Positions 1 through 64,000 are shown, counted from the first letter of the stretch. The stretch: DNA of 64,000 nt from Gammaproteobacteria bacterium (GCA_963422205.2 CAXMWX010000001.1:551011-615010), one strand, 5' to 3'. Notes: generated from the sequence alone by a model not told the origin. Made by a program: numbers and translations.

Positions 1-562
1 TGGCTGGCGTATGCTGGCGGCAGGTGCTGATCTGGTCATCGGCCTTGATCCGGTGCTGCGCTATGTCATGCAATATCACCTCATACAAAAATACCTTCGG
101 CAATATGCTTTTACGTTACTGCCGTGTCGTCTTGAGGATGTACTGGATGAGCATTTGCAGTTTGATACGGTGTTCTCCATGGGCGTGCTGTATCACCATC
201 CGGCACCTGAAACGCATCTCCGGCATGTATTTGACGTGCTGCGGCCTGGCGGGGAATTAATTCTTGAAACCTTAATTGTTGATGACAGTTATGCCGAAAA
301 ATTAAGGCCGACCACACGTTATGCACGCATGAAGAATATCTCCATTATTCCCAGTATCCAGACACTCACATCCTGGCTGACATGCTGTGGTTATCGGCAA
401 GCGATGTTGGCCGATGTGTCGAGAACAACACCGGCTGAACAAAGGGTGACACGCTGGTCAGGGACGCAATCCTTGATAAACTTTCTTGATAAAAACGATA
501 ACCATCTGACGATAGAAGGGTATCCTGCACCGCAACGAGCGATACTGATTGCACAGAAGTAA
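1..562 (+). CDS. cmoB: tRNA U34 carboxymethyltransferase CmoB, 5'-truncated by window edge
   Basis: Motifs VIGLDP, FDTVFSMGVLYH, LRPGGELILETL, RYARMKN, EQRVT, and C-terminal TIEGYPAPQRAILIA typical of CmoB. Confidence 0.9.
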   Translation, partial: GWRMLAAGADLVIGLDPVLRYVMQYHLIQKYLRQYAFTLLPCRLEDVLDEHLQFDTVFSMGVLYHHPAPETHLRHVFDVLRPGGELILETLIVDDSYAEKLRPTTRYARMKNISIIPSIQTLTSWLTCCGYRQAMLADVSRTTPAEQRVTRWSGTQSLINFLDKNDNHLTIEGYPAPQRAILIAQK

Positions 563-667
563 CCTGATATGTATGTGCATATATCACCTGATTGACGAGG
601 CGATGAGCCGTCTGGGAGATGCCGTTCATTCCCCGGCGGCGTCAGTGCAGATGATACTGTCTGTTAT

Positions 668-3600
668 ATCCTGATGAGGCCGAAGCGTCATGCTTCGGAA
701 TACTTATTATCTATATGGCAGGGGTGGGTTATTCGTGTAGCTTCAATGAGGCCGAAGCGTAATGCTTCGGAATACACTTGGCGAGCTAACTTCTCTGTTG
801 GATCAATGGCTAGCTTCAATGAGGCCGAAGCGTAATGCTTCGGAATACAAATAGGAGATGATTATGTCGATGAATAACAATGGTGCTTCAATGAGGCCGA
901 AGCGTAATGCTTCGGAATACCTGCGCTCAATCGCGGCAAGCATCTTGCGAAAACCCAGCTTCAATGAGGCCGAAGCGTAATGCTTCGGAATACGTAAGGT
1001 TGTACAAGCGATCAACAGTGGTGTTGCAATGCTTCAATGAGGCCGAAGCGTAATGCTTCGGAATACGTAAGGTTGTACAAGCGATCAACAGTGGTGTTGC
1101 AATGCTTCAATGAGGCCGAAGCGTAATGCTTCGGAATACTTCAAAAAAGTGTGGCTACCACAAGAGGGTGGGCAAAGCTTCAATGAGGCCGAAGCGTAAT
1201 GCTTCGGAATACAGCATAAGTCATACCTAGAACCTCACTTCGATGCTCCGCTTCAATGAGGCCGAAGCGTAATGCTTCGGAATACGTTCAAGGCCTGGTC
1301 TAGCGGACGTATGCGGGTATTGCTTCAATGAGGCCGAAGCGTAATGCTTCGGAATACATAGCTAGTTATTCCGTGCCGATGCCTGCGCTAATGCTTCAAT
1401 GAGGCCGAAGCGTAATGCTTCGGAATACCAGTGAACGCCCGCATCCATGCGGGCTTGGATACGTCCTTCAATGAGGCCGAAGCGTAATGCTTCGGAATAC
1501 AAACTCGAACGCGGAACCGAAACTGTAGGAACCTTCGCCTTCAATGAGGCCGAAGCGTAATGCTTCGGAATACAAAAAAGTCTATAGCTTTCGAAGTAGC
1601 CTCTGTAGCACCTTCAATGAGGCCGAAGCGTAATGCTTCGGAATACTCCAGTAACACGGATCAGATACCAGAAAATAAATTATCCCTTCAATGAGGCCGA
1701 AGCGTAATGCTTCGGAATACAGGGCATGGTGTTTTTAACTCGCGCAGGCTTCGACGCCCTTCAATGAGGCCGAAGCGTAATGCTTCGGAATACCATGTCT
1801 TCACCTTGTTCATTGTCATAGCCCCCCGTCCTTCAATGAGGCCGAAGCGTAATGCTTCGGAATACGCAGGCCAGTGGCCAGCACATCAACCCCGGCATGG
1901 TACCTTCAATGAGGCCGAAGCGTAATGCTTCGGAATACAGCGATGCGAGTGGCTGAAATCCTAGAGATCGACCCAGCCTTCAATGAGGCCGAAGCGTAAT
2001 GCTTCGGAATACACAATTTACCTTCGCGAGCCTTCTCGGTCTTAATCTCCTTCAATGAGGCCGAAGCGTAATGCTTCGGAATACATGCTTAACGAAATGC
2101 TTAACGCTGGTCACTGGCACTTCCTTCAATGAGGCCGAAGCGTAATGCTTCGGAATACGCTACGGCGCCCGGAATAACCGGCCACCACGACGAAACCTTC
2201 AATGAGGCCGAAGCGTAATGCTTCGGAATACCAGACGATGTAGCACGTGTGCAGCGAGGATTAGATCCTTCAATGAGGCCGAAGCGTAATGCTTCGGAAT
2301 ACGCGTTATATCTTGATCTCTTAGCGCTCGAATATCCAGCCTTCAATGAGGCCGAAGCGTAATGCTTCGGAATACCCGGTGATCATAATGGGGGTTGATT
2401 TCGGCAAGGTCTCCCTTCAATGAGGCCGAAGCGTAATGCTTCGGAATACTTTTCGTTTGCGTTATCTTTTGCCGCCGCCCCCCAACCTTCAATGAGGCCG
2501 AAGCGTAATGCTTCGGAATACATAACCGGCCACCACGACGAAAAAATTCGTCCCGCTCCTTCAATGAGGCCGAAGCGTAATGCTTCGGAATACCTTAGTC
2601 GGTTTTACCTCGCTTGCCCCCGCCGTTGCGCCTTCAATGAGGCCGAAGCGTAATGCTTCGGAATACTTGCTGAACCAGACGATAAAACAAAATTATCACG
2701 GGCCTTCAATGAGGCCGAAGCGTAATGCTTCGGAATACCACGATCGCTACGTGTCAGCGTAGGCACCGTACGCAGCCTTCAATGAGGCCGAAGCGTAATG
2801 CTTCGGAATACAAACGTGCAGGGTTAAAACCGGTGTTGCTGACAGTGCCTTCAATGAGGCCGAAGCGTAATGCTTCGGAATACTTTGTTTAGTGTGGTTT
2901 TTAATTTTTTCAGAGGCTTACCTTCAATGAGGCCGAAGCGTAATGCTTCGGAATACTCCAGCACCTTCTCGATCATCGCCAAAGCCCGTGTCCCTTCAAT
3001 GAGGCCGAAGCGTAATGCTTCGGAATACACTACGGCGAAATTAAATTGTTAGCTGGCTACACAGCCTTCAATGAGGCCGAAGCGTAATGCTTCGGAATAC
3101 ACTACGGCGAAATTAAATTGTTAGCTGGCTACACAGCCTTCAATGAGGCCGAAGCGTAATGCTTCGGAATACAGTTAGTTTTGATTTTTTTAGTCGCTTA
3201 AACTCGATCCTTCAATGAGGCCGAAGCGTAATGCTTCGGAATACCCAGGAGTAGATGGTAGAGGCTTGTTCTTGATCGCCACCCTTCAATGAGGCCGAAG
3301 CGTAATGCTTCGGAATACAGCAGATTCTAAGATGGTCTGGTTAGCAAGACGTATGGCCTTCAATGAGGCCGAAGCGTAATGCTTCGGAATACCTGATGGA
3401 TGTTGATCTGGTCGAGGCCGCCGCCAAGCCTTCAATGAGGCCGAAGCGTAATGCTTCGGAATACGCTATATACAAGTTGCAACAACCGCGTCAAATCAAC
3501 GTCCTTCAATGAGGCCGAAGCGTAATGCTTCGGAATACGAGCGGGAGCTGGCCGAGGAAATCGGCAAACGTGTACCTTCAATGAGGCCGAAGCGTAATGC

Positions 3601-6600
3601 TTCGGAATACCGATCAAGTATCTATCGTACGCGTCACGTTAGACGCCCTTCAATGAGGCCGAAGCGTAATGCTTCGGAATACGATGATCCGAATATCTGC
3701 CCAAGGAACCTATTATTATCTTCAATGAGGCCGAAGCGTAATGCTTCGGAATACGTACGCCGGGCGGCGTATGGTTCCGCGACGTCAGATTCTTCAATGA
3801 GGCCGAAGCGTAATGCTTCGGAATACGCGGCGCTACCCTGGATCAAATAATTCAGCAACTTATCTTCAATGAGGCCGAAGCGTAATGCTTCGGAATACAA
3901 CAACCTACTTGTTGCGCCTGATGATTTTACCGTCTCTTCAATGAGGCCGAAGCGTAATGCTTCGGAATACCTGCGACTCGCCCAGCTACAAGCGCAACAG
4001 TGTCTGTCTTCAATGAGGCCGAAGCGTAATGCTTCGGAATACGCAGTCTTTTAATTCGCGTTGCCACTTACGCAGCTATCTTCAATGAGGCCGAAGCGTA
4101 ATGCTTCGGAATACAACGCAGTCATACGCAAATTGAAAGTATCACCAGGCATCTTCAATGAGGCCGAAGCGTAATGCTTCGGAATACTACCATAGAGGCG
4201 ATGGGTTATTTTCGTTTTTTCGACTCTTCAATGAGGCCGAAGCGTAATGCTTCGGAATACCTGCGACTCGCCCAGCTACAAGCGCAACAGTGTCTGTCTT
4301 CAATGAGGCCGAAGCGTAATGCTTCGGAATACGCAGTCTTTTAATTCGCGTTGCCACTTACGCAGCTATCTTCAATGAGGCCGAAGCGTAATGCTTCGGA
4401 ATACTAGCAGCATAACCTACTCGCCCACCTGCTCACCTGCTCTTCAATGAGGCCGAAGCGTAATGCTTCGGAATACACCACGATTACCATGCAACAACAC
4501 TTCCGGGTATGGGCTTCAATGAGGCCGAAGCGTAATGCTTCGGAATACGATTTAAAAAGCGGAACCTAGGTCCAAGCATAGGCTAGCTTCAATGAGGCCG
4601 AAGCGTAATGCTTCGGAATACATTTGCCTAGTTATGCTTTTATTTTTCCTCGCGGTAGCTTCAATGAGGCCGAAGCGTAATGCTTCGGAATACGAGGACA
4701 GGGCGTATATCATGCCATCCGAATTTCATGCTTCAATGAGGCCGAAGCGTAATGCTTCGGAATACAATTATCGTGATTATTAATAATATCTTGATGGGGG
4801 TGCTTCAATGAGGCCGAAGCGTAATGCTTCGGAATACGTCGCAGCAGCCGATCCCCCTAGCATGTTGCCGCGGCTTCAATGAGGCCGAAGCGTAATGCTT
4901 CGGAATACCGGGAACTGTATAGCGAACGTGACGGCGCCTATGAACGCTTCAATGAGGCCGAAGCGTAATGCTTCGGAATACGTACAGAGCTACTGTTGCT
5001 AATTCTGTCGGCGTGTAGCTTCAATGAGGCCGAAGCGTAATGCTTCGGAATACTGTTTTACCCTAGGCCTTACCCTAGGTGACCTCATTTGCTTCAATGA
5101 GGCCGAAGCGTAATGCTTCGGAATACCGTTTTAGCCCTGTTTTACCCTAGGCGCCCTCATTTGCTTCAATGAGGCCGAAGCGTAATGCTTCGGAATACGA
5201 CGACATCAAGACGGGCAAGGTATACGCTGATCATGCTTCAATGAGGCCGAAGCGTAATGCTTCGGAATACTGCCCATCATCTAGCGACACGACGATCTTG
5301 ACGCGGGTGCTTCAATGAGGCCGAAGCGTAATGCTTCGGAATACATATTTTTTCGAGTTGCTGATCTAATTATTTTCAGCAGCTTCAATGAGGCCGAAGC
5401 GTAATGCTTCGGAATACCTCATCCTCACGTAGTACCGCCGCAGAATTGTTGCGGCTTCAATGAGGCCGAAGCGTAATGCTTCGGAATACGGAGAAAAAAA
5501 TGCCAAGATCAAAAAAACAAATACAGCTTCAATGAGGCCGAAGCGTAATGCTTCGGAATACATCTGCCTAGTTATGCTTTTATTTTTCCTCGCGGTAGCT
5601 TCAATGAGGCCGAAGCGTAATGCTTCGGAATACCGGGAATACCAAGATGCTTCTCGGCCACTTCCAGATCGCTTCAATGAGGCCGAAGCGTAATGCTTCG
5701 GAATACAAACTATCACCAACTGACTAATCACTTAGGTATACGCTTCAATGAGGCCGAAGCGTAATGCTTCGGAATACTTAATCTTCATAATTAATGTAGT
5801 CCTCCACTAATTGCTTCAATGAGGCCGAAGCGTAATGCTTCGGAATACTTCCGCTGTTGGTAGCGTCCACGATTACTGTATCAAGCTTCAATGAGGCCGA
5901 AGCGTAATGCTTCGGAATACGTTTTACCCTAGGCCTTACCTTAGGTCACCTTACTGCTTCAATGAGGCCGAAGCGTAATGCTTCGGAATACTTCAAGATC
6001 ACCGTTGCAAGGGCGGGGGGTGCTAATGCTTCAATGAGGCCGAAGCGTAATGCTTCGGAATACATCATTTCCGCCAAAAACAAATGACAAGCGCCCCTTG
6101 CTTCAATGAGGCCGAAGCGTAATGCTTCGGAATACTAAACGGCGCTGATCGTAACGACATCATTGCCGACAGGCTTCAATGAGGCCGAAGCGTAATGCTT
6201 CGGAATACTTAAATCTGCTGCTGATAGATATCTCCACATACCGCCGGCTTCAATGAGGCCGAAGCGTAATGCTTCGGAATACGCGAATATCAGCAGCTCG
6301 TTAGCGCAGGCATCCGCAAGGCTTCAATGAGGCCGAAGCGTAATGCTTCGGAATACACGCATCCATGCGTGCTTGAATACGTCAAAATATGGCTTCAATG
6401 AGGCCGAAGCGTAATGCTTCGGAATACAAAGCCGGGAGAGATCCAGACTCAGAAATTGCCTTCGCTTCAATGAGGCCGAAGCGTAATGCTTCGGAATACT
6501 TCACTTTGCGGTCTTATAGCTCGTCAACATTCGACAGCTTCAATGAGGCCGAAGCGTAATGCTTCGGAATACCAAAATTATCTCGGGTAAGTCCCGGCGC

Positions 6601-9600
6601 AGCTTGCAGCTTCAATGAGGCCGAAGCGTAATGCTTCGGAATACGGCGGTAAACCAAGCGCAAAAAGAAGTGACGGTGAACGCTTCAATGAGGCCGAAGC
6701 GTAATGCTTCGGAATACTGCGTCACTTTTCTTCGAATGCCACGTCGTCCTCACAGCTTCAATGAGGCCGAAGCGTAATGCTTCGGAATACCAAGCCGGGA
6801 ATCAACCAAAGGTACATAGAATACGGAGCTTCAATGAGGCCGAAGCGTAATGCTTCGGAATACTTTTTAGTGGTTATGGGAAACGAAAATAACATGAATT
6901 GCTTCAATGAGGCCGAAGCGTAATGCTTCGGAATACGGGCCCGCTACCAGGGAATAGAATCCCTCCAACAGTAGCTTCAATGAGGCCGAAGCGTAATGCT
7001 TCGGAATACCAACAGGTGTTCCCAACACCACGTCACGATCAATGGCGCTTCAATGAGGCCGAAGCGTAATGCTTCGGAATACAGGTTATCTAAGCAGACG
7101 CCAATAACTATAGACGTAGCTTCAATGAGGCCGAAGCGTAATGCTTCGGAATACGAAGTGATCCAGACTCGGAAATTGCCCGCAAAGTGTGCTTCAATGA
7201 GGCCGAAGCGTAATGCTTCGGAATACCGTGACATAGCGATCGGTATCGTCGAGCGAGAAATGCTTCAATGAGGCCGAAGCGTAATGCTTCGGAATACCAC
7301 TACTAGCGGGAGCAACAGCCAAAAAATCGGCACGGCTTCAATGAGGCCGAAGCGTAATGCTTCGGAATACAGGGTCGCCAGCAACGCTGTCTGTACGCAC
7401 CAGCCGGCTTCAATGAGGCCGAAGCGTAATGCTTCGGAATACTCCCTAGCTAGTTGCGCCGATGAGCTGTACGCCTTGGCTTCAATGAGGCCGAAGCGTA
7501 ATGCTTCGGAATACGCAGTAACACGTGATCGCCCTTCAGGATCATACGCATGCTTCAATGAGGCCGAAGCGTAATGCTTCGGAATACTCCCTAGCTAGTT
7601 GCGCCGATGAGCTGTACGCCTTGGCTTCAATGAGGCCGAAGCGTAATGCTTCGGAATACGCAGTAACACGTGATCGCCCTTCAGGATCATACGCATGCTT
7701 CAATGAGGCCGAAGCGTAATGCTTCGGAATACCCCAGATGTCGTAATACATTTCCTTTGCTTTGTCGAGCTTCAATGAGGCCGAAGCGTAATGCTTCGGA
7801 ATACTCTACCTGCAATTGCATTGCCAGGATTCGCATTACCGCTTCAATGAGGCCGAAGCGTAATGCTTCGGAATACGCCCATCATCTAGCGACACGACGA
7901 TCCTGATCCGGACGCTTCAATGAGGCCGAAGCGTAATGCTTCGGAATACGGCAGAAGCGAGTAACACTGATGCAATACCAGCAAGGCTTCAATGAGGCCG
8001 AAGCGTAATGCTTCGGAATACCGGATCAGATTGATCGGGCGGGTGGCGTCGACAAAAGGCTTCAATGAGGCCGAAGCGTAATGCTTCGGAATACGGCTAG
8101 GCCGACTAACCGATCACATAATTCAATCAAGCTTCAATGAGGCCGAAGCGTAATGCTTCGGAATACAGCGGAACCCCGTCCAGCAAAAAAGAAATACGTC
8201 CCCGCTTCAATGAGGCCGAAGCGTAATGCTTCGGAATACCACAACTGCCCCCGGTAGAATGGGAATAACTCAGTGGCTTCAATGAGGCCGAAGCGTAATG
8301 CTTCGGAATACGATGATACCTAGTTGCTTCGCATACAGCGATCCAGCGCTTCAATGAGGCCGAAGCGTAATGCTTCGGAATACGTACAGAGCTACTGTTG
8401 CTAATTCTGTCGGCGCGCAGCTTCAATGAGGCCGAAGCGTAATGCTTCGGAATACTGAGTATACTACTGGTGGAGATGGGAAAACTAAAAGCTTCAATGA
8501 GGCCGAAGCGTAATGCTTCGGAATACTTGGGCGCTTGGGGCTAATGCCGATCCGATACCAGGCTTCAATGAGGCCGAAGCGTAATGCTTCGGAATACGGC
8601 GTTGGGTTTTCGCAAGGCGCTCTTGCGACCCGCGCTTCAATGAGGCCGAAGCGTAATGCTTCGGAATACATCAGATTGATCGGGCGGGCGGCATCGGCAA
8701 AAGTGAGCTTCAATGAGGCCGAAGCGTAATGCTTCGGAATACCGCCGCGGAAAAGGTACATAGATCAATGCCGCTTCGTGCTTCAATGAGGCCGAAGCGT
8801 AATGCTTCGGAATACCGCCACACTAACTGTCTCGCCACGTGACACCCGTGGCTTCAATGAGGCCGAAGCGTAATGCTTCGGAATACGTGATGAAGCGGTG
8901 CAGATATTAGATCAACTAGGATGCTTCAATGAGGCCGAAGCGTAATGCTTCGGAATACATACGCGTAGACGCCCGGTCGTGTAGTTCCACAAAAGCTTCA
9001 ATGAGGCCGAAGCGTAATGCTTCGGAATACCATTTTTTTCTTGCGGTCTTTCTCGATCACAACAACGCTTCAATGAGGCCGAAGCGTAATGCTTCGGAAT
9101 ACTACACTGGCCGCAAGGAACATCGATTGGCATATCGGAGCTTCAATGAGGCCGAAGCGTAATGCTTCGGAATACGCTTAAACTCGATAAAAAAAATTTC
9201 GCCGGAAGACGCTTCAATGAGGCCGAAGCGTAATGCTTCGGAATACGGCCATGTTTGCTTTTTTCCTCGTGGTAGCTAATTAATGCTTCAATGAGGCCGA
9301 AGCGTAATGCTTCGGAATACGGCCGTGACTGCATACCCATCACCGGATCGAAAGACGCGCTTCAATGAGGCCGAAGCGTAATGCTTCGGAATACGACCCT
9401 AGATCAAGAAATTGAAAAGATTGAAAACGAGCTTCAATGAGGCCGAAGCGTAATGCTTCGGAATACAAGTTTTCCCTCGCGAGCCTTTTCGCTCTTTATC
9501 TGGCTTCAATGAGGCCGAAGCGTAATGCTTCGGAATACGAAGTTTTCCCTCTCGAGCCTTTTCGCTCCGCACCTGGCTTCAATGAGGCCGAAGCGTAATG

Positions 9601-12440
9601 CTTCGGAATACTCATCATGTATTGTTCTTGTCGTTTCTTTCTGCCTAGCTTCAATGAGGCCGAAGCGTAATGCTTCGGAATACCAAGCCCTACGTATCTG
9701 GTGCTATTACCTTCCATCGTGCTTCAATGAGGCCGAAGCGTAATGCTTCGGAATACTACTGCAAAAAAAATTAAGTGAATCAGGGATCAAACGCTTCAAT
9801 GAGGCCGAAGCGTAATGCTTCGGAATACCAGGGTATTATTGTAACTGGTGTAATTTTTCAAAATCGCTTCAATGAGGCCGAAGCGTAATGCTTCGGAATA
9901 CCAGCTACGGGGTCGATCTTTTTTCCGATCTTCGCCGCTTCAATGAGGCCGAAGCGTAATGCTTCGGAATACCCGATGATATTACGGGCCACAGTAATAG
10001 GGAGTTAGCGCTTCAATGAGGCCGAAGCGTAATGCTTCGGAATACAGAGTGTCGATAATATCTCTGCGATTAGACCAAACCGCTTCAATGAGGCCGAAGC
10101 GTAATGCTTCGGAATACTTTTGTTCTGTGGTTTGGTCGCCGTCTAACTATGTCGCTTCAATGAGGCCGAAGCGTAATGCTTCGGAATACCTCGCATTTGT
10201 TCCTGTCTTAATATTTGCCCGCCAAGCTTCAATGAGGCCGAAGCGTAATGCTTCGGAATACTCGGCATATTCACCAGGTCGCTGGTGGTGAGGCTCCAGC
10301 TTCAATGAGGCCGAAGCGTAATGCTTCGGAATACAAACCAGTTCACTCCAGAGACTCTTGGTCGTAGATCGCTTCAATGAGGCCGAAGCGTAATGCTTCG
10401 GAATACTCCAGTTTTTAGCTGCTCTGCGTTTATGCGACGCAGGCTTCAATGAGGCCGAAGCGTAATGCTTCGGAATACACACCATGCGTTAGGTGTGGAG
10501 GTGCCGGAACTAGCGCTTCAATGAGGCCGAAGCGTAATGCTTCGGAATACAGCTCTCCCGCCTATACCACCCGATGTTGCTGGCGGGGCTTCAATGAGGC
10601 CGAAGCGTAATGCTTCGGAATACCCGCCAAGCGTTCATCGATGACGGTTTCGTAGATCCGGCTTCAATGAGGCCGAAGCGTAATGCTTCGGAATACACGG
10701 CGAGCTGGCGCTGAACGGCAATCCGATTAATGGGCTTCAATGAGGCCGAAGCGTAATGCTTCGGAATACTGCCGGTATCGCATCGCTGTTACCACTACGC
10801 GCCCAAGCTTCAATGAGGCCGAAGCGTAATGCTTCGGAATACTCCCGCAGACTGATATAGAGTCACCAGTAGAGGCAGAGCGCTTCAATGAGGCCGAAGC
10901 GTAATGCTTCGGAATACGAAAATAATTAGATCAGCAACTCGAAAAAATATAGGTGCTTCAATGAGGCCGAAGCGTAATGCTTCGGAATACAAACGTTACG
11001 GGAGAGGAAGAAGAAAATGAGTATGAAGCTTCAATGAGGCCGAAGCGTAATGCTTCGGAATACTTCGCTGCCGCCGCAAACACTCGATCAAACGGGTGAT
11101 TTGCTTCAATGAGGCCGAAGCGTAATGCTTCGGAATACTGGAGACCCTACAGTTTATTTTGTACGCTATAGCGGGCTTCAATGAGGCCGAAGCGTAATGC
11201 TTCGGAATACCGAATCGTAGTGTAGTGGATATGCTTACCTCGCAGGCTTCAATGAGGCCGAAGCGTAATGCTTCGGAATACCTGACTTTGGGCGCAACCA
11301 ACAATTTGAGGTCGACGGTGCTTCAATGAGGCCGAAGCGTAATGCTTCGGAATACAAAAAAACAAATACAGAATTGGGATGAGGAACTAGCGCTTCAATG
11401 AGGCCGAAGCGTAATGCTTCGGAATACCTTCGTAAAACCATGGTTAGAAAAATTTAATGTTCCGCTTCAATGAGGCCGAAGCGTAATGCTTCGGAATACG
11501 CTGCTGAGATAGGGCAAGCGATCAACGGCACGCAAGCTTCAATGAGGCCGAAGCGTAATGCTTCGGAATACTATTCCCCCCGCCCTATACTGTGTTTGTC
11601 GGATCGAGCTTCAATGAGGCCGAAGCGTAATGCTTCGGAATACCAGTCGGCGATGTTGCTACAGTAGCGACACAAACAAGCTTCAATGAGGCCGAAGCGT
11701 AATGCTTCGGAATACAGGATGATCCAGACCAGGGCGGGGATGGTGATGCTGGCTTCAATGAGGCCGAAGCGTAATGCTTCGGAATACACAGTGCAGATGA
11801 GGTTGTGTATACTATTTTTTCGGGCTTCAATGAGGCCGAAGCGTAATGCTTCGGAATACCCTAGGAGTCAATTCGTAGGGGCGCTGATAGGCCTCAAGCT
11901 TCAATGAGGCCGAAGCGTAATGCTTCGGAATACGCATCGCAGGGCGTTGCCAGGGGTTGCCTTGCTCGAGGCTTCAATGAGGCCGAAGCGTAATGCTTCG
12001 GAATACATCCTCGAGTCTGTAGATTTCAGCAACGGAGTGCTCGCTTCAATGAGGCCGAAGCGTAATGCTTCGGAATACAATTGGAGTAAGTTTTACTCTT
12101 ATGTCTCTCGCCAGGCTTCAATGAGGCCGAAGCGTAATGCTTCGGAATACCGGAAGGTAAAACAAACATTCTATCCGGCCACGATCTAGCTTCAATGAGG
12201 CCGAAGCGTAATGCTTCGGAATACAGCGATCGACAACACCGCCTCTTGGGCGCGTAGTGGGCTTCAATGAGGCCGAAGCGTAATGCTTCGGAATACACAA
12301 ACCACCGCCGAGAACAGCCGCAGTTCCAGGATGCTTCAATGAGGCCGAAGCGTAATGCTTCGGAATACGCAAGCGATCAACGGCGTGCAACAAAAATATT
12401 CGTAGCTTCAATGAGGCCGAAGCGTAATGCTTCGGAATAC
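668..12440 (-). CRISPR. Type I-G (I-U) CRISPR array, about 163 repeats, spacers mostly 35-38 bp; transcribed-strand repeat GTATTCCGAAGCATTACGCTTCGGCCTCATTGAAGC
   Basis: 36-bp repeat GCTTCAATGAGGCCGAAGCGTAATGCTTCGGAATAC recurs with ~72 bp period. It contains the hairpin CCGAAGC/GCTTCGG. A degenerate trailer repeat at 668-703 and the leader/cas2 at the right end fix the orientation as minus. Repeat count is approximate. Confidence 0.99.
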
Positions 12441-12646
12441 AGCCTTGCCGTATCACCTGCTATGGCAGGGTCTAAAAACTCCCAGTGCGAGCGCTGATCA
12501 GCCAAGACCGAAATACGCATCCACAATTTATGTTGTGCATACATAACAACAGCATAACCCCTTGTTTGTTAAAGAGCAACACCAATGCGAGCGCTCCCCG
12601 GTGATAGCATCATCACCGCCGCACTCGCTAACGTCAGGCAAGTTCA
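12441..12646 (-). promoter_or_regulatory. CRISPR leader with direct repeats TGCGAGCGCT and an IHF-like site
   Basis: Non-coding gap between the first repeat and the cas2 stop. TGCGAGCGCT at 12486-12495 and 12586-12595. TAACCCCTTGTTT at 12555-12567 is one mismatch from the IHF consensus YAANNNNTTGATW. Confidence 0.8.
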
Positions 12647-12937
12647 TCATACGATGATCGGTTCCCGAACAACAGCGTTAAATTCCTTGCCGAGGCTGGT
12701 CACTCTCGGCGCCACCGCATCGGCAGGCCCCAGATCCAGTATCAAGATATGATCCTCTCGATGGTGGATCAGCTCATCCAGCATGGCGATGAGCTCCGCA
12801 TGGCGCCTGGCGGACAAACGGCACTGGAAGACAGATAATTGCAACCATTCGCCATAGCCACGCAGCAGCGTGAATATGGCGCGCCCGCGCCTGGCATCGC
12901 CGATGTCGTATGCGATCACATAAAGATGCTCATTCAT
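12647..12937 (-). CDS. cas2: CRISPR-associated endonuclease Cas2
   Basis: 96 aa, YVIAYDI...LRGYGEWLQLSVFQC, adjacent to array. Confidence 0.97.
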   Translation of the reverse strand: MNEHLYVIAYDIGDARRGRAIFTLLRGYGEWLQLSVFQCRLSARRHAELIAMLDELIHHREDHILILDLGPADAVAPRVTSLGKEFNAVVREPIIV

Positions 12938-12943
12938 GTCGCC

Positions 12944-14653
12944 TCATCTGGTTATCAGTTGTGGAAAGGCGATCATATCGCCTAACAGAAATCTGGAGAG
13001 CAACCTGGCCTGCAATTCAAGCAGGCGCCGATAACTCAGCCGGTAGCCAAACAGCGGGTGCGTTATCTCCTGGCTTAGGCGTCTTTCATAGGCGGCGATA
13101 AAACGCTTGCGCCCATCGGCGGTTAAATTAACACTGCCAGCGGCGGCGACAAAGTCGCTTGGCCTGAGCTCGCCATTGTTAATCACGGTAAGCACGGTGG
13201 AGTCCGCTATGAGTGGTCGGAACGGCTCCATCATGTCCAACGCCAGGGCCGGTCGGCCATAGCGGGGCTGATGATAAAACCCGCGGTAAGCATCAAAGCC
13301 GACTGCCGTTAAGGTCACCGTCCAGGTCTTCACCAGCAAGGCATAGGCGTATGAGAGCATGGCATTGACCGCATCGGCGGGCGGGCGGCGGTTGCGGCTG
13401 GCAAAATCAAAGGTGATGTTCTGGTGTGCTTCCTGGTGTTTAATGAGATAGTCAAATGCGCCGAAATAGTTCGCTGCCGCGTTGCCCTCCACCCCCAGCA
13501 GCTGCTGGATGGATGAGGCCCGGCCAGCCTGGTCGGCATCGCGCCGCAGGGTCTTTATCAGTGGCTTGCTGCTGTGTTCTGCCTTCCAGTTACGGCGCAA
13601 CAAGGTACGGCAATTCAAAATCTTCGCACGCACCAGGCCCCTGGCTAACGTCAAACACACCTGCTCATCAAAACTCGCCTTGTATTGGGCGGTGCGTATT
13701 TCAACATTCTTATGACCCACGCCAATGCTGTGTCCTAAAAACCAGCCGCCGTAAGAGTGCCAGCTCACCGGTATTTCCCGCCGCATCAACTCATGCAGGG
13801 TCGGCGTTGTCAGATAAATATTGCCCATCAATATCACCTGCGAGACATCCACCAGACGGGCGTGGGTCACCGGCTCATCGCCAATGGAAATCTCCAGCCG
13901 CTCGCCGCGCTTGCGAACAGCCGCCTTATGCGCCTGAACATACAGCGGCAGGGCGGTATCATGGCCGATGGTCAGCAGCCTTGGCGGGGTATCGGTTCTG
14001 TGAAAAAAATTCACCTCATCCGGCAGGCAAATACCCACCAGCGAACAGCGCGGACACTTAGGGCTGTCTTCGAGCGGGGGCGGCATCTGGCCGCCCGCGG
14101 CGATCAACCGCATCCCATTGATCGCGGACAATGTCGCATTATGCAGTTCCTCATCAAATCGTACCGCTACCTTCTCTTTCGAGCCGGCAAAATACAGAAA
14201 ACCCGAATCGCACTCATAGCCATGCTCTTGCAGCAACATGCCTTGCAGGCACAGTTGCACGCGCTCCGGCGCATAAGCGCCCTTGGCAACGTGCGGTCGT
14301 TTGCCTTTTTTATAATCCACCGGTATCACCTTGCCCGCCTCCGCCTCCACCAGGTCCAGCTTGGCAATGACGCCGAGGCGCTCTGATGACAGCGTGACGG
14401 AGCGTGAATGAAAAGCATCATCCTGGTTCAGCTCGGTCGCTGCCGGTAATTTGTTATCCGGCGTATCAACGCGCCGATGCTGATAACGGCCGGCCACGGT
14501 ATCGGCGGATTCAGCCCATTCGCCCTGCACCCATTCAAGGTAGGCAAGGCGCGGACAATACTGGTATTCATTCACCATCCGTGCAGGCAACAGCGGCAGC
14601 GCTGCTGAGAGTTCCGGTGCAGGCAAGGGCAATGTTATCTGGGTATCCGTCAT
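12944..14653 (-). CDS. cas4-cas1: Cas4-Cas1 fusion (type I-G)
   Basis: Cas4 motifs (YCPR, KLDLVE, DYKKG, CPRCSLVGIC Fe-S cysteines) followed by Cas1 (GVEGNAA, RNRRPP, NAMLSYAY, GFYH, LALDMMEPFRP). Start could extend to 14689. Confidence 0.97.
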   Translation of the reverse strand: MTDTQITLPLPAPELSAALPLLPARMVNEYQYCPRLAYLEWVQGEWAESADTVAGRYQHRRVDTPDNKLPAATELNQDDAFHSRSVTLSSERLGVIAKLDLVEAEAGKVIPVDYKKGKRPHVAKGAYAPERVQLCLQGMLLQEHGYECDSGFLYFAGSKEKVAVRFDEELHNATLSAINGMRLIAAGGQMPPPLEDSPKCPRCSLVGICLPDEVNFFHRTDTPPRLLTIGHDTALPLYVQAHKAAVRKRGERLEISIGDEPVTHARLVDVSQVILMGNIYLTTPTLHELMRREIPVSWHSYGGWFLGHSIGVGHKNVEIRTAQYKASFDEQVCLTLARGLVRAKILNCRTLLRRNWKAEHSSKPLIKTLRRDADQAGRASSIQQLLGVEGNAAANYFGAFDYLIKHQEAHQNITFDFASRNRRPPADAVNAMLSYAYALLVKTWTVTLTAVGFDAYRGFYHQPRYGRPALALDMMEPFRPLIADSTVLTVINNGELRPSDFVAAAGSVNLTADGRKRFIAAYERRLSQEITHPLFGYRLSYRRLLELQARLLSRFLLGDMIAFPQLITR

Positions 14654-14853
14654 GTCAGAACATTGGTTTATTTTTCCGACCGCTATCATAGCAGTAATGC
14701 TGGGCAGGCTTTAGCGAAGATGCGGTGGATGACGCTAAGGCAGCATCGTGTTTACAGGCAAGTGAAATAAGGCAGCGGTATGTATGCCATACGCCCTGGC
14801 TTTAATTACTTGTACTTCATAACTCGCTGCCGCCCGGTGTTACCTCTCATCCG

Positions 14854-15798
14854 TTATGTTGCTGGCTCAACGGGGACAGCAGCCGTGAAGTTACGGTATT
14901 TGCCAACAGTAATGCGCTGAGAGCGGTATATTTCACCAATACCACGCGCTTGAAGTGCATCAAAGTCTTGGTGTGTAAAGACAGGTTTTTGCAGTACTTT
15001 TATTGTTAAAAGAGAACGTACAGTATCCAAACCCACAGGAAAGCGCCACATCGGCCAGGCCCAGAAGGTATCTTTACTGCCTTTCCCCCGAAAACCTATG
15101 GTGTGCAATTGCTGGCCTACCGGGGCAGTTGACATAAGCGGAAGTCCTTCAATCGCCAATCTGTTTGCTCCCCGAACCGTCATGATGGTATCTCCACTCG
15201 GATCCCTCCATCTAAGTGCGTAACGCCGGTCATCTACAGGGTCCCAACGGAGACTTGGTTTTTCATCAGCGTATGTCCACTGATGAAACAGGGCGCTTTT
15301 CAGATCGGTTTTTTTCGTTTCCTCTCTTATCTTTCGCATGGACTTCAAAAAATGCTGGTGTCCTGCACCACTCATGGTTCTCAAGGCAGTATCCACAATC
15401 ATACCTTTATCGTCTGTAACTGCCTCAGAGCCAAGGGCCGCCAAAAATCTTACATATTCTTGCTCGTCAAACCTTGCTCGTTCCAAGGCATCAGCAGCAA
15501 TTTTACGGAAGCAGTCAGGAGAGAATTTTATGTTATCGCTCAGTTCAAATGCTTCACTACCGGGGGATTTTTCTAAGAACAGGGCTAATTGTTCAAGCAG
15601 CTCATCTTGCGTTATGGCGATGCCAAATTTCAATGCCGGATTCCACACCGCCCGGGCACACCAGTAAAGTTTGGGATCCCATGCAGGCTTGCATAATGAA
15701 CAGGAACGCAAAGTGCCCAAGGCCGCCAAAAAACCCAATGGGTTGGCACCGTTAATTCCGACCAGGATATGCTCGTTCTGTTTTTTCTGCTGATTCAT
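14854..15798 (-). CDS. cas8g: Type I-G large subunit Cas8g (short Cas8u2/Csb3-like form)
   Basis: 314 aa following cas3; GINGANPLGFLAALG N-terminal motif, LRWDP..DRRYA and GANRLAIEGLPL motifs of I-G Cas8. Confidence 0.8.
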   Translation of the reverse strand: MNQQKKQNEHILVGINGANPLGFLAALGTLRSCSLCKPAWDPKLYWCARAVWNPALKFGIAITQDELLEQLALFLEKSPGSEAFELSDNIKFSPDCFRKIAADALERARFDEQEYVRFLAALGSEAVTDDKGMIVDTALRTMSGAGHQHFLKSMRKIREETKKTDLKSALFHQWTYADEKPSLRWDPVDDRRYALRWRDPSGDTIMTVRGANRLAIEGLPLMSTAPVGQQLHTIGFRGKGSKDTFWAWPMWRFPVGLDTVRSLLTIKVLQKPVFTHQDFDALQARGIGEIYRSQRITVGKYRNFTAAVPVEPAT

Positions 15799-18707
15799 CA
15801 GGCAACCTGCCGTTCAATTTGCTGGTGCTTTTGCTCTTCTTCACTGCTTCTCCAATCCGCCAGGCGCATCAAAGTCTCCAGCCATGCCAACCCCCACCAG
15901 CCATAACGGCGCACCAGCAGCCAGAAGCGCTCACTGATGCCGCTATCTATACGTTCAAGCCCTGTATTAGTATCGGCACTGAGTTCATGACTATCAAAAG
16001 TCATTGTCACTTTTTGCGGTGCTTGATCGTGAATGACCGGTGCAAATGGACGGCAACGACCATGATGGCTGGCGATAAGGTGCAATACCAAGTCCGAGTC
16101 ATGCGCCTGGCGCAGTAATACCGGTGCGCTTTCCGCCAGGCGCACGGAGAGCAGTTCATGCCGACCGCCTTTGGGGTAGCGGCTGCTTTTACGGGCGGCG
16201 CGACGCTGCCTTGGGCTTGCCGATATTCGTCCGGACTTGGCAAGTAACTTTCCTGATGCTTTTGCCAGCCAGGGATTACCCTGATGCAGCAATGCCTGAA
16301 AGCGAGGATCGATCTTGCCCAAATCGTGTAGCCGTGCCGCCAGGATGATATCCTCACGCAGTTTCACATCCAAACCCTCAGTAAAACATCTCGCCCAGCG
16401 TCCCACGCCTTCCAGGTGTTCTGTCAATTCCACCGGCACAGTGGCCGAGGATAAATCATCTTCATCGCTGAAGGATGAATGCTCTTCATCACTCGGCAGG
16501 TTTTTACTACCCTGCAATATCCAGCCGCCACAGGGATGCGGCAAACAGCGCAGTTTTTTATCGCTTGCAAGCGCCGAAGCGATTTCTTTCAGCCAGTCCG
16601 GCTCCGCCGTCTTGCTGAGTGTATCCAGTGGCTGACGTAACACCTGATACGCATCGTCTGCTGGAATATCGGTCTGCTCAACAAACTGCATAAAGAAATC
16701 ACGCATCTCCCCCGTCGGCCAGCGCACCAACAATGCCGGATGAATGCGTAATACAGGGCGTCTTTTCATTTTGAATACGGCCTGCTCGGCGCAATCTTCC
16801 CAAGCACCTTGCGGAATATGCCCCAGGTCATCCCAGCCTTTTTGCGTTGCTGGTAATACCACCACATCACCGGGACGCAGGTCGGCAGGTTCTTGGTAAA
16901 TCCGGCTTTGCTCATCTTCCGGGCCGAACCAGCGAATGAATCGCCTCTCCTGATTGCTCTTGCTCTGCACATCGTCAGCCAACCTCTGCCCGTCAACATC
17001 ACTGAGTTGATCAGTGACATCGCTGCCCTGTAACCATGAACGCATCACCGCCAGAGGCACCGGCATACACTCCATCGCCAGCGGCATGCACAGCCCCAGC
17101 GCTTCTATGCAGGATGACTCATCCTTTATTATCAAATCAGCACGCCAGCACACCAGCACATCCGCCGGGCCACGCTTTGGACCGTGCAGAAAAACGGCAA
17201 CATCGGGATCGGGTGCCGGTTTGGGCGAGGTTTGCACCAATAAATCCAGATGGGAAGGCAACAGCACCGGCGCATTTTGGGCAGGCGTGGAGAGTGGTTG
17301 TAATAATTCCCGACAAGCATCTTCCTCAGCAGGCAGTAACTGCTGAAATTGCTTGATGCCGAAATCAATCTGTTCTCGTCCATCTTTGGTTAGCCATTGC
17401 CAGGTGTTGGCCAGAGCCTCGCCGTACACCGGATCGGGCGACTCTGTTTTAATTTGATCCTGCCGCACCATGATCACGCCACGGGCATCAATCTGACAGC
17501 CACCGCGATTCAAGCGCCCGAACCGTTGCCGCAAGGCATCCAGCCCGGCACACTCAGTAACCAGCACATCAAAATCCAGATTGGCACCCACTTCCAGGGT
17601 CTGCGTGGCCACCACCACGACCGGTCGTTCGAGGCTACGCTCAGCATCACCGCTACGCACCGCCAGTTTATGTATCCATTCACCAACGATGGCATCCTTG
17701 TCCACAGTACGCATACGACCGGTGAGCAACACACTGTCAATATCACCCCGGGCCTGCAAATCCTGGTAAATCAGACATGCGGTTTTCACCCGGTTGACGA
17801 TCACACCTATTGCCTGCACACCGCTTTCAAGGAAGATCTCTATCTCGCCGTTCATCGCCTTGGCCAATTCGGGTAGCGCCGCCTTGTCTTTGGCTTTTTT
17901 CGCCTCCTTTAACTCAACCGGCTTGGATGCCATGATTCTCGGCCCCAGCACCTCATGGCTTTTATCATCATCGTCAATCCTGAATATCTCATCCTCGCTC
18001 ACCTCATCCGGCGGTGTTGCCGACAGCATGGTATGGACGAAGGGGGCGGCCAGCTTTTCGCTTTCCGCCCATCGGCGGTATTTGCCAATCGCCTGCAAGG
18101 TTTGTCGGAACGGATTGGCACAATGTGCCTCATCAAGGATAATCAGAGCATCGTTGGCCGCCATTGCCGCGTGTATGGGCACCGTATAATCAGAGCGTAA
18201 GCCGTAACCCCGGTATAACAGCCTAGAGCCGATCTGATCGACCGTGCTGGCGATAACGCAGGGTTGCAACGGATTTCTTATCCATTGATCATCGCGATAG
18301 ATCCCGCCACGTAGCTGCACACAGGCCAACGGCAAGGGGCCGCTTGCCAGTGTACGCAAACGTTGGGCAACGGTGTGCAATATACCCACCTCGGCTTGCT
18401 CAAGTTTGGCGGCGATTCTCTGCGCCCGTTCATAAGCCTCATCAACGATGATCCGGCGATCAACCACAAAAAAGATCCGCCGGGGCGCTGCACACTGGGC
18501 TAACTGCTGCTCTGCCTGACTGGCCAGGGCGAACAAGGCGATATCCATGCAAGCGGTTTTACCAGCACCAGTGGGCACGGCAATACAGGGTGGCCACGGC
18601 TCGCCCTTCGCGATTCGCAAGGCCAGTTTTTTCTGCCAGGGGAAGGGAGCATAGCCATGCAGTGCCTGAAAAAAATCCGTAAACTGCTCTGCTTGCAAGG
18701 CTGGCAT
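15798..18707 (-). CDS. cas3: Type I-G Cas3 helicase with C-terminal HD nuclease (intact)
   Basis: PFPWQ, VPTGAGKT, VVDRR, DEAH, SAT, TQTLEVGANLD, QRFGRLNR; C-terminal HL..HDLGK..RHE..SHHG..LAD. Confidence 0.96.
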   Translation of the reverse strand: MPALQAEQFTDFFQALHGYAPFPWQKKLALRIAKGEPWPPCIAVPTGAGKTACMDIALFALASQAEQQLAQCAAPRRIFFVVDRRIIVDEAYERAQRIAAKLEQAEVGILHTVAQRLRTLASGPLPLACVQLRGGIYRDDQWIRNPLQPCVIASTVDQIGSRLLYRGYGLRSDYTVPIHAAMAANDALIILDEAHCANPFRQTLQAIGKYRRWAESEKLAAPFVHTMLSATPPDEVSEDEIFRIDDDDKSHEVLGPRIMASKPVELKEAKKAKDKAALPELAKAMNGEIEIFLESGVQAIGVIVNRVKTACLIYQDLQARGDIDSVLLTGRMRTVDKDAIVGEWIHKLAVRSGDAERSLERPVVVVATQTLEVGANLDFDVLVTECAGLDALRQRFGRLNRGGCQIDARGVIMVRQDQIKTESPDPVYGEALANTWQWLTKDGREQIDFGIKQFQQLLPAEEDACRELLQPLSTPAQNAPVLLPSHLDLLVQTSPKPAPDPDVAVFLHGPKRGPADVLVCWRADLIIKDESSCIEALGLCMPLAMECMPVPLAVMRSWLQGSDVTDQLSDVDGQRLADDVQSKSNQERRFIRWFGPEDEQSRIYQEPADLRPGDVVVLPATQKGWDDLGHIPQGAWEDCAEQAVFKMKRRPVLRIHPALLVRWPTGEMRDFFMQFVEQTDIPADDAYQVLRQPLDTLSKTAEPDWLKEIASALASDKKLRCLPHPCGGWILQGSKNLPSDEEHSSFSDEDDLSSATVPVELTEHLEGVGRWARCFTEGLDVKLREDIILAARLHDLGKIDPRFQALLHQGNPWLAKASGKLLAKSGRISASPRQRRAARKSSRYPKGGRHELLSVRLAESAPVLLRQAHDSDLVLHLIASHHGRCRPFAPVIHDQAPQKVTMTFDSHELSADTNTGLERIDSGISERFWLLVRRYGWWGLAWLETLMRLADWRSSEEEQKHQQIERQVA

Positions 18708-20287
18708 TACGAGCGTTCTTCACGCATGGGACGCAACAGGCCATAGCCACGAAAGCGCCCGGCACCCAGCAATATAGGCCCCTGTACCGGCTGGGAAAAC
18801 TCCAATACTACATGACTATGGCGCATGGTACCGCCACCCTGCTTGCGTTGCATGGGGGGATAAACATGCTGAGGCGGTACGCCGATGATCGGGCTGATAC
18901 CTGTAGCCAAAACATGCGCTGGTCGCGGCAGGCTGATACGCTCACAGGCCAAGGTGAGCATTCCGGCAATTTGTTTGTCTTTATCCTTACCCTTGGGATG
19001 CCGATCAAACACCACGGGTGTGACCGAGGCCCAACAGGTAGCGGGGCGATTCCAGGTATCCGCCCTCAAGGCAAACGGCGGAAAATCAGCAAGTTCCAAC
19101 TGCACTTGCCAATCAAACAAACGGCCATGATAAAGCCGAAGTGGCTGTTGATGACCGGCATCATCGAATTGCGTCAGCCAGCCGAAATAATGATGCAAGG
19201 CATCTTGCGGTGCGGTTCTCGGCAGGGCGATGGCAACGCCAAGCAGGTGACCATCGGCATGTTCACGACCCACATGCGGCAGGGGAAACATGGCGATATG
19301 GGGTTGGCGGGATGGCGCACCTTGGCGGCTGTGGCCGCTAATCCACTCAGGGATTGGCGGTTTGCAATTCTTCAACAGCGTATCTCGCAGCGTTTTCGTC
19401 AGTAGCAACGTGCTTTCAAGCCCTAGCGGTCTGCCGCTGATGCGCTTGATGATAATCAATCTGGGATCAAATAAACTGCCCAGTATTTCTCTGGCAGCAC
19501 CGCTGTCTTTAATTCTTGCATAGCCCTGCGCTCTTCCCCGCTCAGGGCGCAGGCGCTTTGGTTCGCCGGCAGGAAATTCGTTGTTAATCTGTTCTTTTAA
19601 TCTGCGTCTATCATTTCTTGTGGCGCTTTCATGTTCTGCCTTCAACCCATGGTATTCATCAATCGCCGCTTCGTTATAAAAGCGTTTAAGCGCATCTAAC
19701 CGGCCAGGCCACGGAACACGGAGGCTGTAATCACGTCGGTCGTCACTCGGCACAAGACTTCCCCCGGGCGGATTCTGACAGAGCCAGACCTGCACCAGCG
19801 ATGCCGAGTGTCCAAGCGAAGTCACATTGCGGCATAAATGAACCAGAGCGTTTTCCCATTCCAAAGGCTGGCTATCTGTCCAGATGAAGTACACCCGGGG
19901 GTCATCGGGGATGGCAACGGGGAAATGCCTGGGTTGCCGTGAGCGCTTTTCCGGTAACAAGGAAAGACCGCTTTTTAACTGTTCTTTTGAGGGAGTTCCG
20001 TTTTCTCTTAATCTTGGCATCTGCACATCATTCACCGGTACATAGCTGGTCACTGTTTTTCGCGGTTTTGCCAGTGAGCAGTATAATGATGGTGCGCCCT
20101 GATGCTCCAGCCATTGTAACGCCTGTTCGGCCTCGGTCCTCGGGACATCATCAGCCTGAAAACAAGCGGCGGTCAAGGCCATAAACAAACGCTCTGGATG
20201 CGGCGGCCATTCGGCCTGCTGTTTCTTGGCCCCGTCCGCCGCCGCCATTGACCAGCCCATCAGGTAATGTACGCCGATGGTCAGCAT
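18707..20287 (-). CDS. csb2: Csb2 (Cas5/Cas6-like RAMP of type I-G), intact
   Basis: EWPPHPERLFMAL, YVPVND, SLGHSASLV, WASVTP, and C-terminal G-loop GPILLGAGRFRGYGL. Confidence 0.93.
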   Translation of the reverse strand: MLTIGVHYLMGWSMAAADGAKKQQAEWPPHPERLFMALTAACFQADDVPRTEAEQALQWLEHQGAPSLYCSLAKPRKTVTSYVPVNDVQMPRLRENGTPSKEQLKSGLSLLPEKRSRQPRHFPVAIPDDPRVYFIWTDSQPLEWENALVHLCRNVTSLGHSASLVQVWLCQNPPGGSLVPSDDRRDYSLRVPWPGRLDALKRFYNEAAIDEYHGLKAEHESATRNDRRRLKEQINNEFPAGEPKRLRPERGRAQGYARIKDSGAAREILGSLFDPRLIIIKRISGRPLGLESTLLLTKTLRDTLLKNCKPPIPEWISGHSRQGAPSRQPHIAMFPLPHVGREHADGHLLGVAIALPRTAPQDALHHYFGWLTQFDDAGHQQPLRLYHGRLFDWQVQLELADFPPFALRADTWNRPATCWASVTPVVFDRHPKGKDKDKQIAGMLTLACERISLPRPAHVLATGISPIIGVPPQHVYPPMQRKQGGGTMRHSHVVLEFSQPVQGPILLGAGRFRGYGLLRPMREERS

Positions 20288-20290
20288 TAC

Positions 20291-21517
20291 TTAATCTTCC
20301 GCACCTGTTTGGATTGCCGTCTGTTTCTGGCTGCGTCTGACTAAATCAACCAGTTGCGGAGAGGGTGAAAGTACCAGTTTTTGCTCCATCCATGGCAGGT
20401 TTCTCTCTCTCGCCTCATCCAGGGCCCGGTTAAATACGGCAATCGCCTGTTCGGCGTTGAGTGTAAAACGGGCCGGTGCTGTCTCGGGATCATCCAGCAA
20501 TTCCCACACAAATGAACTTTGTGGGAACAGCTGGCAGCGCGAGCGCAGATCCAGCCCTTTCTCTCGCATCAGGGTTGCCGCCAGCAAACCAAGCCCCGCC
20601 AATACCGTCCTTGCTGCCCGGTTGGTTTCCACATCAGAGCGCGTATCGCCAAACGGAAAACACAAACGGCGCAACGCTGGCAGGGAAAGCACGGTAGTCT
20701 GCAAGGCTTTGTCCATGGTGATCCCGCCGCCTTCGCCTTCTTTGGAGATTGAAGGCACCACATTCCCATGATTTACTTCTGACGGCTTGCCGTCTTTACC
20801 GCACTGAACGGGCTTATCTTTTTCCCTTCTTGCGTCACTCTCATTAAGTGTCCAGCTACCATTTTGCGCTTGATACACGGGGCCTGCACTCTTTACTATC
20901 GCCGCCGGATCAATGCGGCTGCCGGTTTTCACACCTATCTTTGCATTGATGCCGATGATCTCCGATACCAGAGCGCGCGCAAACTTCGCTCCCAACCCAC
21001 CACGCGGGCCAGCCGAATCCCACATCCCGAATACCAACGCTGTCGGGCATAATTCCAGTAAGGGCGTGGCATTTTTATTGCTGACATCATCAAGCCTTCT
21101 GCCATGTTCGGTGCTGCGGAACAGAACACCGTTCCGTTGGCTATCCCGCAACAGGGCATCGGCGATACGGTGCGGTGCCTCCAGGCTGGTGATGTGCAGG
21201 TCTTTTGCCAATTCATGGCCCGCAAAATCCACAGTAATCACTGGCAGAGAGATGTGGCCATCATCCCAGGCTTCCAGCAAGGCGAGTTCCATATGATTCG
21301 CTTCTGACTGTACCGAGTTTAGTAATACGCAAGGTACCGGCATATCATAACCTGGTAACACACGCTCTTCGATGGCATACTTGCCACCTTCATAGGTTGG
21401 CGGGAAAACTTTATCACCCGGCCCGCCCATCGGCTGATATTCCGTCACGCAACGAAAGGCCGCCGCTGTGCCTGCAACCGCACTCTTCACCACATCAAAT
21501 GTTAGTTCACCAGTCAT
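20291..21517 (-). CDS. csb1: Csb1/Cas7g backbone subunit, intact
   Basis: PMGGPGDKVFPPTY, SVQSEANHME, APHRIADALLRDS, PTALVFGMWDS, LRSRC. Confidence 0.95.
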   Translation of the reverse strand: MTGELTFDVVKSAVAGTAAAFRCVTEYQPMGGPGDKVFPPTYEGGKYAIEERVLPGYDMPVPCVLLNSVQSEANHMELALLEAWDDGHISLPVITVDFAGHELAKDLHITSLEAPHRIADALLRDSQRNGVLFRSTEHGRRLDDVSNKNATPLLELCPTALVFGMWDSAGPRGGLGAKFARALVSEIIGINAKIGVKTGSRIDPAAIVKSAGPVYQAQNGSWTLNESDARREKDKPVQCGKDGKPSEVNHGNVVPSISKEGEGGGITMDKALQTTVLSLPALRRLCFPFGDTRSDVETNRAARTVLAGLGLLAATLMREKGLDLRSRCQLFPQSSFVWELLDDPETAPARFTLNAEQAIAVFNRALDEARERNLPWMEQKLVLSPSPQLVDLVRRSQKQTAIQTGAED

Positions 21518-21621
21518 GCCTATCTCCTCATCGGAAAGTGAAATACATTGAAAAATTAACGCATTATATTATATTTCGCCCCACTAGGCTCATAACACCT
21601 GTTCGAAATCCATATCATTCA

Positions 21622-21756
21622 TCACAGCATCACTGCCGTCTTTCCCATGCCAGTGGGTACGGCCAGCACGGTCGGCCAGGCCGCCTCGACCAGACGGGAT
21701 TGATACGCATAGGGTTCGTCCCCCGTCGCCTTCTTAAAGAATTGTGAATAATTCAT
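21622..21756 (-). pseudogene. cas3: Relic 5' end (44 aa) of a third type I-G cas3
   Basis: Hand translation of the minus strand: MNYSQFFKKATGDEPYAYQSRLVEAAWPTVLAVPTGMGKTAVML*. Contains the Q-motif and Walker A; too short for the ORF track. Confidence 0.85.
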
Positions 21757-21759
21757 GAA

Positions 21760-22953
21760 TCAATACACCTTATAATGATGCAGCATACGCTGCTTCCTCT
21801 GCTTCGTTGCCTTGATGAGCATCCAGTTGATTTCACCGGTCGCGGTATCGATATCCTGCGGCATGGCAAAGGCCCAAGCAATATCACCCTCAATGAGCGG
21901 ACATGCCGTCGGGATCTGCACCAGCAGGCGGCGGATAGCCCGGTCGGCATGTTGATGACCGATAGAGGGCAGGGGGATAATCTGTAGCCGCCTTGCCTTG
22001 TCGTCTTCGGTCGCATGACGGCACAGGCCAAACACCTGTTCAATAATACTGGTTTTATCGGGAAATTGTTTTTTCAGTTTTGCCGCCGCATTATCCCGTA
22101 CCGTTGTGACCAGGCGCACGCAGTCCTTAAGCGGCCAGCTAAAATAACTGTTCCCGTCGGCAGTCATGTTTCGCAACTCATATAACAAGCGCCCTGGCGG
22201 GCTGTTATAGCTGATTTGACGGAAATGTGGCCTTGGCGGTTGCGTAAAAACCTGGTCGGCGGGCTTTTTTCTGTTGGGGGCTTTCTTTGTCGGGGCGGGT
22301 TTCAGAATCGTGGTAATGCGATTTCTATTCTTCTCATAGCGTTTAATCAGGCTGCAAAGTGAACCGGAGGCCGGGCAGGCCAGCGTATAAGCGCTCTCGC
22401 TGCCTCCCGGACGATAGATCACGCCAGGATAATCAGCCAGGCGGTTGTTCGTTGCTTCCGTTGCCAGAACTTCAGCACTCGCCCAGGCCATGTCGACGCC
22501 ACGCCCGAATTGATAAAGTCGCTTCGCTATCTGGCCTATTCGCCTGGCATGGTTGTTATCGTCCTTACATTGCCAGATGTAGAAAAAGGGTATCTCCTGA
22601 TTAAAAACTAGTGGCTGATGCCGCTTGGCTGCTCGGATTTTCGCAACCGCATTTTCGATTTTCCAATCATGTTCCTTTTTCGGCAACTCCACATCAAGAT
22701 CATTATTCGGCATGAAATTCTTAAAGTCTTGTCCTGTTGTCATCGCTGGCGCAGCGATGACCGGCGAATCAAGCCCTTCCAGCCATGTGAGTGCTTCTCT
22801 ATCTTTCTCATCCAGCCGCGCCCCTTTTGCCGCACCAGCGACCAATGCCTGAAACAGGCGTGCCGGTGATGGCGGCCATTCGGGCCTGCCTTTTGTGTCG
22901 AAGCCGTGGTAGCGGCCATCAAGCAGATTAACGGTAAGCAGAAGACTCGGCAT
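21760..22953 (-). pseudogene. csb2: Second csb2, C-terminally truncated
   Basis: GRYHG, EWPPSPARLFQAL, FMPNNDL, YQFGRGVDMAWA, PLPSIGHQHAD. Stops at 397 aa before the W.(S/T)VTP motif and the G-loop. Confidence 0.85.
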
Positions 22954-22961
22954 GACTAGCC

Positions 22962-24978
<2,017 letters not shown>

Positions 24979-24986
<8 letters not shown>

Positions 24987-27649
24987 TGGCATCTCCTCTA
25001 TTATCATTCTCTCGTGAAGCCTGCTGATCGGCGGCACGCAGCAGGGCTTCCCACCATGCCAGGCCCCACGGCCCCCATTGTTTTTGCAGCCGCGCAAAAC
25101 GTAATGCCACGTCACGAGCACGGCGCTGGAGCTGCGAGGGCGGGGCATCATCACAGCCTTTGGTTGCAATCACCGGTCGCCCATAGCCATGATGGGCAGC
25201 GATCAAATGCAGAACCAGTTCCTGTAACTCATTAGGCAACTGCTGCCATTTATCATCTTTCTCGGCATAAGGCAATGAGCCAAATTCATGCCGATAACCG
25301 CCAAGGATAGAATGATCCAGCGGCCCCTTGGTCTTGGCATACTTGCCATCAGATTTTGCCTTGAATCCACGTTGCCAGCGCCCGGCTCTTTTGCCTTCAT
25401 CATGCAGCCGCGCCGCGATAGCCAGGGTTTCAGCAAAATCACCAGCTAATCCCACGTCCTCGGCAATGCGGCGAGCGCACTTTTCCGCCCAACATTGATG
25501 CTCATCCAGCCGTTGTGGTCGCGTTGATATGGCGCGGCTCTCTTCGGTTGTGTCTGTTGTGATAAACAGGTATTCCAAATCCTCGCCTTCATCGGATTGT
25601 CGGGTGGCGAAGCGGTAATCGGCAGGATCGCTGCCATTGTTATCGCCCTCTGAACAGCGAATGCGAAAACCCACGTCCCATTTATCATTGTTATCGGCAG
25701 CGATGTCTTCATTATTGGCATCATCATCAAGCAGCCCGTTTTCATTCAATCCGCCCAGGCGCACATCCAGTACCAGCGTTGCACCGGTTATATTTTCTTC
25801 AATATCTTTTTTGTTATTTTCGTCGGCAAGATACTTCAACTGAAAAGACTTGCGTAAAGTGCCATCCGGCGCAAGCGCAAAGGCGACAACATTCTCTGAT
25901 TTTAATTGCGTATCCTTGTCGTTGAGTAGAGAGGCCGCCCGTTTTATCAACCATCCGCTAACTCGGTCAGTTTCTGTTTCCAGTTTTTCACTTAAATGCG
26001 GTTGTGCCGCTTCAAAGAAGCCGTCGACTTCTTTCTTCGTCACTGCCTTTACTTTTGTTCGCACTGGCAGGTATTTTCGCCAGACCACTGTGGACTGCGG
26101 CTTATCGTTTTCAAGCCAGCCGCGTAACCACGGGGTGATGACTTCAGGGCGGCCAGCATGTTGTTTCAGGGAGGTCATTGACCAGGCATCCACCAATGCT
26201 CGCGTGAGCGCTGGATACAGCGGGTGTGGCGTGGTCGCCTGCTGTAGTATGTTCTCAAGTTCCTTATTCTCTTCCGATTGCCGTTTGAGTTCTAACAAAG
26301 CGCCGGGGCTGCCATCCATCATTTTGTTTTCATTCTTGGGAAGATAGTTAAAAGGTTGCTTTAATGTTTCTATATCTTTCTTGTCTTGTTTAAACGCCAC
26401 TATGCGAATCTTAGTTTCTCTCCCGCCTTTGCGATTAACCCGTCCCAGTCGTTGCACCATACGCTCCCATGCCACCAGATCGCACACCATGTGATCTGCA
26501 TCCAGATCAACACCAACCTCACCCGCTGAGGTCGAGATAAGAAACACGGGGCGCTCAAGCGCAGGCGGCTTATCTCCGTTCAATTCAAGGCATAATTGCC
26601 CACCAGCACCCGCATAATCAGGTGGTGTGAGCGGCTCACCACCTTCAATAAACCCCAGCGCTTTCAGTCTATCCTCGGCTTTGCTGCGTTCGTGAATGCG
26701 GCGCGCACCGACAAACAATTCGGTTTTAATTTTTTCTGTCAGTTTTTTCTTTTTAGTTTTGCCTTCAATGCCTTTTTTAACCTTCTCAGCCATATCACGG
26801 CTGTGGCAATAAACAATAATGCGGCATGGCTTCTCGCCATGATCAGAAAGCAGCCCATGCCTGCTCTGCCAGTTCCTTAGCGCAGGGTTCTGTCGATGTT
26901 GATTTCGTCTCACTTTCTATCAGCCTGAGATTTTTTCTTGCTTTAAGGCGCATAGCGACAATGGGATCATCCAGATCGCCTTTTGCTTTATCCAGCTGAA
27001 AGCGCTCGCCGTCCCGCCTCTGGCCGGTTGCGGAAAGTGACAGCAACTTGAACGGCGGGACGATGTGTTGACGTTCCGCCGCAATGGGGCGGCAGCCTGC
27101 CCTGTTCTTTGCGATGGCCTCCAGCAACTTCTCAAAAGGTGGCGCCAGGTGTGACTCATCCAGCACGATCAAGGTATCGGCGCCCAGCAGGCCGGCATGG
27201 TAGGGGCGCATTTTGCGCGACACGCCATAGCCGGAAAACAGCAGGCGTGAACCAATCATGTCGATGGTGCCGACAATAATGGCAGGTGCTACCGGGTCTT
27301 CCAGCCATGCTTTGTTATCGACATATTGCCCTCTCAGGGTGCTGACCGGTAATTCGTTATTGTTTGATGTTTCCTTGATTTGCTCTGCAATGCGCGTTGC
27401 CTGATCCACCACGGCACGGCGATCCACCACATAGATCAAACGCCTTGGCAGGCGTTCGGGCAAGGCGACGCCAGCTTTGAATGCCAGATACCAAATAGCC
27501 ATGATCGAAGTCTTGCCGAGACCGGTGGGGATATCGATGACGTCCGGTAGCTTTCCCAATGAAAAATAGTCGGTATACAGCCGGGTTTGCCATTTGAATG
27601 GCTCATGCGTTGTCAGTTTTTTAAATGCGTCTTTAAATTCAAACGTCAT
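24979..27649 (-). pseudogene. cas3: Second type I-G cas3 (helicase plus C-terminal HD), frameshifted near 26855
   Basis: ORF 26843-27649 has PFKWQ, IPTGLGKT, DESH, SAT. ORF 24979-26913 has TSAGEVGVDLD, QRLGRVNR, HDEGK, RHE, HHG. One extra base at TGG-G-CTG separates the two frames. Confidence 0.9.
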
Positions 27650-28037
27650 GTTCTTCCTCGTGACAATGAAAGCGTTTTACCGCATCAGATTTTCAGCAGC
27701 GCAATCTGCACACCTGGCATACGATTTTCTCTGGCTGATTTGACGAAATCTATACTATCTGCTTAATCAATGCGTCTGTAAGCGTGAAATCATACGTGGC
27801 CGTGAGTTATCAATAGGGTATCAGCTTGTCGTGTGATCACTGCCATGCTTGCACTATACCCGCTCGATATGTTGTTGGTAAGATGGACTGTCGTGCTGTG
27901 CATATCTTGCGGTGGCTTGCATGGTTGCCTTGCCGAGGTGCTGGCCGCCGGGGTGTTGGTGGCGGTGTATCATCGTTGGCATGGCGTCCTGCGGTATTTG
28001 CGGTATACTGAAAAATCCGCCTACATCCGATCTCGAC

Positions 28038-28080
28038 AAAGATCGCATAAAGATCGCATAAAGATCGCATAAAGATCACA
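28038..28080. repeat. 11-bp tandem repeat (AAAGATCGCAT) x ~3.9
   Basis: Three perfect copies plus AAAGATCACA in the divergent intergenic region. Confidence 0.95.
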
Positions 28081-28087
28081 GGGCTGG

Positions 28088-29563
28088 GTGGCAGAGATGC
28101 AGATGCGACGGCGTGCAGAGCCGTTTACGTTGGTTAAAGTCCAACCCCAGCCTCCATTACAGATGGGCACTTGGCCCGATGGGACTATCGCTATCACAAC
28201 GCAAGCAAGACAACGCAGCCGCCGAATTACCTCCGATCCGATCGGCCCGCTGCTGGTAAAATTAACCATCCCGATGCTCTTCGGGATCGTCTCGATGATG
28301 TTGCTTGGCATAGTCGACACTTGGTTTATCAGCCTGCTGGGTACCCTGGAGCTGGCGGCGATTGGATTTATTATTCCGGTCTATATGATCCTGATGAATC
28401 TTGCGCTTGGTTTGGGTATGGGGATCAGCTCAATCAGCTCACGCCTGATGGGGGAGGACCGGCATGAGGACGCCGCGCACTATATCAGCAATGCGATGGT
28501 GCTGGTCATGGTGTTCTCGCTGGCGGTCGCCACGCTGCTGTATTTTCTGGTGGATGCCGTGTTCGTGGCGATGGGCGCTGATGCCTCGGTCATGCCGTTT
28601 ATCCGCAGCTACATGTACGCCCTGCTGCCGGGCGTGCCGCTGCTGATGATCACCATGACCAGCGGCAACACCTTCCGGGCCATCGGCGCCATGAAGACCT
28701 CAGCGTTCATCTCCGCCACTTTATCACTATTAAATCTGTTGCTTGATCCAATACTGATATTCGGTTTCGGCCCCATCCCGGCGCTGGGGATGCAGGGTGC
28801 TGCCCTGGCGAGCGTGATCGCCGCCAGTTGTACGGTGGTCATCGCCTTGTATATCTTGAGTAAGCGCGAGCGGTTGTTACGGCTGACCACGCCGGACCTG
28901 GCAGAAGTCAAACAGCATTGGCATGAGTTGCTGAAGATCGCCTTGCCGGCGATGGGGGCAAACAGCATGACGCCAGTGGCAGCGGCGATCATGACGGCCA
29001 TGATGGCACAATACGGCCCGGAGGCGGTGGCTGGATTTGGCGTAGGGGCAAGAATTGAATCGCTGGCCTTGCTGGTGGTATTCGCCCTGTCGGCCACCCT
29101 GCCCATGTTTATCGGCCAGAACATCGGCGCCGGCCGCCATGACCGGGCCTATATTGCCTTGTCATCCAGTTTGAAGTTTACCGTGGCGGTGCAGCTGGTG
29201 ATCTATGTCGTGTTGTTGGCCTCATCATCGCCCGTCAGCGCCGCGTTCAGCGAGGATGAAGCGGTGGCAGTCGTGATCCAGCGTTATTTATACATCTTGC
29301 CCGTCAGTTATTGCGCTCACGGCGTGGTCACTCTGGTCACGGTGTCGTTGAATGTGTTGTACCGGCCGACACTGGCCTTAATCACCTCCATGATCCGATT
29401 GCTGCTGCTGTATCTGCCGCTGGCCTGGCTGGGCGCACAGCTTTGGCAGTACGATGGGTTGTTTCTGGGGGCCGCGCTGGGCAATTTTATTGCCGCTTAT
29501 ATCGCCTGGTCTATTTTACGAGCGGTGTGCGATGAGCAAAAAATCGGCCCGGCCATGCTTTAA
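28088..29563 (+). CDS. MATE family efflux transporter (true start probably further downstream)
   Basis: About 12 hydrophobic segments; IVDTWFISLLG, LNLLLDPILIFG, GMQGAALAS, FIGQNIGAG. Confidence 0.92.
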   Translation: MAEMQMRRRAEPFTLVKVQPQPPLQMGTWPDGTIAITTQARQRSRRITSDPIGPLLVKLTIPMLFGIVSMMLLGIVDTWFISLLGTLELAAIGFIIPVYMILMNLALGLGMGISSISSRLMGEDRHEDAAHYISNAMVLVMVFSLAVATLLYFLVDAVFVAMGADASVMPFIRSYMYALLPGVPLLMITMTSGNTFRAIGAMKTSAFISATLSLLNLLLDPILIFGFGPIPALGMQGAALASVIAASCTVVIALYILSKRERLLRLTTPDLAEVKQHWHELLKIALPAMGANSMTPVAAAIMTAMMAQYGPEAVAGFGVGARIESLALLVVFALSATLPMFIGQNIGAGRHDRAYIALSSSLKFTVAVQLVIYVVLLASSSPVSAAFSEDEAVAVVIQRYLYILPVSYCAHGVVTLVTVSLNVLYRPTLALITSMIRLLLLYLPLAWLGAQLWQYDGLFLGAALGNFIAAYIAWSILRAVCDEQKIGPAML

Positions 29564-29668
29564 ATGATGGCCTGAGTAATGACCCAAGTGATGACTTGGG
29601 CTGTCACTGTTTGCCTGCTTTGGCTAGGATATACCGGTAGAAAAACCCAATCTGAAAAGGGGGAGATC

Positions 29669-30322
29669 ATGAGCAATCTTTATGGTGATACACACCGCAA
29701 ATTACAGGATGCGTTTGATACCCGTCGGCTGGCCGATGTGGTTGAAAATACCATTGTCAAGACGGCAGTCGATGCTGACGATAAGGCTTTTATTGAAAGC
29801 CGGGATATGTTTTTTCTCGCCACTGTTGATCATCAGGGTCGGCCTACGGTGTCTTATAAAGGCGGCGCCCCGGGGTTTATCCAGTGTCTTGATGCCAGCA
29901 CCGTGATCTTCCCCAGTTACGATGGCAACGGCATGTACCTGTCTATGGGCAACATAAAACACCACGGCAGCATCGGCCTGTTGTTTATCGATTTTGAAAA
30001 CCCGCATCGGTTGCGCTTGCAGGGCGAGGCTGTGTTGAGTCAGGATGCTGAGTTGATGGCGCGCTATACCGATGCGGATCTGATCGTGAAGATAACCGTC
30101 GGCCAGATTTTCAGGAATTGTCCCCGCTACATACATAAATACAAGAAAGTCGATCCTTCCCGGTTTGTCCCGCGGGCGGACTGTGAGGCGCCGCTGCCGG
30201 ATTGGAAACGGCTGGATAAACTACAGGCCGTGCTGCCAGCAAGAGATCAAGGCAAGGCGGCGAAGACCGGCGGTACGATCACGTTTGAAGAACTGGCGGC
30301 GATCGAACAGCGTGATGATTAA
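29669..30322 (+). CDS. Pyridoxamine 5'-phosphate oxidase-like FMN-binding protein
   Basis: FFLATVD..GRPTVSYKGG.PGF, YDGNGM, RLRLQG, NCPRYIH; GGAG RBS before ATG 29669. Confidence 0.88.
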   Translation: MSNLYGDTHRKLQDAFDTRRLADVVENTIVKTAVDADDKAFIESRDMFFLATVDHQGRPTVSYKGGAPGFIQCLDASTVIFPSYDGNGMYLSMGNIKHHGSIGLLFIDFENPHRLRLQGEAVLSQDAELMARYTDADLIVKITVGQIFRNCPRYIHKYKKVDPSRFVPRADCEAPLPDWKRLDKLQAVLPARDQGKAAKTGGTITFEELAAIEQRDD

Positions 30323-30389
30323 GGCCAACATCGCTTCACCCGCCAGCAGCGAAATACAACCCGCCTGAACCCCTTACCTGCCATTGGTT

Positions 30390-31214
30390 ATGTCTGACAG
30401 AGGGCTGTTACTCATCGGCTACGGTTTCCTGGGCAGGTGTTTTGTACAACAGTATGCCCATGAGTTTGCACATGTCTATCTGACATCGCGCTCGGCGCAG
30501 AAACTGCTCGCCGTATCAGGTAAGGGGATGACCGGATTGCGCCTGGATATTAATGCGGCAGAGAGTTGGTCATCGTTATCAGCGCTCATGGACAGGCCGC
30601 TGGCGGTCTGCTGTTTCCTCACCCCGGGCCAGTTGGATGTTGAACAGTTTGCCGGTTTTGTTGCGTATCTTAACAATCATACCATCTGCCGGGCGGTGTT
30701 GAGCTCTTCGACGGTGGTTTATGGGGCGCAAACAGGCGAGGTCAATTCTGACTCTGCGCTGTCGCTTGACAGCGGGCGGGCTGAAAGACAACACCGGCTG
30801 GAACAACACTGGTGTGCTGGCCTGCAAAATGCCGCCATCATCCGGCTGGCCGGCCTGTACGGGCCGGGACGTATTATCGGTCAACGCTCACTGGCCGACC
30901 AGCGCCTATTGCCGGGCCGGGCAGATGACTGGCTGAATTTGATCCATGTGCGTGATGCCGCCGCCTTGATCAAGGCGATGCTGGACAGCGATACGCCCGG
31001 GCCTGAGCTGGGTTGTGATGACAGTCCGGTAGAACGCGGTCAGTATTATACCGAGCTTGCGGCTTGGCTTGGCTTGCCCGGGCCGGTGTTCGCTGGCGAT
31101 GCCGCCGCCCGTTATCGCCGTTGCAGCAATGCGCTGACCAGGGCACGCCTGGATTGGCAGCCGGTATATCCTTCTTATCGTGAGTTTTTGACAGGGCTAC
31201 AGGCTGAGTCGTAA
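30390..31214 (+). CDS. NAD-dependent epimerase/dehydratase (atypical SDR, YeeZ-like)
   Basis: IGYGFLG, SSTVVYG, RLAGLYGPGR, NLIHVRD, WQPVYPSYRE. Confidence 0.85.
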   Translation: MSDRGLLLIGYGFLGRCFVQQYAHEFAHVYLTSRSAQKLLAVSGKGMTGLRLDINAAESWSSLSALMDRPLAVCCFLTPGQLDVEQFAGFVAYLNNHTICRAVLSSSTVVYGAQTGEVNSDSALSLDSGRAERQHRLEQHWCAGLQNAAIIRLAGLYGPGRIIGQRSLADQRLLPGRADDWLNLIHVRDAAALIKAMLDSDTPGPELGCDDSPVERGQYYTELAAWLGLPGPVFAGDAAARYRRCSNALTRARLDWQPVYPSYREFLTGLQAES

Positions 31215-31313
31215 CAAGCGCGCTCATATCCCCCGACATTGACTGCGGATTCAGGCTATTTGCAGTACACACTGGCAATTTTTGCTTGATATATTCACAA
31301 CATGGCATTAACG

Positions 31314-31504
31314 TTATAGATGCTACCAAGCTAATCACGGGTGACCTTCAAGTCGGGTCGCCTATGAATACAATACTCTTCCCTGGGGAATAAATAGGAA
31401 CCTGCTTTTACTCGTGGTTGTTTGGTAGCCGTCCCGACGCTCACCCGTCGCAGATGGCTGGTGTGCCTGGGATGCGATCAACCAGTAACCACAGGAGCGC
31501 TCAC
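31314..31504 (+). ncRNA. Structured non-coding leader resembling an IS110-family left end (bridge/seekRNA-like)
   Basis: Visible stems CGGGT/ACCTG, GGGTGACCT/GGGTCGCCT, GTGGTT/AACCAC, TGGT/ACCA, GTCCC/GGGAT, AGCCGTC/GATGGCT; ends in an AGGAG RBS. The IS110 resemblance is from recalled motif layout and is unverified. Confidence 0.45.
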
Positions 31505-33088
31505 ATGCAGCAAGATAACGACAAACAGCAACGGGAAAAACTGAATGAGGCCGCCGATTCCTTATTTGATGGCCTGAAAAACAGCGAGATGCTTCACAAG
31601 GCCAGTGAATGGCTGCATCAAAACAAGGCGAAGATCGATAGCCTGCTGGATTATCCCATACTGAGAGACTATGTCTTTGAACCGATCAAAGGCGTTTTCA
31701 ATATTCCCGATCAGGATGACAAGCATAAAGCACGCGTGATCATTACCCAGGTTGCCCTGGTCAATGCCGTCATCGCCGGCCTGCCCGGCTCGCTTGGAGT
31801 CGGCGTGTATATCTGCATTGCGCTGGAGTTGTGGATGGCCTATGCGCTCTCTCAGGCGGTGGGGCTGACCATGAGCCGGGATGAGGTGATTAAAACACTC
31901 TCTGCCTGGGCGGTCGGCGCCGGTGCTATTCTGTTATTATTCAAGCAGGGCCTTAACCTGGTCTTCCCGTTCATTACCGCCCTGATGCCTTTTGCCGGGC
32001 CGGGCACGGCTCTTACTCAACTCGTTGTCACCAACATGTTTGGTGTCCTGCTCTGGATCATGTTTGAAGAGATGAAGACCAACAGAAACTTCAGGTTTCC
32101 CTTGACCTCCTCAAAACGGCTTGCTGATGAAACCACGTATCTGCTCCAACACCAATGGAAGTCAGGGGCGCCGTTGCTGAAACCGAAAAACTGGAAAGAG
32201 ATGGGGATGCGCCTGAAAAGCTGGCTCACCGGGGACATCGCCACAGATATGCCGAGGCTGCGCGGCGAACTGGTCGCTACTGTTGCCCTGGCCTGGCTGC
32301 TTGCAGGTCAGCATGACAAGCTCACGGGCGCATTGGGCGAGGAGTTTATCGGTGCTATTAAAGATCGCTTTCCTGATCTGGCGAATGCGGATATTGGCGA
32401 GATTGCGGCCGCAATGGGTGAGTATGACGCTGAACAAATCCCCGGCCTTGTCAATCTGATTAAGGGCAAGCTCTTTGAACGGCTGGTGGCCCGGCATGAA
32501 AATGCGGATGATGATCAATGGCAGGCCATGTTGCACGATGATGAATTTTATCCTGGCTCGGATCTGACGCTGACCCATGATAACGGCGATATGATGGAAG
32601 TTTCACTAAAAGCATCCGATAACAAGGCGTATCTGGAGAAGGCACTGCTTGACTACCCGCAATACCCGATCATCGCCACCGATGAGGTGGTCGCATTGAT
32701 GAGCGATAATGATCTCATCTGGGCATCCGGTATCACCAATGAAGAATTAACCCGGGTGACAGAACAGAACCTTGAACATCTGATGCAGGGTTTGAACACG
32801 ATTGACGCCATGCAGATCGCATCAGCGGCGACACTTACGCAAGCGGCGATGTCGTTATGGCCGTTTACTGTCGCTTATATGCGAGGCAAGATCAACAAGC
32901 AGCAGCTTGGCGATGTATGTCGCCATGTTTTCCCGGAGATAGGCGAAACGCTGGCCGCCAGACTGGTCTTTGCCGCCGTGCTTGGCCCGGTCTATGCCTG
33001 GTGGTTACTCGCTAAAGGTGTATTGGCCATGACCAAAGGAGAGACCGCAAACAGGAATGCCGCTGTCAAAAGACTGGTGATGCGATAA
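31505..33088 (+). CDS. Hypothetical membrane protein with a putative PD-(D/E)XK nuclease-like C-terminal domain
   Basis: Several N-terminal hydrophobic helices; IKGKLFE...YPGSDL...EVSLKAS motif spacing; hydrophobic C-terminal helices; AGGAG RBS before ATG 31505. Confidence 0.6.
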   Translation: MQQDNDKQQREKLNEAADSLFDGLKNSEMLHKASEWLHQNKAKIDSLLDYPILRDYVFEPIKGVFNIPDQDDKHKARVIITQVALVNAVIAGLPGSLGVGVYICIALELWMAYALSQAVGLTMSRDEVIKTLSAWAVGAGAILLLFKQGLNLVFPFITALMPFAGPGTALTQLVVTNMFGVLLWIMFEEMKTNRNFRFPLTSSKRLADETTYLLQHQWKSGAPLLKPKNWKEMGMRLKSWLTGDIATDMPRLRGELVATVALAWLLAGQHDKLTGALGEEFIGAIKDRFPDLANADIGEIAAAMGEYDAEQIPGLVNLIKGKLFERLVARHENADDDQWQAMLHDDEFYPGSDLTLTHDNGDMMEVSLKASDNKAYLEKALLDYPQYPIIATDEVVALMSDNDLIWASGITNEELTRVTEQNLEHLMQGLNTIDAMQIASAATLTQAAMSLWPFTVAYMRGKINKQQLGDVCRHVFPEIGETLAARLVFAAVLGPVYAWWLLAKGVLAMTKGETANRNAAVKRLVMR

Positions 33089-33138
33089 GCACCACACGGG
33101 TTGATACGCCTTGTCAGGCGGCGTCTGTGTGGTTGTTT

Positions 33139-35145
33139 TCATGGCCGGGATTCATGACGGCGTAATGTTTGCCGTATGTGCTGGCAGACGGCCTCCAACC
33201 GTTGCTTCAGCGCCTTGCGATCAGCGCTCGGATCGAAGCGGTACTGATAGTGCAGGGCGAGTGCGCTCTGCATATCCACGTCGGCCTGTGCTGCCGGGTA
33301 GCGCTTGAACCAGGCGAGCAGCGTCTCGCCCGGGCGCTGTTCGATTCCTTTCTGCCGGATAATATCGGCAAGCTGGTAGAGGGGGGAGTCGGCACCAAAG
33401 ATTTCAATCGGGCCTGTTGTTTTATCGCTGTCATGCCTGCCGTTGCGTTTTTTACCGTGCAGGCGCCAGGCCAGATACAAGAGCAAGGGGATGATCAATA
33501 ATAACAGCCAGGTTCGGTTCTCTTCTTTCAAGGCATCTTTCGCCTGCCACAGGGCATAACGGTAGCTTACCCATGACCAGACATCCCATAGCGGCTCCAT
33601 GATCGAGGCATTCTCTGCCTCCAGCGCATCCCAAATCCCCGGCGTGGTATCAATAAGCTGCCAGTCATGATTAGTGTACGCCAGCACCCAGGCATGTGCA
33701 TCTCTTGCCCGGGCCACGTACTGCCCTTCCCAGGGGCTGTACTCATCCACCGCATAACCCACGGCATAGCGGGCCGGTATGCCGGCAGCACGAAGCAGCA
33801 ACACAGTCGCCGTGGCGAAGTATTCGCAATGGCCTTTGCGGTGCTCATGCAGGAATTGTTGCAGGAAGTCTTGCTGGGGATGCCAGTATGTCTGCTCCAG
33901 TGTGTAGCTGAAATGGCTTGCAAACCAGTCTTCAACGATGCCGATTTTCTGCTCATCGGGCAGGTCTTGCAGCCCCAGCTCATCAGCCAGGCCGTAGAAT
34001 AATTCCCGGTAATTTTTTGGCATGTACAGATCGGTGCTATCATCTGGCGGGGCATCAAAGATCGTCGCATCGACATAATCCACGCTGTATTTTACCCAGC
34101 CATCATAGATATCCATCTTGACGGTGTTCATTGCATTACGTTGTACCTCGATTGCCGGGACCTGATATAGCCTCTGGCTGCCATGAGGCAGTGGTATCAC
34201 TTCAGCTTCCCGCAGAAAGTAGCTGGCAATCGTCACCTTGCCGGTCGGATTGCTCTGGTTTAATTCCCACACTTCGGTTTGCCCGGTCTCGGCCACCGGT
34301 TCAAAACGGGTGTCGCTGTTACTCCACAAGCCCAGGCCATAAAGATTATATGTCGCCTCACGCAGGTACAGCCGGCGGGTTAATCGGGTGGGTGTGGCAG
34401 CGCGCAGCACGATGCGATCAGAGAGCTTGAACCGGCCGATGGAGCCGATGGCGGTGGAGGTGCGATCGGGATCGCGATAACGCCAGACAAACTGTTCAAA
34501 CAACTGCATCATGTTCGCACGGAAGACATCCTGCAGCGCCAGCATACCGGCCTGGCCGGCATAGCTTAACGAGATAGCAAGGCAAAACATCGCCAGCCAT
34601 AGGCCTACAGGGTAGCGCCGGGGGCGGAAGGATAGCAGCATAGCGGCGATAAGCAGGCACAGGCCGATAAAAAATTCAGCCCCGGTGTGCTGGCCGGCAC
34701 TGGCGGCAAGCAGGCACAGCAGAAAATACGGATAGGTCAGATCGATCGATGGAATCGCCTCGTTCGGGTTGGCACGCTCGATTTTTCGCATACTCATGAA
34801 CAGGGTACTGAGCTTGATTTTTCCCCGCTCGCTGTATACCTGCAATAACACCAGCAGGTACAACACATAGGGGTTGACAGCTAGAATAGTAAAAATACCC
34901 TTTGAGCCATCTTCGTTAAAGATGTAGATAACGGAGATGAAAAAAATGATGGCGGTGACATCTGACAGGTGATTGAATTCCTTATCGCTTATCGGAAAAC
35001 GCCGCCTGATAACGTATCGTGCCTCCAGCAGGACGGCCATGACGATGGCGCTGATGATGAGATTATTCTGCCAGCCCCAGAACAGCAGGGCGCTGCCGAT
35101 AAGTAGTGGCGGTGTGCCGGGGATATGGACAGCGGCGTGTTTCAT
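33139..35145 (-). CDS. Membrane-anchored transglutaminase-like protein (TgpA-like)
   Basis: N-terminal TM helices; Cys-His-Asp motifs GHCEYFATA, GIPARYAVGY, AHAWV, DTTP. Confidence 0.9.
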   Translation of the reverse strand: MKHAAVHIPGTPPLLIGSALLFWGWQNNLIISAIVMAVLLEARYVIRRRFPISDKEFNHLSDVTAIIFFISVIYIFNEDGSKGIFTILAVNPYVLYLLVLLQVYSERGKIKLSTLFMSMRKIERANPNEAIPSIDLTYPYFLLCLLAASAGQHTGAEFFIGLCLLIAAMLLSFRPRRYPVGLWLAMFCLAISLSYAGQAGMLALQDVFRANMMQLFEQFVWRYRDPDRTSTAIGSIGRFKLSDRIVLRAATPTRLTRRLYLREATYNLYGLGLWSNSDTRFEPVAETGQTEVWELNQSNPTGKVTIASYFLREAEVIPLPHGSQRLYQVPAIEVQRNAMNTVKMDIYDGWVKYSVDYVDATIFDAPPDDSTDLYMPKNYRELFYGLADELGLQDLPDEQKIGIVEDWFASHFSYTLEQTYWHPQQDFLQQFLHEHRKGHCEYFATATVLLLRAAGIPARYAVGYAVDEYSPWEGQYVARARDAHAWVLAYTNHDWQLIDTTPGIWDALEAENASIMEPLWDVWSWVSYRYALWQAKDALKEENRTWLLLLIIPLLLYLAWRLHGKKRNGRHDSDKTTGPIEIFGADSPLYQLADIIRQKGIEQRPGETLLAWFKRYPAAQADVDMQSALALHYQYRFDPSADRKALKQRLEAVCQHIRQTLRRHESRP

Positions 35146-36500
35146 AGCATGAGCGTGTTCAGGGTAGGTTGTATGTTATCAATCGGGATCACGGTGAACC
35201 GCTCAGGATGCTCGGCCAGCGGCCCGTAATCTATCTGCCCTGCCTCCGTCTCGGTGCGGATGAGAAAGACATAAACCGGGATCGCCATCTGCATTGCCTT
35301 GCGGATTAATGCCTGTCGTTCCTCTGTCCAGTCAAGCAAAATACAGATCAAGCCGCTGCTCTTTGCACACCTCTCCAGCACAAGATTCTGCATGATTGCA
35401 AAAGCAGGTTCGCTACAGGGCTTAACACAGGCGAGTATCTCCAGCATATTTTCCGGTTGTGAAACCCCGCGCCCGGTGGTGAAGTGGAAAGATTTCGTGC
35501 CAACAAATAACAAATCGAGTAACGAGTCGGTATCAAAAGAAGCCAATGTGAATGAAGCGGCCAGGGAAACCGCCTCTTCAAAAATGACCTCCGGCTGATC
35601 ATCAAGCCAGGTATCCAGCAGCAGGGCCTGGCGTACAAAGAACTCATCCTGATATTCCCTGACAATCGGTTTGCCAAGTTTTGCAAAGCTGCGCCAGTGG
35701 ATAGCGCGCAACGGATCGCCGGGGCGATAATCCCGCAATGACAGAAACTCCTGCGAGTCTCCCACAGAGCTGGCCCGGGTGATGCCGCCAGGTTGATATT
35801 TTCTGTTGCCAAACAGATGTATTGATGGGATACGGTAGGTCCTGGGCAGTATCAGCAGGGAGCCTGGGTGAGGGAGTTTTTTTATGTTTTTATAAATCCC
35901 TAAAGGGTCCGGCCTGGCTATCGTGATATCCGTAAAGCGTATATAGCCCCGCCGGAGCGGCTTCAGTGTCACCGTCAATTCTTCCGCTACCGCTGTCAGG
36001 GCGGTTTGCAGTTGCACCGCTTCTGTGGTCGCTCCTGTTTTTCGCTGCATGATCCCCATCAACCGGGGATAACCTATCAGCCGGTCAAACCAGTTTCTGA
36101 TCTTGTCTTTAGGATCATGGGAGTCCCGATACTCCTCATAGGTTGGGAAGGGATTTTCCAGCTGATCAAGAATGATCAATGCCTTCTGCATTTTATTGTC
36201 AATATTATTCAGCCGGATCCTGTAATGTAATGCCTCGCCTGCCGTGCCGTATTCCGGCAGCAGGCGTTGTGCCTTAAAGCGGCCTTTGAAATGCAGGCTG
36301 GCAATGATCGCAACGAGTATAAGCGCGGCGGTTAAGGTAAATAACTGGTAGCTGAGCGTGCTTTTAAGATCGACCCCGAAAATGCCAGCCATGATCATAG
36401 CGCCGATCAACAACAGGCCGAGCGGGGTAAATCTCTCCCGTATCCAGCGATTGATATAAAAAACCCCCCTGAAGCTGATATATAGTAAACGTCTGAACAT
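35142..36500 (-). CDS. DUF58 domain protein (MoxR operon partner)
   Basis: DPLG, EFLSLRDYRPGDPLRAIHWRSFAK, FEEAVSLAAS; alternative start at 36515. Confidence 0.9.
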   Translation of the reverse strand: MFRRLLYISFRGVFYINRWIRERFTPLGLLLIGAMIMAGIFGVDLKSTLSYQLFTLTAALILVAIIASLHFKGRFKAQRLLPEYGTAGEALHYRIRLNNIDNKMQKALIILDQLENPFPTYEEYRDSHDPKDKIRNWFDRLIGYPRLMGIMQRKTGATTEAVQLQTALTAVAEELTVTLKPLRRGYIRFTDITIARPDPLGIYKNIKKLPHPGSLLILPRTYRIPSIHLFGNRKYQPGGITRASSVGDSQEFLSLRDYRPGDPLRAIHWRSFAKLGKPIVREYQDEFFVRQALLLDTWLDDQPEVIFEEAVSLAASFTLASFDTDSLLDLLFVGTKSFHFTTGRGVSQPENMLEILACVKPCSEPAFAIMQNLVLERCAKSSGLICILLDWTEERQALIRKAMQMAIPVYVFLIRTETEAGQIDYGPLAEHPERFTVIPIDNIQPTLNTLML

Positions 36501-36516
36501 ATTACCCCTGAACATA

Positions 36517-37449
36517 TTATCCTGGGACGCTGATCGTCTTGATGATTTCCTCCAGCAGATGCGCTGCGGTGGTGCCGGAGAATTTAATCTGAGAGTCAAG
36601 CACCAGACGATGTGCGATGACCGGTTGCATGATTTCCTGTATGTGATCCGGCGTGACGTAGCCGAGGCCATCAAACAGGGCGAGGGCCTGGGAGACCTTC
36701 ATCAGGGTCAAGGAGGCCCGGGGGCTGGCGCCGTTGACAATGCCGTTTGCCTGGCGTGTTGCCCGGACCAGTTTGACAATATAATGTTTCAATTCTTCGC
36801 TGATCTGTATGTCGGCTGTCTTTGCCTTTAATGCAAGCAGTGTTTGCCTGTCAGCACAGGCGGCTATTCGGGTTAATGGATGCTGGTGGTTTTGTTCGGA
36901 CAGGATGGCGACTTCCTCATCTTCACTGACATAGCCGAGATTAAAGCACAGGGCAAAGCGATCCATTTGCGCTTCCGGCAGGGGATAGGTGCCATGAAAC
37001 TCGATGGGGTTTTGTGTGGCAATCACAAAAAAAGGCTCGGCCAGTGGTTTGTCAACGCCATCGATGCTGACTTGCGATTCGGCCATGGCCTCTAACAAGG
37101 CAGATTGCGTTCGTGGCGAGGCGCGATTGATCTCATCCGCCAGCAGAATGTGGGTAAATACCGGCCCGGGATGAAAATGAAAATCCTGCCGTTTTTGATC
37201 AAATATTGACACGCCCAGAATATCCGAGGGCAACAGATCCGGGGTAAACTGTACGCGGTGATAGTCAATGTCGATCGATCTTGCCAGCACCTTGGCCAGG
37301 GTGGTCTTGCCCGTGCCGGGCACATCTTCCAGCAGGACATGACCGCCACTGATAAAAGCCGCCAGCAGCAGGCGGATAGCCTGTTCCTGGCCCTTGATCA
37401 CTTGGCTGATATTGTTCGATATATTTTGCAGGATCGTCTGACCGTTCAT
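36517..37449 (-). CDS. moxR: MoxR family AAA+ ATPase
   Basis: HVLLEDVPGTGKT, RVQFTPDLLPSD, LADEINRA, ATQNPIE, YPLPEAQMDRF. Confidence 0.95.
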   Translation of the reverse strand: MNGQTILQNISNNISQVIKGQEQAIRLLLAAFISGGHVLLEDVPGTGKTTLAKVLARSIDIDYHRVQFTPDLLPSDILGVSIFDQKRQDFHFHPGPVFTHILLADEINRASPRTQSALLEAMAESQVSIDGVDKPLAEPFFVIATQNPIEFHGTYPLPEAQMDRFALCFNLGYVSEDEEVAILSEQNHQHPLTRIAACADRQTLLALKAKTADIQISEELKHYIVKLVRATRQANGIVNGASPRASLTLMKVSQALALFDGLGYVTPDHIQEIMQPVIAHRLVLDSQIKFSGTTAAHLLEEIIKTISVPG

Positions 37450-37653
37450 GTGATCTGTTCCTTAAAAATTCAACGGGCTCCTTCAGGGGGTGATTGAGAG
37501 GCTGCTTTAAGTGTATCTATAACCTGCCCTGCCCACAAATCCCACAGGCATCGCCCCGTCATGGTGCTTATCCTGTGATTTAACCTGCTCAAGGCGGTAT
37601 GATGGTTGTCACAATACGCCCATTATCATGCAGACGATAAGGAATGCCTACCG

Positions 37654-38257
37654 ATGATAGAGAAAAAGAGTACGACCCAGGTGCCGATACACGAGCTGCT
37701 CGCCCGGCGCTGGAGTGGCAGGGCCTATGATGCCCAGCATCCGGTGCAGGCGGCTGCCCTGATCGCCCTGCTGGAGGCCGCCCGTTGGGCGCCCTCCTGT
37801 TATGGTGATGAGCCCTGGCGCTTTTTGGTGTGTGACAAACACGCCGATGCAGCGGCCTGGCAGGCGGCGCTGGACTGTCTTGCGGCGGGCAATCAGAGTT
37901 GGGCGCAGAATGCGCCGATTCTGATCCTGGCCAGTGCCGCCACCCGGCTGCGTAACGGCAGCCCGAACCGCTGGGGAGGCTATGATACCGGGGCGGCGAT
38001 GATGAGCCTCTGCCTGCAAGCCACCGCCCTGGGTTTGATGTGTCATCAAATGGGTGGCTTTGATGCGAAAAAAAGCGGCGGAGGTTTTTCATATTCCAGC
38101 GACTTTTACCCCCATGTCCATGACTGCGCTGGGTTATCAACTGGCCAGAGAGGATATCCCCGCCGCCCTGGCCGAGCGGGAGTTGGCCGGACGTCAGCGC
38201 CGGCCCCTGGGCGATCATTTTTTCTCCGGTAGATGGGGGACGGGGTATCAGCGTTGA
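37654..38257 (+). pseudogene. Nitroreductase family protein, frameshifted at an A7 run (38068-38074)
   Basis: RRWSGRAY, EAARWAPS, EPWRF, HQMGGFD; the C-terminus (AEVFHIP..ALGY..R.RRPL) is in a different frame and A6 would restore it. Confidence 0.8.
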
Positions 38258-38386
38258 GGCGGTTGCCAGGCCGCCGGGATTTGGCGCTTGGCCGGAGGGT
38301 CGATATCGCCGCCTGGCTTTTGTGTTTTTTCAGGCAGGTGTATGATGATGCCGTTAGCTTACCATTGATTCTGTAGGTGGGGTTTC

Positions 38387-38905
38387 ATGGCAGAAAGAGC
38401 CTTCAAGGCACTGAATATCGGCGTGTTGGTCGTCTCTGATTCACGTACCGAGAAGACGGACAAATCCGGCAAGCTGCTGGCCGCCCGGCTACAGCAGGCC
38501 GGCCACAGCTTACATGAGCGCCGCATGGTCATTGATGATATCTATCAAATACGTGCGGTTGTTGCCAACTGGTGTGCCGATGCGAAGGTGGATGTCATTA
38601 TCAGCACCGGCGGCACTGGAATCACCGGTCGTGATGGGACGCCTGAGGCCGTCTCGGTCCTGTTCGATAAGCCCATTGACGGGTTTGGCGAGATCTTCAG
38701 GGGCTTGTCTTATGAGGGGATAGCGACTTCTGCATTACAATCCCGGGCGCTCGCCGGGGTTGCCAATGGCACGTATATTTTTTGTCTGCCGGGATCTTCC
38801 GGCGCCTGTGCAACCGCCTGGGATAAACTCATCAGCGCACAACTGGATTTCCGCACCACGCCCTGTAATCTGGTCGAGTTGATGCCGAGATTACAGGAAG
38901 AGTAA
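38387..38905 (+). CDS. moaB: Molybdenum cofactor biosynthesis protein B
   Basis: VSDSRT..TDKSG, STGGTG.TGRDGTPEA, GFGEIFR, LPGS, PCNLVE. Confidence 0.95.
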   Translation: MAERAFKALNIGVLVVSDSRTEKTDKSGKLLAARLQQAGHSLHERRMVIDDIYQIRAVVANWCADAKVDVIISTGGTGITGRDGTPEAVSVLFDKPIDGFGEIFRGLSYEGIATSALQSRALAGVANGTYIFCLPGSSGACATAWDKLISAQLDFRTTPCNLVELMPRLQEE

Positions 38906-38909
38906 CGCC

Positions 38910-39920
38910 GTGCGCTGCTCTGCCGGTCAACTTATCGCCCTGTTATTGGCCTTGTCCTGTAGCAATAAAGCCACGGCCTATACCTATGCGATCGATGGTG
39001 AGGATGATTATCTGATCGGCCAGGTGCAAAGGGTACAGGCAGAATACGAAGACACCTTGCTGGACATAGCACGTGCTCATGGCCTCGGTTTTAATGAGAT
39101 CAAGCTGGTTAATTCACAGGTCGATACCTGGTTGCCGGGGCAGGGCAGGAAAATTGTATTGCCCACCCGGTTTGTGCTGCCCCAGGCGCCACGTGACGGG
39201 ATGGTGCTGAATATCCCTGAAATGCGCTTGTATTATTTTCCGCCCGCAGGGATAGGGGGTAGAAAAACGGTGATCACCTACCCGCTTGGGATCGGCAGGG
39301 AAGGCTGGGGTACGCCTTATGTCAAGACCCGGATTGCAGAGAAAAAACAAAACCCCACCTGGTATCCCCCCGAATCCATACGCAAGGAACATGCTGCCCT
39401 GGGCGATCCGCTGCCCGAGCGCGTGGCGCCGGGGCCGGATAACCCGCTCGGTGCTTATGCCATGCGCCTGGGTTTGCCTACCTATCTCATCCATGGCACC
39501 AACAAACCCTTCGGCATTGGTATGAGAGTCAGTCATGGCTGCATCCGCCTGTATCCCGAGGACATTGCACGCCTGTATGCCAGGGTCAGGGTGGGCACGC
39601 CGGTATACATCATCAACCAGCCTTTTAAGTTGGGAATCGAGGGCGAGCGTATTTATCTGGAAGCCCATCCCTGGCTGGATGAGGATGCGGAGGATTTTCA
39701 AGGTAATCTGACCAGTGTCATCAGCACACTGCTGCGGCTTGCCGGGGATAGACGATATGAATTGAACTGGGAATTGGCCAAACAGATCATCCATGCCCCG
39801 AACGGCCTGCCGGTGGAGATAGGCCGGTTTCTACCGCCGGGGGCGGCCGTGGCGGCGGCACCTGCCTTGCGGTCAGTGACGACAGTCAACGAGGAAGCAA
39901 GCACCAGCACCAGCCGATAA
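38910..39920 (+). CDS. L,D-transpeptidase (ErfK/YcfS/YbiS family)
   Basis: Signal peptide, LNIPEMRLYY, GPDNPLG, YLIHGTN, SHGCIRLYP. Confidence 0.93.
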   Translation: MRCSAGQLIALLLALSCSNKATAYTYAIDGEDDYLIGQVQRVQAEYEDTLLDIARAHGLGFNEIKLVNSQVDTWLPGQGRKIVLPTRFVLPQAPRDGMVLNIPEMRLYYFPPAGIGGRKTVITYPLGIGREGWGTPYVKTRIAEKKQNPTWYPPESIRKEHAALGDPLPERVAPGPDNPLGAYAMRLGLPTYLIHGTNKPFGIGMRVSHGCIRLYPEDIARLYARVRVGTPVYIINQPFKLGIEGERIYLEAHPWLDEDAEDFQGNLTSVISTLLRLAGDRRYELNWELAKQIIHAPNGLPVEIGRFLPPGAAVAAAPALRSVTTVNEEASTSTSR

Positions 39921-40039
39921 ACCGCGCATTCGCCTGACCGAGAGATGGGCAACCGAGGCATGTCCTTTACCGGGAACGGCTCGCCCGCGCCATGCGCCTT
40001 GGCGATGTGCTGATGTCAAGGCAAGCCAGGCACGGATAT

Positions 40040-40072
40040 AAAAAAACCCCGCATCTCTCGATACGGGGTTTC
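40040..40072. terminator. Intrinsic terminator hairpin between convergent genes (U-tract on minus strand)
   Basis: AAAAAAACCCCG-CATCTCTCGATA-CGGGGTTT. Confidence 0.75.
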
Positions 40073-40110
40073 GTCAACAACAAGGCAACTAGCGGGCGAC
40101 TAGTGTGTGC

Positions 40111-40392
40111 CTATTTCTGCATGGCTTTTTCGAACATCCGGTCGAGCCTGCGGGTGTTCTCATTGCAGCATGACTGAGCGGCATCAGCAGCGGCCTGTGC
40201 AGCACGGGCTGCATCAAGCGCCTGGTTGGCAGCCGTCATGGCATTACCCGCAGTCGATTGTGCGCTATTGGCGGCAGATTGGGCGCTTTCTGCAATGGCA
40301 CGAACTTCGGCAAGCTGTTGTGTTGTTGCACAACCGCTTAACAGGATGATGGCAGATGCCAGGATAGAGGCTTTTAATACTGTACTTTTCAT
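40111..40392 (-). CDS. Lpp/OprI-like alanine-zipper lipoprotein
   Basis: Lipobox LLSGC, Ala-rich coiled coil, ending RLDRMFEKAMQK with terminal Lys. Confidence 0.88.
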   Translation of the reverse strand: MKSTVLKASILASAIILLSGCATTQQLAEVRAIAESAQSAANSAQSTAGNAMTAANQALDAARAAQAAADAAQSCCNENTRRLDRMFEKAMQK

Positions 40393-40561
40393 GATTGGTT
40401 CTCCGATAGACCGTTAAAGTTGTTTCCAGATGGTTCCTCAGTGAATGGTCCCCAGTAAACAGGCGTGGCTATGATGGCGTATTTCCCTCTATTTAGCAAT
40501 TTCTTTTTTTAACTGGTTACAATAGGGCTACAATGGGGCGATAGCCGGGCGGGATTTTTCC

Positions 40562-40942
40562 CTATTTTACCCATCGGCCAGCCGCGGTGGGCGGCCTTTT
40601 GTGCCTGTTATCATGATGTTCAATGACGAAGCTGGTCACTGCCTGATCAAAGCCATGCACCTGTTTTTCAGTGCAGTAATCATCCAGCCAGGCCAGGATA
40701 GCCGCCAGATTCATATTGGCCGAGATATTGTAGGTATCCTCGCTGATGGTATTGTATGCCGTCAGATAACCCATCACGTAGTCCTTAAATGCCTGCTCAC
40801 TGCCGGCCTGCCGGCTTTTGTTGTAATTAAAACAGGACGTGTTACCGCTGCCCCAGATGGCATAGTTACCGGCCCCATCAGCCGCCCATGAATAACTGGC
40901 AACGGCCAGCATACCTGCCACCATGGCTGTTTTTATCTGCAT
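40562..40942 (-). CDS. Small secreted hypothetical protein
   Basis: Signal-like MQIKTAMVAGMLAVASYSWA; G.G..SC, YVMGYLTAYN, WLDDYC. Confidence 0.65.
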   Translation of the reverse strand: MQIKTAMVAGMLAVASYSWAADGAGNYAIWGSGNTSCFNYNKSRQAGSEQAFKDYVMGYLTAYNTISEDTYNISANMNLAAILAWLDDYCTEKQVHGFDQAVTSFVIEHHDNRHKRPPTAAGRWVK

Positions 40943-40959
40943 GTTCTCTCGCTTTTGGT

Positions 40960-41532
40960 TCACGTCTGCTGAAATAACAGGGGACGCCCGGAGAACTGCG
41001 ATTTGAGGAACTGCATCTGATCGGCCAGGATTCTTCGGTTCGACAGTGCCAGATATTCCGCCCAGTTCGGCACATAAGGCACCGCCAGCAGCGGCATGTG
41101 GGCGGCCTCTGGTGTGCGATTGCCTTTGCGGATGTTGCAGGTACGGCAGGCCGTGACCACATTCGACCATTTATCGCTGCCGCCACGTGAAATCGGGATG
41201 ACATGATCCCGGGTCAGTGCATACGCCCCATGCTGATCGCCGCAATACATGCACAGGTGGGCATCGCGCAGGAATAACTCACGATTGGTCAAGGGCGGGA
41301 TGGTGCGTTGTCCATGCGTGTGGCCGCTGGAGCGCTTGACGGCGATGATGGAATTGACCGAGACCCTGGACAAGGCGCCAGATCGACGATTAATGCCCCC
41401 GGTGAAGGTAAAACTCTCATCGCCCGCCGTCCAGGCAATCATATCCCGGCAGTACAGGCTGACGGCAGTACGCCAGGGCACCCAGGTCACCGGCATGCCG
41501 GCAATATCAAGTCGCAGTATCAAGGCAGTCAT
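40960..41532 (-). CDS. HNH endonuclease family protein
   Basis: RDAHLCMYCG, TRDHVIPISRGG, NVVTACRTCNIRKG. Confidence 0.92.
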   Translation of the reverse strand: MTALILRLDIAGMPVTWVPWRTAVSLYCRDMIAWTAGDESFTFTGGINRRSGALSRVSVNSIIAVKRSSGHTHGQRTIPPLTNRELFLRDAHLCMYCGDQHGAYALTRDHVIPISRGGSDKWSNVVTACRTCNIRKGNRTPEAAHMPLLAVPYVPNWAEYLALSNRRILADQMQFLKSQFSGRPLLFQQT

Positions 41533-41645
41533 GGTCTAATGTGTGGTTGTTATGTCCGGGCAGTGCATGTTAAACACCCGATGTCTGTTTTATTCGATAA
41601 TCGGCTGGAAATCTAAGGTGCTACACATTTTAATGGAAATATCAC

Positions 41646-42425
41646 ATGAAAACCATGACTGATCTGCTGGTGCTGATGCGAACATTGCGCGACCCGGACA
41701 GCGGCTGTCCCTGGGACAGAAAACAGACGCTATCATCACTGCGCGCGCACAGTCTGGATGAGATATATGAGTTACTGGCAGCGATAGATACGCATGATAT
41801 GCCGGGCCTGCAGGATGAGTTGGGCGATCTGCTTTTTCATATCGTTTTTTATGCACAGGTGGCGAGTGAAGCGGGGTATTTTGACTTCGCCGATGTGGTG
41901 AGTGGCATCGTTGATAAATTACACCGCCGCCACCCGCATGTCTTTGCCGATGCCAACATAGCCAGCCAACAGCACCTGTCCTGGCAGTGGGAGGCCATCA
42001 AACAGGCAGAGAGGCAGGACAGAGCAGGGCAGATGAGCCTGCTGGATGATATCGCCGTGGCCTTGCCTGAGATTCGGCGTGCGCTGAAATTGCAAAGGCG
42101 TGCAGCCAGCGTCGGTTTTGACTGGTCTTCGCTTGACGCTGTGGCGGCAAAAATCGGCGAGGAGATAGACGAATTGACCGAGGCAGCGGCCACGACGGAT
42201 GAGGAGAGGATTGAAGAGGAGCTGGGGGATGTCCTGTTCAGTTGTGTAAATTTAAGTCGGCATCTGCACTGCGATCCTGAGCTGGCCCTGCGGGCAGCGA
42301 ACCGGAAATTTGAACAGCGATTTCGTTATATTGAGCAGGCGGTACAGGCGAAGCACCAATCGCTTGCCGATACCACCACAGAAGAGAGGGATGCACTCTG
42401 GCAGGAGGCCAAGCAGTCGGCCTAG
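41646..42425 (+). CDS. mazG: Nucleoside triphosphate pyrophosphohydrolase MazG
   Basis: LRDPDSGCPWD, DELGDLL, KLHRRHPHVF, EELGDVLF, NRKFEQRF. Confidence 0.96.
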   Translation: MKTMTDLLVLMRTLRDPDSGCPWDRKQTLSSLRAHSLDEIYELLAAIDTHDMPGLQDELGDLLFHIVFYAQVASEAGYFDFADVVSGIVDKLHRRHPHVFADANIASQQHLSWQWEAIKQAERQDRAGQMSLLDDIAVALPEIRRALKLQRRAASVGFDWSSLDAVAAKIGEEIDELTEAAATTDEERIEEELGDVLFSCVNLSRHLHCDPELALRAANRKFEQRFRYIEQAVQAKHQSLADTTTEERDALWQEAKQSA

Positions 42426-42476
42426 CCGGTGGGTGCTGGCGGGGCGCCGCCGAACTCTCGCTGGCTTCCCACCGAA

Positions 42477-42782
42477 TCATGGGCGGTAGCGATTTAGCTG
42501 CTGCACCACGCCCCTGCCATTGAACACGATCTCCGTTATCCAGCCGCGTGAGTTGCGCTCTGCCGGCAGATACACCCAGGTTTTTCTCAAGATATGGTGA
42601 TACCCATCGCCCTGTACATGCTGATAATCAAACAGCCCGACCCGGTAGAGTACCTCCGCTTCACTCATGCCTCTTTGCAGATGAATAAAATCACGCATGG
42701 GGATCATATCTGCCCTGCTGATGGTGCTAAAGGTCAGCCAGGCGATCAGCAGAATGCAGCGCACAAGCGGGTTTATCGGCAT
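42477..42782 (-). CDS. Small exported hypothetical protein
   Basis: Signal peptide then GMSEAEVL..G and W.Y motif resembling SmpA/DUF2845-like folds. Confidence 0.6.
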   Translation of the reverse strand: MPINPLVRCILLIAWLTFSTISRADMIPMRDFIHLQRGMSEAEVLYRVGLFDYQHVQGDGYHHILRKTWVYLPAERNSRGWITEIVFNGRGVVQQLNRYRP

Positions 42783-43002
42783 GGATTTCGGTCTGTCCTA
42801 ATCATTATCTTGACATGATGTTTGAGCCGGCCAATCGGCTATTGTTCCGAGAGCAGCGACAGGCAGCCGGTCAGCTTGCGCCCACCCGCCGACCTCCTAT
42901 AATCAACACATGACGCTGTTTCGGTTGATGAGCAAATAGGCCAGGCCACAGCAGCGTGTTGCTCACATTAACACCAACGCCGGGAGGTGCCTACATCCTT
43001 CG

Positions 43003-45750
43003 ATGAGATTGCCATCAACCAGAATCATCGGCGATCCGGTGTTGCAGCGTGCCATTATCGCCAGTAAATTAACGCCGCCACGCGCCCCTGCTGCGTTGAT
43101 TGAGCGGACGAACATCGCCCGCCTGCTGGAGGGGGCGGGCAGCAAGCGTTTGCTACTGGTCACCGCCCCCGCCGGTTACGGCAAGACCACGTTTTTGATG
43201 CAATTAAGGCAGGACTATCTGCGCCAGGGCCGCAAGGTCGCCTGGCTGACGCTGGATGAGGGCGACTCGCCGCTCTCGCAGTTTATCACCTATCTGATCG
43301 AGAGCCTGACATACGCCGGATGCCCCATCGGTCATGCCGCCTTGACCGTGTTTCAAAAGTCAGCGGCCAATGACGTTGAGGCGTTTCGTAATGCCTTGAT
43401 CAACGAGATACATGCCTATGCCTTGCCGCTCGTTATCATCATTGATGATCTGCATTATGTGCGCTCTGAGGGCATACCCGCCCTGTTGGATCAGCTCATT
43501 GACTATGCGCCGACTAATCTTGGCATCGTCATCGCCTCCCGGCACACCTCGCCCCTGTCCACCGCACGCTACCGCATCCATGGCGATGTGGTTGAGATCA
43601 AGGCCGAGGACCTGCAACTCTCCTACCAGGAGACGCATCAGTTGATTCAGCACGCCCTGGCCACGCCGCAGGCACCGCCTGACGATGTCAGTTTAAGCCG
43701 ACACCTGCATGAGGTGACCCGCGGCTGGGTTGCCGCCATCCAACTGGCTGTCATATCGGTAAAGAACGGCGTCCCTCCCGGCAAGGTGTTCAGCACTTTT
43801 TCCGGCGGCATGGAAGATCTGACCGATTTTCTCTACACCAACATACTGGCCGGGCTGCCCGATGAGATCGCTGAATTTTTGCTCAAGACCAGCATCCTGC
43901 AACGAATCAATGTCGAGCTGTGTGAGGCCGTCACCGGGCTGCCCGACTGCCCGCAACTGCTGGATGCGGTGCGGCAGTTGAATCTGTTCCTGCTGCCGGT
44001 TGAAGGCATGGAGACCTGGTATATCTACCATCCCCTGTTTCGCGAGTTTCTGCAGATGAATCTGCCCGGCCTGCCAGAGGTCAACGCCCGGGAATTGCAT
44101 CGCAGGGCCAGCACCTGGTATGAGAACCAGCGCCTGTTCGCCGATGCGCTGCATCATGCCCTGGCGGGTGAGGATGCTGACAGCGCCCTGCGCCTGTTTG
44201 AGAAAAGCGCGGTCAGGATGCTGGGCGAGGGCCGTTTTCACACCGTGATCCAGTGGTGCGAAACCTTAAAGCCGCCCTCCATAGCGGCCTACCCGGATAT
44301 ATGGATCGCCACCGCCTACAGTCTCATGCTGTGTTTCCGGCTGGCCGAGGCACGCCGGATCATGCGAAGAATTCAGCGCTCAAGGCTGGCCGATGATGCG
44401 CTCACACAATTCCGCCTGTCGGTGATCGAACTCACCATCGCCATGTACCAGGATGACGGCGAGAAGATCTTGAGTTTCTATGCACAGTGGCCGGAGGCCC
44501 TGCCTTTTCAAGATGCGCTGTTTGTTCCGGCCGCCCTTAATCCGATCAGCATGGTATTCTCGCAGCAAGGCGAGTTTGAGCAGGCACGGGATATCTATCA
44601 TTATTCGGTCGGCATCCCGGATGAGGAAAAAAGTTTCATGGCGACCACCTATCAGCAGTGCTACCTGGCCCATGCCTATGCCCTTGAAGGCCGCCTGAAA
44701 ATGGCCGAGCGCCTGTTAAGGGACAGGCTGACCCTATCGGAGCGGCGGCTGGGCTATTTCTCCGAGGCCGCCTGTGCCGCCGCGGGCTTCCTGGCGGAGA
44801 TACTCTATGAGACCAACCGACTGGAAGAGCTATGCGCTACCCTGGCCGAGCGCATGGCCATCATCCGCGACAACCTGACGCCGGACGGTATCATCAAGCC
44901 GCATGTGGCCATGGCGATGGCCTATGTGAGTTACGGCGAACATGAGCAGGCGCTAAGCTGCGTTGAAGAATTGTATGCGCTTGGCCGCCGTACCGAGCAG
45001 CGGCGATTCATCATCACGGCGCTGGGGGTGCGCGCGTTTATCTATCTGCAAATGGCTGATCCGACCAGCGCGGCGGCGGCCACAGGGCAGGCCGGGGACA
45101 TGGTCAAGCGGATCGACCCCCAGGCCGTGCTGGCGAAGGAGTTTTATATCATCCATGCGCTGGCCGAGATCCGTTTGCTCATCTACCGTCAGGACTACCA
45201 GGCGGCGCTGGACAGACTGACAACGCTGAAGGCACGGTATGTCAATCCCCGGCAGCGCCGCCTCGCCTTGCAGGTGGCGGCGTTGATATACCTGTGCATG
45301 GTACGCCTCAGGCCGGAGGATGATATAAGCGAATCGCTGTATAAGGTCCTGCTGGAAGGCAGGGCGATGGGGCTGGTTCGCCTGTTTCTGGATGAGGCGC
45401 CCTTGCTGGGGCAGTTGCGGGAAGTGGCGGGCGCATTCACCGCCGACCGGCGCTTTAACGATGTGCATGGCTACCTTGCCGCCCTGCTGAAGCTCGGTGG
45501 CGAGTTGGAAACAACCCCGCCTTGCCTCACGGCCAGAGAGACGGAAATCCTCATTGCGCTGGCCGCTGGCCTGTCGAACAAACACATCGCCAGTCGCCAG
45601 CATGTCTCGGTCGATACCATCAAGTATCATGTCAAGAAGATCTACGCCAAGATCAAGGTATCAAAGCGCATGGATGCCGCCCTGTATGCACGCAAGGCGG
45701 GCCTGGTATCCGGGGCTTCATCTACTTCCCCGACGCTAGAATTTCCTTAA
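43003..45750 (+). CDS. MalT/AcoK-like ATP-dependent LuxR transcriptional regulator
   Basis: APAGYGKTT, WLTLDEGD, IIDDLH, YHPLFREFL, and C-terminal LTARE..GLSNK.IA HTH. Confidence 0.92.
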   Translation: MRLPSTRIIGDPVLQRAIIASKLTPPRAPAALIERTNIARLLEGAGSKRLLLVTAPAGYGKTTFLMQLRQDYLRQGRKVAWLTLDEGDSPLSQFITYLIESLTYAGCPIGHAALTVFQKSAANDVEAFRNALINEIHAYALPLVIIIDDLHYVRSEGIPALLDQLIDYAPTNLGIVIASRHTSPLSTARYRIHGDVVEIKAEDLQLSYQETHQLIQHALATPQAPPDDVSLSRHLHEVTRGWVAAIQLAVISVKNGVPPGKVFSTFSGGMEDLTDFLYTNILAGLPDEIAEFLLKTSILQRINVELCEAVTGLPDCPQLLDAVRQLNLFLLPVEGMETWYIYHPLFREFLQMNLPGLPEVNARELHRRASTWYENQRLFADALHHALAGEDADSALRLFEKSAVRMLGEGRFHTVIQWCETLKPPSIAAYPDIWIATAYSLMLCFRLAEARRIMRRIQRSRLADDALTQFRLSVIELTIAMYQDDGEKILSFYAQWPEALPFQDALFVPAALNPISMVFSQQGEFEQARDIYHYSVGIPDEEKSFMATTYQQCYLAHAYALEGRLKMAERLLRDRLTLSERRLGYFSEAACAAAGFLAEILYETNRLEELCATLAERMAIIRDNLTPDGIIKPHVAMAMAYVSYGEHEQALSCVEELYALGRRTEQRRFIITALGVRAFIYLQMADPTSAAAATGQAGDMVKRIDPQAVLAKEFYIIHALAEIRLLIYRQDYQAALDRLTTLKARYVNPRQRRLALQVAALIYLCMVRLRPEDDISESLYKVLLEGRAMGLVRLFLDEAPLLGQLREVAGAFTADRRFNDVHGYLAALLKLGGELETTPPCLTARETEILIALAAGLSNKHIASRQHVSVDTIKYHVKKIYAKIKVSKRMDAALYARKAGLVSGASSTSPTLEFP

Positions 45751-45977
45751 ACCCGTAAAATCCGCTGTTGCTATTCCCGATGCTATAGACAACTCTGCAC
45801 TTCGGCTGTTGGCGGATGAGTGGCCTTCTCTGGCTGCTCTGGAGAGCCTCATCTGAAAGAATCTCTGACTTAATCAGAGTTCCCTGAAATTGAGAACACT
45901 GGCTGTGTGTCGGCGTTCGTTCTGCCCTTTACCACTATCCATCTTTCAATACCCACCTTAGCCTCCGGCATTACTGC

Positions 45978-46003
45978 TACCCGTTTTTTACCCCTTGGGG
46001 GTA
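45978..46003. promoter_or_regulatory. Putative LuxR/NarL-type operator heptamers upstream of the TonB receptor operon
   Basis: TACCCGT, TACCCCT and inverted GGGGGTA (near-palindrome TACCCC-TTG-GGGGTA) directly downstream of a LuxR-HTH regulator. Confidence 0.35.
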
Positions 46004-46094
46004 TAGCGTGGCTGACAAGTTCTCAATAGCATTGTAAAAAAAATCATAATGACGCATAAATAATTTGTTAAGTTTAAGAAAAAGGCAAGTCCTA

Positions 46095-48479
46095 ATGTTC
46101 AATAAAATTTTAAAAGAAAGCATATTGTTTGTGACGGCCAGCGCCTTGGCGTTTTCCACTGGCGCCGTGGCGCAAAGCGTGTTGCTGGAGGAGATCAAGG
46201 TCACGGCGACCAAGAGAGAGGAGAATCTTCAGGATGTGGGTATCTCGGTTACTGCGTTCTCTTCAGAGCAGGTGGAGGCCCTAGGCATGGAGACCATGGG
46301 CGATATTGCCGGTCATGCGCCGGCGTTGGAATACAAGCGGCTTTGGGGCGGAAAGGGCAATAACAGTTTGTTCTTCATTCGCGGCTTGGGCCAAGCGGAT
46401 TTTAATGAGGGCAGCGAGTCCCCGGCCAATGTCTATGTGGATGATTTCTACGTCATCTCCAATTCCGCCATAGATTTTCTGGTGCATGATGTGGAGGCCG
46501 TGGAAATTTTGCGCGGCCCGCAAGGCACCCTGTTCGGGCGCAACTCCACCGCTGGTGCGGTCAATATCAGAAACAAGCACCCGGTGCATGAGTTTGAAGG
46601 CGATATTACTTTCAACTATGGCAATTATGAGCGTCGGGAAGTCATGGGCATGGTGAATGTGCCGATTATCAAAGGCACATTGGCGGCGCGTCTAGCGGTG
46701 GATTTGGATAGAAACGACTTTCACGTCAAGAACCATTTTCCTGGCAAGAACGGCAGACCGGGTGATGAAGGCAATCGTGAAGGTGATTTTGAATCCTACC
46801 GCCTCTCAACGCTCTTTGAGCCCAGTGAGGAATTGTCGCTGCTGTACCGTTTTCAATTCGGTAAGGTAGATGCGATCACCATCGGGGATTTGTCCGATCC
46901 GCTGCAATATGGCGTGGAGAACATCATCGACGCCCCCACGGACGCCTTTGGTTATAGCGAGGAACTCGCCGGTATTGCCGGCGGCGATGATGTGAACAGC
47001 GATTCCGCCAACCATGTGGACAACAAGTTGTACATACATATCTTTAACGGCAGCTATCAGATCAACGACAATTTATCGGTGCGCTCCATCACCGGTTATT
47101 TTGATCAGGACAAGCGAACTCTGGAGGACTGCGACGGTACGCCGCGCACCATTTGTGGACTCAGGCAAATCACCCGCACCGACTACCTCACGCAGGAGCT
47201 ACGTTTTGAGTATGATACAAACGATTATCGACTGACCGTTGGTGCTTTTTACTTGGATCAGGATTACTTCAACACCTGGGAAGCGCTGCTGTTATCGGGC
47301 ACCGGCACCAACGCTGGATTGGGCTTGGCCGACCCGGCGCCGGGCGGTCTCATCCAGGTGACGCCCAACCAATTTAAAAACAAGGCCTGGGCGGCCTACG
47401 CCAACTTGGCCTATGATATTAACGAAGACTTTACTGTAACCGCTGGCATTCGCTATAACGATGAAGACAAAACTTTCAGCCAGGATGAAGGCACTTTCTA
47501 CCATGACCACCCGGATACCGGCACGGTCACGATCCTGGGTTCCACCTTTGGTTTTATCTCCTTAGGGGATGATCAGGGTTGGGATAACCTGATCGCAAAT
47601 CACGTCGATTTCACTGGTAATCGAATCCTGGCGCCCTTTGATGAGAACGTATCTTTTGCCGGGGATTACAAGGACGACTTCCTGAACTGGAAACTCCAGT
47701 TAGACTGGCGCGTCTTTGAGGACATGCTGGCCTATGCCTCTTACCGGCACGGCGCCAAGGCGGGTGGATTTAATAACGGCTTTACCAACTATGTTGCCGG
47801 TCAGGAGAACCTGATTCCCTTCGCCAGGGAAAAGGCGGATAATTTTGAGCTTGGCCTCAAGTGGGACTTCTGGGATGGTCGTGCTCGTTTGAACGCCGCC
47901 GCCTTCTACATGGACATCAGCGATTACCAGGCCTCCGCCTTTCTCTCCAGCGCCACCGCCATCGGCACGGTCGTGCTCAATGCCGACGCCACTTCCCTGG
48001 GCTTTGAAACGGAGCTGACCGTCAGCCCGCTTGATAATCTGGAGCTGCAATTATCACTGGGTTTTCTGAATACCGAGGTGAAAGACATTACCAACGTGGG
48101 CGCTAACAGCAATGCCGTTACCAGAGATCGCAAACTCGGTCACTCACCGAAATGGCAGTCCAGCGGTCTCATGCGCTATGTCTATCCCCTACATGAGAAA
48201 TTTAATCTGGTCGGCATTGCCACCTATTCCTATTTCGACAAGCGTTTTGTCGATGTGCTCAACGATCCCGGCACCCAACTGGAATCCTACATTGAGGGCA
48301 ACGCCAATCTGGGCGTTGAATCCGTAGATGGCGACTGGGAGATCAAAGCCTACGTCAAGAATATCAGTAATACACGGCCAATCTTCCAGCGTTTTGCCAT
48401 CGTTGGCCTGGGTGGTACAGGGCAGGCCAATTACCTGCCGCCTCGCCGCTACGGCGTGCAAATCACCTATCGTTTTTAA
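46095..48479 (+). CDS. TonB-dependent receptor
   Basis: LEEIKVTATKRE TonB box, VEILRGPQGTLFGRN, C-terminal YRF. Confidence 0.95.
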   Translation: MFNKILKESILFVTASALAFSTGAVAQSVLLEEIKVTATKREENLQDVGISVTAFSSEQVEALGMETMGDIAGHAPALEYKRLWGGKGNNSLFFIRGLGQADFNEGSESPANVYVDDFYVISNSAIDFLVHDVEAVEILRGPQGTLFGRNSTAGAVNIRNKHPVHEFEGDITFNYGNYERREVMGMVNVPIIKGTLAARLAVDLDRNDFHVKNHFPGKNGRPGDEGNREGDFESYRLSTLFEPSEELSLLYRFQFGKVDAITIGDLSDPLQYGVENIIDAPTDAFGYSEELAGIAGGDDVNSDSANHVDNKLYIHIFNGSYQINDNLSVRSITGYFDQDKRTLEDCDGTPRTICGLRQITRTDYLTQELRFEYDTNDYRLTVGAFYLDQDYFNTWEALLLSGTGTNAGLGLADPAPGGLIQVTPNQFKNKAWAAYANLAYDINEDFTVTAGIRYNDEDKTFSQDEGTFYHDHPDTGTVTILGSTFGFISLGDDQGWDNLIANHVDFTGNRILAPFDENVSFAGDYKDDFLNWKLQLDWRVFEDMLAYASYRHGAKAGGFNNGFTNYVAGQENLIPFAREKADNFELGLKWDFWDGRARLNAAAFYMDISDYQASAFLSSATAIGTVVLNADATSLGFETELTVSPLDNLELQLSLGFLNTEVKDITNVGANSNAVTRDRKLGHSPKWQSSGLMRYVYPLHEKFNLVGIATYSYFDKRFVDVLNDPGTQLESYIEGNANLGVESVDGDWEIKAYVKNISNTRPIFQRFAIVGLGGTGQANYLPPRRYGVQITYRF

Positions 48480-48501
48480 TGGATGTTAAGAGGCCATCAC
48501 C

Positions 48502-49029
48502 ATGACGCAACCGCTTCAAGCCGTACACCAATTCGCCTATGTCGTAACCGATCTTGACAAGGCGCTGAAATACTGGACTGAGGAACTGAAGGTGGGGCCT
48601 TTTTATGTGTATGAGCACTTCCCCTTGGATGAGCAGGTCTATCGTGGTAATGTCGGCGAATTTGCCGATGTGACCCTGGCGCTCGGCTACTCCGGCGAGG
48701 CGCAGATCGAGTTGATTTTCCAGCACAATGATGCGCCTTCCGTGTATAGAGAATGGATGGATGCGGGCAAGCAGGGCCTGCATCATTTCGGTCTCATGCC
48801 TGTGGATTATCAGGCGGCGCGTCAACATTATATCGACATTGGTCATCAACCGGCTTTCGAATGCACGATCAACGGCGCGCCGCTGGTGTATTTTGATACC
48901 CTGGACGCCATCGGGCATTACACCGAGCTTTGGGATAACAACCCGGTCTATAAAGACTTATTTGACAGGCTTTGTGAGGCACACAAAAACTGGGACGGCG
49001 AGGACCCGGTACGCAAAGGCGAGGTGTGA
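48502..49029 (+). CDS. VOC (glyoxalase-like) family protein
   Basis: QFAYVVTDLD, IELI, GLHH, YFDT..G..TEL. Confidence 0.85.
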   Translation: MTQPLQAVHQFAYVVTDLDKALKYWTEELKVGPFYVYEHFPLDEQVYRGNVGEFADVTLALGYSGEAQIELIFQHNDAPSVYREWMDAGKQGLHHFGLMPVDYQAARQHYIDIGHQPAFECTINGAPLVYFDTLDAIGHYTELWDNNPVYKDLFDRLCEAHKNWDGEDPVRKGEV

Positions 49030-49129
49030 TATTGTGGCGGTGGCTATTGAACGAATGCAGCGACAAGCGAACTATTTAGGTAACTCCAGAGTAACCACCG
49101 GTTAGCGCCGGGCAAGGGTCGGAGAGACG

Positions 49130-50140
49130 ATGAACACAGAAACTATGAGAGCGGATAACTCCTCCAGTAGCCCCCTGAATGGCTTAGAGACTGGCCAGTT
49201 ATTGGACGCCTATCGAAAAATGGCGGCCATTCGCGCATTTGAAGAGCGATTGCATACCGAAAACCTGAGCGGTGATATTGCTGGCTTCATTCATCTGTAC
49301 GCTGGCGAGGAAGCTATCGCCGTTGGCGTGTGCGAGCACCTGAGGGAAAGCGATTTTATCGGCTCCACCCACAGAGGGCATGGCCACTGCATCGCCAAGG
49401 GCTGCGATATCAAACTGATGATGTGTGAGATTTTCGGCAAGGAAAACGGACTCTGCGCGGGCAAGGGTGGTTCCATGCACATCGCCGATCTGTCCAGAGG
49501 GATGCTGGGCGCCAATGCCATTGTCGGCGGTGCGCCCTCGCTGGCCATCGGGGCGGCCCTGACCTGCAAGCATCAGGGAGAGGGGATGGTTGCCGTATCT
49601 TTTACCGGTGATGGCGGCTCTAATCAGGGCACCACCTTTGAGGCCATGAACATGGCCGTGGTACTCAAGCTCCCGGTTGTCTTCGTGTTCGAGAATAACG
49701 GCTACGCCGAGGCCACGGCACACGATTATGCCGTTGGCTGCCGGGACATCGCCGCCCGCGCCGCCGGTTTCGGCCTGCCCGCCGAGAAAGTGGATGGCAC
49801 GGATTTTTTTGCCGTCCATGAGGCGGCGGCCAGGGCCGTTGCGCGGGCACGCAATGGCGAGGGGCCGGGCGTGATCGAGGCGGTGGCGCAACGCTGGTAC
49901 GGGCACTTTGAGGGCGAGGCCTGCGCTTATTTCGCCGAGGGCGAGATCGAGGCGCTGCGCCAGAACAAAGACCCGCTGAAATTATTTCGAGACAAGGCCG
50001 GCGCGGTCGTGAGCGCTGATGAGTTCAAGCGCGTGGATGCTGAGGTGGTCGCCCTGATCGATGAAGCGGTCGAGCTTGCACGCGGCAGCGCCCTGCCAGC
50101 TACCGACACCCTGCTGACTGATGTGTATGTGTCATATTAA
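49130..50140 (+). CDS. acoA: Acetoin dehydrogenase-type TPP-dependent E1 alpha subunit
   Basis: GFIHLYAGEEA, STHRGHGHCIAKG, GGSMH, GDG..NQG, GHFEG, LLTDVYVSY. Confidence 0.88.
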   Translation: MNTETMRADNSSSSPLNGLETGQLLDAYRKMAAIRAFEERLHTENLSGDIAGFIHLYAGEEAIAVGVCEHLRESDFIGSTHRGHGHCIAKGCDIKLMMCEIFGKENGLCAGKGGSMHIADLSRGMLGANAIVGGAPSLAIGAALTCKHQGEGMVAVSFTGDGGSNQGTTFEAMNMAVVLKLPVVFVFENNGYAEATAHDYAVGCRDIAARAAGFGLPAEKVDGTDFFAVHEAAARAVARARNGEGPGVIEAVAQRWYGHFEGEACAYFAEGEIEALRQNKDPLKLFRDKAGAVVSADEFKRVDAEVVALIDEAVELARGSALPATDTLLTDVYVSY

Positions 50141-50152
50141 GGTGGGTAGACC

Positions 50153-51169
50153 ATGACCAGCAAAACAGTACGCGAGGCCATCACCGAGGCACTGTTGCAG
50201 GAGATGCGGCGGGATCCGAGCATCGTACTGATGGGCGAGGATGTGCGTGGCGGGGCTGGCAGTGCGGTTGAGAACCTGGAGGCCTGGGGCGGCGTTTTGG
50301 GCGTCACCAAGGGGCTGTGGTCTGAGTTTGGATCAGCGCGTGTGATTGACACGCCGATCACCGAATCGGCGATCCTGGGCATGGCGGCAGGTGCGGCCAT
50401 GACCGGTATGCGCCCGGTAGCCGAGTTGATGTTCGCTGATTTCTTTGGCGTCTGCTTTGATGCCATCTACAATCAGGCGTCCAAATTCCGCTATATGTTC
50501 GGCGGCAAGGCCAAAAGTCCGATGGTGGTCAGGACGATGATCGGCGCTGGTCTCAGGGCTGCCGCGCAGCACTCACAAAGCCCTTATCATATATTCACCT
50601 CGGTGCCGGGTTTAAAGTGCGTGATGCCGGCCAATGCTTACGATGCCAAGGGCCTCTTGATCCAGGCGATTCGCGATGATGATCCGGTGGTGTTTTGTGA
50701 ACACAAAACCCTGTATGAAAAGGCCATGGAGGTGCCCGATGAATCCTATGCCATCCCGTTTGGCGAGGCCAATATCCTGCGCGAGGGCAGCGATGTATCC
50801 ATCGTGGCATTCAGCAGCATGGTCTATGTTGCCCTTGAGGCCGCCGATGTTCTCGCCCGTGAGGGGATTGCGGCGGAGATCATAGACCCGCGCAGCAGTT
50901 CGCCCCTGGATACCGACACTCTGGTGGAGACGGTTGAGCAGACCGGACGGCTGGTGATCGTTGATGAGTCCGCCGCTCGCTGCGGTGTGGCCCATGATAT
51001 AGCCGCCTTCGTGAGCCAGGAGGCCTTTGCCCTCCTCAAGGCACCGATACAAATCATCACGCCGCCGCATACGCCGGTGCCCTTCTCGCCAGCACTGGAA
51101 GATGTGTGGATCCCCGCTGCTGACCGAATCGTCCGGGCGGCCAGGACTGTGATGAGGGCTGATGATTGA
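50153..51169 (+). CDS. acoB: Acetoin dehydrogenase-type E1 beta subunit
   Basis: AWGGVLGVTKGL, DTPITES, AAAQHSQ, FCEHK, PVPFSPALE. Confidence 0.9.
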   Translation: MTSKTVREAITEALLQEMRRDPSIVLMGEDVRGGAGSAVENLEAWGGVLGVTKGLWSEFGSARVIDTPITESAILGMAAGAAMTGMRPVAELMFADFFGVCFDAIYNQASKFRYMFGGKAKSPMVVRTMIGAGLRAAAQHSQSPYHIFTSVPGLKCVMPANAYDAKGLLIQAIRDDDPVVFCEHKTLYEKAMEVPDESYAIPFGEANILREGSDVSIVAFSSMVYVALEAADVLAREGIAAEIIDPRSSSPLDTDTLVETVEQTGRLVIVDESAARCGVAHDIAAFVSQEAFALLKAPIQIITPPHTPVPFSPALEDVWIPAADRIVRAARTVMRADD

Positions 51170-52304
51170 TCCGCCGCCGGGTATTCATGCCATCACCGTT
51201 CCCAAATGGGGCCTGTCCATGGAGGAGGGCGTCATCGTTTGCTGGCATGTCAAACCGGGCGATGCGATCAGGCCGCAGCAGGACCTGCTCGATATAGAGA
51301 CCAGCAAGATAGTCAATGCCGTTGAGTCGCAATGTACCGGCGTATTGCGGCGCATCCTGGCGCCGCCTGGGGCGACCGTTGCCATCGGGCAGCTCATCGG
51401 CGTGGTGGCTGATGCGGCGGTGGCTGAGGCGGACATTGACGCCTTCGTTGCCGAATTTCAGCAACATCATGTGCTGCTGGAGGCGGAGCAGAGCGAGGAA
51501 TCACAGGCGAGATTCATCACGCTGGACAAGCAGCGCATTCACTATCTGGCCTTTGAAAATACTGCTGCACCACGGCTGCCGGTTGTCATGATCCATGGCT
51601 TTGGCGGGGACAGCGGTAACTGGATGTTCAATCTCGCCGAGATAGCAGGTCGGCAATCCGTCTATGCCCTGGATCTGCCCGGGCACGGCGCCTCCAGCAA
51701 GAGCATCACCGACGCCTCCCTGTTCGGTCTGGCGGCGGTCGTGAGTGCTTTTGGCGATGCGCTCGGGCTGAACAAGTACCATCTCATCGGCCATTCACTG
51801 GGCGGCGCGGTGGCCATGGAGATCGCGAAAACGCGACCGGCATCAGCTGCCTCGCTGGCGCTGATCGCCCCTGCTGGTCTGGGTACATCGATCAACCCTG
51901 CCTATATTCAGGGGTTTATTGACGGGCAAAGCCGCCGCGAGATTAAACGCATCGTAGAGATGCTGTTCTTTGACAAGACCCTGGTCAGCAGGGAAATGGT
52001 GGATAACATACTGCGCTACAAGCGGCTCGATGGCGTGGACAAGGCGCTGCGCGAGATCGCCGGGCATGTTTTTCCGCAGGGCAGACAGGCGTACGATTTC
52101 AGCGACTGGTTAAAGGGCGCATCGGCGCTGCCGGTTACCGTGATCTGGGGCGCCGCCGATGAGGTGGCGAGCGCTGATCACCTGGACGGCCTGGGCGAGC
52201 ATGTCGACATTCACATCATCGCCGATGCCGGACACATGCCGCAGATGGAAGCCGCTGGCAAGGTGAATCAGCTGCTTATGGCGCACCTGTCCGCTTGCAA
52301 GTAG
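51162..52304 (+). CDS. acoC: AcoC-type protein: lipoyl domain plus alpha/beta hydrolase domain
   Basis: PKWGLSMEEG, IETSKI lipoyl Lys, HGFGGD, GHSLGG, GHMPQME. Confidence 0.88.
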   Translation: MIDPPPGIHAITVPKWGLSMEEGVIVCWHVKPGDAIRPQQDLLDIETSKIVNAVESQCTGVLRRILAPPGATVAIGQLIGVVADAAVAEADIDAFVAEFQQHHVLLEAEQSEESQARFITLDKQRIHYLAFENTAAPRLPVVMIHGFGGDSGNWMFNLAEIAGRQSVYALDLPGHGASSKSITDASLFGLAAVVSAFGDALGLNKYHLIGHSLGGAVAMEIAKTRPASAASLALIAPAGLGTSINPAYIQGFIDGQSRREIKRIVEMLFFDKTLVSREMVDNILRYKRLDGVDKALREIAGHVFPQGRQAYDFSDWLKGASALPVTVIWGAADEVASADHLDGLGEHVDIHIIADAGHMPQMEAAGKVNQLLMAHLSACK

Positions 52305-52312
52305 CCGCCCTC

Positions 52313-53125
52313 TCAGGTTCGCTTATCCCGGCTGAGCATGGCGTACGCTGAATGGTTGTGAATGGACTCGAAGTTCTCCGACTCCACCGTGTAAGCGGCT
52401 ATCCTGTCGTCCCGGTTGAACGCCAGGGCCACATCCCTGACGATATCCTCGACAAACTTCGGGTTATCGTAGGCGCGCTCGGTCACGTATTTCTCATCCG
52501 GCCGTTTCAGCAGGCCGTATAATTCACAGGAGGCGACCTTCTCCACGCCATCGATCAGCTCCTCGATCCAGATGAAGTCGCGGGTCTTCACCGTCACCGT
52601 GACATGGGAGCGCTGATTGTGGGCGCCGTAATCGGCGATGTTTTTTGAACAGGGACACAGGCTGGTCACCGGTACCACGACCTTCACACTCACCTCATGC
52701 TGGTGATCACGGATCTCTCCAATAAAAGCGACCTCATAATCCATCAGGCTTTCCACGGCAGAGACCGGGGCGGCTTTCTTGATGAAGTAGGGGAAGGTCA
52801 TCTCTATGTGGCCTGATTGGGCTTCCAGCACCGCCGTCATCTCATCCACCATGTTCTTAAATGAGGCGATGGATATCTCGTAGTCATTCTGATTGAGAAT
52901 TTCCACAAACCGCGACATGTGTGTGCCCTTGAAGTTATGCGGCAGCCCGACATACATATTAAACCTTGCCACCGTGTGTTGCTCACGACCGGAACGATCC
53001 CTGACCACGACCGGATGCTGAATGTCCTTGATGCCGACCTTGTCGATGGCGACCCGCCGAGTGTCGGGCGTACTCTGGGTATCGGGGATATCGGTATTGG
53101 CGGCCAACGGGCTGGGATGATTCAT
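52313..53125 (-). CDS. folE2: GTP cyclohydrolase FolE2
   Basis: [42 protein letters not shown]. Confidence 0.96.
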
Positions 53126-53250
53126 GATGCTGTTTCCTGTGTTGATAGCCTGACCATGTACAGCGTCAGTAGTCAGACAGTGGGTGATAGTGCATCAGTT
53201 TACTCGGCTTTGCCGGTAACTGCACGTCAACAAGTGCTGGACAGGCTGAA

Positions 53251-54141
53251 TTATTTTTTCCGCTCGACAATATAAGCGGCCAGCTGTCTCAGGCTGTCGG
53301 CTTTCTCGTCAAAGCCTGCCAGTGCCTGTATGGCCTGCCGATACATATCACGGGCCGCCTGCTTGGCACCGGCAAGGCCAAGCAGCCCGGGGTAGGTCGG
53401 TTTATTGTTATGCTGATCAGAGCCCTGCGGTTTGCCGAGTGTCGCCGTGTCGGCCTCAATGTCCAGCACATCATCGTGAATCTGAAAAGCAAGGCCAATA
53501 TGCCCGGCATACTCACCGAGTGCGGCCAGCGCCTCGGCCCCAATATTATCTGCACACAGCGCCCCAAGCTGCACACTGGCCTTGATGAGGGCGCCCGTCT
53601 TGTGGTTGTGCATGGTGTTTAGCTCCTCCAGGCTTAACTGCTGGCCAACGGAATACAGATCGATGGCCTGCCCGCCGGCCATGCCGCGTGAACCACTGGC
53701 GGCGGCAAGGATAGTGATCATTTGCAGGCATTTCGCCGCGGCAATACCCTGGTCGCTGGCGCTGGTCAGCACTTCAAAGGCAAGCCCCTGCAAGGCATCG
53801 CCGACCAGAATCGCCGTGGCCTCATCGTATTGGATATGGCAGGTGGGGCGTCCCCGGCGCAAGGCATCATCATCCATTGCCGGCAGATCATCATGTATCA
53901 GCGAGTAGGCGTGAATGATCTCCACCGCACAGGCACAGGGGTCAAGCCTCGCCTCGGCCACGCCCATGGCCGCCCCGGTCGCATACACCAGCACCGGCCG
54001 GATACGTTTGCCTTCCGCCAGCACACAATAGCGGATGGCCTCATGCAGCCGTGCCGGTGCCACATCGCCAGCGGGCAGACACTGATCCAGGGCGGTGGTG
54101 ATTCGTTGCTGGTAGTGCTGGAATATATCCGCTAATGGCAT
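53251..54141 (-). CDS. ispA: Farnesyl diphosphate synthase
   Basis: GKRIRP, SLIHDDLPAMDDD.LRRG, GQAID, KTGAL, FQIHDD. Confidence 0.96.
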   Translation of the reverse strand: MPLADIFQHYQQRITTALDQCLPAGDVAPARLHEAIRYCVLAEGKRIRPVLVYATGAAMGVAEARLDPCACAVEIIHAYSLIHDDLPAMDDDALRRGRPTCHIQYDEATAILVGDALQGLAFEVLTSASDQGIAAAKCLQMITILAAASGSRGMAGGQAIDLYSVGQQLSLEELNTMHNHKTGALIKASVQLGALCADNIGAEALAALGEYAGHIGLAFQIHDDVLDIEADTATLGKPQGSDQHNNKPTYPGLLGLAGAKQAARDMYRQAIQALAGFDEKADSLRQLAAYIVERKK

Positions 54142-54162
54142 CAGGTATTTTCCTGCCCACCG

Positions 54163-54408
54163 TCAACTCTGCTCATCGTCAGTCATGAAATCGGCTAATT
54201 CTGTCCTGGCATGGTTTTCAATCAATAGTTTGACTTTTTGCTCGGCCTGGGTGAGGGCCTTCTCACAGTCTCTTATCAGGCCGATGCCACGTTCAAAATG
54301 CTGTAATGACGCATCAAGGCTCAATTCCCCCTGTTCCATCTTCTCGACCAGCTGCTGTAACTCATCCAAAGCCTGTTCAAAATCAATCGGCGTTTTTTTT
54401 CCTGACAC
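54163..54408 (-). CDS. xseB: Exodeoxyribonuclease VII small subunit
   Basis: [28 protein letters not shown]; upstream of ispA. Confidence 0.94.
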
Positions 54409-54736
54409 CGTTCTCCTCCGTTGGCTGTGTACCTTTAATCTTAGCAGTATGTCGGCTTGAATGTCATACTGCCATCAGCACCCGGCCGGTAGTCGGTTGC
54501 ACAGGCACAGAAAAAATCCAGTCAGGTGAAACAGCCATGCACGCGCATCTGGCATGTAAGGGCGTGTCCGGCCACAGCCTGCCCTGGTGGGCTCGGCAAA
54601 GCGGTGCAGGATGCTACAGGCCGGCGGGTGTTCAGGCCATCAATGGCAGCCGTGGCCATAAGGGGTACAGCGTTTGGTTTTCGTTGTGGTGGTATTGCAG
54701 TAAAATACCGCCTTCTGGCATGGGGAGGTGTTTTTT

Positions 54737-56623
54737 TTGACGAAAAATTATCTTGCTTCGGATATTGAAGTGTTGACCGGGCTTGAGCCGGTGCAGAAAA
54801 GACCGGGCATGTACACCGATACCACCCGGCCTAATCATCTGGTGCAGGAGGTGGTTGATAACAGTGTTGATGAGGCATTGACAGGCCATGCGAAGCGGAT
54901 TGACATCACGCTGCATCAGGATGGCTCGGTCACGGTGGCCGATGATGGCCGGGGCATGCCGGTCGATGAGCATCCTGGCGAGAATGTCTCCGGTGTTGAG
55001 GTGATCTTAACTCGCCTGCATTCCGGCGGCAAATTCTCCGGCAAGCATTATCAGTTTTCCGGTGGCCTGCATGGTGTTGGTGTGTCGGTTGTGAATGCCT
55101 TGTCAACCCGTCTGCAAATATGGGTGCGGCGGGGTGGCAGGGAATACACGATGGCGTTTGCCCATGGCAGCCGCCAGGCTCCGCTCAAGATCATTGGTGA
55201 AGTCGGCCAGCGCAACACCGGCACAACGATACGCTTCTGGCCTGATGCTGAGTATTTTGACAGCAGTAAAATCGCCACCGGCAAGCTGAAGCATCTGCTG
55301 CATGCCAAGGCCGTTTTATGCCCCGGCCTGACTGTCAGGCTGACCGATGAGGCCGCCCAGGAAAAATTCTCCTGGTGTTATGAGGATGGGATCAGCCGTT
55401 ATCTGTCTGATGAGATGGCCGGTGTCACGCTGCTGCCGCCTGCGGCCTTCTCCGGTGCCATGCAGGGCAATCAGGAGGCGGTTGACTGGGCGGTACACTG
55501 GCTGGCCGATGCCGGCGAGCCGATCACCGAAAGCTATGTCAATCTGGTGCCTACCACCGGCGGCGGTACTCATGTCAACGGTCTGCGCCAGGGCCTGCTG
55601 GAGGCCATCCGTGAGTTTTGCGGCTCACGCAACCTGCTGCCACGTGGCGTCAAGCTCACCGCCGATGACATCTGGGAGCGTTGTGCTTATCTGTTATCGG
55701 TGAAGATGCAGCACCCGCAATTCGCCGGCCAGACCAAAGAGCGCCTGTCATCACGTGCGTGTACGACATTTATCTCCGGGGTTGTGCATGATGCTTTTAG
55801 CACCTGGCTGCATCAGCATGTGGAGATGGGCGAGCGCATCGCCGAGTTGGCGATCAGCAATGCACAGCGTCGCTTAAAGGCGATTAAACCTGTCGTTCGC
55901 AAAAAAATCACCGGTGGGCCGGCCCTGCCGGGCAAGCTGACCGATTGTGCCTTGCAGGACATTGCGCTCACTGAATTATTTCTGGTGGAAGGCGATTCGG
56001 CCGGCGGCTCGGCCAAGCAGGCCAGAGATCGGGAATATCAGGCCGTCATGCCGCTGCGGGGCAAGATTCTAAACACCTGGGAAGTGGAGTCGAATCAGGT
56101 CTTATCTTCCAGGGAAGTGCATGACATCGCCATTGCCATCGGGGTTGATCCGGGCGCAAGCAACCTTGCTGATCTGCGTTACGGCAAGATCTGCATACTC
56201 GCCGATGCGGATTCGGATGGCCTGCACATTGCCACCTTGTTGTGTGCCTTGTTCCTGAGACATTTTCGTACGCTGGTGGCCGCCGGGCATGTGTATGTCG
56301 CCATGCCGCCGCTGTACCGCATCGATGTCGGTAAAGCGGTTTTCTACGCCCTGGATGAGCAGGAAAAAGCCGGGGTGCTGGATCGCATAGCGGCCGAGAA
56401 GATAAAAGGCACGATTAACGTGCAGCGTTTTAAGGGCCTGGGCGAGATGAATCCCTTGCAGCTGCGTGAGACCACGATGGCCAGAGAGACCCGCCGGCTG
56501 GTGCAGCTGAGCCTGGCCGATGGCAACCAGGCCGATCGGATGCTGGATCTGTTGCTGGCAAAAAAACGCGCACCGGATCGCAAGACCTGGCTGGAGGGCA
56601 AAGGTGATCTGGCAAGGCTCTGA
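54737..56623 (+). CDS. parE: DNA topoisomerase IV subunit B
   Basis: GLEPVQKRPGMY, EVVDNSVDE, SGGLHGVG, VEGDSAGGSAKQ, DADSDG, RFKGLGEM; TTG start after GGAGG. Confidence 0.96.
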   Translation: MTKNYLASDIEVLTGLEPVQKRPGMYTDTTRPNHLVQEVVDNSVDEALTGHAKRIDITLHQDGSVTVADDGRGMPVDEHPGENVSGVEVILTRLHSGGKFSGKHYQFSGGLHGVGVSVVNALSTRLQIWVRRGGREYTMAFAHGSRQAPLKIIGEVGQRNTGTTIRFWPDAEYFDSSKIATGKLKHLLHAKAVLCPGLTVRLTDEAAQEKFSWCYEDGISRYLSDEMAGVTLLPPAAFSGAMQGNQEAVDWAVHWLADAGEPITESYVNLVPTTGGGTHVNGLRQGLLEAIREFCGSRNLLPRGVKLTADDIWERCAYLLSVKMQHPQFAGQTKERLSSRACTTFISGVVHDAFSTWLHQHVEMGERIAELAISNAQRRLKAIKPVVRKKITGGPALPGKLTDCALQDIALTELFLVEGDSAGGSAKQARDREYQAVMPLRGKILNTWEVESNQVLSSREVHDIAIAIGVDPGASNLADLRYGKICILADADSDGLHIATLLCALFLRHFRTLVAAGHVYVAMPPLYRIDVGKAVFYALDEQEKAGVLDRIAAEKIKGTINVQRFKGLGEMNPLQLRETTMARETRRLVQLSLADGNQADRMLDLLLAKKRAPDRKTWLEGKGDLARL

Positions 56624-56676
56624 AGGCGGGTGAGGGTGAGGATAAGGCGGGCTGTCACGCCGAGGCCGCCGCAGAC

Positions 56677-58113
56677 ATGACCGAGTTGCAGATCATCATC
56701 GCCGTGTTCCTGGCCTATCTCGCCCTGCTGGCGGGCCTGGCGCTGTGGAGCAAAAAAGCGGCGATTAACCCGGCCGGCTACTTTATCGCCGATAAAAAAC
56801 TGCCTTACTGGGTGGTGGCCTTCAGCGCCAATGCCACCGGGGAGAGCGGCTGGTTGCTGCTGGGCCTGACCGGCATGGCCTATGTGGTGGGCGTGCATGC
56901 GCTCTGGGTGTCCGTGGGCGAGGTGATGGGCGTGGCCTTGAGCTGGTGTCTGATTGCAGGGAAGCTGAAACGGCGCAGTGATAAATGCGGCGCCATCACC
57001 TTGCCGGATTACCTGGCCAGCGAGTTTGACGATAAAAAACAGTACCTGCGCCTGTGCAGTGTACTCATCATCATGGTGATGGTACTGGCTTATGTCGCTG
57101 CACAAATGGTGGCGGCTGGCAAGGCATTCAGCGATTTCATGCAGATCAGCTATGTCAGCGGCGTTATCCTCGGGGCGGCGGTGACGCTGCTCTATACCAT
57201 CATCGGCGGTTACAAGGCAGTCGCCTACACCGATCTGGTGCAGGGTGTGCTGATGTTGCTGGCGCTGGTGATCTTGCCGGCGGTGGCCATCCATGAGGCG
57301 GGCGGCTTCTCATCGCTGCTCGCCAGCCTGCGGCATGAGGATGCAGCTTTGCTGTCCATCACAGGGCCGCATGGCTTCTCACTCGCCGGTGGCATTGCGG
57401 TGGCGAGTTTTCTGGCCATCGGCTTGCCGTTTCTGGGTGTGCCGCAGTTTTTGGTGCGTTATATGTCCATAGTCGATGCAGAGCAGATTCCCAAAGCGGC
57501 CGCCATGTCGATTACTTGTGCGGTCTGTTTTAGCTTCGGTGCTGTGCTCACCGGCCTGGCCGGCCGCATCCTGTTCCCCGGGCTGGCTGATGCAGAATTG
57601 ATCATGCCAACCCTCAGCCGTGAGCTGTTTCCACCGCTGATAACAGCCATCTTGGTTATCGTGCTGCTGGCGGCGATCATGTCCACGGTGGATTCATTGC
57701 TCATTCTGCTCTCCTCTGCCGTTACCTGCGATTTGCTGGAGAGAATCATTGCCCCTGGCCTGTCCAGTGCTGCGCTTTCCACCATAGGCAAGCTGGTGAC
57801 CCTGGCGGTTGGCATTGCGGCTGTGTTGATTGCCCTGACCGAGAACCGGACGATCTTCTGGTTTGTCCTGTTTTCCTGGTCTGGCCTGGGGTCGGCCTTT
57901 GGTCCGCTCATCCTGTCTATCCTGTTCTGGCGAGGTGTCACCCTGCCCGGTGCCCTGGCCGGTATGCTCGGTGGTTTTTTAACCACTGTGATCTGGAGTG
58001 TGTCTATCAAACCCCATGCGCTGGATATGTATGAGGCCATCCCCGGCTTTCTGGTGAGCTTTTTGCTGATCGTGATGGTCAGTAAGCTGACCGCGGCAAA
58101 ACCGGCGGTTTGA
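56677..58113 (+). CDS. Sodium:solute (proline-type) symporter
   Basis: SANATGESGWLLLGL, GGYKAVAYTD, LAAIMSTVDS, WSGLGSAFGP. Confidence 0.9.
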   Translation: MTELQIIIAVFLAYLALLAGLALWSKKAAINPAGYFIADKKLPYWVVAFSANATGESGWLLLGLTGMAYVVGVHALWVSVGEVMGVALSWCLIAGKLKRRSDKCGAITLPDYLASEFDDKKQYLRLCSVLIIMVMVLAYVAAQMVAAGKAFSDFMQISYVSGVILGAAVTLLYTIIGGYKAVAYTDLVQGVLMLLALVILPAVAIHEAGGFSSLLASLRHEDAALLSITGPHGFSLAGGIAVASFLAIGLPFLGVPQFLVRYMSIVDAEQIPKAAAMSITCAVCFSFGAVLTGLAGRILFPGLADAELIMPTLSRELFPPLITAILVIVLLAAIMSTVDSLLILLSSAVTCDLLERIIAPGLSSAALSTIGKLVTLAVGIAAVLIALTENRTIFWFVLFSWSGLGSAFGPLILSILFWRGVTLPGALAGMLGGFLTTVIWSVSIKPHALDMYEAIPGFLVSFLLIVMVSKLTAAKPAV

Positions 58114-58192
58114 CTATCAACAGGCAATTTGAAAGACTTGCCGTTTGCCAATGATAACAAACCAGCACCGGCTGAAGGACACCCGCTAAGAC

Positions 58193-59641
58193 GTGCATCC
58201 CCCTGCAACCGACAATAGCCTTTGGAACCCGGATCTCGCGCCCACCGATGCCAGCCAGCGTACCTGGAACTGGATTAATATTGCCGCCTTGTGGGTAGGC
58301 ATGGTGGTGTGCGTGCCGGCTTATCTCCTGGCCTCCGGGCTGATGCAGCAGGGCATGGCTTGGTGGCAGGCGGTGTTGACCGTGCTGCTGGGCAATGCGG
58401 TGGTGATGATTCCGATGCTGCTGAACGGCCATGCCGGGGCGAAATACGGCGTGCCGTTTCCCGTCCTGCTGCGGTCATCGTTCGGTACGGTGGGTGCTAA
58501 ATTGCCCGCCCTGCTGCGCGGGCTGGTCGCCTGTGGCTGGTTTGGTATCCAGACCTGGGTGGGTGGTTTTGCCGTCTACCAGATCATCAACGCCGTCAGC
58601 AGTAATGCCTTTGTCGGTACACCGCTGCCATTGCTGGCGATTGATCTCACCCAGCTGGTGTGTTTTCTTGCCTTCTGGGGCCTGCAACTTATTTTCATTG
58701 TCAAAGGCACGGAGTCCATCCGCTGGCTGGAGACCCTGGCGGCGCCGTTTCTGCTGGCCGCCGCATTGGCATTGCTGATCTGGGCCTACATGGCCGCCGA
58801 TGGCTTCAGCGATATGTTGGGCAGGCCTTCCGCGTTTGTGCCGGGCGGGGCAAGAGAGGGTGAGTTCTGGCCGGTGTTCTGGCTTGGCTTGACCGCAATG
58901 GTGGGTTTCTGGTCGACCATGACCTTGAGCATCCCGGATTTTACCCGCTATGCCCGCAGCCAGCGTGATCAAATCCTGGGCCAAAGTATCGGCTTGCCGC
59001 TGCCTATGGCGATGCTGGCATTGATCAGCGTGCTGGTGACCTCGGCCACCGTGCTGATCTTCGGTGAAGCGATATGGGACCCGGTGGTGATTGCCGGTCG
59101 TCTGGGGGGTGCGGGCGTCATCATCGGCCTGCTGGCCTTGATAGTCGCTACGATCACCACCAACCTGGCGGCCAATGTGGTGGCACCGGCCAATGGGTTT
59201 TCCAATCTGGCGCCACAGAGAATCTCATTTCGGCTGGGAGGGTTCATCACCGCCGGGATTGGGATTGCCATCATGCCCTGGAAGCTGCTGGACTCTGCCG
59301 GGGCGTATCTAATCATCTGGCTGGTCGGCTATTCTTCGCTGCTGGGGCCAGTCGTGGGCATCATGATCTGCGATTATTTTCTCATCCGCCGCTGTCAGTT
59401 GATTACCTCTGCCCTGTATGACAGCCGCGGGGCGTATGCCTACAGCAAGGGCTGGAATCTGAGCGCACTGGCGGCCTTGCTATTGGGTATCCTGCCGAAT
59501 ATTCCCGGTTTTCTGCATGCAGTTGGTGTGCTTGATGGTATCGCCCAGTGGTTGATCAGCCTCTATCACTACGCCTGGTTTGTGGGTGCGTTCACGGCGG
59601 GGCTGGTGTATTTTCTGCTGATGCGGCGGCGCTCACCATAA
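58193..59641 (+). CDS. NCS1 nucleobase:cation symporter
   Basis: LWVGMVVC, GAKYGVPFPV.LRSSFG, ACGWFGIQTW, IPDFTRYA, NLAAN. Confidence 0.93.
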   Translation: MHPPATDNSLWNPDLAPTDASQRTWNWINIAALWVGMVVCVPAYLLASGLMQQGMAWWQAVLTVLLGNAVVMIPMLLNGHAGAKYGVPFPVLLRSSFGTVGAKLPALLRGLVACGWFGIQTWVGGFAVYQIINAVSSNAFVGTPLPLLAIDLTQLVCFLAFWGLQLIFIVKGTESIRWLETLAAPFLLAAALALLIWAYMAADGFSDMLGRPSAFVPGGAREGEFWPVFWLGLTAMVGFWSTMTLSIPDFTRYARSQRDQILGQSIGLPLPMAMLALISVLVTSATVLIFGEAIWDPVVIAGRLGGAGVIIGLLALIVATITTNLAANVVAPANGFSNLAPQRISFRLGGFITAGIGIAIMPWKLLDSAGAYLIIWLVGYSSLLGPVVGIMICDYFLIRRCQLITSALYDSRGAYAYSKGWNLSALAALLLGILPNIPGFLHAVGVLDGIAQWLISLYHYAWFVGAFTAGLVYFLLMRRRSP

Positions 59642-59705
59642 TATTTTGACTGAATGGTAAACGGCTTGTTACTCTAAATCTGCACACCTGACGCCGGAGG
59701 AGGCC

Positions 59706-60710
59706 GTGATGGAATTCGCTATTTGTTTTAAGGGGTTTATGAGTCCAGAGCGGGCACGCTATCTGGTACGCCAGGCCGAGGTGGGCGGATTTACCTATTG
59801 TTGGTTTTACGATTCTCATATTCTATGGCGGGATTGTTACCCGGCGATAGCCATGTGTATGGAACACACCCGCACCATGCGTTTTGGCCCTTGCGTGACC
59901 AATCCGAATGTGCGCGACTGGTCGGTGGCCGCCAGCCTGTTTGCCAGTTTATCACTACAAAGCGGCGGACGATTCGATATTGGCCTTGGCCGGGGCGACA
60001 GCTCCATGCGGGTGATGGGCAAGCCGCCGGCCACCTTAGCCCGTGTGGCGGAATTTACCGAGAAGGTCAGGGCGATGGTCAGGGGCGAGGCGGTCACTTA
60101 CGATGGCTGTCCGAGCAGCGTGCAATTCGAATGGAGTGCAGGCCATGATATGCCGGTATGGATAGGGGCTTACGGGCCGAAGGCATTAGCGACCGCCGGC
60201 AAGCATGCGGACGGTGTCATCTTGCAGATTGCCGAGCCGGCGCTCATTCCGTGGTTTGTTCAGCAGTGTCATCAGGCGGGGGCAGCGGCCGGTCGGGATA
60301 TGTCGGGCTTTCGCGTGATGGCGGCTGCGCCGGCGTATTTTGGCACGATGGATGAATGCGTTGAGGCCACCCGCTGGTTTCCGGCCATGGTGGGCAATCA
60401 TGTGGCCGATATCGTAGAAAAATATGGCACGAATTCTGACGTGCCGGCCAGCCTGACCGATTACATTGAGCAACGGCGCGGGTATGACTACAGCAAGCAT
60501 GGGCAGAGCGATAATCCATATCTTGACTTCATCACCCCGGAGATTGTGCAGAGCTTCGCTGTGCTGGGCACGGTGGAGGCGCATATTGAAAAGTTACAGG
60601 CGCTGAAGGCCGCCGGCGTCACGCAGTTTAATATCTACCTGGATAACGGCAATGAAGAAGAAATCATCGCCAAGTATTCAAAATATGTGATTCCCGCCTT
60701 TCGTGAGTGA
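59706..60710 (+). CDS. Luciferase-like monooxygenase/oxidoreductase of the family found in pyrimidine-utilisation clusters (TIGR03842-like)
   Basis: W.YDSHILW, GPCVTNP..RDWSV, GLGRGDS, GAYGPKAL, MVGNHVAD. Confidence 0.8.
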   Translation: MMEFAICFKGFMSPERARYLVRQAEVGGFTYCWFYDSHILWRDCYPAIAMCMEHTRTMRFGPCVTNPNVRDWSVAASLFASLSLQSGGRFDIGLGRGDSSMRVMGKPPATLARVAEFTEKVRAMVRGEAVTYDGCPSSVQFEWSAGHDMPVWIGAYGPKALATAGKHADGVILQIAEPALIPWFVQQCHQAGAAAGRDMSGFRVMAAAPAYFGTMDECVEATRWFPAMVGNHVADIVEKYGTNSDVPASLTDYIEQRRGYDYSKHGQSDNPYLDFITPEIVQSFAVLGTVEAHIEKLQALKAAGVTQFNIYLDNGNEEEIIAKYSKYVIPAFRE

Positions 60711-61058
60711 TCGACAGCCTTACCAGGCTGGAGAGCCTATTATTCACATTTCCCTGCTGAACAAGCAATCCAGTTTCCATACCAACAGCAGATCATTCTA
60801 CGCTTGCCGGGTTATTCGTTATCACCTTAAGTCAGCCGCTTGATCTTTTTTTTACCAAGTAGTAGAGTCATAAAAATGACAGCAAATTTGTTGTGAGTTG
60901 GATACAGATCATGTCTGTTTTCAATGAACTTGCTTGGGAACCGGGGGGTTGCACAGCTAATCTCCCTAGATTCAGGGCATTTTCATTGTATCAGACTAAT
61001 TCACAATGCCGTTCAGTGCGTAGCGACTGTTTCGTTCGTAAAGTCTTAAGGGGGAGAA

Positions 61059-63218
61059 ATGCTCAAAGCAAAATTTATTGCAGGAATCTCGGTAATACTT
61101 ATCGCTGCAACGCAATTTGCACCCGCTCAGGAAAGTGGGATGGTTTTTGAGGAGATCGTGGTGACGGCACAAAAGCGCGAGCAGAACATTGACGATGTGC
61201 CCGCAGCTATTTCTGCTTTTTCGGCCGATACCATGACCCGGCAAGGCATCAGCAATATCCGCGACCTGGGCAAGTTTGTGCCCAATTTGAGTATCACGAA
61301 TTTTTCTGCCGGCAGCGCCATCTCATCCAACCCCTTCATCCGCGGTATCGGCATACAGGATCACCTGATTACGACCGACCCGGGGGTGGGCGTTTATATT
61401 GACGGGGTGTATCTCGGGCGACAGGTAGGGCAGAACTGGAGTCTGGCCAATATTGAACGGCTGGAGGTGCTGAGAGGCCCGCAGGGAACCCTATACGGGC
61501 GCAACTCCATTGGTGGCGCCATCAATATTATCACCCGCCGACCCGGCGAGGAAAATGAGGCCCGCATTTCCCTGGCCGGTGGCACCCGTGGTCATGTCAA
61601 CACGGATGCCTATGGCAGCTACCGGGTCAGCGATCAGCTTGCCCTCGCCGCCTCGGTTGCCTATAAACGCCGCAATGGTCTGGGCAGGTTCGTCAATCTG
61701 ACCAGCAACAAACACGATGTCGGCGAATTCGATGATATTTCCGGGCGCCTCAGTCTGCTGTTGACACCGAATGACGATTTCTCCGCCCTGTTCGCCTTCG
61801 ATGGCAATGACGGCAGCAGCGGCCTGAACCCCTACACCACGATTCTGCTGCCCGGTGGCAATACCGGCAATGCCGGTATTGATAACAGCGATGTCGCCGT
61901 GAATCGGTTTGACAATGCCACCGGTGAAGAGGAGTTGGCCGATAACCGCAACTCCTCCTATGGCTTCTCCGCTACCCTGGACTATGCCTTGAATGAAAAC
62001 ATCCGCACCCGATTTATTGCCAGCCGCCGCAAATCCACCTATCAGGCCGGGCTGGATGATGATGCCACGGTGGTAAAAGTGCATGATTACGGCGAGCAAG
62101 GCGAGGCCGAGCAGAGCTCGTTTGAATTGCAAGTCAATGGGGACTACGGCCCGGTCGATTTTGTCACCGGCCTGTATTACTTTGAGGAAGAGGGTAAGAA
62201 CCTGCAACCGCGCTATACCTTTGCTCAATTCCCGCCCAACCGGTTCCGGCTGGCGCAACAGGTGGACAGCTATGCGGCTTATGCCAATGTCGGTTATACC
62301 TTTGCTGAGCGCTTGCGGCTGGCGGCGGGTGCCCGCTTCAACTATGACAAAAAAGACGGGCGGGTGGAGATCGGTGACAGCATCGCCGCCACGGCCGATG
62401 ATACCTCTTCAGAATGGAGTTGGGCGCTGACGGCCACCTATGATTTGACCGATACGATTACTCTCTACGGTAACATCCAGAGCGGTTATCAGTCCGGTCA
62501 GTTCCCGCCGCGGCCCTTCTGCCTGTTCGGCGAGCAGGATGCGACCCAACCCGGCAACGTTGCAGCATCCAACTGTTTTAATGGCAGCCTGGAAAACATC
62601 ACCGCCCTGAACATTGAAGGCGGCATCAAAGGCATTTTCTTTGAGCGCTTGCAGGGCAGCCTGACGCTGTTTCACACCCAGTATTCCGACCTGCCCTATC
62701 AGGTGAGCACCACCGAGGGCGCAGGATTTAACACGGTCAACCTGATCGCAGAGCAGGATTCCACCGGGGTGGAGCTTGAGGGGAAACTGCTCATCACCGA
62801 TGGTTTGTATCTGAACGCCAGCATGGGGTATATCGATCAGCAAGTGAAGGGTGCCGTGCCAGGGGCGGCGGCACCACTGACGCCGGAATTGACTTACTCC
62901 ATCAGCCCTGAATACAGCTTTCCCCTGCCCGGTGATGGCGGCACGGTCAGCGTGCGGCTGGATTACAGCTACCGGGATGCGTTCTTCGGCGAGCCGAGTT
63001 CAGACCCGGGCCGCAATACCCTGGTCAATGGCCGGGGATTGCTGAACTTCAATATCGGCTATGCTTCAGCGGATGAGACTTGGCGCATTGCCGCCTATGG
63101 CAGAAATGTGCTGGACAAGCGCTATGAAAGCGCCCGCCTGAATACGGGGGATTATCTGATTGCGGTCCTGGCCAATGATGCCAGCGAGTTTGGCCTGCGC
63201 TTCACCCGGGATTTCTGA
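61059..63218 (+). CDS. TonB-dependent receptor
   Basis: EEIVVTAQKRE, GVYIDGVY, LEVLRGPQGTLYGRN, terminal Phe. Confidence 0.95.
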   Translation: MLKAKFIAGISVILIAATQFAPAQESGMVFEEIVVTAQKREQNIDDVPAAISAFSADTMTRQGISNIRDLGKFVPNLSITNFSAGSAISSNPFIRGIGIQDHLITTDPGVGVYIDGVYLGRQVGQNWSLANIERLEVLRGPQGTLYGRNSIGGAINIITRRPGEENEARISLAGGTRGHVNTDAYGSYRVSDQLALAASVAYKRRNGLGRFVNLTSNKHDVGEFDDISGRLSLLLTPNDDFSALFAFDGNDGSSGLNPYTTILLPGGNTGNAGIDNSDVAVNRFDNATGEEELADNRNSSYGFSATLDYALNENIRTRFIASRRKSTYQAGLDDDATVVKVHDYGEQGEAEQSSFELQVNGDYGPVDFVTGLYYFEEEGKNLQPRYTFAQFPPNRFRLAQQVDSYAAYANVGYTFAERLRLAAGARFNYDKKDGRVEIGDSIAATADDTSSEWSWALTATYDLTDTITLYGNIQSGYQSGQFPPRPFCLFGEQDATQPGNVAASNCFNGSLENITALNIEGGIKGIFFERLQGSLTLFHTQYSDLPYQVSTTEGAGFNTVNLIAEQDSTGVELEGKLLITDGLYLNASMGYIDQQVKGAVPGAAAPLTPELTYSISPEYSFPLPGDGGTVSVRLDYSYRDAFFGEPSSDPGRNTLVNGRGLLNFNIGYASADETWRIAAYGRNVLDKRYESARLNTGDYLIAVLANDASEFGLRFTRDF

Positions 63219-63290
63219 TCACTGCCGCGCTGCAATCAAGCCTGTCGGCCTGATGATTGCTGTCTGACCCAATCACGATAGAATAAGGCC

Positions 63291-64000
63291 ATGCTGCCGC
63301 AGGAGTTGATCCGTAAAAAAAGAGATGCCGGGCGCCTGACCGAGCAGGAGATCAACGACTTCATCCAGGGCGTATCTGCTGGTGCGATCAGCGCTGAACA
63401 GATCGCCGCCCTGGCCATGGCTATCTATTTTAATGGCATGACGCCTGCCGAGACCGGCTATCTGACCCGGGCCATGGTGGCATCCGGCCAGACGATTGAC
63501 TGGTCTGGTCTGGATTTATCCGGCCCGGTGGTGGATAAACATTCCACCGGCGGTGTGGGGGATAAGGTCAGTTTGATGCTGGCGCCTGTTGTTGCGGCCT
63601 GCGGTGGCTGTGTCCCCATGATTTCAGGCCGGGGACTGGGGCATGGCGGCGGCACCCTGGACAAACTGGACAGTATCCCCGGCTACCGCACTGCCCCGGA
63701 TGTGGCGCAACTCAAGGCCGTGGTGAAGTCGGTGGGCTGTGCCATCATCGGCCCGACCAGTGACCTGGCGCCAGCCGATAAACGCCTCTACGCCATCCGT
63801 GATGTCACCGCCACGGTAGAGTCCATTCCCCTGATTACCGCCTCCATCCTGTCCAAGAAGCTGGCCGCTGGCCTTGATGCCCTGTGCATGGATGTCAAGA
63901 CGGGCAATGGGGCATTCATGCCGACCAGGCAACAGGCCGAGGCGCTGGCGGAGGCCATCGTCGATACGGCGGCTGAGATCGGGCTGCCGGTGAGGGCGAT
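63291..64000 (+). CDS. deoA: Thymidine phosphorylase, runs off window end
   Basis: Hand translation [12 protein letters not shown]...[11 protein letters not shown]...[16 protein letters not shown]...ASILSKK; absent from the ORF track because there is no stop in the window. Confidence 0.93.

Follow-up and report, generated by a model that had tools for sequence, protein, structure and literature searches.

In the established model, Cas4/1-Cas2 opens both ends of the leader-proximal repeat of a CRISPR array, and the full 36 bp are duplicated on repair. Repeat variants that arise under such copying have been described before. In Escherichia and Salmonella arrays, adjacent repeats share variants in runs, which has been read as the new repeat being copied from its neighbour (Touchon and Rocha 2010, PMC2886076); the available text of that article gives neither a preferred position nor a link to integration errors. 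In E. coli type I-E arrays, the last base of the repeat is derived from the PAM (as stated in the available part of PMC4872114). There this happens with every acquisition, and a deviant base stays with its spacer as a singleton. In Haloarcula hispanica I-B, a disturbed ruler results in duplications of the repeat that are off in size (PMC4872114, available text). In that system, and also where E. coli is paired with a non-cognate CRISPR (PMC3737337), the place of the leader-distal cut is set by measurement as opposed to being read from the sequence, and a cut one or two bases off produces altered ends in the new repeat. These are laboratory cases, in which the repeats had been mutated or the Cas proteins did not match.

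An integrase of the same type as the one discussed here is the I-G Cas4/1-Cas2 of Methanosarcina barkeri. According to the available text of that work (PMC10504553), the PAM end is integrated spacer-side after the Cas4 cut, the choice of the spacer-side site is less exact than that of its leader-side counterpart, and just 60-70% of spacer-side integrations in vitro occur at the correct site. The assay uses plasmids in vitro, and the cellular fate of the off-site products is, in that text, outside its scope.

Here we analyze a window of 64,000 nucleotides from a Gammaproteobacteria bacterium (GCA_963422205.2), which includes a natural array of wild-type repeats in which the last base of the repeat switches in blocks that are fixed and propagated. 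Unlike in E. coli I-E, the base is normally templated, and the deviant is inherited by later repeats; and in contrast to the available text on Escherichia and Salmonella, which names no preferred position, the three successive switches here and five found elsewhere in I-G arrays affect the final base of the repeat. In the literature outside subscription journals, we found no account of I-G arrays whose last repeat base switches in blocks. Blocks of repeat variants as such are already known; what appears to be new is a concentration of switches at the last base.

The locus has the following parts.

668-12440, minus strand: type I-G CRISPR array, made up of 162 36-nt repeats and a degenerate terminal repeat (Rfam CRISPR-DR16)
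668-703, minus strand: degenerate trailer-end repeat, the old end of the array (fuzzy match, 4 substitutions and 1 insertion)
12441-12646, minus strand: leader, with motifs GCGCTCGCA and AGCAGGTG, also present in the leaders of other I-G arrays
12647-12937, minus strand: cas2 (TIGR01573, 33.2 bits, cut-off 24.5)
12944-14689, minus strand: cas4g/cas1g fusion (NF049935 cas4g_cas1g, 826.8 bits, cut-off 560)
14854-21517, minus strand: genes for a Cas3-extension protein, cas3g, csb2 and a Cas7g-like gene, the I-G interference module (profile matches)

Several features place this locus in type I-G. A Cas4/Cas1 fusion gene adjoins cas2 and the array, and the interference module encodes Cas3g, Csb2 (a Cas5-Cas6 fusion) and Csb1/Cas7g, with profiles above their cut-offs (TIGR02621 at 761.8 bits, TIGR02165 at 302.7, and TIGR02570 at 63.7 and 122.7). 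A candidate for the large subunit Cas8g at 24063-25169 scores slightly below the cut-off of its profile (TIGR04106 cas8c_GSU0052, 122.2 bits vs. 125). The 36-nt repeat ends in ATTGAAGC, an ending shared by 92 of the 95 I-G arrays that we surveyed beside cas4/1 homologues, and its last 8 nt form a predicted 5′ handle of the length reported for I-G (PMC9638904, available text). A scan of the leader (12441-12646) for promoters and terminators found none.

The array, with spacers of 35-39 nt, lies inside a contig of 615 kb. The 35-nt core of the repeat, CTTCAATGAGGCCGAAGCGTAATGCTTCGGAATAC on the plus strand, has 162 exact copies, the first at 741 and the last at 12406, and not one of the 162 repeats deviates at any of these 35 positions. 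The array also contains four exact tandem duplications, each spanning one or two spacer units. All the variation sits in the one base that precedes the core on the plus strand, which by run is G in 10 repeats (740 to 1393), C in 31 (1465 to 3647), T in 11 (3719 to 4441) and G in 110 (4513 to 12405). CRISPR-DR16 matches on the minus strand (12405-12440 plus 7 further repeats between 11900 and 12368; 43.9 bits), and the leader and the cas2-cas4/1 genes are at the high-coordinate end of the array, so the initial annotation was right in taking this base for the last nucleotide of the repeat in the direction of transcription; we call it position 36. The blocks and the spacers at which they begin are:

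740-1428, minus strand: oldest block, 10 repeats, last base C as transcribed (G on plus)
1429-1464, minus strand: founding spacer of the first switch; the adjoining base at 1465 is C on plus
1465-3682, minus strand: second block, 31 repeats, last base G as transcribed (C on plus)
3683-3718, minus strand: founding spacer of the second switch; T on plus at 3719; protospacer not found
3719-4476, minus strand: third block, 11 repeats, last base A as transcribed (T on plus)
4477-4512, minus strand: founding spacer of the third switch, back to the canonical base; G on plus at 4513; protospacer not found
4513-12440, minus strand: youngest block, 110 repeats up to the leader, with the canonical last base C as transcribed (G on plus)

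The G to C to T to G pattern noted at the outset is thus exact across all 162 repeats. The letters (120 G, 31 C and 11 T) can be ordered in about 10^48.7 ways, and only 960 of these have three boundaries or fewer (P = 1.7 × 10^-46); in 20,000 shuffles of the letters, the number of boundaries averages 66 and is never below 49, versus 3 observed. Variants in unbroken runs ordered along the array (10, 31, 11 and 110) are what is expected if repeats are copied forward. The third block also holds a duplicated pair of spacers (3971-4078 = 4261-4368).

Does the variable base come from the repeat or from the protospacer? Spacers that overlap one another reveal what follows in the protospacer, and that base can be compared with repeat base 36. 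Spacer 2159-2195 overlaps spacer 2522-2557 in 22/22 bases, after which the protospacer continues AAA; likewise, 3173-3208 overlaps 9176-9210 in 13/13 bases, again followed by AAA. The informative spacers in the C block have flanks A, A, T and G, none of the four being C, and flanks in the G block include C, A and T. Across a set of genomes with 57 arrays, 3 of 16 informative spacers have a preceding base identical to repeat base 36. Within blocks, base 36 is copied from the repeat and not taken from the protospacer, as the initial annotation had claimed for the C block. The same 16 flanks have T at -2 in 14 cases, T at -3 in 9, and any base at -1, which points to a 5′-TTN PAM, the one reported for I-G (PMC9638904, available text).

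For a founding spacer the question is different, and only one protospacer flank is available, from this spacer:

6357-6391, minus strand: spacer homologous to the first founder 1429-1464 (identity 23/25)

It continues with CAA, where C is the new base that follows the founder, so that all three flanks reported initially (AAA, AAA and CAA) hold. This is the only one of eight founding spacers with a known flank, and it matches, with a 1 in 4 chance of doing so by coincidence; the flank is that of a homologue with 2 mismatches in 25, not of the true protospacer.

Searches for further protospacers were extensive. For 3683-3718, 4477-4512 and the five founders in other arrays, none was found in any of the collections searched. 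A BLAST search of all spacers against their own genome gave no protospacer, the only strong matches being spacers of a second CRISPR array. In a phage collection, the array part 704-8600 and then the three founding spacers singly gave chance-level matches only; the best, 27/31, is an unconvincing alignment in which the mismatches do not fall at third codon positions. A plasmid collection had 0 matches to 3683-3718 and 4477-4512. Viral contigs had 0 matches to the full 3683-3718, and the two halves of 4477-4512 had 2 and 0, the 2 being chance matches in which the other half does not fit. Founder 20-mers of arrays L089, L074, L081, L188 and L184 matched viral contigs 0, 0, 1, 0 and 0 times, and in the single match the remainder of the spacer is absent and no TTN precedes. 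None of 125 genomes of the family contains 3683-3718 with up to 3 mismatches, and the eight founders have no match other than themselves among all surveyed loci and the genome. Other arrays with the same repeat were also looked for: this genome has none beyond the one described, and 0 of the 125 family genomes and 0 metagenome contigs have one.

The survey covers 95 I-G arrays with 3718 repeats, taken from the best 80 of 541 genome matches and the best 80 of 598 metagenome matches. Position 36 has C as its majority base in 92 of the 95, and it switches heritably 8 times in 6 arrays, to be compared with about 11 run boundaries at five other positions. With the window left out, 4 of 15 run boundaries are at position 36, one of 36 positions (P = 6 × 10^-4). 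The initial annotation had suggested looking for such blocks in other I-G arrays, and five others do have the same type of switch at the same position. The five assemblies that carry them are unrelated. The eight changes are 4 C>G, 2 C>T, 1 G>A and 1 A>C, a 3:5 split of transitions and transversions as random replacement gives. The window switches more often (3 in 162 repeats vs. 5 in 3462 elsewhere; P = 0.004). Relative to the mean of its own array, a founding spacer is shorter by 0.29 ± 0.34 nt on average. In array L188, repeats R1-R4 share a two-base change in the loop, and the last base switches one repeat nearer the leader, at R3; R4 thus reads like a hybrid repeat, which suggests that such blocks can also form by recombination. 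Selection could also account for part of the surplus at position 36, if changes elsewhere in the repeat are purged.

The best reading that we can offer, about which we are evenly divided between belief and doubt, is that the three switches come from off-by-one integration on the spacer side by Cas4/1-Cas2, the integrase responsible being most likely the product of the cas4g/cas1g fusion (12944-14689). Three times, the second attack, on the spacer side, would have fallen between positions 35 and 36 of the repeat, one base in from its end. The old base 36 would then be left with the older copy of the repeat, and base 36 of the new leader-proximal copy would be the end base, on the PAM side, of the incoming prespacer. 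Given that the array grows at its leader end (12441), a change in the first repeat is inherited by every later repeat; subsequent acquisitions, measuring 36 bp again, would propagate the new base and generate clean blocks. The initial annotation had proposed such a duplication of only 35 bp. In its favor are the block pattern and its polarity, the templating of the base within blocks, the one founder flank that fits, the switches in the survey with their spectrum, the inexact spacer-side integration and the off-size duplications cited above, and the low odds for mutation given below; the part that fares less well is spacer length, since the founders are not clearly one base shorter. A normal prespacer losing one base would give about -1 nt, and so a slip requires a prespacer with one base more than usual, or else a Cas4 cut that comes a base too late. 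PAM slipping by Cas4, by one base, has been suggested (PMC10504553, available text). The I-G 5′ handle has no subunit contact except with Cas7.1 (PMC9638904, available text), and tolerance of any last base fits with this.

Would an ordinary base substitution do as well? The leader-proximal repeat could acquire one that is unrelated to the prespacer, by faulty replication or by misincorporation as the gap is repaired, and this would be copied forward, with position 36 standing out only as the least constrained base. Under the accepted model, whatever changes in the first repeat is copied forward, and stretches of variants were noted in 2010 (PMC2886076, available text); in addition, block changes occur at other positions (position 3 in L167, 13 in L109, 17 in L075), the founding spacers are not clearly short, and the loose binding of the handle would permit it. 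But evenly spread mutation predicts many singletons for each switch that propagates, and the 162 repeats of the window have 3 switches and 0 singletons. The chance that all three mutations strike the leader-proximal repeat is 1/(11 × 42 × 53) = 4 × 10^-5, and ordinary point mutation fits poorly. C>G is a rare class of spontaneous mutation, yet it makes up 4 of the 6 changes from C (P = 0.001 if its share is taken as 0.1). The C majority in 92 of 95 arrays also indicates that position 36 is constrained in the long run. As for gap repair, the 5′ ends of the prespacer are recessed (PMC10504553, available text), so it should run past position 36 and into several bases of the spacer, without singling out base 36. 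We consider a substitution of this kind somewhat unlikely. A little less likely still is that some or all of the boundaries are joints at which recombination brought together arrays from sister lineages in which different last bases had become fixed; for instance, the block of 110 G repeats together with the leader may have come from a lineage that never switched. Such a joint would yield the return to the canonical base, recombination between repeats is frequent judging from the four tandem duplications, and L188 has its hybrid-like R4. However, no second array with the same repeat was found in this genome, in the 125 family genomes or in metagenome contigs, and base 36 is the sole difference among the blocks. 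Spacers in the old blocks and in the young G block overlap the same targets (1429-1464/6357-6391, 3173-3208/9176-9210, 2013-2048/9467-9502 and 2667-2702/6573-6608). Moreover, recombination explains the order of the blocks and not their origin, as the variant bases still had to arise somewhere.

The two other explanations fare much worse. Long arrays are hard to assemble, and the blocks could be an artifact, with mixed strains assembled into a chimera or the consensus called wrongly in a repetitive region. We compared the array with Logan contigs of X1, the only public run containing the stretch (share of words 0.56), which may be the source data of the genome assembly itself. Over 1300-4700 there are 620 records covering 30/30 bins, with no other letter, insertion or deletion listed. 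The longest aligned pieces are 91-94 nt, and such short-read contigs cannot bridge the repeats, but each of them joins a spacer to its adjoining variable base, and spacer-specific contigs have similar depth in the C and T blocks (180-412). The array also lies inside the 615-kb contig, and blocks of this type recur in the five unrelated assemblies. An artifact is very improbable. We give even less credence to a mechanism like that of E. coli I-E, where the last repeat base would come from the PAM at each acquisition and the blocks would reflect a shifting PAM preference. The base is indeed on the PAM side, and E. coli takes the last PAM base along with the spacer (PMC4872114, available text), but the flanks within the blocks (0/4 C in the C block; C, A and T in the G block; 3/16 matches in the genome set) refute a routine capture of the PAM base, unless the overlapping spacers come from phage variants that diverged at exactly that base.

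Returning to off-by-one integration, we can extend it to a more general claim, one that we put forward tentatively and with some doubt: that the I-G spacer-side cut slips by one base into the repeat with a frequency of roughly 0.2% per acquisition, and of about 2% in this strain, writing a base of the prespacer into the last position of the first repeat, such that natural arrays would be a time-ordered record of integrase errors. Under this reading, given how often changes enter, C could be found in nearly all arrays only if it is continually restored by selection or recombination. Base 36, linked to the neighboring spacer, would record the form that the first repeat had when that spacer was taken up. 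If this is true, ordinary genomes provide an in vivo estimate of how accurately Cas4/1-Cas2 measures the repeat, an accuracy for which in vitro assays and mutated repeats have so far been the only source. Through deletions and duplications the variable base remains with its neighboring spacer, and would thus be a built-in time stamp that could help to orient arrays and reconstruct their history. And the last base switches frequently within arrays, yet C is nearly universal across species; this contrast suggests that selection acts weakly on the final base of the I-G crRNA handle.

The type I-G array of the window is read from 12440 to 668, because the Rfam family CRISPR-DR16 hits the repeat on the - strand over 36 nt, variable base included, leader motifs and cas genes adjoin the high-coordinate end, and a degenerate repeat lies at the distal end. 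The features are as follows.

Array surroundings in the window
668-703: degenerate repeat, one copy, far end from the leader
directly past 12440: leader, 206 bp
12647-12937, - strand: cas2
12944-14689, - strand: cas4g/cas1g fusion
beyond cas4g/cas1g, - strand: Cas3-extension gene, cas3g, csb2 and Cas7g-like gene
within 18707-26913: interference set 1, csb2 (526 aa), Cas7g-like (408 aa), cas3g (969 aa)
within 18707-26913, upstream of set 1: interference set 2, shorter csb2 (397 aa), csb1 (300 aa), cas8g2-like, Cas3g-like (644 aa)

In this orientation the repeat is GTATTCCGAAGCATTACGCTTCGGCCTCATTGAAG plus a variable base, position 36, which contacts the PAM end of the spacer (the lower-coordinate side in the window). 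The initial annotation had placed this base last in the transcribed repeat, and CRISPR-DR16, the leader, the degenerate repeat and the position of the cas genes all support it. By the I-G processing site given in the cited part of PMC9638904, position 36 would be the final base of the 8-nt 5′ handle.

The leader motifs GCGCTCGCA and AGCAGGTG are common to the window and other I-G arrays. Similar motifs occur, about equally far upstream of the first repeat, in the leaders of three distant arrays (L074, L081 and L089) and at window 12441-12520, and are candidate integration recognition sites. I-G interference genes are present in 18707-26913 as two sets in tandem; in set 2, the cas8g2-like gene scores slightly below the model cut-off, and the 644-aa Cas3g-like protein covers the C-terminal two thirds of its model only.

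Between 741 and 12440 the + strand has 162 exact copies of the 35-nt core, with spacers of 35-39 nt (36 nt, n = 79; 37, n = 51; 38, n = 15; 35, n = 14; 39, n = 2). Along that strand, the base before the core is G in 10 copies, then C in 31, T in 11 and G in 110, exactly at the block coordinates initially annotated. Thus, in the transcribed sense, position 36 went from C to G to A and back to C. The 162 repeats are identical at every other position. These letters can be ordered in about 10^48.7 ways, of which just 960 contain at most three boundaries; the mean over shuffles is 66.

The contigs of a sequencing run agree with the assembly on these blocks. From the sole public run with contigs containing this stretch, 620 contigs placed on 1300-4700 cover all bins, with no differing letter or indel listed. 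Short spacer-specific contigs each join a spacer to its adjacent variable base, at depths that are alike in the C and T blocks (180-412). The run may be the assembly's own source data, and hence not an independent isolate, but the contig agreement over 1300-4700 rules out consensus errors or a strain mix at unequal abundance.

Is position 36 copied from the neighboring repeat, or captured from each protospacer? Overlapping spacers provide an answer, as one spacer can expose the protospacer flank of another. Within the C block, A comes after spacers 2159-2195 and 3173-3208, as first noted from the sequence alone, and diverged homologues show T after 2667-2702 and G after 2013-2048. C follows none of these four, which upholds the early claim that this base is not protospacer-derived. 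Among the flanks of G-block spacers are C (after 11500-11535), A (after 6428-6463) and T (after 12225-12260). When the 57 arrays of the genome set, the window's included, were screened systematically, 16 spacers proved informative. T stands two bases before the spacer in 14/16 and three bases before it in 9/16, which fits the TTN PAM reported for I-G in the cited part of PMC9638904. The base directly before the spacer can be any letter, and it equals repeat base 36 in only 3/16. These flanks exclude routine uptake of a PAM base by the repeat, the pattern described for E. coli I-E in the cited part of PMC4872114.

Many window spacers form pairs whose protospacers are identical or slightly diverged, with one pair drawn from opposite strands, as expected under repeated sampling of related phage variants or primed acquisition. 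Examples are 4622-4657/5562-5597, 4982-5017/8384-8419, 5271-5308/7877-7913, 8022-8058/8670-8706, 9467-9502/9539-9575 and 5345-5381/10918-10954. The same genome has a second CRISPR-Cas system, of type V-A, on contig C7 at about 457000-464000 (locus L113, 12042-18890): Cas12a reads as two ORFs (977 and 386 aa), and cas4, cas1 and an array of 13 spacers come after it. Two spacers of that array share protospacers with window spacers (27/27 with 5992-6027; 23/26 with 6428-6463), shifted at the PAM end by exactly one base; because of these shared protospacers, we infer that the two systems, with compatible T-rich PAMs, sampled the same sites.

A survey of other I-G arrays, proposed in the initial annotation, has turned up heritable position-36 switches in five of them. 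We took loci around Cas4/1 relatives (the best 80 of 541 genome-collection and the best 80 of 598 metagenome matches) and a few arrays from a family search. Arrays with fewer than 5 repeats were excluded, as were three decayed arrays (one in L015, two in L100), two loci judged duplicates of L099 and L101 (L016 and L024, with the same repeat and, for L024, also the same copy number), and six metagenome arrays sharing at least 2 spacers with another array. The genome set kept 57 arrays with 2351 repeats, including the window's, and the metagenome set 38 arrays with 1367 repeats. All surveyed repeats are 36 nt and end in TTGAAG plus one base, nearly all in CCTCATTGAAG plus that base.

Runs at position 36, leader to trailer, and boundaries at other positions
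L074: G23, C31
L089: G121, C3
L081: T18, C1
L184: G6, C2
L188: T3, C60
window: three switches
L100, positions 3 and 13: short runs
L109, position 13: run of 3
L075, position 17: run of 2
L167, position 3: T11 then C9
L188, positions 17-18: 4 then 59

Counting boundaries where both adjoining runs have at least 2 repeats, position 36 accounts for 4 of 15 when the window is left out (P = 6e-4 for one position among 36, a rough value given array kinship and chosen thresholds) and for 7 of 18 when it is counted; other positions have fewer each. The window switches more often, 3 times in 162 repeats versus 5 in 3462 for the other arrays (P = 0.004). We count this excess as weakening the slip at integration proposed below. 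L100 (12268-21650) has a 69-repeat I-G array whose older part is unusually variable at position 3 of the repeat; two decayed arrays with the same repeat lie after it in opposite orientation.

Runs of repeat variants have been read as copies of the adjacent repeat since 2010 (PMC2886076, in the part cited). How does a new base enter? Point mutation at a tolerated position, spread evenly over all repeats present, would have to strike the leader-proximal repeat in all three window switches (1/11, 1/42 and 1/53, jointly 4e-5), and the window array has no singleton variants. The eight switches (four C>G, two C>T, one G>A, one A>C) have 3 transitions to 5 transversions, the random-replacement expectation, and an excess of C>G is uncommon in spontaneous mutation. 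Because evenly spread point mutation fits poorly, either switching is tied to acquisition or the blocks were built by recombination. Recombination between arrays can also make blocks, as a metagenome array suggests: in L188 (12220-12660), four leader-proximal repeats change GT to AG at loop positions 17-18 and the three nearest the leader carry T, not C, at position 36, so that the fourth looks like a hybrid from recombination with a diverged array. The window array itself carries exact tandem duplications at four places, each spanning one or two spacer-repeat units; they point to frequent recombination between its repeats, and each copy retains its block's variable base.

Tandem duplications in the window array
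994-1030 = 1067-1103
3029-3064 = 3101-3136
3971-4078 = 4261-4368
7443-7551 = 7588-7696

The canonical base regained at 4513 could be such a recombination joint. Searches of the same genome, 125 family genomes and the metagenome collection found no other array with the window repeat.

The founding spacers are those acquired in the switching events. A change in the leader-proximal repeat passes to all later repeats, so the founder is the spacer touching a block's oldest repeat: 1429-1464, 3683-3718 and 4477-4512 in the window. Across all switching arrays, only 1/8 founders has a known flank. For 1429-1464, the homologous spacer 6357-6391 (23/25 identical) continues CAAAA, and the next base, C, is the new repeat base, as the initial annotation had it. 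The run of A allows two readings, as the flank would fit a TTG PAM with its last base kept or a protospacer extended by one base next to a TTT PAM. No flank for 3683-3718 or 4477-4512 was found in the collections searched; no founder protospacer was found in the same genome, phage and plasmid collections, viral contigs or all compared loci, nor, for the one spacer searched, in family genomes.

In I-G integration, Cas4 cuts the PAM and the PAM end is then joined at the spacer side (PMC10504553, in the part cited). We propose that spacer-side attack occasionally lands one base inside the repeat, between bases 35 and 36. Base 36 of the existing repeat would then stay with the old spacer and prime repair of an intact older copy, while the new leader-proximal copy would have 35 repeat bases and the prespacer's end base as its template. 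Both single-stranded repeat copies are filled in, an established step; no mismatch would arise, and the next normal 36-bp duplication would propagate the new base. The same part of PMC10504553 gives in vitro spacer-side sites as correct only 60-70% of the time, versus 80-90% on the leader side, and raises one-base PAM slipping by Cas4 as a possibility. A ruler sets the distal cut in Haloarcula I-B, where disturbing it gives off-size duplications (cited part of PMC4872114), and a ruler-based distal cut was proposed for E. coli (cited part of PMC3737337). The 35-bp duplication of the initial annotation agrees with the flank of its one testable founder, but founder lengths are not clearly reduced: a normal prespacer giving up one base should deviate by -1 nt from its own-array mean, and the founders deviate by -0.29 +/- 0.34 nt, consistent with unchanged length and roughly two standard errors away from -1.

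Ruler slips are known from engineered repeats (cited parts of PMC4872114 and PMC3737337). A search of the main text of papers outside subscription journals found no description of a hot spot that is natural, recurrent and heritable at the last I-G repeat base, and reading it as a footprint of spacer-side mis-measurement appears to be new. Within arrays, position 36 changes most often of all positions, yet its majority base is C in 92/95 arrays. It follows that variants at this position are probably lost in the long run, perhaps by selection for C or by array replacement.
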